Source of the DNA: Nanobdellota archaeon | GTDB taxonomy: Archaea > Nanobdellota > Nanobdellia > Nanobdellales > Nanobdellaceae | NCBI GenBank assembly: GCA_042850255.1 | Contig: AP031373.1 | Span: 330,001 to 362,000, forward strand | Reading direction: 5' to 3' | DNA length: 32,000 bases | Part shown: piece after piece, positions 1 to 32,000 of the stretch | Position numbering within the stretch: the first letter of the stretch is position 1 | Layout of the letters: the number at the start of each line of letters is the position of its first letter | The notes under the pieces: generated by a model | The model's database searches: none | Told to the model about the DNA's origin: nothing | Seen by the model: the letters and a program-made list of their open reading frames with translations, nothing else | Program-made: the position numbers and the translations under genes

Positions 1-1187
1 ATAAAGCAATATCTATAGTTGGACCTAGAAGAGTTGGAAAAACTTATCTTTTATTTTCATTAATGGATAATCCTGAAAATTATATATACATAGATTTTGA
101 AAATCCTGTTTTTTATAATTCTACACCAGAGGATATAATATTTATTTTAGAAGCTTACAAAGAATTGTATCCTGGTAAAAAACCTATTGTATTCTTAGAT
201 GAAGTACAAAATGTAAAAGATTGGGAAAGAATGGTTAGATATTTATTGGATGAAAATATCGAAACATTTGTTACAGGTTCTTCTTCTAAATTATTATCAA
301 AAGAAATTGCTACACAATTAAGGGGAAGATCTATAACTTATTATTTATTTACTTTGTCTTTTAGAGAGTTTTTAGAATTTAAGGATATAAAGTATAAAGG
401 AAAAGAATTTTACGAAAATTATGAAAAAATAAAGAAATTAATAAGAGAATATTTATACTATGGAGCATATCCAGAAGTTGTAATTAATGAACAAAAAGAA
501 AGAATATTAAATGAATACTTAGAATTAATTATTAAGAAAGATATATTGGAAAGATATAAAATAAAAAATATAAATTTAGTAAATGAATTAATTTACTTTT
601 CTATAAATAATTATTCAAGATATATATCTTATGATTCTCTATTTAAATTATTAAAACAAAAAATTAATGTTACTAAGAAAACTATAATAGATTATCTATC
701 ATATTTTGAAGATGCACTATTATTTTTTCTTGTAAGAAAATATTATCCATCAGTTAAACAAAGAATCATTTCTCCTAGAAAAATTTATTTAATAGATACA
801 GGTTATGGGATATTTGGAGAGAAAAGTATTTCTAAAGATATGGAAAATATAGTCTTCTTAGAATTATTAAGAAATAAGTATTATAGATCAATATTGCAGG
901 AGATATATTATTTCCAAACAAAGGAAGGATATGAAATAGATTTTTTAATAAAAGAAGGTAACAAAATTGCTAAATTAATTAATGTTAGTTATGTTAATAA
1001 TTTTGATGAAATAGATAAAAGAGAAATTAGATCTCTAATTCATTCTTATGAATTATTTAAAGAACATAATCCAGAATTAATAATTATTACCTGGGATTAT
1101 GAAGATGAAAAAGAAATATCGTGGTTCAATAAAAAGGGAAAAATTAAATTTATACCTTTATGGAAATGGTTGTTAAATATTCAATAA
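1..1187 (+). CDS. AAA+ ATPase, AAA_14/DUF4143 (COG1373-like) family; 5' end lies outside the window
   Basis: The frame of ORF 63..1187 stays open back to nt 3. Nt 3-50 translate to KAISIVGPRRVGKTYL (Walker A GxxxxGKT). Walker B-like VFLDEVQ follows. It is collinear with the full-length paralog at 2264..3607. Confidence 0.8.
   Translation, partial: KAISIVGPRRVGKTYLLFSLMDNPENYIYIDFENPVFYNSTPEDIIFILEAYKELYPGKKPIVFLDEVQNVKDWERMVRYLLDENIETFVTGSSSKLLSKEIATQLRGRSITYYLFTLSFREFLEFKDIKYKGKEFYENYEKIKKLIREYLYYGAYPEVVINEQKERILNEYLELIIKKDILERYKIKNINLVNELIYFSINNYSRYISYDSLFKLLKQKINVTKKTIIDYLSYFEDALLFFLVRKYYPSVKQRIISPRKIYLIDTGYGIFGEKSISKDMENIVFLELLRNKYYRSILQEIYYFQTKEGYEIDFLIKEGNKIAKLINVSYVNNFDEIDKREIRSLIHSYELFKEHNPELIIITWDYEDEKEISWFNKKGKIKFIPLWKWLLNIQ
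931..1187 (+). repeat. Conserved 3' block of ATPase paralog 1, near-identical to 3351..3607
   Basis: Hand alignment at a constant offset of 2420 nt with no indels gives about 22 mismatches in 257 positions (about 91% identity). The rest of the two genes is far more diverged. Confidence 0.9.
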
Positions 1188-1372
1188 TTTACATCTTCTC
1201 TTCTACTAATATCTAATATTTTTATTTCTTTGCTATTTTTATCAATTTCATAAACTATTCTACAATCTACTATCCTTACTCTATACCTATTACTATAACC
1301 TTTTAATTTTTTAATATCTAGTAAAGGACTAAAAGAGTTATTTTCTAATTCGTTAATTACTTCCTCAATTTT
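1181..1372 (-). pseudogene. RelE/ParE-family toxin remnant, N-terminally truncated with no start codon
   Basis: Manual minus-strand translation gives KIEEVINELENNSFSPLLDIKKLKGYSNRYRVRIVDCRIVYEIDKNSKEIKILDISRREDVNY*. This matches the C-terminal core pattern of RelE/ParE toxins (LKG...YRxRVGDYRIIYEI...I.IL.I.HR). An in-frame TGA lies immediately upstream at 1373-1375 and there is no Met. A short ATG-AAA-ATT-TAA sits in another frame just upstream. The stop codon overlaps the 3' end of the ATPase gene by 7 nt. It is absent from the ORF track. Confidence 0.55.
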
Positions 1373-1427
1373 TCAATATACCTTCTTAAATTTTCATCTT
1401 TTTTTATATTTCTCTTTATTTATTATT

Positions 1428-1970
1428 TTAAATATCTTCAGATTCTTCTATAAATAGATCAGAAGATAATAAGACTTCATTAGATAATTTTTCTATATAA
1501 TCTTTATAATTCAATACTTTTTCTTTATTTTTTAAATATAATAACATCCATAAACTTAATTCTATTTCTTTAAATATTTTGTCTATATTTTTTAATACTT
1601 GTTCAAAATATTTTTCTTTATTTTCTTTATAATATTTTGTCTTCCAATATTCAAATGTTATTATACTATTTAGTATTTCTCTTAATAATTCGTCTTTTTC
1701 TTCCTTTATTTTTATATATACTTCTTTTATATCTTCTTCCTTTGAATTATTTATATTTAAATCATAATAATATTTAGAAAGCAATATTATGAAATTAATG
1801 ATATTTGATTTTACAGAATAAATTAGATCATTACTTTCCAATAATAAATTAAGAAAATTATCAATTTCTTTTGGAATATTGTTTAGTTCTATTCTATATA
1901 CTTGTAGTAAAGAAACTTCCATATATTTTATTATATTCTTTAGATATCTTATAAGAGAAAATATATACAA
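1428..1970 (-). CDS. Hypothetical helical, Lys/Glu/Ile-rich protein with no recognisable domain
   Basis: A 180-codon ORF in a genome where stop codons are frequent. An alternative start at Met17 (nt 1922, MEVSLLQVY...) is plausible. It sits between the two ATPase paralogs, immediately upstream of the RelE remnant on the same strand. Confidence 0.5.
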   Translation of the reverse strand: MYIFSLIRYLKNIIKYMEVSLLQVYRIELNNIPKEIDNFLNLLLESNDLIYSVKSNIINFIILLSKYYYDLNINNSKEEDIKEVYIKIKEEKDELLREILNSIITFEYWKTKYYKENKEKYFEQVLKNIDKIFKEIELSLWMLLYLKNKEKVLNYKDYIEKLSNEVLLSSDLFIEESEDI

Positions 1971-2263
1971 AAAGATAGCATTCTTTATAATATTATACTC
2001 TCTTTATCTAACCCAGTAATATACATAACTGATATCGTCTTTTTTATTAGACTCATTCTTATCTATTATTAATATATTAGCGTTTAAATAATAATCTACA
2101 AATCTTTTAATTAATTCTATATAAAATATTTAACGATAATTTTCTATCTAATTTATCTTCTATTAATATATCTCAATCGGAATTTAGGATAATTTGGTTA
2201 ATTTTATTTAATGATTTTATTTTTATAGTGATATACAAATTTTATTTATAAATATTATGTAAA

Positions 2264-3607
2264 ATGGATAGTGAAACTTCTAATAAAATCTTGCACTATA
2301 TAATTAACATGGAAGATGTAATAGGAGGTATAGTAAAAGAATATTTGGAAATGAAAAAAGATATATTTAAAAGAGAATTGGAATTAGAACCTATAGAAAA
2401 TAAATCTATAAGTATTATAGGACCCAGAAGATCTGGTAAAACATATTTATTATTGTATTATTTCCAAAAATATAGAGAAGAAGGAAAAAATGTAATATTT
2501 TTCTCATTTGATGATGATAGAATATATCCTCCATCTTTAGAAACATTCCAAACATTAATTAGAGTATCAAAAAATATATATACAGAAGGTAAAATTTATT
2601 ATTTTTTAGATGAAATTCAAGAAGTAGAAAATTGGGAATTGGGGGTAAAAAGATTAATAGAAAAAGAAGATTCTTATGTATTTATTACAGGTTCTTCTTC
2701 TAAGTTATTATCAAAAGAAATTGCTACACAATTAAGGGGTAGAACTATTACATATGAATTATTTCCATTTTCATTTAAGGAAGTTATACAATTTGAAGGA
2801 ATAAAAATAGATAAATATTTTACTGAAAGAGAATTAGAAAAAATAAAGAGAATATTAAAAGAAATATTATTTATAGGATCATTTCCAGAAGTTATAGTAA
2901 ATAAAGATAAATATGAAGAAATATTAAAAGAATATTATAATGTAATGTTATTTAGAGATATAATAGAAAGATGGGGAATTAAAAATATAAAAGCATTAAA
3001 ATTATTTTTGAAATTGGTTATAAATAACTTTTCAAATAAATTTTCTATAAATAGAATAGAAAAATATATGCAAAATCTGGGAATAAAAATAAGTAGAAAT
3101 ACATTATATAACTATTTAGAATATTTATCAGATGCTTATATAGTATTTTATTTAAAAAAATTTAGTTATTCTTTAAGAGAAATTGAACAAAGTATACCAA
3201 AAATATATCCTATTGATAATGGATTAATAAATGTATCTTCATATTCTTTATCAGAAAATATAGGTAGGTTAATGGAAAATTTTGTATTTTTATCATTAAG
3301 AAGAAAATATAAAGAAAATGAAAATATATTTTATTTTGAAAATAATAATTATGAAATAGATTTTTTAATAAAAGAAGGTAATAGAATAACTAAATTAATT
3401 AATGTTAGTTATGTTAATAATTTTGATGAAATAGATAAAAGGGAAATAAGATCATTAATTCATTCTTATGATTTGTTTAAAGAACATAATCCCGAATTAA
3501 TAATTATTACCTGGGATTATGAAGATGAAAAAGAAATTTCATGGTTTAATAAAAAAGGTAGAATTAAATTTATACCTTTATATAAATGGTTATTAAATAG
3601 TAAATAA
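2264..3607 (+). CDS. AAA+ ATPase, AAA_14/DUF4143 (COG1373-like) family, full length
   Basis: Walker A GPRRSGKTYLL and Walker B YFLDEIQEV are present, as is the conserved GSSSKLLSKEIATQLRGR segment. The C-terminal region is typical of DUF4143-type ATPases (YEIDFLI...). It is a paralog of 1..1187. Confidence 0.85.
   Translation: MDSETSNKILHYIINMEDVIGGIVKEYLEMKKDIFKRELELEPIENKSISIIGPRRSGKTYLLLYYFQKYREEGKNVIFFSFDDDRIYPPSLETFQTLIRVSKNIYTEGKIYYFLDEIQEVENWELGVKRLIEKEDSYVFITGSSSKLLSKEIATQLRGRTITYELFPFSFKEVIQFEGIKIDKYFTERELEKIKRILKEILFIGSFPEVIVNKDKYEEILKEYYNVMLFRDIIERWGIKNIKALKLFLKLVINNFSNKFSINRIEKYMQNLGIKISRNTLYNYLEYLSDAYIVFYLKKFSYSLREIEQSIPKIYPIDNGLINVSSYSLSENIGRLMENFVFLSLRRKYKENENIFYFENNNYEIDFLIKEGNRITKLINVSYVNNFDEIDKREIRSLIHSYDLFKEHNPELIIITWDYEDEKEISWFNKKGRIKFIPLYKWLLNSK
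3351..3607 (+). repeat. Conserved 3' block of ATPase paralog 2, near-identical to 931..1187
   Basis: See 931..1187. A second short block, 2685..2743 versus 271..329, has 2 mismatches in 59 nt at a different offset (2414). Confidence 0.9.
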
Positions 3608-4132
3608 TTTTATTCTTTCTTTTCCAGATAATTCTTGTATTATTCTTTGATAAATTATATCTTCAACTTTTCCAATTCCTTTAACTCTTTTTTCTATATC
3701 TTCGAATGATTTAAATGGTTCTTTTTGTCTTTCCTCAATTATTTTTTGTACAGTAACTTTTCCTATATTTGGTAACAATTCTAAAGTATGCACTTTAATA
3801 TTTAATGGTCCTGCTTTATTAAAAAATTCCACATATTTTTGTTCATTTTTCTTTATTAAATCTTTTATTACTCTTTCTAAATTTGCTTTTGCAATTTCTG
3901 GTAAATCATCAATACCAACTCTTCTTAATATAGATCTGACTTTTGGTCTTTGTCCTTCTCCTACATATAATTCTTCAAATAAATTTACTGTCACTCCGGG
4001 TTTTAATGTTAATAACAATAATGTAAAATAATCTTTTCCTACAGCATATACTACAGGTTCCTTAATATTTTTAGTTGGGTCTCCTGCAGGTAGATATGCT
4101 AGTACAATTGCGTACTCTTCTCTTTTATTCAT
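3593..4132 (-). CDS. DUF655-family predicted nucleic-acid-binding protein (OB-fold plus helix-hairpin-helix)
   Basis: The N-terminus EEYAIVLAYLPAG... and the C-terminal HhH-like LLPNIGKVTVQKIIEERQKEPFKSFEDIEKRVKGIG match this family. It sits in the conserved archaeal neighbourhood directly downstream of rpoF, overlapping it by 8 nt. Confidence 0.7.
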   Translation of the reverse strand: MNKREEYAIVLAYLPAGDPTKNIKEPVVYAVGKDYFTLLLLTLKPGVTVNLFEELYVGEGQRPKVRSILRRVGIDDLPEIAKANLERVIKDLIKKNEQKYVEFFNKAGPLNIKVHTLELLPNIGKVTVQKIIEERQKEPFKSFEDIEKRVKGIGKVEDIIYQRIIQELSGKERIKLFTI

Positions 4133-4442
4133 ATTTCTTTAATATTTCTAATATTTTTTCCATATCTTCTTTTGCCAATGTATTTGTATATAAAACGTGT
4201 CTTAATTGTTCTTCATCTTTTGGTAATATTTCCAATATTTGTATCTTTACTTCATCAGGTATTTTTATATCTTTTAATTGTTCTAATATTTCTTTTTCTT
4301 CATTTTCATCTAATTTATATGTTTGTTCTAGAAATTTTAGTGTCCTTTCTTCAATATATGATAATTCTCTTTTTTTCTTTATTTCTTTTAATAAATTTTT
4401 AACATATCCTGGAGTAATTAATTTCTTTTCACCTACTTCCAT
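4125..4442 (-). CDS. rpoF: DNA-directed RNA polymerase subunit F (Rpo4, Rpb4 homolog)
   Basis: A 105 aa acidic helical protein. Its size, sequence pattern (LSYIEERTLKFLEQ..., KIQILEILPKDEEQLR) and position in the conserved L21e/RpoF/DUF655 neighbourhood fit RpoF. Confidence 0.7.
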   Translation of the reverse strand: MEVGEKKLITPGYVKNLLKEIKKKRELSYIEERTLKFLEQTYKLDENEEKEILEQLKDIKIPDEVKIQILEILPKDEEQLRHVLYTNTLAKEDMEKILEILKKYE

Positions 4443-4495
4443 TTATATATTTTTCTAAATATTATTTAAAAATATATCATAAAGATTTTATTTTA

Positions 4496-4810
4496 ATGAC
4501 TGCTAGAAAAGGAAAAGGATCTAGAAGAAAAACAAGAGATAAATTATCCTTACATATTAGAGAACATGGTAAAATAAAAATAAGTAAAATATTAGCTAAA
4601 TATGATGAAGGAGAAAAAGTTATAATTAAAATAAATCCATCATTTCATGAAGGAATGCCACATCCAAAATATCATGGATATGTAGGAATAATCAAAGGTA
4701 AAAGAGGAGATTGTTATGAAGTTTTAGTTGATGATAAAGGAAAGGAAAAATTGTTAATTGTTCATCCAGCGCATTTAGAAAAATTTTTAATTTCTCAAAC
4801 AAATAAATAA
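4496..4810 (+). CDS. rpl21e: 50S ribosomal protein L21e
   Basis: The N-terminal GSRRKTRDKL and the HPKYHGYVGIIKGKRGDCYEV segment are typical of L21e. Length is 104 aa. Confidence 0.9.
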   Translation: MTARKGKGSRRKTRDKLSLHIREHGKIKISKILAKYDEGEKVIIKINPSFHEGMPHPKYHGYVGIIKGKRGDCYEVLVDDKGKEKLLIVHPAHLEKFLISQTNK

Positions 4811-4860
4811 ATTTTATAATTTTATAAAATTTATAGAGGATAGAAAAGTAATTATAAATT

Positions 4861-5172
4861 ATGGATATTAAAGAACTCAGGGAATTAGAAAAAATGTTAG
4901 AAAATGGAAATGAATATTTAGATAATGCAGAAAAAATATGTGCTCAATTAATATATATAATTAGATTACAAAAGGAGGTTAATACAAAAAATATTAATGA
5001 AGTAAAAAAGGCAATTAGTATTATAAGTAGCGATAAAAAATTAGAAGTAGTACCTAAAATAAGTGCAGGTCATATTGGAGAAATAATAGGTGGTTTAGGT
5101 GCTTTAATAGAATCTGTAGCAAAATATGAAAGGATATTTGAAGCATTAGGATTAATTAAAAAGAAAAAGTAA
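4861..5172 (+). CDS. Hypothetical small soluble protein
   Basis: A 103-codon ORF that is non-overlapping and has composition like the neighbouring genes. No family was recognised. Confidence 0.45.
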   Translation: MDIKELRELEKMLENGNEYLDNAEKICAQLIYIIRLQKEVNTKNINEVKKAISIISSDKKLEVVPKISAGHIGEIIGGLGALIESVAKYERIFEALGLIKKKK

Positions 5173-5703
5173 TTATTTTTTAATATTATTATTTATAATA
5201 TCTCTTAGTTTTATTGCATCTTCTTTATTTAACAGTGGTATTTCTATTACAATATTTAAATTTTTATTTAATAATAAAGTATTTGTATAAATTTTTAAGG
5301 AATAACATTTTGTGAGTTTTTCATAAAGATTCTGATCTATTTCTACATTATATATATTTTTATTAGATATACTATATATATTTTCATTTATTATTTGTAT
5401 TAATCTCTCGTTTGTAAAAATTATATAATAATCTTTTCCTTTATTATAATATGATAAGGCAAAATATGATACTATAGAAAATATTATAATTAACAATATT
5501 ACCGAAGTTAATCTTGATATACTACTTGGGTTATATATTATTGAAAAAGAAAATGAGATAAAATATATTGCAAATAATATATATAAAGAAAAGGTATATC
5601 TTAATGAATATAAATTAGGATCAAAATTTACCATAAATAAAGGTTCTTCATTTTCATCTAACTTTATTTTTTCCTTAATTTTTTCTTTATCATATATTAT
5701 CAT
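5173..5703 (-). CDS. Membrane protein with two TM helices and a C-terminal bPH-like (YdbS/YdbT-type PH) domain
   Basis: Two hydrophobic helices (FSLYILFAIYFISFSFSII and VILLIIIFSIVSYFALS) are followed by the pattern YYIIFTNERLIQI...IYNVEIDQNLYEKL...SLKIYT, typical of bacterial/archaeal PH domains. Confidence 0.5.
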   Translation of the reverse strand: MIIYDKEKIKEKIKLDENEEPLFMVNFDPNLYSLRYTFSLYILFAIYFISFSFSIIYNPSSISRLTSVILLIIIFSIVSYFALSYYNKGKDYYIIFTNERLIQIINENIYSISNKNIYNVEIDQNLYEKLTKCYSLKIYTNTLLLNKNLNIVIEIPLLNKEDAIKLRDIINNNIKK

Positions 5704-5754
5704 TAAAAATATATTGGAAAAATTTTTATATAAATTTTTTATTATTTACTAATA

Positions 5755-6216
5755 ATGTCAAGGTTGAATAAATATTGGTTTATACTATTTGTAATATTTT
5801 CAGTAATAGGTGTAGTTGTATCTTCAATATTATTATATACATATTACTTTCTTCATATATCTCCATTATTTTGTCCAGAAAATTATAATATATTAGGAGT
5901 GGATATAAATTGTTTGAAAGTTTTATCAAGTAGTTATTCAAAATTGTTCAATTTACCATTAGATTTTTTAGCATTAATATGGTTTATAATTGATATTTCT
6001 CTTGTAACAATTTATAATTATTTGAAATATAATATATTTAGAATTTTATTTTATTGGAGACTTCTAGGTTTATTATTTATACCATATTTAATTTATACAG
6101 AAATAATGGTAATTAATTCTATATGTATATATTGTACTACAATGCAATCTATGATTATATTAGATTTTATTATTTCAATAATATATTCGTATAAAAATAA
6201 AATAAAATTAATATAA
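5755..6216 (+). CDS. Vitamin K epoxide reductase (VKOR) family membrane thiol oxidoreductase
   Basis: There are four or five hydrophobic segments. A loop cysteine pair (CPENYNILGVDINC) is followed by the SSSYSKLFNLPLDFLAL motif (the SxYS..F..P pattern of VKOR). An intramembrane CxxC (CIYC) is also present. Confidence 0.7.
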   Translation: MSRLNKYWFILFVIFSVIGVVVSSILLYTYYFLHISPLFCPENYNILGVDINCLKVLSSSYSKLFNLPLDFLALIWFIIDISLVTIYNYLKYNIFRILFYWRLLGLLFIPYLIYTEIMVINSICIYCTTMQSMIILDFIISIIYSYKNKIKLI

Positions 6217-6251
6217 TAAAATTTATAATTTACAATGGTTTTTAATTATTC

Positions 6252-6440
6252 ATGAGAAATGATATATCAATTGATATGATAATATTTATCATTATAGGAT
6301 TAATAATATTAATATTGGCAGCATTTTTCGTAGCAAAAATTTATTATAGTGGATATAATACCGCAAATCAATCTAATAATTTTATAAATAGTACATTTGA
6401 AAATGTTACAAATACATCTATTCCATCATTAGTACAATGA
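6252..6440 (+). CDS. Small prepilin-like / N-terminally anchored protein (62 aa)
   Basis: MRN-DISIDMIIFIIIGLIILILAAFFVA is followed by an Asn/Ser/Thr-rich tail carrying N-x-S/T sequons (NST, NVT, NTS). Its stop overlaps the next start (ATGA at 6437-6440). Confidence 0.6.
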   Translation: MRNDISIDMIIFIIIGLIILILAAFFVAKIYYSGYNTANQSNNFINSTFENVTNTSIPSLVQ

Positions 6441-8773
6441 AAAGTGATGTATTAAATTTTATTTATTATACAATAATATTTATTATAATTATTACTGGTG
6501 TTATATTTATTTTATTATCTATATTTAAGTTCCATTTTTCCTTCTTTACTTATTATTCTGAAACTTCATTTTCAAATAATAATGCAAATAATAATAATCA
6601 TAACAATAATATACCTCAAATAAATTCCACTATTGCAGTATATTTATATTATAAAAGTGGTTTAAGTATATCATTTATACAACAATTACCAGAAGGTATA
6701 AATTATGTAATAAATACATCATATTATAATTTAAAAGGAGTACAAAATACAAATTTATTACAAATAATACCAAGTTTAATAATAAATAATACATTTAATA
6801 TTTATACAATACAATCTGCAGATTGTAATAATATAGTAGGAAATGGACAACCATGTTTGCAAACTAATATAACATTAGAAAATATTACAACAAATTCTAC
6901 AAGTGTTAGTTATAATGGATATACATGTTCTGTAAGTTCTAGTAGTTCTCAAACATATCCTGCAGGAGGTTTTGCATTATTTTGTATAGTTTGTTATGGT
7001 ACAAACAATCCTAATTCTGCATATTATTATATAAATAATCCTATACAAATAAATATAACTCCCGGAATATCTTTATTAAATAATTTCCCAAATACAAATT
7101 ACTATAATTATACTGTTACATTAACATTACAAAATGAAACAATAAAAGTAATACCTTTGGCAGTACAAGGTGCATATCAAATGCCAAATTTTCAAACAGT
7201 ACTAGTAAAAATTACATCTCCTTTTAATCAATATGTAAATAATAATGGAGATAATGTAATATTCTTTACACAAGATATACAAAATGGACAATATTATGCA
7301 TTACCATCTTGGTATGCTGGGGAAAATAATGGTAATTATTATTTCTTTGTTAATTTATTAGAATTTCCTGAATTATATGAAGAGAATTTACAAGGATGTG
7401 CATATTTACCATTATATATTGGATTTACAAATAATAATTTATATTCAATATTAAATGGAACTATTGGAGGAGATCCAATTGCAATAGATCCTAATAATCC
7501 TGTAAGTGTAATGCAATATGATAACGGACCAAATGTATTTCCAATATATGTAAACTTTTATAATTATGGATATCATGATCATTGGCAAGAAATAGGTAAT
7601 AATATTTACCAATGGTACGATTTTAGTAATGTATTACCTACATATAATTATTGGACATTAAACGGAAGTATAATTACTGGTAATCCTAGTTTACAAGTAA
7701 CATCAAATGGTCCGATGTATGGATTGGAAATGTTGAATGGAACAAATCAAGGATCTTATATATTAATTAATTCTACAGTATTAAATTATTATTTCCAAAA
7801 TTATTTAAATAGTCAAGGAGTAGGAATAAATACATTTGTATACTTTTCAGGAATCCCATGGGAGGATTCTCCTCCTTCAGATCCTTATAATCCATTTGGA
7901 TCTGCACCATTAGTTTCCGATGGTATAGTTATTTCGTATATTACAAAAGGTACTCCGCTTACGCCTTCAATAGTTGTAAGTTTTAATTCTATGTTGCCTA
8001 CTAATAATCTTACTTTTGTGCTATTTGAGTATGGTTGGGGTACTGGTGCTGCAGGATCTGGAGAAGTTGCTGGTTATTATGTAGGACAAACTGATGGTAA
8101 TAACTATCAGTTTTATTATGGAGGATCTGGATGGAGCTGGATTTGGAATTGGTTTAGTTCAGGTTGGAAATTAAATTATTATTTTGGACAAGTAATTAAT
8201 AATCAAAATAATATACAATCTTCATCTCAATATATCCCATTTGACCCTCAAGATCAACAAAAAAATCAAAATTATGATTATTATGGAATACTATATACAT
8301 ATTTATGGTATAATATAAGTTCTCAGAATCCTAGTAATATAAATACATACTTTTTAGTAAATGGAAACATATATAACAGTCCATTACCAAAATCTAATTA
8401 TCAATGGAGTTGTAGCTGGTCTGGATGTTATCATGCAGAAGCAATAATACCCGAACCGCCTAGTTCATATTTTATTCAAAGTTATCACAATGCGTATCAA
8501 ACTGCATTTGTAGCTGAAGGAAATGTATCATTGAATAATTATCAAAATCCAATTTCACCAACTGGTTTGAGTTATGGATTTATTTATGGTACTTTTGGAT
8601 ATAAAGAAAAATATGGAAATATAAGAATTGATTATTTGAATGCAAATGCACAATATTATCAAGGAACACCTTATTTATTTATATCTACAGGATCAGGAGC
8701 AGGAAGTGGATATATGTATTTAGATTGGGTTATTGCAACATTTGGAGTTCCTTATGAAATAAACGTACCTTAA
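6437..8773 (+). CDS. Large N-terminally anchored secreted protein (778 aa), Asn/Tyr/Trp/Gly-rich; putative adhesin or lectin-like
   Basis: MKS-DVLNFIYYTIIFIIIITGVIFILLSIF is followed by a poly-Asn tract (NNNANNNNHNNN). It has many sequons and 8 Cys by my count. An aromatic/Gly-rich block reads YGWGTGAAGSGEVAGYY...GGSGWSWIWNWFSSGWKLNYYFGQ. No catalytic motif was recognised. Confidence 0.8.
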   Translation: MKSDVLNFIYYTIIFIIIITGVIFILLSIFKFHFSFFTYYSETSFSNNNANNNNHNNNIPQINSTIAVYLYYKSGLSISFIQQLPEGINYVINTSYYNLKGVQNTNLLQIIPSLIINNTFNIYTIQSADCNNIVGNGQPCLQTNITLENITTNSTSVSYNGYTCSVSSSSSQTYPAGGFALFCIVCYGTNNPNSAYYYINNPIQINITPGISLLNNFPNTNYYNYTVTLTLQNETIKVIPLAVQGAYQMPNFQTVLVKITSPFNQYVNNNGDNVIFFTQDIQNGQYYALPSWYAGENNGNYYFFVNLLEFPELYEENLQGCAYLPLYIGFTNNNLYSILNGTIGGDPIAIDPNNPVSVMQYDNGPNVFPIYVNFYNYGYHDHWQEIGNNIYQWYDFSNVLPTYNYWTLNGSIITGNPSLQVTSNGPMYGLEMLNGTNQGSYILINSTVLNYYFQNYLNSQGVGINTFVYFSGIPWEDSPPSDPYNPFGSAPLVSDGIVISYITKGTPLTPSIVVSFNSMLPTNNLTFVLFEYGWGTGAAGSGEVAGYYVGQTDGNNYQFYYGGSGWSWIWNWFSSGWKLNYYFGQVINNQNNIQSSSQYIPFDPQDQQKNQNYDYYGILYTYLWYNISSQNPSNINTYFLVNGNIYNSPLPKSNYQWSCSWSGCYHAEAIIPEPPSSYFIQSYHNAYQTAFVAEGNVSLNNYQNPISPTGLSYGFIYGTFGYKEKYGNIRIDYLNANAQYYQGTPYLFISTGSGAGSGYMYLDWVIATFGVPYEINVP

Positions 8774-8792
8774 AAAATAATTATAAAAAATA

Positions 8793-9827
8793 TTATTGTC
8801 CGCTATAAAAAGTATTAATATTAGTAATTGGAAGGTTGCCCCCATATGTTTGAGATGTTGTAAATGAAAGGAATCCATATGGTATTAATGTATTATTATT
8901 TGTTTGTATTACATCTTCGGCACCGAAAACATAAGGTTGAGGAGCATATTTAGCCATATCTCCAGTTTCTAATACTAAATTCCATAATGTTTGATTAGTC
9001 ATTTGTAAATATTGTAAACCATTAGCACCTACAGCCATTGCTTTATAATTTCCTGTTCCTAATGCTTCCATATATTCTTTTGCAAAACCTTGTGGTACAA
9101 CAACATCAGTATAACTTTGTGGATTTAACTTGTCTAACAATATTGTATTATTGTGTGTTATTGGTAATACTATTCCATTTGGATTATATATTGTTATAAT
9201 TTGTTCTAATGGAACATAGTTTGAATTATTTGGTACTACATTTTGATTAAATTGTTGTGGTACATTTAATGATTGTGCAAAATCTGGTCTCATTTGTAAA
9301 TTATATGTTCCTAAATCATGTAAATGACCATGTGGTCCTACATAATATAATGTACCTTGATCATTTCCATCATATTTTATAAATGCATAATCAGGAAGTT
9401 TTAATACTTGTACACTCGGTTGAGAATTTATGTCATGTAATCCAAATAATATTCCTAGAGCAATAGCAGCAGCACCAACAGCTCCAACACCTATAGCTAA
9501 ATACTTTGTGAATTTAATACTACTTTTAGTCTTTTTATAGTTATATTTATCAATTGTTCCATCCTTATATGCACCTTCTATTAAATTATCTAAATATCCT
9601 AATTGTCCTTTAACAGAATTATATGCTCTTACAGGTGGTAATAAATAAATAAATGTCGTTCCATATATCTTTGCCTCTTCTCCTATTTCTTTTAATTTAT
9701 TATCCAAGTAAGATCCATAATAATTTGCCTTTTCTTTTAATGATCTAAAACCATTCATTATTTTTGACCCTACACCTTTCGGTTTTAAAATGTTATCCAA
9801 CCTAGTATTACCTTTGTTTCCTAACAT
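8793..9827 (-). CDS. Bitopic membrane protein: ~110 aa cytoplasmic N-domain, one Gly/Ala-rich TM, ~210 aa external domain
   Basis: A 344-codon ORF. The central helix is YLAIGVGAVGAAAIALGILFGL, preceded by KKTKSSIKFTK (positive-inside). No cysteines by my reading. It is the only opposite-strand gene inside the island. Confidence 0.75.
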   Translation of the reverse strand: MLGNKGNTRLDNILKPKGVGSKIMNGFRSLKEKANYYGSYLDNKLKEIGEEAKIYGTTFIYLLPPVRAYNSVKGQLGYLDNLIEGAYKDGTIDKYNYKKTKSSIKFTKYLAIGVGAVGAAAIALGILFGLHDINSQPSVQVLKLPDYAFIKYDGNDQGTLYYVGPHGHLHDLGTYNLQMRPDFAQSLNVPQQFNQNVVPNNSNYVPLEQIITIYNPNGIVLPITHNNTILLDKLNPQSYTDVVVPQGFAKEYMEALGTGNYKAMAVGANGLQYLQMTNQTLWNLVLETGDMAKYAPQPYVFGAEDVIQTNNNTLIPYGFLSFTTSQTYGGNLPITNINTFYSGQ

Positions 9828-9915
9828 ATAATATAATTTATTTAAGCTTTTTTAAATTTTATCACCATCTGGTATTAAAATTACTATTATAAATTTCTAA
9901 GGATTACTATAAAAA

Positions 9916-11187
9916 ATGAGAAAAAAAGGACAAGAATCAACAATTATAAGCATAGTAATACCTATAATAATATTTATTATAATAATTGTTTTCTTATTTT
10001 TCTTATTAAAAGCAGCTTCATATTCTGGTAGATTACCTGCAAAATTTGGATATGCTTTAGCAGGTTCAATAAGTTTAATAGTAAATAAACCAGCACAAAT
10101 TGCTCAATCAATTGGAGAAGATGGTTTAATAGCGCTTGCTGGTTTCGCAGCTGCAGCTTTTATAATAGGGGGAGCTGATGCTTTAGGAGGAGAGGAAGAT
10201 ATAGTTCCTGCAGAAGAAGAGGAAACAATAGGAAATACAAAGGATTTAACACAAGATTTTTCTCAGTTAGAAAGTACAGTAGGAAATCCAGGAGATGAAG
10301 AAGGTTCATTATCTACATTTTTAAAGGGAGGAGCGAGCGCTGTAGGAAAATTAATAGGAAATCCTTTATATCAAAATTCTTTACTATTTTTTGGAGGATT
10401 GTTTCTTATAGGAGATATTACTAATACAATAGCATCAGAAATACAAACACCAATATTAAACTATTTAGCTCCAGAAGGTGTATATTTTATAGATTTTAAT
10501 AGTTTATCTTCTAGTGATTTAAATCAAATGTATCAAAATTTAAATCAATCTTTTGTAAAACCAATAGAACAATATTGTCAAAATCCACAGAGTCCGGAAT
10601 GTGAAAATATATTTTTAACATATTTAATAGCATTAGATTTATATTATACGTGGGGAGAAACGTTGGGACAATCTGTAGCAATAGCAGGATCCCATGACGA
10701 ATATTTTATTGGATATATAAATTATAATTCTGGTAATTATAATGTTACACAAGAGGGTGTTTTATGTATGTTGGGAATGATGGACTTTTTCGGACAATCT
10801 CCCTTGGATCAGATGTATAATATGAATCTACAAGAATTACTTAGTGATATTAATTATGATGGAGATTTAGAATGCCAAATAGCAAAACAGGTTTTAAATA
10901 TAAATTTAGTAAGCAGTGGTACACCATGTTCATCTAGTAGCGCAAATATACCAGATACTGTAACTCAAATGGATGTATATGAAACATATGAGGTTCAGCA
11001 TAATTCTGTATCTTTTTATCAATGCTCCTCATCGCAACCATCAGATTATAATATTATTATTCCTTCCACTAATGGTAATTATTATTCCGGATACTTACAA
11101 TATTTATATGATGGAGGAACACAAGGAATTATAGTTTCATCAGTATTTGGAGAACAATCAAATAATCAACAAAGTTCAAGTCAATAA
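9916..11187 (+). CDS. Prepilin-like N-terminus protein (423 aa) with further hydrophobic segments and a Cys-containing C-terminal domain
   Basis: MRKKG-QESTIISIVIPIIIFIIIIVFLFFLL has the basic residues, Gly and polar residue then long hydrophobic helix expected of an archaeal class III signal peptide. There are two more hydrophobic stretches (GLIALAGFAAAAFIIGGA and SLLFFGGLFLIGDITNTIA). An acidic linker (EEDIVPAEEEE) is present, and I count 6 Cys. Confidence 0.8.
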   Translation: MRKKGQESTIISIVIPIIIFIIIIVFLFFLLKAASYSGRLPAKFGYALAGSISLIVNKPAQIAQSIGEDGLIALAGFAAAAFIIGGADALGGEEDIVPAEEEETIGNTKDLTQDFSQLESTVGNPGDEEGSLSTFLKGGASAVGKLIGNPLYQNSLLFFGGLFLIGDITNTIASEIQTPILNYLAPEGVYFIDFNSLSSSDLNQMYQNLNQSFVKPIEQYCQNPQSPECENIFLTYLIALDLYYTWGETLGQSVAIAGSHDEYFIGYINYNSGNYNVTQEGVLCMLGMMDFFGQSPLDQMYNMNLQELLSDINYDGDLECQIAKQVLNINLVSSGTPCSSSSANIPDTVTQMDVYETYEVQHNSVSFYQCSSSQPSDYNIIIPSTNGNYYSGYLQYLYDGGTQGIIVSSVFGEQSNNQQSSSQ

Positions 11188-11219
11188 TACTTATAAATTA
11201 CAAAGAATCCAATATTCTT

Positions 11220-11351
11220 ATGGATAATACTTTGTTAGGAATCATAATAGCATTAATATTCTTTATATTAATTTTAATATTAGTATTTGTAGTTTTGGGG
11301 CCAAATATAGGTTATAATATAAGAATATTTGCAATAAACAATGTTCCGTAA
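11220..11351 (+). CDS. Micro-ORF (43 aa), single hydrophobic helix; not in the supplied ORF track
   Basis: Manual translation from ATG 11220 to TAA 11349-11351 gives MDNTLLGIIIALIFFILILILVFVVLGPNIGYNIRIFAINNVP. It overlaps the next ORF start (11341) by 11 nt. Confidence 0.45.
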   Translation: MDNTLLGIIIALIFFILILILVFVVLGPNIGYNIRIFAINNVP

Positions 11352-11532
11352 AAGATCAGATACTTCTACAGATTTTTTAGTTTATGTAGTATTATTTATA
11401 GTTGCTTTATTAATAGTAGTAGCATTTATGGTGTTTTATTTCCATGGTGGAGTAAATCTATTTAAAAGTGTAAAACCAGCAAATGGATCTGTAATTGTTA
11501 ATGATGTACAAAATAATAATTATAATCCATGA
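11341..11532 (+). CDS. Small prepilin-like protein (63 aa)
   Basis: MFRKRS-DTSTDFLVYVVLFIVALLIVVAFMVF is followed by a short polar tail with the sequon NGS. Its stop overlaps the next start (ATGA at 11529-11532). Confidence 0.6.
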   Translation: MFRKRSDTSTDFLVYVVLFIVALLIVVAFMVFYFHGGVNLFKSVKPANGSVIVNDVQNNNYNP

Positions 11533-11678
11533 AATCTGATATATCTATAAGTTTTTTAATATACTTAATAATCGCAATAATAATTATTATACTAGCAATA
11601 ATATTTTATTATACAATATATCATGGATCTGTAGCTCTTAATGTAACATCTGTAGGATATAAATTCCTAAATCAATGA
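11529..11678 (+). CDS. Micro-ORF (49 aa), prepilin-like; not in the supplied ORF track
   Basis: Manual translation gives MKSDISISFLIYLIIAIIIIILAIIFYYTIYHGSVALNVTSVGYKFLNQ. The N-terminus closely resembles those of 6252 (MRNDISIDM...) and 6437 (MKSD...). ATGA overlaps occur at both ends (11529-11532 and 11675-11678). Confidence 0.5.
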   Translation: MKSDISISFLIYLIIAIIIIILAIIFYYTIYHGSVALNVTSVGYKFLNQ

Positions 11679-12589
11679 GAACTTTATTATTCAAATTTAT
11701 ATTTGAACTAATAGTTCTAATAATATTAATAATTATGATATATGTAGTTGTAGAAGCACTTATAGGTTCTCAATTATCTACAGAACATCAATATATAAAA
11801 TATACAAAAGATATAGGTGATATATTTGATGGAACTTCTCAACAATTATTCATACCTCAATATAATCCAGAGTTTGTACCAGTTCTAGTTATAGGAAAAG
11901 ATAATTATGTATATATTGAAATGTATAAATGTAGTTATAACATAAATTCAGAATTTCCTTCAATGCCCTTATGGAATGTTTCAGAGGGAAATGGTATTTA
12001 TTTATTTGCACCCGATTTATCTCAATGTATATTAATTTATCAATATGGTATAGGATCTTGTAGTAAATTTAATAATAATATAAATGTTTATATAAGTTCT
12101 TTGGGCGGTGCAGCAGGTTATGTAATAGCATCTCCAGGACCTTTATCAACTATACCTCAAATTCTTGTTCCATTTGTATATGTATCAATATATTCAGATC
12201 CGATAACAAATATTGTATTTAGGAATATATATAATCTTCAAACATATATAGATAATGATACTGTTATAAGTTGTAGTTGTAACGGTGGATCTGCACAATG
12301 TGAGGTAGAATTTGATGGTAATTCTTATCCATTAGAATGTTATCTTTCATTAGGTTCTAATATAGAAGCATGTGCAGAATTATCAGGAATGATAATTACA
12401 ACTTCTAGCAATTTCTTTACAAATCTTTATGATCAAGACATTTTAACTGGATCTGAAATAAATATAAATAATGAACAATATCCATACTTGCTTCTATATT
12501 TAGGTCAGTTTGTAAGTAATCCAATATTATTAGTAGAAAATGAAAATGGCGGAATATATTTTTACTATGAAATTCCTGTAAAGCAATAA
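11675..12589 (+). CDS. N-terminally anchored secreted protein (304 aa), Cys-rich
   Basis: MRTLLFKFIFELIVLIILIIMIYVVV opens the protein. I count 8 Cys, including the cluster ISCSCNGGSAQCEVEF. Sequons NVS and NDT are present. No domain was recognised. Confidence 0.8.
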   Translation: MRTLLFKFIFELIVLIILIIMIYVVVEALIGSQLSTEHQYIKYTKDIGDIFDGTSQQLFIPQYNPEFVPVLVIGKDNYVYIEMYKCSYNINSEFPSMPLWNVSEGNGIYLFAPDLSQCILIYQYGIGSCSKFNNNINVYISSLGGAAGYVIASPGPLSTIPQILVPFVYVSIYSDPITNIVFRNIYNLQTYIDNDTVISCSCNGGSAQCEVEFDGNSYPLECYLSLGSNIEACAELSGMIITTSSNFFTNLYDQDILTGSEININNEQYPYLLLYLGQFVSNPILLVENENGGIYFYYEIPVKQ

Positions 12590-12590
12590 A

Positions 12591-13751
12591 ATGGAGGAAG
12601 AATTGTTAGAAGGAATTATAGCTTCTGTATTTTTAATTATAGTTGCTTTAATTGGATTTTTTTTACCAAGATTAGCTTCTGAATTCTTTAACTCTCATAA
12701 TCCATATCTAGTTTTAGAAGTAGCAGGATTTTTAACTTATTCTACTTCGGAACCTGGTAATATTTCTGCTTTAATACCAGTAACTCAAGCTGCAGATCAA
12801 GAACTAGAGTTTAGAATAATACCTCCAATAAGTACTGGTTGGGTATTTTCAACATATGATAATAGCGATTTTGCAGTAGCAATTGGATATTGTGTAGAAC
12901 AAAATTTATGGCAGCAGTTAGGATATGATGCTTTAAATGCCTTAATTAATGCAGTATTCGCATATTTTAAAGGTGGAGGGCTAGTTAGTGATGAAGCACC
13001 TTTAAGTAGTATAATTTTCAATAGTATAAAATTTTCTTCGGAAATGTATGCAGCAAATACACTGCAATTAGCAGCTTTAAATGTTTATGAGAATTATGGA
13101 CTTTACAGTGGTAATTTTGTTCAAAATCTTGCCACATCTTTTCAATCTGCTCTTGGAGAATCTGCTATTTTTACAGGAGAAAATGTTATAGAAACTTATA
13201 TTGATTCTGCATTATTCTTTGTTGCAGATTTTGGTGGTCCAATTGGATTTTTAGCAGCTACTGCTATTAATTTTGCAATAAATGCTATAGTTACATTTAT
13301 ACAATACGAAAATGTACAAAGTAATGAATTTGCAAGATGTTATAATTATTGTGAATATAAAAATAGTTGTAATGGTAACTATTTCATATATAATAATTTA
13401 CTATTATTCCAAGTTTATTATAACCCACAATTTGATATATATGATGACTGTAGTTCGCCAGAGTTATGTAATAATCAGTTAACACAAACAATATGTTTAA
13501 GTTATGAACAAGTAGTAGTTAATGGAATACCTAAAGAAGTATGTACAAATGAAGAAACAGTAGTAAGGGATACTATACCAGCATATAATTCTCAAAATCC
13601 AAATGAAGATTATATAATTAAGATAGAATTAGGATATTATAATCAAACTACTGGAGAATTTTATTATCCAGAGTTTTTATTATTACAAAAGGTTGGAGGA
13701 AATCCATTTGGGTATATAAATGTTAGCGTTTATTATACTAAATATTCATGA
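12591..13751 (+). CDS. N-terminally anchored protein (386 aa) with an internal hydrophobic region and a Cys-rich C-terminal domain
   Basis: MEEELLEGIIASVFLIIVALIGFFL opens the protein. An internal hydrophobic stretch reads FFVADFGGPIGFLAATAINFAINAIVTFI. I count 8 Cys (ARCYNYCEYKNSCNGN, DDCSSPELCNN, ...). It starts 1 nt after the upstream stop. Confidence 0.8.
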   Translation: MEEELLEGIIASVFLIIVALIGFFLPRLASEFFNSHNPYLVLEVAGFLTYSTSEPGNISALIPVTQAADQELEFRIIPPISTGWVFSTYDNSDFAVAIGYCVEQNLWQQLGYDALNALINAVFAYFKGGGLVSDEAPLSSIIFNSIKFSSEMYAANTLQLAALNVYENYGLYSGNFVQNLATSFQSALGESAIFTGENVIETYIDSALFFVADFGGPIGFLAATAINFAINAIVTFIQYENVQSNEFARCYNYCEYKNSCNGNYFIYNNLLLFQVYYNPQFDIYDDCSSPELCNNQLTQTICLSYEQVVVNGIPKEVCTNEETVVRDTIPAYNSQNPNEDYIIKIELGYYNQTTGEFYYPEFLLLQKVGGNPFGYINVSVYYTKYS

Positions 13752-14653
13752 GAGCATTAGGATTAAAAGATATAATTGAATACATACTTGCTGCTGTTAT
13801 TGTTGTAGTTTTTACTATATTATTAATATTTTTCTATGGATTTTACGAAACTGAACAATATAATCTACAATCTTATGAAATATTTTATCAATCCTTGTTA
13901 GTTGATAGATTAAATTATTGTTTATATAAATATACGGGAAATCCTTATTATTTATTTTATGCTCCATCAAATAGTACATTACAAGAATATTGGAATAAAC
14001 TTGAAGGATGCTTTATGAATTATTCTGGATTTTTTGAAGTACCAATTCAGTATTATAAGGTTACTAGTAATGTAAATGGAGAAGTTGAAGAAAATTATAC
14101 TATAGAATATGCTAATTTATCATATGTAGGAGTACCATATTTAATATTTTATAACATAAATAATTTATCAAAAAGTTACATATTTTATTATAATCAAACT
14201 TTTAGTGGATCTTTAATATCAAATAATTATTTAGAAGCTTCTGCATTCTTACTTGGAGCATCATCTTTAATTATCAGTACTTTAGCTACTAGTTATGTAA
14301 GTCCTCCATCTTCTGTAAATGTAAATAATAATAATCAACTATACAGTTTATTATCCCAATATTTATTAAACGAATCTAATTATACTGAACAATTATTACA
14401 AAATATTACTGCATATAATAATACATTTGAAGATTTTTATAAAGAGTGTGTACAAAATGGATTTAAAGAAGGTATATTTATGTATCCAATGTTATCAAAA
14501 TCCATTTTTGAAGTAAATTATAATGGAGAACCAATAAATATTGGAGTATACCAATTTGGATTAGTAATATATAATAAATTATATAATGCTACTTGTGAAT
14601 ATATAAATGGCAAAATAACTAATAATTGTGATATAACAACTAATGGTCAGTAA
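13748..14653 (+). CDS. N-terminally anchored secreted protein (301 aa)
   Basis: MRALG-LKDIIEYILAAVIVVVFTILLIFF opens the protein. It carries many sequons (NST, NYS, NYT, NLS, NQT, NES, NIT, NNT, NAT) and 5 Cys by my count. An ATGA overlap joins it to the upstream gene. Confidence 0.8.
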   Translation: MRALGLKDIIEYILAAVIVVVFTILLIFFYGFYETEQYNLQSYEIFYQSLLVDRLNYCLYKYTGNPYYLFYAPSNSTLQEYWNKLEGCFMNYSGFFEVPIQYYKVTSNVNGEVEENYTIEYANLSYVGVPYLIFYNINNLSKSYIFYYNQTFSGSLISNNYLEASAFLLGASSLIISTLATSYVSPPSSVNVNNNNQLYSLLSQYLLNESNYTEQLLQNITAYNNTFEDFYKECVQNGFKEGIFMYPMLSKSIFEVNYNGEPINIGVYQFGLVIYNKLYNATCEYINGKITNNCDITTNGQ

Positions 14654-15125
14654 AAAAAGTCAAATAGGATTTTTCTTATCTTTAATAATATCTGCTATAT
14701 TATTTCTATTCATGATAATTTATTTATTATATGTAAGTAAAAATGAACCTGCTTCATTATATGGAGTTGCATCAATACAATTGGAAGGACTTGAATATAA
14801 ATCTTCTAATGGATATTTAAATTCTTTGATGTATTATGATGGAATAAAAGTACCAGTTATAGATTTATATGGAGGATATTATAATAACGAAAATCTAAGG
14901 GATTATATAATGAATCAGACAATAAATGATACTATATATTATTTAAATTATTCATCTACAATATTATACTTTAACTTTTTTGGAAATCAAACGGGTATTT
15001 GCTATAATGGATATTTAGTAAGTTATCATATTTATTTGGATGGAAAAAGTATATTATATCAAACCTGTCCCCCAACTACATTATCAATATACTATTATAA
15101 TATAACATGTTTAGATCTTCAATAG
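14643..15125 (+). CDS. Prepilin-like / N-terminally anchored secreted protein (160 aa)
   Basis: MVSKKS-QIGFFLSLIISAILFLFMIIYLLYV opens the protein. Sequons NQT, NDT, NYS and NIT are present. It overlaps the upstream gene by 11 nt. Confidence 0.75.
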   Translation: MVSKKSQIGFFLSLIISAILFLFMIIYLLYVSKNEPASLYGVASIQLEGLEYKSSNGYLNSLMYYDGIKVPVIDLYGGYYNNENLRDYIMNQTINDTIYYLNYSSTILYFNFFGNQTGICYNGYLVSYHIYLDGKSILYQTCPPTTLSIYYYNITCLDLQ

Positions 15126-15156
15126 TTATATAAGTAAAAAGGATTTATAATAAATT

Positions 15157-16620
15157 ATGAGAAAAAGAGGATCGCTTGCTCCTTTGGTATTATTGGTATC
15201 AATTATTATATTATTAATTTTTGCATTTTATTATCTAACTTCTCAGGTAAATAGTGAAGTATTAGATATGGAATATTTATCTGAAGATTATGCAAGTTAT
15301 CAAAAAGCTTTATATTATATTTTTGTTTATGTACCATTTGAAATAAGATATAATCTAGTTAATTTAATATTAACAAATCTATATTCAAATGGTAATACAT
15401 ATAATATAAATAATATATTAGTAAATACTAATTATTATTCTACTTGTCAAATACCATTTGTAGAAAATTTAAATCAGAATGGTGATAATTCATTCTCTTA
15501 TTCCTTATGTATTCCTTTACTATATGTAGAAAATTGTCAAAATAATAATCCAACGCTTTTTGTTGATATATTAAATAATGTACAACAATCTTTGGGAAAT
15601 ATAAAAGATAGTACATTGAGTTTTTCTGGATTTTCTGAAGGACAATGTCAATATTATTTAGAAAATGTACAATATAATTTCACTATTGAAAATGAATATT
15701 CTAGAGTAATAAATTTTGGTAATATAAATTATCCATTTTATTCTTATGAATTGTATTATGATTATATAATATCATATTTATATAATCAAACATATGGATT
15801 TTTTAATTATGTTATAAATAATCAAAGTAATTTTTCTACTTATTCTAATTATATATATTATAATCAAACTCAAGGAGATAATGTTTATTTAAATTTATCT
15901 TTTAATAATAACGCTTATTATGTTTTAGACTTATATTATAATACATTATTACCACTTCAAGATCCAAATATGACAAATATAACAATAGTATTACCATGTG
16001 AAGCATTTGGCCAATTATATAACGGTAATTGTATAGCAAATCAAACATTAGAAAATTATCAATATGAATGTTTATATACAAAATCTGAAAATTTGCAATA
16101 TTTATTTAGTAAATTAAAATATAAATTGTTTAAGCAAAAAATATTTGATGGATATTGGTATAATATTACAAGCATAAATTATCAATATTCATTATCAAAT
16201 TTACCTCCAGATTTTTTAGATTGTAGTAATACAATAAATTTTGCTGAAAAAATTGTTGGAAATTATACATATTTTACTGGAGGAGATTATCCTGTATTAG
16301 TTCCAGTTAATATACAAGTTAATTATAATAATATTTCATGTTCTATTAAAAATCAAATATTTCAATTTGGACCTTTTAGTAGTATAGGTAGTTGTGATAA
16401 TGAGCAAAATATAGTAGATAATATATTAATAAGTAATAATGTCAACAATTGCATTATGAATGCATGTACAGAAATTAATAACAATTATTATTTTAATTTA
16501 ACATGTAATGATATTGTTCAAACTCAATATTTAAATTCTTTTAATTATAATTATCAAATATACGAATGGTTTAATATAAATGATAAAAATATTAATAATT
16601 TCTGTAGTAGTTTACAATAA
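15157..16620 (+). CDS. Prepilin-like / N-terminally anchored secreted protein (487 aa), Cys-rich, Asn/Tyr-rich
   Basis: MRKRG-SLAPLVLLVSIIILLIFAFYYL opens the protein. I count 14 Cys, all downstream of the helix. Sequons are dense. The 3' end overlaps convergent taw3 by 29 nt. Confidence 0.8.
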   Translation: MRKRGSLAPLVLLVSIIILLIFAFYYLTSQVNSEVLDMEYLSEDYASYQKALYYIFVYVPFEIRYNLVNLILTNLYSNGNTYNINNILVNTNYYSTCQIPFVENLNQNGDNSFSYSLCIPLLYVENCQNNNPTLFVDILNNVQQSLGNIKDSTLSFSGFSEGQCQYYLENVQYNFTIENEYSRVINFGNINYPFYSYELYYDYIISYLYNQTYGFFNYVINNQSNFSTYSNYIYYNQTQGDNVYLNLSFNNNAYYVLDLYYNTLLPLQDPNMTNITIVLPCEAFGQLYNGNCIANQTLENYQYECLYTKSENLQYLFSKLKYKLFKQKIFDGYWYNITSINYQYSLSNLPPDFLDCSNTINFAEKIVGNYTYFTGGDYPVLVPVNIQVNYNNISCSIKNQIFQFGPFSSIGSCDNEQNIVDNILISNNVNNCIMNACTEINNNYYFNLTCNDIVQTQYLNSFNYNYQIYEWFNINDKNINNFCSSLQ

Positions 16621-17188
16621 TTTTATAAAATTTTTCTATTCTTTTCCTTACAATACTTAATTTTTCATTTGCTTCATTAATCAACTCCTTAAAATAATAT
16701 TTATCTATTAATAATTTTTTATTTTTAGATACTAAAGTTTCTATTTTTTCATTTCCAACTATTTCTACCATAATTCTATCTTTTGATATTAAAAATATCC
16801 CAGAATGCTTAAATCCGGCTTTTCTAGCTAGTTCTAATATTTCATAACCTTTTTCTAAATTTATTGAAGAAATATGTAAAATAAATGGTTCTTGTTTGAA
16901 ATATATTTTTTCATCATATAATTTATATACTTCTAATAATTTATCCCAAATATAATAAAAATTTACTGGATAATGGGATTTAAACAAAAAATCTGCCTCA
17001 AATTTTTTCCCAGATTTAGGTATTTTTAATAATATTATTCTCCCTGCACAAGATGATGTTGTAAAGAAATAATTTAACGAATTAATATAATCTAATAAAT
17101 AATATATAGGTTGATCTGCTAAATAATTTTCCTTTGCTTCTTTCAATTTATTCATGTGATATATTTTTAATTTATCAAAGTTATTCAT
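16592..17188 (-). CDS. taw3: tRNA wyosine-derivative methyltransferase Taw3 (TYW3 family)
   Basis: The motif FFTTSSCAGRIILL matches the TYW3/Taw3 signature (S/T)xSSCxGR. The ~198 aa length is typical. Confidence 0.7.
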   Translation of the reverse strand: MNNFDKLKIYHMNKLKEAKENYLADQPIYYLLDYINSLNYFFTTSSCAGRIILLKIPKSGKKFEADFLFKSHYPVNFYYIWDKLLEVYKLYDEKIYFKQEPFILHISSINLEKGYEILELARKAGFKHSGIFLISKDRIMVEIVGNEKIETLVSKNKKLLIDKYYFKELINEANEKLSIVRKRIEKFYKIIVNYYRNY

Positions 17189-17193
17189 ATTAT

Positions 17194-17667
17194 ATGGATA
17201 AGGAGAAAATAATATTAAATATATTATTCCTTATAATGGTAATACCTATGATATATCTAATATATTATTCTTATACAACATTCTTTAAGAAACAAAATAC
17301 TGTAAATCCATCAAATCCTTATAATTTATATATATCAGATTTTTCAGTTAATGGAGATTCTTTTTCATTTTATGTAACAAATCCATCAAATTATACATTA
17401 CAGTTATATTTTACATATTTGGGAATAAAAAATTCATACCAATCTTCTTCAATAATTGTTGATGCTCCATTTATTAATAATGTCTATTATTTAAAACCAG
17501 ATGAAAAAGTATATATAAATTATGATTTTTCAATAGATGAAGATACAAGAACTGTGATATTACAATGGGAAAGATTAGGAGGTTATTTATATCTATCCTT
17601 ATATTATCAAACAATAGGAAATAATTCTGTAAATGGAATAATAAACTATGAAATAGAAAAAAGTTAG
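17194..17667 (+). CDS. N-terminally anchored hypothetical protein (157 aa from Met at 17194)
   Basis: The track ORF starts at 17134 but would overlap the taw3 start by 55 nt. The in-frame ATG at 17194 gives MDKEKIILNILFLIMVIPMIYLIYYSY, followed by a beta-rich polar domain. Confidence 0.6.
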   Translation: MDKEKIILNILFLIMVIPMIYLIYYSYTTFFKKQNTVNPSNPYNLYISDFSVNGDSFSFYVTNPSNYTLQLYFTYLGIKNSYQSSSIIVDAPFINNVYYLKPDEKVYINYDFSIDEDTRTVILQWERLGGYLYLSLYYQTIGNNSVNGIINYEIEKS

Positions 17668-18851
17668 ACTTTATCTAAATCGCTTATTGTATATATCTTT
17701 ACTTTATTGCTAGATTTCTGTATAGAATCTATACAAATTACATATTTTATATTAGTATTTCTTTCTATTAGTTCTAATAATTCTCTAGTTAATATACCAT
17801 CCATTACTAAATAAGATATATTCTGACTTTTCATTAATACTTCATCCAATTTTTCCACTGGTACCTTATTTATAACATTTAAATTATCATCTAATAACAC
17901 TGCTTGATCTGTTTTAAATACATTTTCCATATGTGTCTTTAATTTTTGTAGTACCGGATCTTTTATTTTCTTTTCTTCTCTCATAACTTTTACTTCTTCT
18001 ATAGATCCTTCTAATTTCTCATAATACATTCTTACTTGATCAAATGCAACTCTATTCTTTAAAGCTTTCATTATTTCTTTTCTAGATAATTCTTCTACTT
18101 CTTTTCCAGGATCTGGTTTTGCAACAAAGTCAATATCGACACCACTTAGCATACATTCTTTTACTAATAAATCTCCTCCTCTATCTCCATCAAAGAATGT
18201 TGTTATAATCTTTTTCTTAGATAATTCTATTACGGTTTTTGGTACATTTAATCCATTTAATGCAATTACATTTGTAATTCCATATCTTAATAAATTTAAT
18301 ACATCAGCTCTCCCTTCTACCAATATTATTTCTTCAGATCTATCTACATCAGGACCTGCAGGTAACTTTTCAGATCCATATTCTATTAATGTTTTCATAT
18401 TTTGTGAATATTCTAAATATAATAATAGTTCTTTTGGATCTGGTAATTCTTCATTAATTAATTTATTTAATAAATCTCTAGCTCTTTCCAATATATGTTG
18501 TACTTTCGTTTTTCTTACATCCTCTATTTTTTGTATCTTTATTGTTGCATGTGTTGGTCCTATTCTAGTTACAGTTTCCAATGTTGCAGCAATCAGGGAT
18601 GTTTCAAATCTATTTAAACTTGTAGGTATTCTGATTTCTCCTATAGTTTTATTGTTTTCTACTTTTAAATCTACCTCTATTCTTCCAACTTTTCCAGATC
18701 TCTGTAATTCTCTCAAATCCATTTCAGATCCTAGTAGCCCTTCTGTTTGCCCAAATATTGCTCCTATTACATCTGGTTTCTCAACTACTCCATCAATGTA
18801 TACGGACGCATGTATTATATATTTAATATAAGGAGGTGACATTTTCGCCAT
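17664..18851 (-). CDS. dnaG: Archaeal DnaG-type primase / exosome-associated TOPRIM protein
   Basis: The N-terminal YIIHASVYIDGVVEKPDVIGAIFGQTEGLLG is characteristic of archaeal DnaG. TOPRIM motifs are LVEGRADVLNL and FFDGDRGGDLL. Confidence 0.9.
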   Translation of the reverse strand: MAKMSPPYIKYIIHASVYIDGVVEKPDVIGAIFGQTEGLLGSEMDLRELQRSGKVGRIEVDLKVENNKTIGEIRIPTSLNRFETSLIAATLETVTRIGPTHATIKIQKIEDVRKTKVQHILERARDLLNKLINEELPDPKELLLYLEYSQNMKTLIEYGSEKLPAGPDVDRSEEIILVEGRADVLNLLRYGITNVIALNGLNVPKTVIELSKKKIITTFFDGDRGGDLLVKECMLSGVDIDFVAKPDPGKEVEELSRKEIMKALKNRVAFDQVRMYYEKLEGSIEEVKVMREEKKIKDPVLQKLKTHMENVFKTDQAVLLDDNLNVINKVPVEKLDEVLMKSQNISYLVMDGILTRELLELIERNTNIKYVICIDSIQKSSNKVKIYTISDLDKV

Positions 18852-18963
18852 TATTAATAATTTTTAGAAAGATATTTAATCCTACATATAAATGATAATA
18901 ATTATTCTTGAGTAGTATAAGTAAATAGATATATGTATAAATAACAGAGTTGTATAATACTCT

Positions 18964-20127
18964 ATGGCAGATATTAAGAACAAGCAAGTTGCATCAGCGA
19001 TGTCGCAGAGTGATAACAAGAAAGTGACATTTAGTGTAATAAAAGCAGATGTAGGAGGATTCCCCGGACACCATGTAGTACATCCTGTATTAGAAGAAAC
19101 GGCAGAAGGTGTTTTAGATGAGGCAGTAGGGGAAACGATATTTGATTTTGCAGTATCTCACGTAGGAGACGATTTAATTTTGATAATGTTGCATAATAAA
19201 GGAACAGATAATCCAGAAGTTCATGGATTAGCATGGAAAGTATTCCAAAAATGTACAGAAGTTGCAAAAGAAATGGGGTTATACGGTGCAGGACAGGATT
19301 TATTATCAAATGCATTCTCAGGTAACGTAAGAGGACTTGGTCCCGGAGTTGCAGAGATGTCCTTTACATTAAGACCTTCAGAACCAATAATAGTATTTGG
19401 AGCAGATAAAACAGAATCTGGAGCATTTAATTATCCATTGTATCAAATGTTTGCAAATCCATTTAATACACCAGGATTGGTAATAGATCCAGATATGCAT
19501 ATGGGATTTAGATTTGAAATATGGGACTTAATAAATCATCAAAGAGTATTTATGAGTGCTCCAGAAGAGTCATATGATATATTAGCATTAATAGGATCAA
19601 TTGAAAGGTTTGCTATAAAAAGAGTTTATCCAAAACCAGGACATAAGTGGCCTTCAGATGAGCCAGTTGCAGTTTCATCAACTGAAAGGTTATTTGAAGA
19701 AGCTGGAAGATATGTAGGAAAGGATGATCCTGTAATGGTAGTAAGGGCTCAAAATGGTTTTCCAGCAGTTGGAGAAGTATTAGAACCATTTGCATTCCCA
19801 TTTATGGTAGATGGATGGATGAGGGGATCTCATTGGGGTCCATTAATGCCAGTATCTGTTAAAATGGCTCATCCATCAAGATTTGATGGTCCACCAAGAG
19901 TTATTGCATTAGGATTCCAAGTAAAGAATGAAAAATTACATGGACCAGAAGATATGTTTGATGATCCAGCATTTGACTATGCAAGACAAAGGGCAAACGA
20001 TATAGCAGATTATATGAGGAGACATGGACCATTCGAGCCTCATAGAGTATCATATGAAGATTTAGAGTATACAACTATACCAGCTATATTAGAAAAGTTA
20101 AAGAACAGGTTCGAAAAGTTACCATAG
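18964..20127 (+). CDS. fbp: Fructose-1,6-bisphosphate aldolase/phosphatase (class V FBPase)
   Basis: The N-terminal SVIKADVGGFPGHHVVHP is present and conservation is strong throughout. The ~387 aa length is typical of the archaeal bifunctional enzyme. Confidence 0.9.
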   Translation: MADIKNKQVASAMSQSDNKKVTFSVIKADVGGFPGHHVVHPVLEETAEGVLDEAVGETIFDFAVSHVGDDLILIMLHNKGTDNPEVHGLAWKVFQKCTEVAKEMGLYGAGQDLLSNAFSGNVRGLGPGVAEMSFTLRPSEPIIVFGADKTESGAFNYPLYQMFANPFNTPGLVIDPDMHMGFRFEIWDLINHQRVFMSAPEESYDILALIGSIERFAIKRVYPKPGHKWPSDEPVAVSSTERLFEEAGRYVGKDDPVMVVRAQNGFPAVGEVLEPFAFPFMVDGWMRGSHWGPLMPVSVKMAHPSRFDGPPRVIALGFQVKNEKLHGPEDMFDDPAFDYARQRANDIADYMRRHGPFEPHRVSYEDLEYTTIPAILEKLKNRFEKLP

Positions 20128-20171
20128 TTTTTAATATTATTTTTTAAATATTTCTTTCTTTTAATAATTAC

Positions 20172-20486
20172 ATGGGTCTAGAATATATATATGCGGTATG
20201 GTTATTGCATGAAGCAAAGCAAGAAATAAATGCAGATAATATAAAGAAAGTATTAACTTCTGTAGGTATAGAACCAAATGATGCAATGATAAATGCTGTA
20301 CTAGCAAGTTTACAAGGAGTGGATTTAGAAAAGGTAAAAGAGGAAGCATTAGCTACAGGAACAGTGGTAGCACAACCTGTACAAGCACAACAGCCTTCTC
20401 AACAGGAAAAGAAAGAGGAAAAGAAGGAAGAAGAAAAGAAAGAAGAGCAAGCATTAGAAGGTTTATCATCACTATTTGGCTTCTAA
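20172..20486 (+). CDS. rpl12: 50S ribosomal stalk protein P1 (L12e)
   Basis: LEYIYAVWLLHEAKQEINADNIKKVL is followed by a Lys/Glu-rich hinge and the conserved C-terminal LEGLSSLFGF. Confidence 0.9.
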   Translation: MGLEYIYAVWLLHEAKQEINADNIKKVLTSVGIEPNDAMINAVLASLQGVDLEKVKEEALATGTVVAQPVQAQQPSQQEKKEEKKEEEKKEEQALEGLSSLFGF

Positions 20487-20520
20487 AATTTATAAATTTT
20501 TATATACATTTTAATTTAAG

Positions 20521-21381
20521 GTGAATGAAACTGATAAAACCTATAGAAGTATTATCAACATTAAGAGAGAATTAATTAAGCTTGGGGAAGAAAAAGAACA
20601 TTTATATTCTAGAAAGAAAGTTTTATATAATGAAAGGAAGCAATTGTTACAACAATTAAGGGAATTAAGGAAAAAGAAAGAAGAATATAGTAAAATTTTG
20701 GATAATTTGATGGAAGAAAGACAAAAGACATTGGAAAAGTTGGAAGAGTTAAAAAAGAAATTGGAAGAGATAAAACAAAAGAGAAAAGATGTTTTTAAGA
20801 ATAAAGATGTTGTAAAAGATATAAATAAATATAAAAAAGAATTGGAAACATTGGAATATGTTTTACAAACGGAAATATTATCATATTCACAAGAAAAAAA
20901 GATATGGAATAGAATAAAATATTTAAGGAAATTATTGGGAAAATATGAAGAAATTTCAACTGTTTTGGAAGAAATAGATAAATTAAGACAAGAATATAAT
21001 GCTTATAGATCTAAATTATCAATTATTGGACAAAATATTAGAAAAAATATTGATGAAAGAAAAGTTGTAAAAGAGCAAATAAAGAATATTAAAGAAAGAT
21101 TAACTTCTATTGTAAATGAATATAACACTATAAAACAACAAATAACTGAAATAAAAGAAAAAATAAAAACATTAGAAGATAAATTAAAGGATGAATTAGA
21201 AAAATATGTAAATCAATTATCACAAAAACAACCTATGGAAATATCTAGTGAAGAGAAGAATAAAATTATAGAAGAATATTCTAAGATACAAGAAAAAATT
21301 GTTAATGGAGGGGAATTATCTATGGACGATATTTTGGTTATGCAAAAATATGAATTATTAAAGAAGAAGGGTGCAATCTGA
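20521..21381 (+). CDS. Coiled-coil protein (archaeal COG1340-like), apparent GTG start
   Basis: A 286 aa protein, Lys/Glu/Leu-rich with a heptad-like character throughout. It starts at GTG 20521 with no in-frame ATG nearby. Its 3' end overlaps the alaS start by 11 nt. Confidence 0.55.
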   Translation: MNETDKTYRSIINIKRELIKLGEEKEHLYSRKKVLYNERKQLLQQLRELRKKKEEYSKILDNLMEERQKTLEKLEELKKKLEEIKQKRKDVFKNKDVVKDINKYKKELETLEYVLQTEILSYSQEKKIWNRIKYLRKLLGKYEEISTVLEEIDKLRQEYNAYRSKLSIIGQNIRKNIDERKVVKEQIKNIKERLTSIVNEYNTIKQQITEIKEKIKTLEDKLKDELEKYVNQLSQKQPMEISSEEKNKIIEEYSKIQEKIVNGGELSMDDILVMQKYELLKKKGAI

Positions 21382-23980
21382 TCTAGAAAAATTATATCCT
21401 ATAAAAGCATTACAATCATTAAATCTAGTTAGAAAAAAATGTAAAATATGTGGTAGATATTTTTGGACATTTGATAAAAATAGAGAGGTTTGTGGTGATC
21501 ATGAAAAATACGGATTTATAAAAAATCCAATAGGAAAAAAATTATCCTATAGAGAAGTTTGGAAAAGTATAGAAAAATATTTTAGTTCTAAAGGATATTT
21601 ACCTATAAATAGATATCCTGTAGTTGCTAGGTGGAGAGATGATATAGATTTTGTGATTGCATCAATTGCAGATTTTCAACCATGGGTTGTAGAAGGTTAC
21701 GTAGATCCTCCTTCTAAAAAATTAGTAGTTCCTCAATTTTGTTTAAGATTTAATGATGTTCAAAATGTAGGATTAACAGGAAGGCATTATACAGGTTTTG
21801 TTATGATTGGACAACACGCATTTGTAAAACCTGACGAATACGATATGAATAATTATTTTTTAGACTTATATTACTGGTTTGAGGAAAATAAATTTCCAAT
21901 GGAAGAATTTATATTCCATGAAGATAAATGGGAAGGTGGAGGAAATGGAGGTACTTCTATAGAATTTTTTATTAGAGGATTAGAAGTTGCTAATCAAGTA
22001 TATATGCAATATAAAATAATTAATGATCAATGGAAGGAATTGGAAAAATTAAAAGTATTAGATATGGGAATGGGGCAAGAAAGAGTTGCTTGGGTTACAA
22101 ATGGTACAAATACATCTTATGATATTGTATTTCCAAATACAATTAAATTTTTATTAAATAATTTAAAATATGAAATAGATTATAATGTTTTAGATAAAAT
22201 TTCTATGTATTCTTCATTATTTGATTTCGAAAATAATGATATAAAAGATTTTGAAGAATTTTTAAGAAAAAATAATATAGAACCTGGAAATAATGTTGAA
22301 ATAATGAGAGCGATTTATTCAATTTCCGATCATATAAGAACATTATATATCGCAATATCTGATGGTGCGCTACCTTCAAATATTGGTGGAAATTATAATT
22401 TAAGATTAATTGCTAGAAGAATGTTTTACTTTATTGATAAATATTTTAATGTAAATAATATTGATGAATTCCTAAAAGAATTATTGAATAATATATCTAA
22501 AGATTGGTATGAAGAAAAATTAAAGGAAAATATTGAAGAAATAATGGAAATATTGTTATATGAATATCAAAAATATTTGGAAGTAAAAAAGAATGCTCAA
22601 AGAATATTAAATAATATAAAAAATGTTGATACTAAAAAAATATTTGAATTATATACATCTCAAGGAATTTCTTTAGATATAATAAAAGATATAAATCCAA
22701 ATATAAATATAAATAAAGAAGAATTAGAAAAATTAATAAAAGAACATAAAGAAAAATCAAAAAAAGAAAAAGAAGAAAATAAACTGAATATTGAAGTAAA
22801 TTATCCAGAAACTTATAGGTCTTTTTATGAATCTTGGAGAAAATATTATGAAGTTGGAAAAATAATTGGAAAAGTAAATGAATATTTAGTATTTGATAAA
22901 ACGGTATTTTTCCCAACAAAAGGTGGTCAAATACATGATACTGGATATATATTTAATTTAGATGAAATAGAAAATTATTCCGAAGAAGTATTATATAAAT
23001 ATGATTTTCCAGATTATGTAAAAGAAGTATTAATTAATTATTTAAATGGTGATAAAATTGAAGGATTTGAAAATTATTTTGCAAGAGTAATAGATGTAAT
23101 AGAAGTTGGAAAAGTAATATTACATAAAGTTGATAAAAATATTAATTGGGATGGAAATATATTACAAATAGTAGATAAAGATAGAAGATATAGAATTTCT
23201 AGACATCATACTGCTACTCATATTTTAACATCTGTATTAAGGAAAATATATGGAAAACATATTTGGCAAGCTGGAGCAGAAAAAGATGAATATGAGGGAA
23301 GGTTAGATGTAACCCATTATAAAGTTCCCACATATGAAGAAATAAAATTAATAGAAAAAGAAGCAAATAAAATTATATTAGAAGGAATGCCAATATATAA
23401 ATTTTATTTAAAAAGAAATGAGGCGGAAAGTAAATATGGATTTATAATTTATCAGGGAGGATTTATACCTGAAGTAAATTTAAGGATAGTAAGAATAGGG
23501 GAAGAAAATAAAACTGTAGATGTTGAAGCATGTTCAGGTACTCATTTAGATAATACATTAGAAGTAGGATTAATAAAAATAAAGTCTGTAGAAAAAATTG
23601 CAGATGGATTAATAAGATTTAGATTTGTTGCTGGAGATAGAATAATAGAAGAATTTGAAAATATTGAAGAAAAAATAAATGAAATAAAAAATAAATATGG
23701 TATAGACATAAATAATTTATTAAATTATATTGATAAAATAAATAAGGAAAGGGAGGATAATTATAAAAAATTAAATAATTTAATAGAAGAACTTATTAAA
23801 AATAATATAAAAGATGGAAAATTAGTTGGGGAAATAAATTTAGAAATTTCAGATGTAATAAAATATGTATTAAAATATAAAAATATGGTAAATGAAATAG
23901 AATTAAAATGTAAAGATGGAATAATAAGTTCTAAGGAAGGGGAAAAGAAAGTAGATAAATTTTATATTAAAAAATCCTAA
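21371..23980 (+). CDS. alaS: Alanine--tRNA ligase, single contiguous gene, apparent GTG start
   Basis: The archaeal-type N-terminus is CKICGRYFWTF...CGD. The class II core is present. Editing-domain zinc motifs are HHTATH (HxxxH) and CSGTH (CxxxH). Confidence 0.9.
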   Translation: MQSDLEKLYPIKALQSLNLVRKKCKICGRYFWTFDKNREVCGDHEKYGFIKNPIGKKLSYREVWKSIEKYFSSKGYLPINRYPVVARWRDDIDFVIASIADFQPWVVEGYVDPPSKKLVVPQFCLRFNDVQNVGLTGRHYTGFVMIGQHAFVKPDEYDMNNYFLDLYYWFEENKFPMEEFIFHEDKWEGGGNGGTSIEFFIRGLEVANQVYMQYKIINDQWKELEKLKVLDMGMGQERVAWVTNGTNTSYDIVFPNTIKFLLNNLKYEIDYNVLDKISMYSSLFDFENNDIKDFEEFLRKNNIEPGNNVEIMRAIYSISDHIRTLYIAISDGALPSNIGGNYNLRLIARRMFYFIDKYFNVNNIDEFLKELLNNISKDWYEEKLKENIEEIMEILLYEYQKYLEVKKNAQRILNNIKNVDTKKIFELYTSQGISLDIIKDINPNININKEELEKLIKEHKEKSKKEKEENKLNIEVNYPETYRSFYESWRKYYEVGKIIGKVNEYLVFDKTVFFPTKGGQIHDTGYIFNLDEIENYSEEVLYKYDFPDYVKEVLINYLNGDKIEGFENYFARVIDVIEVGKVILHKVDKNINWDGNILQIVDKDRRYRISRHHTATHILTSVLRKIYGKHIWQAGAEKDEYEGRLDVTHYKVPTYEEIKLIEKEANKIILEGMPIYKFYLKRNEAESKYGFIIYQGGFIPEVNLRIVRIGEENKTVDVEACSGTHLDNTLEVGLIKIKSVEKIADGLIRFRFVAGDRIIEEFENIEEKINEIKNKYGIDINNLLNYIDKINKEREDNYKKLNNLIEELIKNNIKDGKLVGEINLEISDVIKYVLKYKNMVNEIELKCKDGIISSKEGEKKVDKFYIKKS

Positions 23981-25395
23981 GAATAATCTTCTTTTATTAA
24001 ATCTTCCAAAAATTTATACCAATATTTTTCAGATTTTCTATTTAAAAACCTATAATTAATATACAAAAATATCAATAATAGAATAATAAAAGATAAGGTA
24101 GAATAAAGTATATTATTAATAAATAATGGGATTAATGATATAAAAATAAATATAGATAATATTATTATCATTAAAAATTGTTTGAAATCTAATCTTGTAA
24201 ATTGTCTATCATAAATAAATCCTTTGTATTGTGGATTTAATTTACCTACATAGTACCAGGATGGAATTACTATTATTATAGGTAACAAAATCAATGAATA
24301 TATTGAAAATAGGAATAAATAAGATTTTTTAATTAAAAATAATAAAAATAAAATTATTAACCATGGAAAAATTATTTTATAACTATTTATCATTCTTAAT
24401 TTCATTTTTTTAATTATATAATTTAAAAAATAATAATTACCTGCATTTATCCATAATCTTTCAAATCCTATTGACATTTCTAATCCTACAGAAATTGTAT
24501 ATAATAGAAGGAAGAAGGAATAATAATATAAATAGGAAGTTTTTAAATAATATAAGAAAAATATAAATGAAAATATTAAAGAAAAAATAATTAATCTATT
24601 TATATAAATATTTGACATTTCTTTTATTGGGTCTTTCTTAAATATAGATTCTTTCTTTTTAAATAGATCTGGAACTTCTTCTGAATATATAGTATAAGCA
24701 TTTAAATAAAATTCTGTAAAACTTTTTCTAGATAATAAATAAATTAATAATAAATAAAGAATTAAAAATATTGTAGAATAATATCTAGAGAAGAATATAT
24801 TTATTTCTGGAGGGTAAAATAAATTTATGAGTAATAATATTATTAATGGTAAAGAATAAATAACTTTTTTAATAATATTTTCTGGTAAATATGTTATAAA
24901 AGATACTAAAAATGAAAATATGAAAGAATTAATTAGAGTAAAAATAATTATATAAATTGTTAGGTGGTGATAATAAAATAAAAAATATATATAAGATAAG
25001 AAAAATGGTAAAATTATAAAATAAATAAAAAATAAGAAGGATAAAGATTTATATAAAATATATCTTTTTATATTAAAATCAGAAGATAATATAAAATCAA
25101 TTTCAGATTTGGAATATGTAATATTTCCATATAAATTTATTTTGGAATTTCCAGTATATATTCTTAATATTATTACAAATATATTTGTTAAAATTAAGAT
25201 AAAAGACATCCATAGTATAGAGCCTAGAGTAGAATATGTAAATAAAAAATTAAAATAATTGATTGGTGTTAATTTTATTAAAGAAAAATAAATAAAAGAT
25301 AAAAATGGGAAATAAACTAAAATAAAATATAAAATAATATATATTAAAATTTGTCCTCTACTATACATATCCTTAAATATATATTTTAATATCAT
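23977..25395 (-). CDS. Polytopic membrane protein, probable ABC-2-type permease partner
   Basis: A 472 aa protein with about 10 or more hydrophobic helices. An ATGA overlap (25392-25395) couples it to the upstream ABC ATPase gene. Confidence 0.55.
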   Translation of the reverse strand: MILKYIFKDMYSRGQILIYIILYFILVYFPFLSFIYFSLIKLTPINYFNFLFTYSTLGSILWMSFILILTNIFVIILRIYTGNSKINLYGNITYSKSEIDFILSSDFNIKRYILYKSLSFLFFIYFIILPFFLSYIYFLFYYHHLTIYIIIFTLINSFIFSFLVSFITYLPENIIKKVIYSLPLIILLLINLFYPPEINIFFSRYYSTIFLILYLLLIYLLSRKSFTEFYLNAYTIYSEEVPDLFKKKESIFKKDPIKEMSNIYINRLIIFSLIFSFIFFLYYLKTSYLYYYSFFLLLYTISVGLEMSIGFERLWINAGNYYFLNYIIKKMKLRMINSYKIIFPWLIILFLLFLIKKSYLFLFSIYSLILLPIIIVIPSWYYVGKLNPQYKGFIYDRQFTRLDFKQFLMIIILSIFIFISLIPLFINNILYSTLSFIILLLIFLYINYRFLNRKSEKYWYKFLEDLIKEDYS

Positions 25396-26084
25396 TTCAA
25401 TAATTTTAATATATTTTCTTCTAACTTTCCGTTTTCTTCTAATTTTCTAATATTATCATTATATAGTATCTTTCCCTTATTTATTATAATTATATTATCT
25501 CCTAGTTTCTCTGCAATACTAATTATGTGAGTAGAAATTAACTTAGTATTTTTTATGTTTTTTAATAATTCTATTATTTTATGTTGGGATTCTATATCTA
25601 AATAATTTAATGGTTCATCCAATAATAATATTTCAGGATCAAATAATAATACCATTGATAATGCTAATTTTTGTCTATTTCCTCTGGATAAATTTATAGC
25701 TCTATAATTTTCATATTTTTTTAAATCAAAATAATCTAAATAAAAATCTATTTTATTATATAAGTCTTTTACATTTCTTAATAATCCTATATATTCTAGA
25801 TTTTCCCTTACTGATAAATTAATAAATGGTATAGGATCCTCTGGTAAGTATCCTACATATTTTTTAGCTTTTTCAGGTTCTTCAAATAGATCAATATTTT
25901 TAATATATACTTTACCTGTATCTGGTTTTAATAATCCTGATAATATTCTTAAAGTAGTTGTTTTACCTGCACCATTTGGTCCTATTAAGCATGTAGTTTT
26001 ATTTTCTTCTATTCCAAAAGAAATATTATCCAAAACCTTTATTTTACCATAACTTTTTGATACATTCTCTACTTCAATTATCAT
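25392..26084 (-). CDS. ABC transporter ATP-binding protein (ABC-2 / CcmA-like)
   Basis: Motifs present: Walker A GPNGAGKTT, signature variant LSRGNRQKL, Walker B ILLLDEP and H-loop STHI. Confidence 0.85.
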   Translation of the reverse strand: MIIEVENVSKSYGKIKVLDNISFGIEENKTTCLIGPNGAGKTTTLRILSGLLKPDTGKVYIKNIDLFEEPEKAKKYVGYLPEDPIPFINLSVRENLEYIGLLRNVKDLYNKIDFYLDYFDLKKYENYRAINLSRGNRQKLALSMVLLFDPEILLLDEPLNYLDIESQHKIIELLKNIKNTKLISTHIISIAEKLGDNIIIINKGKILYNDNIRKLEENGKLEENILKLLK

Positions 26085-26115
26085 TAAAAAATATATTTTT
26101 TTGAAAAATAAAAAA

Positions 26116-27405
26116 CTATTCTGTAAGTGGTCCTCTTCTATACTTCTTAGATCTTTCTGAATCTATACTATTGTTTCTCATTACTAAATATCCCAATGCT
26201 CCTGCGATTGTTCCACCTATAACAGATTTATCAATATATTTACCAATATTTCCTAATGAAGATGCTGACTTATCACTATTGATACTTTTATGAGATGCTT
26301 GATAATGTGGTAATTGATTAGATTGTCCCAGTATATATTGGACAACACCAGGACCATCTCCTTGTGCAGGAGCTATTACTACCTGATTAATAGATTTATA
26401 TATGTCGTATTGTGTATAATTATTGGAATATGTGGTTACACTATATCCTAATGGTGATGTAATAGGATACACTCCATATTGCCCAGGATTTAAAATACTA
26501 GTATTTCCTAAGAAATAACCTGCTGTTTTTACTGAATTTAAAGCTGCATTTTGTAGACTTTGGCTATTGAAATTTAATACTACTGATTTTCCTGTTTGAT
26601 TTATATATTGGAATCCCCATAAACCATATGGTAATCCATATACACTATATCCTGTTGTAAATACTTCTGGTACTGTTTTATTTAAAGCATATGAAAGGAA
26701 TTTCATTACATTTTGTTGAGATCCTACTACATAGAATACCGATGCATTTGGTCCCAACTGTATTGTACTATTTCCTTGGTAGAATATGCATGAATTTGTG
26801 ATATTCTTTGTTGTAGGTATGTACATTGCCATATATATTAATTTCTCTAATGAGGAATTACTAAATATTGATTGGAATTGTCCTGTTACTGGATTAAAGA
26901 ATGTTGTAAAGTTATAATTTCCTTCTATTTTTAATGTTTTTCCATTATACAGATCTTTTGCATAAATTATTGCATCATTTCCAGCTTTAGTTACATTTAT
27001 TACCTTTAATGGTACAAGTGTAGAATTTGTTCCAAATACATATAATTCTGATTGATTTATCTGCTTTATTGGTGAAGGAGCTGTTGTGGTTGTATTGCTT
27101 GAGGTGCTTTTAGTGGTACTTGTGCTTGTTGAAGAACTAGAAGTATATGTAGTAGTTGTGGTTGAAGAACTTGTAGTGCTACTAGTAGTTGAAGTATTAT
27201 ATTTTGTTATGGTGGTTGTTGGTCCTGGTTTAACTATTGTTGTCTTTTGTATTATAGTTTGCGTTTGAGTACTTTTATGGCTAGCGCTATATAAAGCTAT
27301 TCCGGCTCCTGCAGCTACACCTGCTAGTGTTATCAAAGCTCCTAGTACTACTCCTTTAAGAGACTCTCCCTTATTTTTACCATTTCCATTATTGTTAGAG
27401 CTCAT
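26116..27405 (-). CDS. Surface protein with N-terminal and C-terminal hydrophobic helices and a Ser/Thr-rich stalk
   Basis: The N-terminus is MSSNNNGNGKNKGESLK followed by GVVLGALITLAGVAAGAGIALY. A Ser/Thr tract TTTITKYNTSTTSSTTSSSTTTTTYTSSSSTSTSTTKSTSSNTTTT maps to about nt 27082-27222. A sequon-rich domain follows. The C-terminal helix SVIGGTIAGALGYLVM is followed by a basic tail (RSKKYRRG). Confidence 0.8.
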   Translation of the reverse strand: MSSNNNGNGKNKGESLKGVVLGALITLAGVAAGAGIALYSASHKSTQTQTIIQKTTIVKPGPTTTITKYNTSTTSSTTSSSTTTTTYTSSSSTSTSTTKSTSSNTTTTAPSPIKQINQSELYVFGTNSTLVPLKVINVTKAGNDAIIYAKDLYNGKTLKIEGNYNFTTFFNPVTGQFQSIFSNSSLEKLIYMAMYIPTTKNITNSCIFYQGNSTIQLGPNASVFYVVGSQQNVMKFLSYALNKTVPEVFTTGYSVYGLPYGLWGFQYINQTGKSVVLNFNSQSLQNAALNSVKTAGYFLGNTSILNPGQYGVYPITSPLGYSVTTYSNNYTQYDIYKSINQVVIAPAQGDGPGVVQYILGQSNQLPHYQASHKSINSDKSASSLGNIGKYIDKSVIGGTIAGALGYLVMRNNSIDSERSKKYRRGPLTE

Positions 27406-27523
27406 AAAAGATAGTTATTAAAAAGCCTTAAAAATTTACTTTAGAGTGGTAATATATTATATTACTTATAAGTAATAACTAATATACTCTTTATTTAAAT
27501 TTTATTAAATATAAGATATTAAT

Positions 27524-27606
27524 GCGGCGGTGCCCGAGTGGTCAAAGGGGGTCGGTTTAGGTCCGATTGGAGAGATCCGTCGGGGGTTCGAATCCCTCCC
27601 GCCGCA
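27524..27606 (+). tRNA. tRNA-Leu, anticodon UAG; class II with long variable arm; no encoded CCA
   Basis: Hand fold: acceptor GCGGCGG/CCGCCGC, D stem CCC/GGG, anticodon stem GTCGG/CCGAT and loop TTTAGGT (U33, UAG, G37). The 14-nt variable arm contains a GGA/TCC stem. The T arm is GGGGG-TTCGAAT-CCCTC and the discriminator is A. It is a GC-rich island in AT-rich surroundings. Confidence 0.9.
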
Positions 27607-27792
27607 GTAATCACTTATCCATTGATACATAGATTTAGATATATTTATAAATATATTTGAAAAACTTTATATATTTAATATATAAATATTTCTAATAGTA
27701 AAACTTATATTTATCAAAAGCGTATAATATATACCAGAATTTTGAAATAAAACATTTGAGCTTATTATATATGCTTTTGGAATTTATAAATA

Positions 27793-28476
27793 TTACTGTA
27801 AAATATCTTTGATTTCCTTAGATGCTTCTTCTAAATCTTTTATAGTATCAATAGATCTCCAATATATATTTTCAAATTTTACTCCTTTTAATAATCCTTC
27901 TTTTGCTAGTATTGGAAAAGTTTCTTTCTCTATATCCCCAATTTCTGGTAAATAATCAAATATTTTATTAGAAAATAAATAAACTCCAGCATTTATCCAA
28001 TAATCTTTTAATATTGGTTTTTCCTTAAATTCTACAATTTTTTCATCTTGAGTTATTACAACCCCATAACTAGATCTTAAAGGAACTAAAGATACTACTC
28101 CAATATAATTATCTAATGATAATTTTGATATATTTAGATTTGTTATTATATCTCCATTTATCATCAAAAATTTTTCTTCATCCTTTAATATATTTTCTAT
28201 TTTTTTCAAAGCTCCACCAGTTCCTAGTGGTTTATTTTCTATAGAAAAATAAAATTTAACTCCCAATCTTTCTTCATTTTCTTTACACCAATCTATTAAT
28301 TTTTCCCATCTATATCCAGCAAGTATTATTATATCCTTTATATTATAATTCTTTAACCAATTTATTTGAATTTCTAATATAGTTTTTCCATTTATTTCAA
28401 CTAAATTTTTTGGTTTATCTTCTGTAAAAGGTCTAAGCCTTTTCCCATATCCACCAGCTAATATAACGGTTTTCAT
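27793..28476 (-). CDS. Sugar-phosphate nucleotidyltransferase (NTP_transferase family)
   Basis: The N-terminal [22 protein letters not shown] fits the GGxGxRLxPxT motif. The 227 aa length matches short archaeal glucose/mannose-1-phosphate nucleotidyltransferases. Confidence 0.8.
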
Positions 28477-28505
28477 ATTATCTTATTGTTTATTGTATTT
28501 AAAAT

Positions 28506-28580
28506 TGGACCCGCGGGGATTTGAACCCCGGACCTCCCGGACCGCAACCGGGAATTCTATCCATGCTGAACTACGGGTCC
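28506..28580 (-). tRNA. tRNA-Arg, anticodon GCG; no intron; no encoded CCA
   Basis: The reverse complement folds by hand as follows. The acceptor is GGACCCG/CGGGTCC and the D arm is GTTC-AGCATGGATA-GAAT. The anticodon stem is CCCGG/CCGGG with loop TTGCGGT. The variable region is AGGTC, the T arm is CGGGG-TTCAAAT-CCCCG and the discriminator is A. Total length is 75 nt. Confidence 0.9.
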
Positions 28581-28582
28581 TT

Positions 28583-28638
28583 CTTTCAGACTCTGCTCCT
28601 TTCATCATGCATCAGAGGCACACAAGCTCATCATAAAT
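28583..28638 (-). ncRNA. C/D box sRNA (2'-O-methylation guide) with both C/D and C'/D' motifs and two 12-nt guides
   Basis: The minus strand reads AUGAUGA (C, 28628-28634), GCUUGUGUGCCU (12 nt), CUGA (D', 28612-28615) and UGC. It continues AUGAUGA (C', 28602-28608), AAGGAGCAGAGU (12 nt), CUGA (D, 28586-28589) and AAGAA. tRNA-Arg nucleotide +1 (28580) follows directly. It has canonical archaeal geometry and markedly higher G+C than the surroundings. Confidence 0.85.
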
Positions 28639-28664
28639 ATTTTTTGTATTTTAATTTATAGAAA

Positions 28665-29147
28665 TTATTTAATATTTGGTAATATTAATTCTCCATATTT
28701 TTTATATTTTCCATTAATATAAAATATTCCAGATAAAAAAGATAAATAAGCGTCATAAATATCTTTATATAAAAATATTTTTCTGAAATAATCATATTTT
28801 AATTTTAGTATTTTTTCTACTGCCCTAGGAAATGTTTCAAACATTTTTATATCCTTATTAATTTCTAATAATTTATTTTTTAAATAATTAGCTCTTTCAT
28901 ATAATTCCTTCATAGATTCTAGAGACAATGGTAAGGGTTTAAATCCTTCTTTATATAATAATTTTTCTTCAATTCTATAAGGATATTGATAAGATAAAGG
29001 AGCATCTATAAATATATATTTAAAATTTTTCATCAAACTTATTATTTCCTCATTTTTATATAATATACCAAATTTTGGCTCTTTATCTATATAAAAATAT
29101 CCTGTTCTCCTATTTTCTTTCGCAGATAAATCTATTCCTAATATCAT
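28665..29147 (-). CDS. Predicted RNase H-fold protein (DUF429-like); assignment tentative
   Basis: MILGIDLSAKENRRTGYFYID...YIFIDAPLS...FETFPRA resembles the GIDxx...tG...iDaPL...E.yP pattern of DUF429/COG2410-type proteins. An ATGA overlap joins it to upstream trmY. Confidence 0.4.
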   Translation of the reverse strand: MILGIDLSAKENRRTGYFYIDKEPKFGILYKNEEIISLMKNFKYIFIDAPLSYQYPYRIEEKLLYKEGFKPLPLSLESMKELYERANYLKNKLLEINKDIKMFETFPRAVEKILKLKYDYFRKIFLYKDIYDAYLSFLSGIFYINGKYKKYGELILPNIK

Positions 29148-29752
29148 TTATATAAAAATTTTTCAGAAGTATCCCAATAATCCTTATAATAATTTAATTT
29201 ATCTAGATAATAATTTAATATTGTTATTACTTGAGATGAAAAATAATTTATATCTCCCAATGATAATTTTATTACTTTATCATCTATTTTCTTTTTTATA
29301 TCTTTTGGTATTCCTAAAAAATCTCCTATAATAAATACAGGATTTTCTATTTTTATATTATCTATATTTTCTCCTTCTTTATCTAATAGATATATATTTT
29401 TATCTTTATATTCATCCAATAAATCAAATATATCTTTTTTATCTACATATATTCCTGGAAAAGGATTTTTAATACCTTTTTTATTAAATTTTATTAAAGA
29501 AGAAGATAATAATGTTTCTATATCTTTTTTTGACCATGGAGTTTCTATATTTGATTCTATTCTAATTAGTCTTGGAGGAAAAGGTTTTCCCATTAATAAT
29601 AGATCAAATCTTATATTTTTTCTTAAACCATTTGAAATAAAAAATGCATGAATGATAGAATTTACTACAATATCTAACCTACCAGAATAATATATATTAC
29701 TGAATTTTCCATCAGTTCTGACTGTATTTGAATAAAAAATAAATATCCTCAT
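29144..29752 (-). CDS. trmY: tRNA (pseudouridine54-N1)-methyltransferase TrmY (SPOUT, DUF358)
   Basis: MRIFIF...SGRLDIVVNSIIHAFFISNGLRKNIRFDLLLMGKPFPPRLIRI and ENPVFIIGDFLGIP...LSLGDINYFSSQVITILNYYLD are collinear with my recollection of the Methanocaldococcus TrmY sequence. Confidence 0.75.
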   Translation of the reverse strand: MRIFIFYSNTVRTDGKFSNIYYSGRLDIVVNSIIHAFFISNGLRKNIRFDLLLMGKPFPPRLIRIESNIETPWSKKDIETLLSSSLIKFNKKGIKNPFPGIYVDKKDIFDLLDEYKDKNIYLLDKEGENIDNIKIENPVFIIGDFLGIPKDIKKKIDDKVIKLSLGDINYFSSQVITILNYYLDKLNYYKDYWDTSEKFLYK

Positions 29753-29802
29753 ATATTATATAATTTTCAATCTATTTAAATATCAAAGGATAAGCATATG
29801 AT

Positions 29803-30387
29803 ATGATAATATTGGTAGCTGGGGTACCTGGGGTTGGAAAAACATCTGTTATAAATGAAAGTAAAAAATATATGAAATACGATTTTAAGGTAATAAGTGT
29901 AGGAGATATAATATTTGAATTGGCAAAAGAAAAATATAATATAAGTGATAGGGACGAAATAAGAAAAAAGTTATCTGTAGAACAACAAGAGGAATTACAA
30001 TTAGAAGCTATGAGAAAAATAAAAGAGATGGAAAAAGAAGGAGATTTAATATTAGATACCCATTTAGTTATAGAATCTTATGCTGGATATATACCAGGAA
30101 TAATTAGAAAATTTGCAGAAATATTAAAACCGGATGGAATTGCAATAATAGTATCGGATCCAGATAAAATATTTGTAAGAAGGTTAAGGGATATATCAAT
30201 AAGAGGAAGAGATATTGAAGAATTAAATAAAATAGAAATACAACAAAATTTAACAATATATTTTACAACAATATTTATGTTTGAATATCATACAACAGTT
30301 CAGATAATAGAAAATCAAGAAGGATTGTTGGATGAAGCTGCAAAAAAATTTGCAGATTTTGTAAATAAATTAAAAGAAAGTAAATGA
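29803..30387 (+). CDS. adkA: Adenylate kinase, archaeal type
   Basis: The P-loop is VAGVPGVGKTS. Further matches are DRDEIRKKL, LILDTHLVIESYAGYIPG and RRLRD..IRGRD. The 194 aa length fits archaeal AdkA. Confidence 0.8.
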   Translation: MIILVAGVPGVGKTSVINESKKYMKYDFKVISVGDIIFELAKEKYNISDRDEIRKKLSVEQQEELQLEAMRKIKEMEKEGDLILDTHLVIESYAGYIPGIIRKFAEILKPDGIAIIVSDPDKIFVRRLRDISIRGRDIEELNKIEIQQNLTIYFTTIFMFEYHTTVQIIENQEGLLDEAAKKFADFVNKLKESK

Positions 30388-32000
30388 AAAAATATATATT
30401 AATTTTATTTTTATTATTAGGATTAAAATATATTTATTCTCAAAATTTATTTGGATATCCAATTATTCCTGCTCCGTCAAGTTTTTTTAATTTGACATAT
30501 ATAAATCTAAATATAAATTCTTCTAATATTAATAGTGCAATTTCCTCTTATTTTGCTTCTGCTCTTATTACTGCATTATTGGGAGTTTATAATATTGAAT
30601 ATGTATTATCAGATAATCAAGTATCTACCCCTATATCTTTAAATCAAGCAGAATATCTATATTTTTATTATAATTTCCCCTTACCAGTAGAATTTTGTAT
30701 AGTAAATTCTTCTAATCCTCCAGCTCTACCTACTAATGTTAGTTGTTTATATAACTATACATCTACAAGTTTATTTAATTATATTTATTTAAATCCAGGA
30801 AATTATTCTTTAATTATATATAATGGTAATTCTATTCCAATATATGGATTTTTTTATTATTACACAGAAGATACATCAAATTATCCTATGTTTTTACCAT
30901 ATGGAATTTCAGATTTTGGTATAGCTTTATTTAATGATTCAGATGTATATTTCTATTCTTATAATACTACAGAATTTATAGGAGAAGTAAATGTAAATAA
31001 TTTACAGTTAAGTAATTTATATTGTAATACAAATGGTTTAACATTCCAATTAAATACAATATTACTTGTCAATACAACTAATGAATCACAATATTATTTT
31101 TTACAAAATGTTTTAGAATTAAATCTTTCTTCAAATACATATTTTTTTGCAGATAATATATGGAATTTTACATATCCTTCTTATAGTTTAACACAAGGTT
31201 CTATTCAAGGTAATGGAAAAATATCTCAATATAATAATACATACTTTTATGGTTATGTAGATAATCAGATATATAATTTAAACTATCCATTAACAGTTTA
31301 TTTAGTAACTAATATTACAGAAAATAATAATTATCCAGAAGTACAATTTGGTTATAGTCTTGATGGGGAAAATATTATATGGTACGATAATGTAACTATA
31401 GAAGTACCTAGTAATAGTTATTATATGGTTGTTTCTCCAGTATTAATTTTTTTGGGAGGATTTGGAGAAGCATCTTTAATAATTGGTGGTCCTGGATTTG
31501 GAACTTGTTCTTATATAAATAACGCAAATCTAAACTTATCCCTTTATTTTTTATATAATTATAACAATATACAGGCAATTTCTCCTATAGAATATTTTTT
31601 TAATTATGGTTTACTTACTGAAGAGACATCTTCTAATATATTTCCTGAACAATATGAATACTATTTAACATATTATTCTGGTCAACCTATATTATCCTTT
31701 TTTTCTTATACTACAACAAGTCAAAATTATTATAATGTTACTATAATATATCCAAATGGTACAGAAATCTCTAATATTTATCCGGCAAATTATGAATTAA
31801 ATATTACATTTCCGCAATATATAAATATATCTAATTATTCTATAGAGAATTTATCTTCTATAATAATAAATGGGCAACCTTATTATAATAATCCAATAGA
31901 AATATCTGTAAATAATAATTTAACTATAGTTCCAAATTATACTTTGGAATATTTATTGCAGATAAATAGCCCATATGCTTATATATTAAATGGTAATATA
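30384..32000 (+). CDS. Thermopsin-family (peptidase A5-like) secreted protein, 3' end outside the window; not in the supplied ORF track
   Basis: Manual translation stays open from ATG 30384 to the window end (539 codons). It has a Sec-type signal, MKKYILILFLLLGLKYIYS-QN. Matches to my recollection of Sulfolobus thermopsin follow. YGISDFGIALFN corresponds to GIASFGLYNY. LTFQLNTILLVNTTNESQYYFLQNV corresponds to LQFNIVLSVNT...YAYWLQDV. YFFADNIWNFT corresponds to TFIDNVWNLT. IIGGPGFGT corresponds to WGGGGNGAPT. An ATGA overlap joins it to the adkA stop. Confidence 0.75.
   Translation, partial: MKKYILILFLLLGLKYIYSQNLFGYPIIPAPSSFFNLTYINLNINSSNINSAISSYFASALITALLGVYNIEYVLSDNQVSTPISLNQAEYLYFYYNFPLPVEFCIVNSSNPPALPTNVSCLYNYTSTSLFNYIYLNPGNYSLIIYNGNSIPIYGFFYYYTEDTSNYPMFLPYGISDFGIALFNDSDVYFYSYNTTEFIGEVNVNNLQLSNLYCNTNGLTFQLNTILLVNTTNESQYYFLQNVLELNLSSNTYFFADNIWNFTYPSYSLTQGSIQGNGKISQYNNTYFYGYVDNQIYNLNYPLTVYLVTNITENNNYPEVQFGYSLDGENIIWYDNVTIEVPSNSYYMVVSPVLIFLGGFGEASLIIGGPGFGTCSYINNANLNLSLYFLYNYNNIQAISPIEYFFNYGLLTEETSSNIFPEQYEYYLTYYSGQPILSFFSYTTTSQNYYNVTIIYPNGTEISNIYPANYELNITFPQYINISNYSIENLSSIIINGQPYYNNPIEISVNNNLTIVPNYTLEYLLQINSPYAYILNGNI

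Follow-up and report, generated by a model that had tools for sequence, protein, structure and literature searches.

A conserved gene block of nanoarchaeal symbionts, candidate source of a pilin-based surface or host-contact assembly

Within the analysed window, a 32,000-nucleotide stretch of the YN1 genome, lies a block of twelve genes that is best read as an operon-like unit, conserved in and specific to the Nanobdella/Nanopusillus/Nanobsidianus clade. Its products may make up a multi-subunit, pilin-based assembly at the cell surface or host contact, with type IV pilin-like helices as its foundation (a reading to which we assign a probability of about one half). A role in host-cell contact is probable. 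The source organism, YN1 (Nanobdellota archaeon), is an ectosymbiont of Sulfurisphaera ohwakuensis; a first-pass annotation of the same DNA had guessed at a small-genome symbiont, and YN1 is indeed a genome-reduced nanoarchaeal one.

Eleven of the genes are the plus-strand open reading frames that the first-pass annotation had delimited between positions 6252 and 16620, and to these we add a minus-strand member that it had missed (8793–9827); they are numbered here g01 to g12 along the sequence, with g03m on the minus strand and all others on the plus strand. Junctions are as earlier noted: neighbouring genes share 4 nt at 6437, 11529, 11675 and 13748 and 11 nt at 11341 and 14643, and a single nucleotide, at 12590, separates g08 from g09. 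This tight overlapping suggests co-expression of the subunits. A 157-aa protein with an N-terminal helix (MDKEKIILNILF...; 17194–17667, plus strand) is a possible thirteenth member, judged by position only: it is kept at the same position in all relatives, with TYW3, on the other strand, standing between it and g12, and a Pfam search assigned it to no family.

Synteny across relatives, one of the checks that the first-pass annotation had proposed, is extensive: block order is kept in Nanobdella, Nanopusillus and Nanobsidianus and on 18 metagenome contigs (each at least 8 kb), and Nanobdella MJ1, Nst1, N. stetteri F03, Nanopusillus CON-C and N. acidilobi 7A all show the identical gene order. 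Since 25 or more other genomes or contigs carry orthologues (30–60% identity) in the same order, the island genes are, on comparative grounds, real. Their chromosomal position, between L21e/bPH/VKOR and TYW3/DnaG, is constant across three genera and many populations. Island proteins of YN1 are 27–50% identical to those of relatives, versus 57–78% for flanking housekeeping proteins, a greater divergence that is typical of exposed proteins. In most island families, helix identity equals or exceeds ectodomain identity (for example, the transmembrane (TM) helix of g02 is 77% identical among orthologues and the remainder 43%, and the corresponding values for the N-terminus and ectodomain of g10 are 0.84 and 0.44). 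A gene for a VKOR family membrane protein (vitamin K epoxide reductase; 5755–6216, plus strand; Pfam PF07884, E = 3.9e-20) precedes the block in the window. Most genomes have VKOR ahead of the block, with Nst1, N. stetteri F03, Nanopusillus spp., N. acidilobi and KM4331-08 carrying it immediately 5' of g01; in Nanobdella it does not directly precede g01. This enzyme is likely to oxidise the Cys-rich ectodomains of the island proteins.

The N-terminal plan that first drew attention to the genes, a short polar start followed by a hydrophobic helix of 20–30 residues, is common to all eleven plus-strand products: the stretch before the helix measures 2–8 residues in every one, and the hydrophobic segment falls inside the first ~35 residues (mean 2.1–3.9 over 19 residues, Kyte–Doolittle). 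Such a start was found in only two single-pass and two polytopic proteins among the 22 other open reading frames of the window, so that eleven in succession are far beyond chance; the frame at 30384, which had been offered as a contrast, carries an ordinary Sec-type signal and encodes a thermopsin-family protease. The large products are Asn/Tyr-rich, contain 3–14 Cys (1.0–2.9%, versus 0–0.7% in the window's cytoplasmic proteins) and bear up to 16 N-x-S/T sequons, in line with the composition described at first pass. Because conserved sequons and paired cysteines lie behind the helix, the parts behind it would face outward, a placement that the neighbouring VKOR gene also favours, and with this support we infer an N-in/C-out topology for the plus-strand products. 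Extra Gly/Ala-rich hydrophobic segments occur in g04 and g09, which may not be simple single-pass proteins. As the first reading had suspected, the products match no recognised family: searches of Pfam, NCBIfam, PHROGs and PDB sequences yielded no domain, nor did profiles run against 1.84 billion proteins yield a recognised one; no pilin family in Pfam or NCBIfam matched, and the eight large ectodomains show no detectable homology to each other.

Four of the N-termini, those of g01 (6252–6440; 62 aa), g04 (9916–11187; 423 aa), g06 (11341–11532; 63 aa) and g07 (11529–11678; 49 aa), are, at the level of sequence profiles, demonstrably homologous to the canonical KG/Q small pilin of the clade (the slash separates positions −1 and +1). 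In relatives, canonical class III small pilins (MVKKG/QSLPINT..., MKG/QNISIE...) are encoded 7 kb upstream of the block, accompanied by a g01-like partner. A hidden Markov model (HMM) of the canonical KG/Q N-terminus, used as the search profile, gave family medians of 27.4 bits (g01), 15 (g07), 10 (g06) and 8 (g04), and scores for the YN1 proteins of 13.7 (g01), 15.6 (g04), 11.5 (g06) and 14.2 bits (g07), compared with at most 9.9 bits for 36 control TM segments and at most 4.2 bits for 71 shuffled sequences. Iteration with jackhmmer included 8/8 orthologues of g01, 7/7 of g04, 7/7 of g06 and 6/6 of g07, and drew in 0/36 controls and 0/71 shuffles. When 399 possible open reading frame starts in the window were scanned with the pilin profile, only g04 (the best-scoring start), g07, g01 and g06 reached E ≤ 0.01. 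The other seven families (g02, g05 and g08–g12) showed no link to the profile; all they have in common with the four is the architecture plus a relaxed [KR/DE]-[small residue] motif, and their sequences do not distinguish them from ordinary signal anchors. The first-pass proposal of class III (prepilin-like) N-termini for all eleven products is partly supported, by the four families related to the canonical pilin.

Known prepilin peptidases favour G or A at position −1. Nearly every island family has G or A there in at least one orthologue, and many orthologues have N, S, T or even F/I; in g02, g04, g06, g08, g10 and g12, the column before the helix is occupied by G/A or by S/T/N, depending on the orthologue. 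The earlier caveat about the strict pattern was apt, in that only g09 satisfies a FlaFind-like [KRDE][GA] in YN1. The island motifs resemble known archaeal processing sites (KGQI, RAVS, DAVS). The most canonical class III-like start of the island belongs to g04 (MRKKG/QEST in YN1; KKG/VSDS, KRA/VSDD or MKS/ISDS in orthologues), which also has a conserved SY[SA]GR..AKF.YAL.G motif and a Cys-containing C-terminal domain. Among the small pilin-derived proteins, g01 starts MRN/DISID before its helix and carries a tail with four conserved sequons, and g07, by sequence similarity (BLASTP E = 4e-9), is a paralogue of g01, starting MKS/DISISFLIY in YN1 and acidic in several orthologues (MEADNSINF); g06 starts KRS/DTSTDFLV in YN1 and HKG/QISTFLV in Nanobdella. 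Little beyond the helix is present in g05 (11220–11351; 43 aa), which has an acidic or neutral start (MDNTLLG; METGELLK in orthologues) and in every orthologue lacks the basic-small motif.

Of the larger proteins, g02 (YN1_3820; 6437–8773; 778 aa) is a candidate adhesin with a predicted large, beta-rich, glycosylated ectodomain. Its homologues (n = 46) are all in Nanopusillaceae/Nanobdellaceae or in hosts of these. The structural check suggested at first pass gave an AF2 model of low confidence (pLDDT 58, pTM 0.62) that has an N-terminal helix (residues 2–32) with an all-beta region behind it, and that is too weak to decide for or against a pilin fold; Foldseek returned nothing at E < 1e-3, with weak hints of ConA-like lectins and Ig-adhesins. 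Always tail-to-tail with g02, g03m (8793–9827, minus strand; 344 aa) comprises a ~108-aa cytoplasmic N-domain, a single TM helix (109–130) and an ectodomain. The two genes are duplicated together in N. acidilobi, and the C-terminal part of g02 together with g03m has been passed to host chromosomes twice, the pair having moved jointly into two of them. A conserved [KR][IV][IV]F[DE][IL]I helix motif and an ectodomain with 8 Cys characterise g08 (11675–12589; 304 aa). The acidic start of g09 (12591–13751; 386 aa), with a conserved LL[DE][AG]/IIASIF, conforms to the FlaFind-type pattern, D/E standing at −2 (the strict pattern in 6/7 orthologues), and is followed by a conserved sequon behind the helix and a Cys-rich C-terminal domain. 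The N-terminus of g10 (13748–14653; 301 aa) is nearly invariant (MR[SA][LF][SG]LKDI[IV]EYI) and weakly linked to that of g04, and its ectodomain has 11 sequons. The pilin-sized g11 (YN1_3910; 14643–15125; 160 aa) has an invariant K.QIGFFLS start, two invariant Cys and an AF2 model with a confident helix (4–34), then low-confidence beta strands (pLDDT 53). Finally, g12 (15157–16620; 487 aa) starts MRKRG/SLAP in YN1 and MKT/SLAP or MIKS/SLAS in orthologues, and contains 14 Cys and 13 sequons.

At none of the more than 25 loci examined does an ATPase, a platform protein or a prepilin peptidase lie within 10 kb of the block. Elsewhere in the clade, three clade-2 type IV pilus (T4P) ATPases, one clade-4 ATPase and FlaI have been described for Nst1, with "cognate pilins not identified"; Nanoarchaeota have been reported with two T4P systems and an archaellum, T4P genes are listed for the sister strain YN4, and A24 peptidase was undetected in two nanoarchaea (Makarova et al.). 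A surface-protein study of Nanobdella, whose list covers proteins with detectable signal peptides, makes no mention of the island proteins, and the cone of the attachment organelle has been described as lying on the symbiont membrane's outer face, replacing the S-layer.

These observations leave a serious, if less than even, chance that the products are uncleaved signal-anchor (type II) membrane glycoproteins of the ordinary kind, forming a tethered extracellular complex or lattice without T4P machinery (for example, an envelope part at the contact site), with the pilin ancestry of four subunits a relic. The non-canonical −1 residue in most families, the seven families indistinguishable from control anchors, the lack of machinery in cis and the undetected A24 peptidase would all suit such anchors, as would those features in which the island departs from type IV pilins (ectodomains that are very large by comparison and mutually unrelated, and the additional hydrophobic segments of g04 and g09), and a tethered lattice would fit the cone on the membrane's outer face. 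However, the homology of four families to the canonical KG/Q pilin speaks against plain anchors, as does the unusual conservation of N-terminus and helix (g10, 0.84; g02 helix, 0.77), which is needless for an anchor; the recurrence of G or A at −1 and the clade's pilus ATPases without known pilins also argue for a pilin-based assembly.

Functionally independent membrane proteins, grouped through operon-level co-expression or genome compaction and sharing no common structure, are an improbable explanation: ectodomain homology is undetectable and none of the proteins has an assignable function, but an order that does not vary over more than 25 genomes or contigs although the proteins are 30–50% identical, the translational-coupling overlaps, the single N-terminal plan, the shared VKOR neighbour and the duplication and transfer of g02 and g03m as a pair all speak against it. 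That the block is an integrated virus or other mobile element, its products being virion or entry proteins, seems very improbable. Although its GC content (0.254) is slightly above that of the flanks (0.232), its proteins are orphans throughout and the g02 C-terminus and g03m have entered host genomes, the chromosomal position is constant, integrase, att site and capsid gene are all absent, no PHROG matched, no relative was found among 2.9 million viral contigs, and a BFVD fold search gave no significant match.

In the pilin-based assembly that we propose, island proteins would enter the membrane N-in/C-out, be oxidised by VKOR and undergo N-glycosylation, and their N-terminal helices would join them into one hetero-oligomeric structure, most likely a minor-pilin, tip-adhesin or 'bindosome-like' complex. 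Its stem might consist of the small subunits (g01 and g05–g07), with the large unrelated ectodomains (g02, g04 and g08–g12) displayed at the surface and g03m serving as the membrane partner of g02. Assembly could be driven by one of the clade's T4P ATPase/TadC pairs encoded elsewhere. Because most leaders are only 2–5 residues long, their removal may be either relaxed (G/A/S/T/N at −1) or dispensable.

The block has not been described before, and its predicted products are membrane-anchored, sugar-coated, disulfide-rich surface proteins of a parasitic nanoarchaeon. As a conserved block with four pilin-derived members, it offers a concrete candidate for an attachment structure to which no genes have so far been assigned.

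The island (window positions 6252–16620) lies in an archaeal window of 24% G+C that carries, among others, the genes for L21e, acidic ribosomal protein P, DnaG, class V FBPase, AlaRS and TYW3. The window comes from YN1, a Nanobdellota archaeon in culture that lives as an ectosymbiont on Sulfurisphaera ohwakuensis YN1HA (Johnson et al. 2024, PMC11420986). All eleven plus-strand open reading frames (ORFs) that the first-pass annotation had placed in the island, with the overlaps it reported between them, were recovered in an ORF check, and its description of their products was borne out: each of the eleven has a strongly hydrophobic stretch within the first ~35 residues, and the large products are rich in cysteine (1.0–2.9%, versus 0–0.7% in the cytoplasmic proteins of the window), N-x-S/T sequons, asparagine and tyrosine. 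We number these genes g01, g02 and g04–g12 in order; g02 (6437–8773, 778 aa) is identical to YN1_3820 and g11 (14643–15125, 160 aa) is YN1_3910. A twelfth gene, missed earlier, lies on the minus strand (g03m, 8793–9827, 344 aa) and encodes a cytoplasmic N-domain, one transmembrane (TM) helix and an ectodomain. Internal Gly/Ala-rich hydrophobic segments occur in g04 (9916–11187; residues 60–95, followed by an acidic stretch, and ~155–185) and in g09 (12591–13751; residues ~200–235); their sequence differs among orthologues while their hydrophobic character is preserved, and they may represent additional TM spans or stretches that insert into the membrane. No paper that mentions the island locus tags was found in a literature search, and the locus is previously undescribed.

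Gene order, a point raised by the first-pass annotation, is kept across Nanobdella, Nanobsidianus and Nanopusillus and in metagenome contigs. The same block was found in Nanobdella aerobiophila MJ1 (about MJ1_0039–0050), Nanobsidianus stetteri Nst1 and AB-777_F03, Nanopusillus acidilobi 7A, a Nanopusillus MAG and every one of the 18 metagenome contigs (8 kb or longer) that a g11 profile retrieved, in the order (bPH-like gene), VKOR, g01, g02, g03m (minus strand), g04 to g12, TYW3 (minus strand), a 157-aa anchored protein and DnaG. VKOR is missing at the island only in Nanobdella, and the g04–g09 part is inverted in one divergent Nanopusillaceae contig. Between YN1 and its relatives, island proteins share 27–50% identity versus 57–78% for flanking proteins, and neither homologue searches nor a g02-family profile search of 1.84 billion proteins found relatives outside the clade, host genomes excepted. 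Because of this shared order, fixed position and clade restriction, we regard the island as a fast-evolving, positionally fixed core locus of the clade; it is neither an artefact nor a mobile element. An integrated virus or mobile element, considered as a candidate, was rejected on the lack of any PHROG match or viral-contig relative and on a chromosomal position that is fixed across genera.

Several other genes in the window were noted. A two-TM bPH_2 (bacterial PH domain) protein (5173–5703, minus strand) always precedes VKOR and the island in nanoarchaea. Further left, two plus-strand AAA_14/DUF4143 ATPase genes (63–1187, which is without the N-terminal part of the domain, and 2264–3607) occupy the stretch that holds MCM, ArgRS and fibrillarin in Nanobdella and Nst1, indicating a rearrangement to the left of the island in YN1. 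To the right, just past TYW3 in every relative, is the gene for the 157-aa protein (17194–17667, plus strand), which starts MDKEKIILNILF..., continues with a helix and a beta-rich Asn/Tyr domain, matches no family and may belong to the island set. A three-gene ABC-type set on the minus strand (23977–27405) encodes an N-terminally anchored protein of 429 aa (15 sequons, no Pfam family), an ABC ATPase (230 aa) and a permease (472 aa, ~10 TM, no Pfam family), and may be a MacB/FtsX-like exporter. Finally, a plus-strand gene at 30384–32000, continuing past the window end, encodes a thermopsin-family acid protease (Pfam E=1.4e-56) with very many sequons; it has the ordinary Sec-type signal (MKKYILILFLLLGLKYIYS|Q; vertical bars mark predicted cuts) that the first-pass annotation had set against the N-termini of the island. 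Thermopsin-like proteins of Nanobdella have been proposed as attackers of the host S-layer.

Family and structure searches gave little purchase on the island proteins. Nothing rose above noise when all of them were compared with Pfam, NCBIfam and PHROGs, neither profiles nor single proteins found a match in PDB sequence searches, and a g02-family profile run against 1.84 billion representative proteins returned 120 matches, all of them g02 family or fragments. Searched alone, g11 had no match in a genome-collection scan and only two proteins in a single-sequence homologue search; alignments were used afterwards. AlphaFold2 models were of low confidence (mean pLDDT 53 for g11 from a 35-sequence alignment and 58 for g02 from 25 sequences), with confident N-terminal helices (residues 4–34 of g11 and 2–32 of g02) and beta-rich remainders. 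Foldseek against PDB and BFVD returned no match at E<1e-3, only weak recurring hints of concanavalin-A-like lectin and Ig-type adhesin domains. That the large ectodomains might be paralogues, in the style of minor pilins, was ruled out by HHalign probabilities below 1% for every pair, and BLAST similarities of g12 to g10 and to g02 were dropped as compositional.

The location of the C-terminal parts could be read from conserved residues. Sequons are conserved directly behind the helix (four in the 30-residue g01 tail; an NIS/NMT site in g09) and cysteines are conserved pairwise (for example, C120/C142 of g11), so that these parts would face the exterior. Proteins of the VKOR family act as disulfide oxidants outside the cytoplasm, and ectodomains held by disulfide bonds would accord with the position of a VKOR gene immediately ahead of the island in most genomes.

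We then asked how far the N-termini resemble archaeal prepilin (class III) cleavage sites. The FlaFind-type rule, reportedly from Szabo and colleagues in 2007, is said to describe a short charged leader ending in [KRDE][GA] and followed at once by a hydrophobic stretch of ~20 residues. In YN1 the strict pattern occurs only in g09 (LLEG|IIAS); among orthologues it was found in six of seven for g09, two of seven for g04 and one each for g06, g08 and g10. YN1 g04 and g12 do have KG or RG, yet the positions after the cleavage site break the strict pattern. A relaxed motif, [KR][GASTN], is present in all or almost all orthologues of g01, g02, g04, g06, g08, g10 and g12, mostly absent in g07 and g11 and never found in g05. 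Just before the helix, a small residue comes after K/R (D/E in g09); it is G/A in some orthologue of g02, g04, g06, g08, g09, g10 and g12 and S/T/N in others. Of 43 N-termini scanned with Pfam, two hit Pilin_N (best E=0.0024) and the scan otherwise gave generic TM-family noise; ten chosen N-termini, when rescanned, had no Pilin_N match. Scores for TadF, Tad and DUF7287 were at noise level.

A more sensitive reference came from the clade itself. In Nst1, Nanopusillus and Nanobdella, two small genes sit between eIF-1A and ArgRS, approximately 7 kb ahead of the island (in the coordinates of the comparison loci, all on the minus strand, L003 2833–3311, L006 1056–1555, L007 2790–2981, L009 2821–3285 and L014 2719–3311; the YN1 copies are not in the window). 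The first encodes a canonical pilin of 63–121 aa with a sequon-rich tail and a textbook class III start (MVKKG|QSLPINTIIILIIALVVL, or MKG|QNISIETIIIIIIAIIVL in Nanobdella), and the second a 62-aa g01-like protein starting MKRS|DAINF. The start of the first is comparable to archaeal processing sites with experimental support, such as KGQI, KGQV and RAVS. Neither small protein matches any Pfam or NCBIfam pilin family, so the silence of these libraries has no power and is uninformative for this clade. A reference profile of five canonical pilin N-termini (45 residues) gave a median of 27 bits for g01, 15 bits for g07, 10 bits for g06 and 8 bits for g04 (16 in YN1), with at most 9.9 bits for 36 other TM segments from the same genomes, used as controls, and at most 4.2 bits for 71 shuffled island N-termini. 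Of the 399 candidate ORF starts that the window offers, the profile picked exactly g01, g04, g06 and g07, at their annotated starts. On these scores and the window scan, four of the eleven proteins (g01, g04, g06 and g07) are predicted to be pilin-derived. Against the same profile, g02, g05 and g08–g12 were negative; the N-termini of g02, g11 and g12 stand alone, those of g05, g08 and g09 are weakly linked to each other and that of g10 is weakly linked to g04. The first-pass proposal of class III prepilin-like N-termini throughout the set was thus supported for four proteins, with clean controls, and not for the other seven, which have no profile link.

The machinery that the first-pass annotation had proposed to seek in the rest of the genome was not seen near the island: no pilus ATPase, platform protein or prepilin peptidase turned up in the window or in the 10-kb flanks of more than 25 related loci. 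The possibility that a pilus ATPase adjoins the island in some lineage was likewise rejected, with no case among 13 genome loci and 46 metagenome loci. In the literature, nanoarchaea are described as having type IV pilus (T4P) ATPases without identifiable pilins, Nst1 has three clade-2 T4P ATPases and one clade-4 ATPase besides FlaI, and no A24 peptidase was found in two nanoarchaea (Makarova et al. 2016); two T4P systems, an archaellum and a fast-evolving FlaJ/TadC homologue have been reported (Jarett et al. 2018), the YN4 preprint lists T4P-related genes, and YN1 has FlaBDEHIJF. Machinery without known substrates therefore exists in the clade, as the ATPase and TadC reports indicate.

Among known systems, the Epd pili of Methanococcus maripaludis (EpdA–E sites RAQI, KGQV, KGQL and KGQI; major pilin 74 aa) share with the island a short basic leader followed by a ~20-residue hydrophobic helix, Q at +1 (in YN1 g04, in g06 and g11 orthologues and in the canonical upstream pilin), very short small pilins with glycosylated tails, and several pilin-like genes clustered away from ATPase genes, and the nanoarchaeal T4P ATPases fall in the same clade 2. 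However, most island proteins have S/T/N rather than G/A at −1, seven have ectodomains of 130–740 aa with no pilin-like similarity, none has a meaningful Pfam Pilin_N or Class_IIIsignal score, EppA, PibD and FlaK are not known for the nanoarchaeal clade, and no filament has been linked to the island. The Sulfolobus bindosome (Bas) combines large sugar-binding class III proteins with small pilin-like BasA/B/C proteins and the BasE/F ATPase and membrane protein. It is similar in that large ectodomains on apparent pilin-type helices stand beside small pilin-like proteins, in what would be a surface assembly and not a long fibre, and dissimilar in that the organism is not a sugar-scavenging free-living cell; actual bindosome membership is contradicted by products with no SBP or other domain and by a locus with no BasE/F-like ATPase or polytopic gene (bindosome loci are mentioned by Makarova et al. 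2016). In bacteria, the minor-pilin and pseudopilin operons (FimU–PilVWXE with PilY1 in type IVa pili, and GspH–K in type II secretion) have comparable co-directional, coupled genes, pilin-type helices, small and large members and a very large adhesin, as g02 (778 aa) may be, and their role, to prime or tip a structure that takes its major subunit from a gene at another site, could be a parallel. Yet they belong to another domain of life and other families, and the island shows no N-methylation-type G|F, no conserved E5 and no homology to them. Of all these, minor-pilin/tip-adhesin operons and the Sulfolobus bindosome serve as the nearest analogies for how the island might work. A Tad/Flp pilin (G|XXXXEY, 45–60 aa mature) was also considered and rejected, as the [SG]|LKDIIEY start of g10, a protein of 301 aa, puts E and Y one position late, the small proteins g01 and g05–g07 are without EY, and Pfam Tad/TadF scores are noise.

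Together, these results leave two readings to be weighed. We consider it about an even chance (probability roughly 0.5) that the island holds the genes for one hetero-oligomeric surface assembly built on pilin-type helices, in which a stem or core would consist of the small subunits g01 and g05–g07, the large ectodomains, none related to another, would be displayed outside the cell and matured by VKOR and N-glycosylation, and g03m would be paired with g02 in the membrane. The main rival, a T4P-independent tethered complex of uncleaved signal anchors, is a serious if doubtful alternative. It would be compatible with the relaxed motif, which alone does not discriminate because any N-in anchor would begin with a basic residue. 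The pattern of conservation argues instead for specific helix–helix or helix–machinery contacts over mere anchoring, as the extreme N-terminus and helix are at least as conserved as the ectodomain (0.84 versus 0.44 for the start of g10, 0.77 versus 0.43 for the helix of g02, and 0.6 versus 0.35 for g09). Overall, the observation of the first-pass annotation was confirmed and its interpretation as a prepilin-like surface module was supported in part.

Host genomes provided a separate view of g02 and g03m, as two host chromosomes contain g03m and the last two-thirds of g02 (its 3′ part), again arranged tail to tail. In S. ohwakuensis YN1HA (AP031374, about 1,658,176–1,660,518; L001 10001–12343; compare window 7388–9616), g02 residues 318–778 are present at 64% identity and g03m at 67% amino-acid identity, in a GC trough of 0.28–0.29 (versus 0.33–0.38 in the flanks) adjoined by IS and toxin–antitoxin genes, which looks like symbiont-to-host gene transfer. 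The same low-GC trough contains, ~1.3 kb upstream of the transferred genes, a gene for a two-TM PH-like protein (L001 8304–8747, minus strand), for which no sequence similarity to the bPH_2 protein of the window was detected. The second, independent copy, in the Thermoprotei MAG KM4331-12 (contig JBMFJH010000016; L010 667–3290), comprises the C-terminal part of g02, fused in frame to a high-GC leader, and g03m, on an insert of 0.30–0.33 G+C within sequence of 0.53–0.62 G+C; a repeated vapB-like 3′ end (KLEKYFGVLSEEEAEE.WREI) bounds the insert at 128–466 and 3603–3842, a PIN gene adjoins it, and the copy may instead be an assembly chimera. Both host copies are without the first ~290–320 residues of g02, helix included. 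Within the clade, N. acidilobi 7A has a second complete g02–g03m pair elsewhere in its genome (L004 9983–13428), where informative neighbours were sought and only housekeeping and glycosyltransferase genes found, and the island of Nst1 contains a tandem of two g03m-like genes (L016 12625–14919). The shared transfer and duplication indicate that g02–g03m behaves as a unit and, judging from sequence, the pair has apparently passed from symbiont to host on two or more occasions.

In YN1, Nanobdella aerobiophila and YN4, cryo-electron tomography has revealed a cone–portal–filament attachment organelle on the outer face of the symbiont membrane, which stands in for an S-layer and sends a 7–8 nm filament or tube into the host; the YN1, Nanobdella and YN4 papers assign no gene to it. 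As a clade-restricted, co-conserved, outward-facing and partly pilin-derived set, the island is an obvious, if circumstantial, candidate. It seems unlikely, although conceivable, that the island encodes structural and adhesive parts of this Nanobdellales organelle, which bridges symbiont and host cytoplasm and would then be a type IV pilin-derived device. If so, the small pilin-like subunits might make up or underlie the 7–8 nm filament or tube, the portal, cone or host-binding tip might consist of the large Cys-rich glycoproteins, and g02–g03m might be a host-contact module that hosts captured repeatedly via the bridge, possibly as a decoy or exclusion factor. Organelle and island occur in the same organisms, one outside the symbiont membrane and the other encoding clade-restricted, membrane-anchored extracellular proteins, a link of co-occurrence and plausibility; the cone, however, requires an abundant repeating subunit.

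The means by which DPANN/Nanobdellota symbionts attach to their hosts and draw on them are still debated, and here the island offers twelve specific proteins, found in this clade only, conserved together and facing outward, four with predicted pilin ancestry, in cultured organisms. The repeated transfer of g02–g03m to hosts provides physical evidence of symbiont-to-host DNA flow and points to the pair as functionally special. Pilin-based surface assemblies themselves are already known, and the value of the island lies mainly in the fact that, with defined proteins and cultured organisms, both the puzzle of the missing nanoarchaeal pilins and that of the genes for the attachment organelle become testable.

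Follow-up and report, generated by a model that had tools for sequence, protein, structure and literature searches.

Do three minute, overlapping reading frames in the genome of an archaeal symbiont encode proteins, and if so, what might proteins of such a size build? The Nanobdellales, among the few DPANN symbionts in culture, live by attaching themselves to host cells and feeding on them. The frames lie in a 32,000-nucleotide stretch of DNA (the window) from the genome of Nanobdellota archaeon YN1, and are identified here as part of a conserved, fast-evolving and unannotated surface island of 13 genes, whose most conserved members are these three overlooked micro-proteins.

Locus and reading frames

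The initial annotation described three tiny ORFs that overlap one another and run into a larger gene, an arrangement that is reproduced exactly from the ORF list and the sequence:

11191-11198, + strand: TATA-like box TTATAAAT, centred ~26 nt 5' of the m1 ATG
11220-11351, + strand: m1, 43 aa (ORF list and sequence)
11341-11532, + strand: m2, 63 aa (ORF list and sequence)
11529-11678, + strand: m3, 49 aa (ORF list and sequence)
11675-12589, + strand: G8, 304 aa (ORF list and sequence)

In the YN1 sequence, m1 and m2 overlap by 11 nt, and an ATGA is common to the stop of m2 and the start of m3, and likewise to the stop of m3 and the start of G8. The ORF list contains no ORF of at least 25 aa on the opposite strand beneath m1-m3. 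A TTATAAATTACAA-type box stands at equal distance before m1 in eight of ten related loci, and the spacing from the TATA-like box to the m1 start agrees with the usual archaeal TATA-to-start distance; TTATAAAT is likely to be the promoter of a leaderless transcript extending from m1 to the last island gene, G12. As an Rfam scan of the window yielded two tRNAs only, the region matches no known RNA family. The public protein collection includes m2 and m3, taken from the NCBI record, and the exact m1 product is absent from it for YN1. All three are called as genes in Nanobdella and in several metagenome-assembled genomes.

Conservation and selection

Related loci were located with G4, the gene directly 5' of m1, as the anchor; they comprise eight loci of distinct sequence on metagenome or genome contigs and ten species-representative genomes, partly the same genomes. 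In every related locus recovered, the m1, m2 and m3 frames are intact and their order is unchanged, and the overlaps are kept (-8 to -14 nt for m1/m2, and -4 or -11 nt for m2/m3). The relatives that carry the trio include Nanobdella aerobiophila, Nanopusillus acidilobi and Nanobsidianus stetteri, and the Nanobdella counterparts by position are MJ1_0043 (m1), MJ1_0044 (m2) and MJ1_0045 (m3). Between YN1 and Nanobdella, the trio retains 48-55% identity, compared with 25-42% for most other island proteins. Pairwise Nei-Gojobori dN/dS ranges over 0.18-0.68 for m1, 0.13-0.68 for m2 and 0.06-0.63 for m3, with every pair below 1 across a dS span of roughly 0.07-1.5. Comparison of orthologous loci, to which the initial annotation had looked for a decision, thus comes out in favour of its small genes: m1, m2 and m3 are real genes under purifying selection.

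The surface island

The trio is embedded in a syntenic island (5755-16620) composed of a VKOR gene and 12 unannotated genes for membrane or surface proteins. Besides m1-m3 and G8, its members are as follows, with a downward arrow marking the putative cleavage site here and below:

5755-6216, + strand: VKOR-family membrane oxidoreductase at the island head; Pfam PF07884, E = 3.9e-20
6252-6440, + strand: G1, 62 aa; MRNDISID start, helix, tail with two sequons
6437-8773, + strand: G2, 778 aa; MKSDVLNF start, helix, large Asn/Tyr/Gly-rich domain
8793-9827, - strand: G3, 344 aa; soluble N-terminal part of ~105 aa, one helix, C-terminal domain
9916-11187, + strand: G4, 423 aa; MRKKG↓QES start
12591-13751, + strand: G9; short N-terminus and hydrophobic helix
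13748-14653, + strand: G10; M[KR][GAS]↓[LF]SLKDIIEY start, hydrophobic helix
14643-15125, + strand: G11; short N-terminus and hydrophobic helix
15157-16620, + strand: G12; [KR][GST]↓SLAP start, hydrophobic helix

Most island proteins share a design, in which a short basic N-terminus and a small residue are followed by a hydrophobic helix with an early acidic residue, while the C-terminal domains of these co-encoded proteins are unrelated and range from 50 to 800 aa. The N-terminal helix of G8, for instance, contains a conserved acidic residue (FKIIFEII) and leads into a large Cys/Asn/Tyr-rich domain. G4, whose Nanobdella ortholog is MJ1_0042, and G9 probably have more than one membrane helix each. 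G9-G12 are tightly packed. G3 is the sole minus-strand gene and encodes the least conserved island protein, with 25% identity to Nanobdella. Cys and Asn are abundant in the large island proteins, which are fast-evolving, and orthologs of the VKOR protein in two related loci (L009 and L010) give the same PF07884 match; the presence of a VKOR would fit disulfide formation in Cys-rich secreted island proteins.

The island as a whole has evolved much faster than its housekeeping neighbours, as is expected of host-interaction proteins. It has been found in the Nanopusillaceae/Nanobdella clade only, and in the genomes whose locus spans both flanks, namely YN1, Nanobdella, a Nanopusillus sp. and Nanobsidianus, it occupies the same chromosomal site between L21e/VKOR and TYW3/DnaG. 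When the trio and a further ten island proteins, G2 and G8 among them, were scanned against Pfam, NCBIfam and PHROGs, nothing significant emerged apart from the VKOR. The island proteins are missing from an earlier survey of surface proteins because that survey took only proteins with detectable signal peptides.

The micro-protein families

m2 consists of a basic leader (MFRKRS), the sequence DTSTDF, a long hydrophobic helix, a break with the motif FxGGVNLF and a tail of ~22 residues with an NG[ST] sequon. Its orthologs are 61-64 aa long. Across 31 of them, the N-terminus follows the consensus [KR][KR]-[T/S/G/A] then [Q/E/D]-x-[S/N]-x-F-L, in which position -1 is mostly Thr (Gly in 1/31) and position +1 is Q, E or D in all sequences. 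The tail sequon is present in 26/31, and five m2 sequences carry NGE in place of NGT. The only related signal in the family scans is a weak, sub-threshold match of the m2 N-terminus to DUF7287 (E = 0.009, with a score of 17 bits where the cutoff is 27).

m3 opens with MKSD and continues with a single hydrophobic helix; N[VLA]T and GYxxLNQ mark its tail. Asp4 is invariant in an alignment of six orthologs. In most species, including Nanopusillus and Nanobsidianus, m3 opens with MEAD or MAD, so that its 'leader' is acidic and two to three residues long; the mean charge is -1.4 in the N flank and +0.8 in the C flank, the reverse of a prepilin. G1, which shares an ATGA between its own end and the start of G2, holds the same position in Nanopusillus and Nanobsidianus, and MJ1_0039 is its Nanobdella ortholog. 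In m3 and G1, the -1 residue is Asn, Ser, Ala or Leu, and the +1 residue is D (in a few N) in nearly all sequences; at the putative site, YN1 has RS↓D in m2, KS↓D in m3 and RN↓D in G1. More distant G1/m3-like relatives begin with MKKG↓D, MKKS↓D or MRG↓D. All 14 m3 tails and all eight G1 sequences contain a sequon, and one aligned column holds it in the m2, m3 and G1 subfamilies alike.

The initial annotation had noticed that two of the three N-termini resemble those of genes 5 kb upstream, namely the ones at 6252 and 6437. For G1 this is sustained, as profile comparison gives probabilities of 97.5% for G1-m3, 78% for G1-m2 and 96% for m2-m3, against 46% in the control pair m1-m3, which has only the hydrophobic helix in common. 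For the 778-aa gene at 6437, the likeness does not extend beyond ~11 residues and is not kept by its orthologs. Judged by these profiles, m2, m3 and G1 are one paralogous family, which is uncharacterised. In further comparisons, m3 reached a probability of 77% with the N-terminus of G8, and m1 reached 64% with the N-terminus of the 386-aa island protein; no paralogy is claimed for either pair, because these values barely exceed that of the hydrophobic-helix control.

m1 combines an acidic N-terminus (MDNTLL), a single hydrophobic helix and the conserved tail IGPNIGxNIxIFAxNNVP, and the basic leader is missing from it. By the same profile comparison, it is a family separate from m2/m3.

Pilin-like features and topology

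The initial annotation proposed that the micro-proteins could be minimal pilins, and this proposal has fared unevenly. On one side stand the leader of m2, the small size of m2, m3 and G1 (48-64 aa), their helix and their sequon-bearing tails, which in m2, m3 and G1 would lie outside the cell. On the other side stand the acidic start of m3, the lack of conservation of Gly(-1) and Glu(+5), the lack of any match to a pilin model, the lack of pilus machinery in the island and the fusion of m2 with m3 in distant relatives. The strict FlaFind pattern (a leader of 3-13 residues, K/R at -2, Gly or Ala at -1 and a hydrophobic helix directly after) is found in 1/31 m2 sequences, 0/14 m3 sequences and 0/8 G1 sequences; the single case is Nanobdella MJ1_0044, which begins MAYHKG↓QISTFL with a canonical KG↓Q site. 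When -1 is relaxed to G/A/S/T, the class III pattern is found in 29/31 m2, 11/14 m3 and 0/8 G1 sequences. The acidic residue at +5, which had been likened to the Glu+5 of type IV pilins, has a narrow distribution: among m2 sequences, Asp occupies this position in the YN1-like subclade alone, Phe being the residue in the majority of orthologs, and outside m2 the acidic +5 is a feature of G1. The comparison with DUF361 pilins, the Epd proteins, stands for the N-terminus of m2, as the Nanobdella sequence HKG↓QISTFL illustrates, and fails with PF04021 itself. Neither this model nor PF07790, PF01917 or TIGR02537 matched the window proteins, seven m2 and six m3 orthologs or the distant relatives (Pfam at E <=1 for window proteins, <=5 for ortholog sets and <=0.1 for distant relatives; NCBIfam at E <=1 for window proteins), and a sequence search of the PDB with m2 and m3 profiles also gave no match.

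The likeness of m2 and m3 to miniature pilins is thus partly supported by their sequences. m2 is the best mini-pilin candidate of the trio and the member likeliest to be cleaved by a class III signal peptidase. As for the machinery, no gene for an assembly ATPase or platform protein is present in the island or within 10 kb of it in YN1, Nanobdella, Nanopusillus or Nanobsidianus, and no A24 prepilin peptidase gene was found in the island or elsewhere in the 32-kb YN1 window.

In four distant clusters, m2 and m3 occur as one two-helix ORF with no internal ATG. The fused proteins have a strongly basic loop between the helices, and in their sequence KRS↓D or KRG↓D falls precisely where the second helix lies. 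AlphaFold2 modelling of one fused homolog (pLDDT 69, pTM 0.34) is usable for secondary structure and not for helix packing, and places one long and one short helix in each half, so that the description of the frames as encoding little more than one hydrophobic helix each is borne out. In the model of G11 (160 aa, 11 orthologs; pLDDT 43.5), helix 4-33 alone is confident, and both models are too poor for a pilin fold to be judged. The positive-inside rule gives no clear orientation for m2 and the 'wrong' one for m3. The most conserved positions lie within the helix and in the GG/GP motifs at helix ends, not at the putative cleavage site of m2.

Proposed assembly and alternative explanations

We put at about 0.5 the probability that the trio consists of translationally coupled genes for single-helix micro-proteins that are the small, best-conserved subunits of a clade-specific cell-envelope assembly, with m2, m3 and G1 as its pilin-like members. 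In such a scheme, the conserved TATA-like box ~26 nt before m1 would give rise to a leaderless polycistronic mRNA, on which the overlaps of -11, -4 and -4 nt may couple the translation of m1, m2, m3 and the 304-aa protein and thereby fix their stoichiometry. m2, m3 and G1 would act as miniature type-IV-pilin-like subunits, each with a short polar N-terminus, a long packing helix and an outer tail of ~20 residues that bears a sequon. If m2 is cut between [KR][KR]-[T/S/G/A] and Q/E/D by a class III signal peptidase, it may then pack together with m3, with m1 and with the helices at the N-termini of the large island proteins, and so form the helical core, or the base in the membrane, of a structure on the cell surface; m1 would be a separate partner that is probably membrane-resident. 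The ATPase, platform and peptidase would be encoded elsewhere, and the archaellum ArlI/ArlJ or the orphan nanoarchaeal pilus ATPase are candidates.

It is a real possibility, though short of likely, that m1, m2 and m3 instead remain uncleaved and form a membrane-bound, hetero-oligomeric helix bundle, which would serve the large proteins as a platform, anchor or insertion helper and build no filament. The m2-m3 fusions, with their basic loop, fit a hairpin that has both ends outside and the loop inside (N-out, loop-in, C-out), and as such a hairpin in the fused ORF would make the helices antiparallel, m2 and m3 may be antiparallel in the bundle too; a simple hairpin, however, cannot put the conserved sequons of both m2 and m3 outside. 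The acidic N flanks and basic C flanks of m1 and m3, the poor conservation of Gly at -1, the lack of pilus machinery in the island and the concentration of conserved residues in the helix and its GG/GP ends instead of at the m2 cleavage site are all as a bundle would have them, and the tight overlaps suggest a fixed stoichiometry. What a bundle leaves unexplained is the family-wide signature with K/R at -2, a small -1 residue and an invariant D/Q/E at +1 (KG↓Q, KKG↓D and, at the second helix of the fused proteins, KRS↓D or KRG↓D), whose specificity exceeds that of a plain signal anchor, and the repetition of the same N-terminal architecture in five or six co-encoded large extracellular proteins.

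Three further explanations deny the trio a part in any such assembly. Many spurious ORFs of 25-74 aa lie inside other genes of the window, so chance frames or gene-calling artefacts in AT-rich DNA deserve consideration. At this base composition, the chance of a stop is p = 0.092 per codon, and that of an open frame is p = 0.016 for 43 codons, 0.009 for 49 and 0.002 for 63. The frames are open in every related locus recovered and under purifying selection. The initial annotation had raised the prospect that AT-rich codon bias produced the shared N-terminal motif. This finds no support in the shuffling control, as in the window six ORFs, each on the + strand within the island, have M.{0,4}[KR][GASTN][DQE] ahead of a hydrophobic helix, against 0/200 first-order Markov shuffles. 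The comparative data refute the chance reading for practical purposes. Nor is it at all probable that the trio serves as translated spacers or upstream ORFs whose functionless peptides couple ribosomes to the 304-aa gene: the ATGA and 11-nt overlaps do link the frames to that gene, but their sequence, their length and the motifs GPNIG, FxGGVNLF and GYxxLNQ are kept at dS up to ~1.5 with dN/dS below 1, a paralog exists at a second site in the island, and homologs also occur as a fused protein. Finally, tiny overlapping genes for membrane proteins are common in viruses, and hydrophobic peptides of a mobile element or virus, holin- or toxin-like, might look similar; this origin, extremely improbable on present evidence, has been rejected on the lack of a PHROG match, the same chromosomal site in YN1, Nanobdella, a Nanopusillus sp. 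and Nanobsidianus, and a GC content equal to that of the surroundings.

A possible relation to the attachment organelle, and significance

Nanobdella, YN1 and YN4 build an attachment organelle to tap the host, consisting of a cone, a portal and a filament or tube of ~7-8 nm that enters the host cytoplasm, and its protein composition is unknown according to the literature (PMC11420986; PMC11104419; 10.64898/2026.06.04.730037). At long odds, the island may encode structural parts of this organelle, with m2 and m3 as the helical core of the filament or as a membrane gate. The observations behind this idea, namely clade restriction, fast evolution and a membrane-anchored, extracellular, pilin-like appearance, are circumstantial.

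The nanoarchaeal type IV pilus ATPase is present in genomes where its pilins 'could not be identified', and a recognisable prepilin peptidase has been reported missing from two nanoarchaeal genomes (Makarova et al., PMC4858521). ArlH, ArlI and ArlJ are encoded elsewhere in the Nanobdella and YN1 genomes (10.1101/2023.10.27.564410; PMC11420986). As processed mini-pilins, m2 and m3 would add to the type IV filament repertoire a class III site with Thr/Ser at -1, and could be the 'missing' pilins of the orphan nanoarchaeal ATPase (Makarova et al.). If they are not pilins, they represent a new family of membrane subunits with a single helix. In both cases, m2 and m3 offer concrete targets for proteomics, for labelling in cryo-ET and for structure prediction, in two or three co-culture systems that already exist.

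Comparison with known systems

The Flp pilins of bacterial Tad pili (PF04964) are helix-only proteins of ~45-60 mature residues that are often encoded as tandem paralogs, and in small size, helix-only design and tandem arrangement the micro-proteins resemble them. To our knowledge, Flp pilin genes are always linked to tad/cpa machinery genes. Flp pilins differ from the island proteins in being bacterial and in having the motif G↓xxxxEY and linked machinery; PF04964 gave no match, and the motif occurs in no ortholog.

Charge layout recalls another group, the Pf3-coat-like small N-out proteins, in which an acidic N-tail is followed by one helix and a basic C-flank. m1 and most m3 orthologs show this layout, with no homology to them. 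Unlike such proteins, the trio has a conserved chromosomal context, not a viral one, and the conserved sequons of the tails speak for a location outside the cell.

Minor pilins, pseudopilins and archaeal class III surface proteins likewise share only a basic N-terminus and a helix, and archaeal loci may encode five or more minor pilins each (Makarova et al., PMC4858521). Unlike type IV minor pilin sets, the island has no adjoining ATPase, platform or peptidase gene, its proteins mostly lack the strict FlaFind pattern, and G4 and G9 probably have more than one membrane helix.

The closest detailed comparison is with the Epd mini-pilins of Methanococcus (MMP1685/EpdE, MMP1283, MMP0528 and MMP0903; PF04021 'class III signal peptide', formerly DUF361). 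In Methanococcus maripaludis, pilin precursors are 67-76 aa long and the mature forms 54-63 aa, N-glycosylation is known for the major pilin, MMP1685, and the genes for ATPase and platform are located away from those of the pilins (PMC3875500). Some predicted PibD substrates have leaders of three residues (PMC10117864). The Epd proteins have an invariant Gly at -1 and Glu at +5, in contrast to m2, in which -1 is mostly Thr/Ser and +5 mostly Phe (Asp in YN1); unlike them, the proteins described here do not match PF04021 and have no EppA-like peptidase gene nearby. In common with Epd, m2 has a similar size (61-64 aa), a short basic leader, a polar +1 residue (Q in Epd; Q/E/D in m2), a single long hydrophobic helix and a short tail that bears an N-glycosylation sequon. 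Moreover, in both systems several pilin-like genes of widely differing size are grouped together, and the ATPase and platform genes are unlinked from them.

Three overlapping genes under purifying selection

The window from Nanobdellota archaeon YN1 is archaeal and strongly AT-rich, with a GC content of ~23% (23.4% in the whole genome, AP031373; PMC11420986), and among its genes are homologs of a ribosomal protein, of DnaG primase, of FBP aldolase/phosphatase and of AlaRS. YN1 is an obligate ectosymbiont of the host Sulfurisphaera ohwakuensis. The three micro-ORFs m1, m2 and m3 run into the 304-aa gene G8, and the coordinates, lengths and overlaps proposed in the initial annotation match both the ORF list and the sequence:

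11220-11351, plus strand: m1, 43 aa
11341-11532, plus strand: m2, 63 aa, overlapping m1 by 11 nt
11529-11678, plus strand: m3, 49 aa, sharing ATGA with m2
from 11675, plus strand: G8, 304 aa, sharing ATGA with m3

At the window's composition the stop probability per codon is p = 0.092, and the individual chance of an open frame is 0.016 for 43 codons, 0.009 for 49 and 0.002 for 63. Related loci were retrieved by searches with m2 and with the 423-aa gene G4 upstream of m1, followed by context look-ups, and come from two ENA metagenomes, a JGI metagenome, a Nanopusillaceae metagenome-assembled genome, Nanobdella aerobiophila MJ1, a Nanopusillus species and Nanobsidianus stetteri. A scan with one genome per GTDB species gave ten loci, that of the complete N. 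acidilobi genome among them, and these are confined to Nanobdella, Nanopusillus, Nanobsidianus and further Nanopusillaceae. When family profiles were run against all six-frame ORFs, the order m1-m2-m3 was recovered in every locus long enough to hold it.

The initial annotation had staked the reality of these genes on conserved frames, conserved overlaps and purifying selection, and all of these are borne out: m1 and m2 overlap by 8 to 14 nt and m2 and m3 by 4 or 11 nt, the spacing of m3 to the next gene ranges from -4 to +1 nt, and pairwise dN/dS is below 1 in every pair for all three genes (0.06-0.25 in the closest pairs). Between YN1 and Nanobdella, the micro-proteins share 48-55% identity, most other proteins of the surrounding gene island 25-42%, and flanking housekeeping proteins 67-86%. 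On the loci, overlaps, dN/dS and identities together, m1, m2 and m3 are therefore true genes on which purifying selection acts, and they are the most conserved portion of a fast-evolving island. Readings as chance ORFs, as spacer ORFs or as peptides of a mobile element are nearly ruled out.

In Nanobdella, m2 and m3 are MJ1_0044 and MJ1_0045, both annotated as hypothetical, and m1 is called as a 44-aa gene, MJ1_0043 by position. The public protein collection has no entry for the YN1 m1 product. On a JGI contig (L008, 2107-2292), the m2 call begins at an internal Met, so that 48 of 61 aa are annotated.

A narrow family of single-helix proteins

In profile-profile comparisons, m2 matched m3 with 96% probability (score 46), and G1, the 62-aa gene at 6252, matched m3 with 97.5% (score 56) and m2 with 78%, which upholds the likeness to G1 that had been noticed by eye; m1 against m3, the control for hydrophobicity, reached 46% (score 22). 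Judged against this control, m2, m3 and G1 are paralogs and m1 is a separate family. The shared pattern of a basic residue, a small residue, D, Q or E and a hydrophobic helix occurs in six window ORFs, all in the island and on the plus strand, against 0 of 200 shuffled sequences, the control that had been proposed for AT-rich codon bias. A profile search of 5.8 billion proteins yielded 49 homologs, all of 48-64 aa, from this clade or metagenome contigs only and carrying no informative names (some labels are generic or spurious automatic ones), and an HMM search run exhaustively on 1.84 billion cluster representatives gave 22 matches only. The family is narrow and uncharacterised.

The m2 N-terminus varies up to two basic residues, which are followed by [TSGA], [QED] and x-[SN]-x-F-L, as in MDKKT/QVSTFL, MVKKA/QVNTFL, MYHKRS/QVSNFL, MAYHKG/QISTFL and, in YN1, MFRKRS/DTSTDFL (slash, putative cleavage site); a strongly conserved helix (LFIVALV), an FxGGVNLF break and an NG[ST]-bearing tail follow. 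m3 starts with MKS, MRS, MEA, MA or MRL, continues with an Asp invariant in the six close orthologs (Asn in a few Nanopusillus sequences), and then shows x-[SA]-I-N-F-L, the helix, N[VLA]T and GYxxLNQ. The start of m1 is acidic, with MDNTLL, MNELLE or METGELL, and is followed by a helix and a tail with IGPxxGxN.

The island and its neighbours

Gene order in the island is identical in YN1, Nanobdella, Nanopusillus and Nanobsidianus:

5755-16620: VKOR, G1 (62 aa), G2 (~780-880 aa), G3 (minus strand), G4 (~380-430 aa), m1, m2, m3, G8-G12
after G12, outside the island: TYW3 and DnaG

VKOR (5755-6216) belongs to PF07884 (E = 3.9e-20), and searches of Pfam, NCBIfam and PHROG returned no match for any of the twelve other island proteins. 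VKOR is the first island gene in YN1, Nanopusillus and Nanobsidianus, and none lies between L21e and G1 in the Nanobdella locus. In most island proteins a hydrophobic helix follows a short basic N-terminus and one small residue, and an acidic residue often lies early in this helix (G4, KKG/[QIV]S; G10, M[KR][GAS]/[LF]SLKDIIEY; G12, [KR][GST]/SLAP; G8, MKS[DQ]..FKIIFEII). In nearly all loci a TATA-like box precedes m1 by ~26 nt, which suggests a putative promoter and a transcript that would begin, leaderless, at m1.

At the island's edge the evolutionary rate jumps sharply, from 25-55% YN1-Nanobdella identity in the island (6252-16620) to 67-86% for the adjacent TYW3, DnaG and FBPase (16592-20127). 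Several other genes of the window were noted:

17194-17667: 157-aa protein (MDKEKIILNILF...) with one N-terminal helix and no family match, just past TYW3 in every locus reaching there; it may be a further island member beyond the TYW3 gene
5173-5703, minus strand: 176-aa two-helix membrane protein with a borderline bacterial-PH-domain match (PF03703, E = 2e-4); in Nanobdella, Nanopusillus and Nanobsidianus the corresponding position, right behind L21e, also holds a minus-strand gene of about this size
26116-27405, minus strand: 429-aa protein, hydrophobic near both ends and with an extended mucin-like segment rich in Ser/Thr; it has no significant family match and is probably another surface protein
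63-1187 and 2264-3607: 374- and 447-aa paralogs with a nearly identical C-terminal stretch of ~75 residues (KLINVSYVNNFDEIDKREIRSLIHSY...IKFIPL.KWLLN), which suggests recent duplication or gene conversion

Possible mini-pilins or a possible membrane bundle

The initial annotation regarded the micro-proteins as possible minimal pilins, and this stands in part. In favour are the small size, the helix, the sequon-bearing tail and the m2 N-terminus, which follows class III signal-peptide logic and in Nanobdella takes the canonical form. The starts of distant G1/m3-like relatives are MKKG/D, MKKS/D and MRG/D, some predicted PibD substrates have 3-residue leaders (PMC10117864), and Makarova et al. 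described a nanoarchaeal type IV pilus ATPase whose pilins could not be identified (PMC4858521). Against it, pilin and class III models gave no match to the family, the strict FlaFind pattern was found in 1 of 31 m2 sequences and in no m3 or G1, the sequon is lost in five m2 sequences, and in most m3 orthologs the 'leader' is acidic and only 2-3 residues long, with a charge balance of the protein that is the reverse of a prepilin's. The acidic residue at +5, taken as an echo of the pilin Glu+5, is not conserved. The island holds no pilus machinery genes, and a recognisable prepilin peptidase has been reported missing from two nanoarchaeal genomes (PMC4858521). Elsewhere in N. aerobiophila (AP019769, ~27640-27823; L006 1-184, minus strand), a gene cut by the locus end and starting MRKGQSMPINTIIIIIIALIV... 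has a canonical class III-type N-terminus, RKG/Q, and matches the G1 and m3 profiles weakly, which shows that KG/Q-type N-termini occur elsewhere in that genome.

In four distant clusters, m2 and m3 form one two-helix protein of 112-117 aa. The fusion contig has no internal ATG, and the existence of the fusion argues that m2 and m3 would work together at 1:1. The fused ORF of 112 aa at L012 1466-1804 (Logan SRR29288674; also P0064, P0069 and P0071) belongs to a more distant lineage, follows an m1-like 46-aa gene and shares ATGA with the MKSQ... gene behind it; the database product P0074 reaches 124 aa through a gene call that ran past the TGA stop. An AlphaFold2 model of a fused homolog has one long and one short helix per half, with packing that is not confident (pTM 0.34). 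A membrane hairpin suits the fusion better than a pair of parallel pilins that are each processed on their own, and an uncleaved membrane bundle of micro-proteins is the somewhat less likely of the two main readings; yet the inter-helix loop, ...YRSKSKRS/DTTSFF, carries the family's best class III-like site. We favour, with a probability of about 0.5, a mini-pilin-like arrangement in which m2 would be processed and pack together with the others inside the helical core, or the base, of a surface assembly.

Relation to known systems

The attachment organelle that Nanobdella, YN1 and YN4 each form is large and consists of a cone, a portal and a filament or tube, ~7-8 nm, reaching into the host; its proteins are stated to be unknown (PMC11104419; PMC11420986; 10.64898/2026.06.04.730037). 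A fast-evolving, clade-restricted island of pilin-like membrane and surface proteins is a reasonable candidate for supplying them, and the link is circumstantial and improbable.

Among known proteins, the Epd/DUF361 mini-pilins of Methanococcus come closest. Membership of DUF361 is not established, because neither a model match nor linked machinery was found and Gly at -1 is not conserved, and the micro-proteins are described here as pilin-like single-helix micro-proteins and not as DUF361 members. In M. maripaludis, the mini-pilin genes are not linked to those for the ATPase and the platform protein (PMC3875500). Their products, the N-glycosylated MMP1685 (74 aa, 62 aa mature) and MMP1283, MMP0528 and MMP0903 (67-76 aa; PMC3875500), resemble m2 in size, helix and sequon-bearing tail.

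Follow-up and report, generated by a model that had tools for sequence, protein, structure and literature searches.

The tRNA-Arg(GCG) gene of the Nanobdellota archaeon YN1 is preceded, five nucleotides upstream and on the same strand, by what its boxes and guides indicate is a genuine double-guide archaeal C/D box sRNA. The sRNA is the evident orthologue, by guide comparison, of sRNA17 of Nanoarchaeum equitans, and both of its guides appear to be directed at helix 28 of 16S rRNA. The best reading of the arrangement is that sRNA and tRNA are co-transcribed, the sRNA forming a 5' leader of ~54 nt on pre-tRNA-Arg, and that the two would then be parted by a cut at the tRNA 5' end. Judging from related loci, the sRNA-tRNA unit is real and inherited and is confined to one sub-lineage. 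We consider it probable that the account as a whole is right, that is, an orthologue of sRNA17 that guides methylation in helix 28, that was inserted behind a tRNA promoter and that is released from a leader by a single cut. All positions given below are those of the window, the 32,000-nt stretch of DNA that was analysed. The features of the locus, in the order in which they would be transcribed, are as follows.

28665 to 28667, minus strand (28667-28665): stop codon of the upstream 160-aa ORF, 30 nt before the start of the sRNA and on the same strand
28655 to 28662, minus strand: TCTATAAA, a putative TATA/box-A-like element in a very A+T-rich background, 28-21 nt before the first A of the C box and just past the stop codon of the 160-aa ORF
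28634 to 28637, minus strand: candidate transcription start with a T/A initiator, at the A of the C box or up to 3 nt upstream, placed from the spacing to box A
28586 to 28634, minus strand (28634-28586): whole C/D box sRNA, 49 nt from box to box
28628 to 28634, minus strand (28634-28628): C box AUGAUGA, from the sequence and a pattern scan; kept in the related loci L027 and L029, AUAAUGA in L028
28616 to 28627, minus strand: D' guide GCUUGUGUGCCU, 12 nt, its core CUUGUGUGCC complementary to GGCACACAAG of 16S rRNA; the N+5 nucleotide is U28620
28612 to 28615, minus strand: D' box CUGA, from the sequence; invariant in the alignment of copies
28609 to 28611, minus strand (28611-28609): spacer UGC, 3 nt, from D' box to C' box, from the sequence
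28602 to 28608, minus strand: C' box AUGAUGA, from the sequence and the alignment
28590 to 28601, minus strand: D guide AAGGAGCAGAGU, 12 nt; the N+5 nucleotide is A28594
28586 to 28589, minus strand: D box CUGA, from the sequence and the alignment
28581 to 28585, minus strand: spacer AAGAA, from D box to tRNA +1, with no T-run; the proposed endonucleolytic cut would fall between 28581 and 28580
28506 to 28580, minus strand: tRNA-Arg(GCG), 75 nt, CCA not encoded (ARAGORN; Rfam RF00005, 60.3 bits)
28501 to 28504, minus strand: TTTT, by its sequence a likely archaeal terminator, one base past the tRNA 3' end

All four boxes of the sRNA are canonical and both guides are exactly 12 nt long. The marks of an archaeal box C/D sRNA are present together: a 5'-proximal RUGAUGA, a 3'-proximal CUGA, C' and D' boxes between them and guide spacers of ~12 nt, in a class whose members measure ~50-60 nt. 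An earlier sequence-only reading had proposed a C/D sRNA on the minus strand with these boxes, guides and spacings, and the proposal holds: the full pattern, with up to two mismatches allowed, occurs once in the 32 kb and in 0/100 dinucleotide-preserving shuffles, and a relaxed C/D regular expression applied to both strands of ~216 kb of nanoarchaeal loci matched copies of this sRNA only. The idea that the motifs arose by chance was dropped, the shuffles and the ~216-kb scan both standing against it. Searching Rfam gave full-length but sub-threshold matches to about a dozen archaeal C/D families, and no C/D family was matched at its gathering score, the best being sR12 with 25.9 bits (E=0.002) against a gathering score of 38. 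Such a failure is expected and is not disqualifying, because C/D models are guide-specific and none has been built from Nanoarchaeota. The same reading had described a G+C-rich island in AT-rich DNA and a gap of five nucleotides, AAGAA, between sRNA and tRNA; the G+C content of the island is 0.41-0.56 against 0.24 (23.9%) for the window, and the coordinates of the gap, 28585-28581, agree.

Its guess of a nanoarchaeote as the source was also correct. The 160-aa ORF upstream of the sRNA is identical to YN1_4040 of a Nanoarchaeota archaeon, and its only retrievable copy is in run DRR287338, one of two read sets from the co-culture of Nanobdellota archaeon YN1 and Sulfurisphaera ohwakuensis (PMC11420986). 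The window is that of the cultivated Nanobdellota (Nanoarchaeota) archaeon YN1, whose genome (AP031373) has 23.4% G+C and which grows at 55-95 °C (PMC11420986). The remaining gene content fits a terrestrial nanoarchaeote, and includes ribosomal proteins L21e and P1, a fructose-1,6-bisphosphatase of archaeal type (Pfam FBPase_3), an unsplit AlaRS, TYW3 and a TrmY-like methyltransferase.

The order of genes at the locus, a TrmY-like/160-aa gene pair followed by tRNA-Arg(GCG), is conserved among relatives. Three closer relatives, in which the 160-aa protein has 75-82% identity to that of YN1, carry the sRNA between the 160-aa ORF and the tRNA. It is intact in L027, from a JGI metagenome, and in L029, from MAG KM4331-16, and is decaying in L028, from a Logan assembly, where the C box has become AUAAUGA, the C' box AUGACAA and the D guide is shortened; the decaying copy implies that the sRNA at this locus can be dispensable. 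When the four clade-A copies are aligned, the D' core CUUGUGUGCC is invariant and the boxes are conserved except in the mutated L028, with variation falling in the flanks, the spacer between boxes, the guide ends and the spacer to the tRNA. This last is 4 nt long in L027 and L029 (AAAU) and in L028 (AGAU), and 5 nt in YN1. Other relatives have no sRNA at the locus: the 160-aa ORF of Nanobdella aerobiophila has its stop codon inside tRNA-Arg, in L004 the gap between ORF and tRNA is 8 nt, and in L005-L007 the stop codon abuts the tRNA. Two more clade-A contigs have a convergent gene after the 160-aa ORF, and neither sRNA nor tRNA is found there.

The targets predicted for the guides by the N+5 rule, AGGCA*CACAAGC for D' and ACUCU*GCUCCUU for D (asterisks follow the nucleotide to be methylated), were recomputed and are correct as first proposed. 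As had also been stated, neither matches the two tRNAs of the window, and tRNA targets were ruled out on that ground. A guide of this class is expected to pair with rRNA or tRNA over some 8-10 bp or more, the target being set by N+5. Complementarity to 16S rRNA was examined in 15 Nanopusillaceae/Nanobdella genomes or MAGs, retrieved by the published YN1 FISH probe site, a set of relatives to which YN1 itself does not belong. Three further matches to the probe site were bacterial, due to chance, and were set aside. The 16S rRNA of YN1 is only 86.5% identical to that of Nanobdella (PMC11420986). Escherichia coli rRNA is uninformative for exact matches and served for numbering only.

At every locus in this set that reaches the site, the 5' strand of helix 28 reads GGGCACACAAGG or GGGCAUACAAGG. 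The D' guide pairs with GGGCACACAAGG of Nanopusillaceae 16S at 10/10 over guide positions 2-11, its single best site (Nanobdella, Nanopusillus), and this score is reached by 1-4 of 1000 shuffled guides. On the 3' strand most of the family 16S read UCCCUGCCCCUU, to which the D guide of YN1 is complementary at 8/10, with A.C mismatches at positions 3 and 8, a match that is not significant alone. For the D guides of L027 and L029 the helix 28 3' strand is the best 16S site, at 9/10. The guides are thus not orphans, since the D' core is fully complementary to the 16S genes of relatives and the D guide target corresponds to the published target of sRNA17, which is considered below. The D guide of YN1 would be fully matched only if the 16S of YN1 has U at the equivalents of 1382 and 1387. 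The N. equitans 16S has U opposite the A at position 8 of the YN1 guide, and by analogy a U at that site in YN1 is plausible. The sites predicted for YN1 16S at helix 28 are GGCACACAAG for the D' guide and C(U/C)CUGCUCCUU for the D guide, and the latter would fit CUCUGCUCCUU or CCCUGCUCCUU, and not CCCUGCCCCUU, at the equivalents of E. coli 1380-1391.

Several searches were directed at a 16S gene with these sites. A pattern holding both targets in one 16S (AGGCACACAAGC N420-450 ACTCTGCTCCTT) had no match among the genome contigs searched, and a metagenome scan for CTCTGCTCCTTGCACTCACCG gave two matches, both on G+C-rich bacterial contigs and neither of them rRNA, which were rejected as chance. 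With a spurious ORF translated from inside 16S as query, consensus-type sequences only were recovered. The 16S contigs of MAG KM4331-16, which carries the sRNA, end short of both target sites. The gene order from 16S to TgtA is conserved among relatives, and the TgtA of YN1 has been identified (P0029). The sRNA signature may itself be written as a search pattern, TGATGA-N-CTTGTGTGCC-N-CTGA.

Applied to the two guides, the N+5 rule picks out both partners of one base pair of 16S rRNA. When the Rfam archaeal SSU consensus structure is laid on Nanobdella 16S, the A that ends GGGCA and is followed by C, the N+5 site of D', pairs with the U that ends CCCU and is followed by GC, the N+5 site of D. 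MAFFT alignment to E. coli places the former at G933 and the latter at C1384, which we take to be the closing pair of helix 28 in the E. coli 16S secondary structure. U28620 of the D' guide pairs with the A that corresponds to E. coli G933, and A28594 of the D guide is aimed at the U that corresponds to C1384 (..CCCU*GCUCCUU..). The guide positions that face the neighbouring pair 930-1387, D' position 2 and D position 8, also seem to track the rRNA pair. In N. equitans sRNA17 they are U and A, with U1387 present in the published target and A930 deduced from the D' guide. In L027 and L029 they are C and G, where the pair is G-C in the family 16S examined, which are not their own 16S. In YN1 they are C and A, which predicts a G.U pair or one mismatch.

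The orthology to sRNA17 draws on published data. That sRNA is represented by 49,200 RNA-seq reads and has the D guide AAGGAGCAGGAA and the D' guide UAUUGUGUGCUU (Randau 2012, Genome Biol 13:R63, Additional file 2); its published predicted target is Neq 16S-1349, CCCUmGCUCCUUGCAC (Randau 2012, Genome Biol 13:R63). The D guides of YN1 (AAGGAGCAGAGU) and sRNA17 are identical at 9/12 nt and have AAGGAGCAG in common, and the D' guide GCUUGUGUGCCU of YN1 shares with its counterpart 8 contiguous nt, with the core UUGUGUGC. Both RNAs are double-guide C/D sRNAs of Nanoarchaeota with the same predicted 16S nucleotide, the U in CCCU*GCUCCUU, and the identity of the D guide is settled because the published sRNA17 table gives the same U as the N+5 rule gives for YN1. 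In sequence, the D guide of YN1 indeed resembles that of the expressed sRNA17 more closely than it does those of L027 and L029. There are differences between the two RNAs. Unlike the sRNA of YN1, sRNA17 sits between the protein genes NEQ384 and NEQ386 with no adjoining tRNA, its D and C boxes are CAGA and AUGAAGA where those of YN1 are CUGA and AUGAUGA, and its D' target, unlisted by PLEXY, is proposed here by analogy with the D' guide of YN1. A pair of helix 28 modifications common to the group of YN1 and to N. equitans would suggest that the modification pair, or a chaperone contact in its place, is ancient.

In function, the sRNA would act with L7Ae, Nop5 and fibrillarin to direct 2'-O-methylation of two 16S rRNA nucleotides, the A that corresponds to E. 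coli G933 and the U that corresponds to C1384; both fibrillarin and NOP56 are present in N. equitans. An alternative is that the copy in YN1 is a non-functional or decaying relic that serves as a tRNA leader only, helix 28 methylation being absent or guided by a copy elsewhere. The mutated boxes and shortened D guide of L028, the two A.C mismatches between the YN1 D guide and the family 16S consensus and the several relatives with no sRNA at the locus would all be accommodated by this. It is nevertheless an improbable view of YN1, where the four boxes are perfect and both spacers exactly 12 nt, where the D' core has stayed invariant while the flanks of the copies diverged, and where the D guide is closer to that of expressed sRNA17 than to those of L027 and L029 and fits a 16S of the U1387 type.

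How the sRNA is transcribed must be judged from its surroundings. In L027, L029 and L028 a TTTAAA starts 29, 28 and 27 nt, respectively, before the C box, and in N. equitans the sRNAs that are said to have their own promoters show a box A beginning 26-28 nt ahead of the RNA-seq 5' end (Randau 2012). Family tRNA genes have TATA-like boxes at about -33..-23 from +1, including the tRNA-Arg of L004, whose TTTAATAT box at -30..-23 falls in the last codons of the 160-aa ORF. Against a background of ~80% A+T the assignment of a promoter is a soft one. Within the unit, the tRNA had been thought to have no room for a promoter of its own, and this is supported, as the C' box ATGATGAA takes up positions -28..-21 from its +1. 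Neither a T-run nor a credible promoter was found in the 5-nt spacer that leads from the D box to the tRNA. Transcripts of the sRNA must read into the tRNA when no T-run follows the D box, and it is the TATA-like box upstream, together with the lack of a terminator or credible promoter between the two genes, that makes co-transcription the best reading.

A pathway can be proposed on this basis. In the lineage of YN1 the sRNA gene would have come between tRNA-Arg(GCG) and its promoter, the latter placed where the upstream 160-aa gene ends. Transcription would begin at the C box or 1-3 nt before it, cross the sRNA, the 5-nt spacer and the tRNA in turn, and stop at the T-run past the tRNA, so that the sRNA would make up the ~54-nt 5' leader of pre-tRNA-Arg. 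A single cleavage at tRNA +1, for which RNase P is the likeliest enzyme, would then yield both the mature tRNA 5' end and an sRNA with a short 3' tail, which may be trimmed to the protected D box. The TTTT that trails the tRNA also belongs to TTTTAAATA, which begins 28 nt ahead of the ATG of the next ORF. In the minimum-free-energy fold of a 138-nt precursor the acceptor, anticodon and T arms of the tRNA form independently of the sRNA, and the sRNA/tRNA junction is unpaired. A weak hairpin appears within the sRNA because the guides, aimed at opposite strands of one helix, are partly complementary. A bulge-helix-bulge at the junction was considered and is absent from this predicted fold.

Two other views of the transcript have been weighed against co-transcription from the TATA-like box. 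The sRNA could be excised from the 3' UTR of the upstream TrmY/160-aa mRNA, with mRNA, sRNA and tRNA joined in one long primary transcript. It starts 30 nt past the stop codon of the 160-aa gene on the same strand, and reviews hold that most archaeal C/D sRNAs are without independent promoters and are co-transcribed with neighbouring genes. We regard this as unlikely, though well worth keeping in view, since the distance of the box-A-like element agrees with that found for N. equitans sRNAs that are transcribed independently, and the same position is the likely tRNA-Arg promoter in relatives without the sRNA. Such a transcript would alter where transcription starts and leave the need for a cut at tRNA +1 as it is; both routes are compatible. 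It has also to be asked if a cryptic promoter within the sRNA drives a leaderless tRNA that needs no 5' processing, with the transcript of the sRNA ending or being degraded separately. The TATA-like boxes ~23-33 nt before +1 of family tRNAs suggest very short leaders or none, all N. equitans tRNAs are transcribed leaderless, and N. equitans sRNA14 lies upstream of a tRNA-Gly, but there a 33-nt gap holds a T-run and a promoter. The gap in YN1 is 5 nt, the C' box ATGATGAA that occupies -28..-21 is not TATA-like, the rest of the would-be promoter stretch is G+C-rich guide and there is no T-run past the D box, so that a leaderless tRNA is very improbable here.

If the tRNA is made with a leader, as we prefer, an enzyme must free its 5' end. 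The sequence-only reading saw a puzzle in this, N. equitans having no RNase P and leaderless tRNAs. The statement about N. equitans stands; the puzzle itself is weaker than supposed, since a reduced RNase P, composed of a short RNA with RPP21, RPP29 and RPP30, is reported from the terrestrial relative Nst1 (PMC3655853, PMC4919917). By analogy RNase P is the likely cutter at tRNA +1 in YN1, because it is reported in Nst1 and because RNase P characteristically cuts precisely at +1. It is improbable that some enzyme other than an RNA-based RNase P frees the end instead, such as a protein-only RNase P (HARP) or the splicing endonuclease, or that 5'-3' trimming does so. The case of N. equitans, the unusually short RNase P RNA of Nst1, in which POP5 was not found, and a role of HARP in C/D sRNA maturation, proposed in the literature as a hypothesis, would favour such an enzyme. 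Against it, the junction lacks a bulge-helix-bulge in the predicted fold, the family is reported to have RNase P components, and 5'-3' exonucleolytic trimming would destroy the sRNA unless it were protected by protein. There is, moreover, a small chance that YN1 has no conventional RNase P, or only one of the Nst1 type, and that tRNA-Arg(GCG), an essential tRNA, is released from its 54-nt protein-bound leader by an unusual route. A nuclease not recognised so far may do this, or a minimal RNase P that can work on an RNP, or the edge of the sRNP may direct the processing. Were that so, the locus would be a natural reporter of a new route of tRNA 5' maturation in a cultivable nanoarchaeon. As YN1 is in cultivation, its capacity for 5' processing is directly testable on this locus.

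Returning to the favoured account, the simplest history, as read from the related loci, is that the sRNA was inserted between the tRNA promoter and the tRNA. The occurrence of states with and without the sRNA at one locus suggests that this guide RNA gene may have moved in by promoter capture. A single cut making both the 3' end of the sRNA and the 5' end of the tRNA would link RNase P, or a substitute for it, to the biogenesis of C/D sRNAs.

Comparison with known pairs of tRNA and guide RNA helps to place the locus. Dicistrons of tRNA and C/D sRNA are described in archaea for N. equitans (tRNA-Val-sRNA8 and tRNA-Gly-sRNA3), Ignicoccus hospitalis (tRNA-Ser), Thermoproteus tenax (tRNA-Pro) and Pyrobaculum (tRNA-Met-sR44). 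Like them, the YN1 genes are a few nucleotides apart on one strand and have no promoter or terminator between them, the C' box being found where a TATA box would be expected; a shared transcript and a tRNA-processing enzyme that makes one end of the sRNA would be further likenesses. In all of these described archaeal cases the tRNA comes first, and the sRNA 5' end is proposed to be made by RNase Z cutting at the tRNA 3' end, whereas in YN1 the sRNA is upstream and it would be the tRNA 5' cut that makes the sRNA 3' end. The linked arrangements cited when the locus was first noticed are indeed known, but in those the guide is downstream of the tRNA or within a tRNA intron. A reversed relationship exists in the mammalian MALAT1-mascRNA system, where an RNase P cut at the 5' end of a tRNA-like element defines the 3' end of the functional RNA upstream. 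The upstream partner in that system is a long non-coding RNA, and what follows it resembles a tRNA without being one; the parallel is one of analogy and not of homology. The plant dicistronic tRNA-snoRNA genes (Kruszka et al. 2003) likewise have a tRNA promoter that drives a C/D guide and an enzyme of tRNA end-processing that separates the products; they are eukaryotic, driven by Pol III, have the tRNA first and use RNase Z. No relevant sRNA-tRNA or snoRNA-tRNA unit in the sRNA-first order was found in the literature searched, outside which lies the survey of Tripp et al. 2017, and priority is accordingly not firm.

The nearest likeness in order is again in N. equitans, where sRNA14 precedes tRNA-Gly on one strand. 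The 33 nt that separate those genes contain a T-run and a box-A-like TTTAAT, which implies two separate transcription units, as expected of an organism without RNase P. The YN1 locus is most likely, from its arrangement, a variant of the known tRNA/guide-RNA dicistron in an order that is new among the described cases, and it would be a concrete case of RNase P-type cleavage setting the end of an sRNA.

TATA-like boxes lie about 23-33 nt upstream of tRNA nucleotide +1 at the window tRNA gene at 27524-27606 (+), at the tRNAs of Nanobdella aerobiophila (L002) and of a further lineage without the sRNA at tRNA-Arg (L004), and at those of two relatives that carry the sRNA-tRNA-Arg unit, one from a JGI metagenome (L027) and one from a Logan assembly (L028). 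This spacing implies that tRNA leaders in this Nanobdellota family would be very short, 0-5 nt. RNase P has been reported in the same family despite leaders of this implied length.

The sRNA copy in the Logan assembly (SRR25937769; L028 2583-2640) is altered in both C-type boxes, which read AUAAUGA (C) and AUGACAA (C'), and its D guide is shortened; the D' guide is intact, and an intact tRNA-Arg begins 4 nt 3' of this sRNA copy. As read from its sequence this copy is a decaying one, and despite the decay the tRNA-Arg would still have a long leader. In the JGI metagenome locus (L027 3060-3092) the tRNA-Arg anticodon stem is folded back at the contig end (..cccggaccgcaaccggg..), which is most likely an assembly artefact and not a true tRNA variant.

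Immediately 3' of the window tRNA-Arg, TTTTAAATA (28496-28504, -) resembles an oligo-T terminator together with a box-A element. This sequence begins 28 nt upstream of the NTP-transferase start codon (ATG, 28476), a distance that suggests a leaderless mRNA for that ORF. In N. aerobiophila, four NTP_transf_2/HEPN gene pairs stand in tandem (L002 8020-10913) shortly 3' of tRNA-Arg and tRNA-Leu, and look like toxin-antitoxin modules; no such pairs are present at the corresponding place in the YN1 window. The order 16S then tgtA is kept throughout the family. The 16S genes of Nanopusillaceae relatives (L009-L025; for example L019 5055-6543) have GCAGUCGCCACGGGAAUAC in place of GCAGCCGCGGUAAUAC at a near-universal primer site, and near the decoding centre GCACUCACCG replaces GCACACACCG.

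The window also contains the following genes.
63-1187 (+) and 2264-3607 (+): AAA_14/DUF4143 ATPases, two paralogues near each other
6437-16620: eight successive ORFs of 778, 344, 423, 304, 386, 301, 160 and 487 aa, without a match in the Pfam search
21371-23980 (+): alanyl-tRNA synthetase, 869 aa, a single unbroken gene
26116-27405 (-): protein of 429 aa with long Ser/Thr runs, without a match in the Pfam search; G+C rising locally to as much as 0.41, GC skew strong

Given the large attachment organelle for which YN1 is known, it may be speculated that the eight ORFs encode lineage-specific surface proteins. The alanyl-tRNA synthetase of YN1 is in one piece, as is the enzyme reported from the terrestrial relative Nst1, whereas that of Nanoarchaeum equitans is split.
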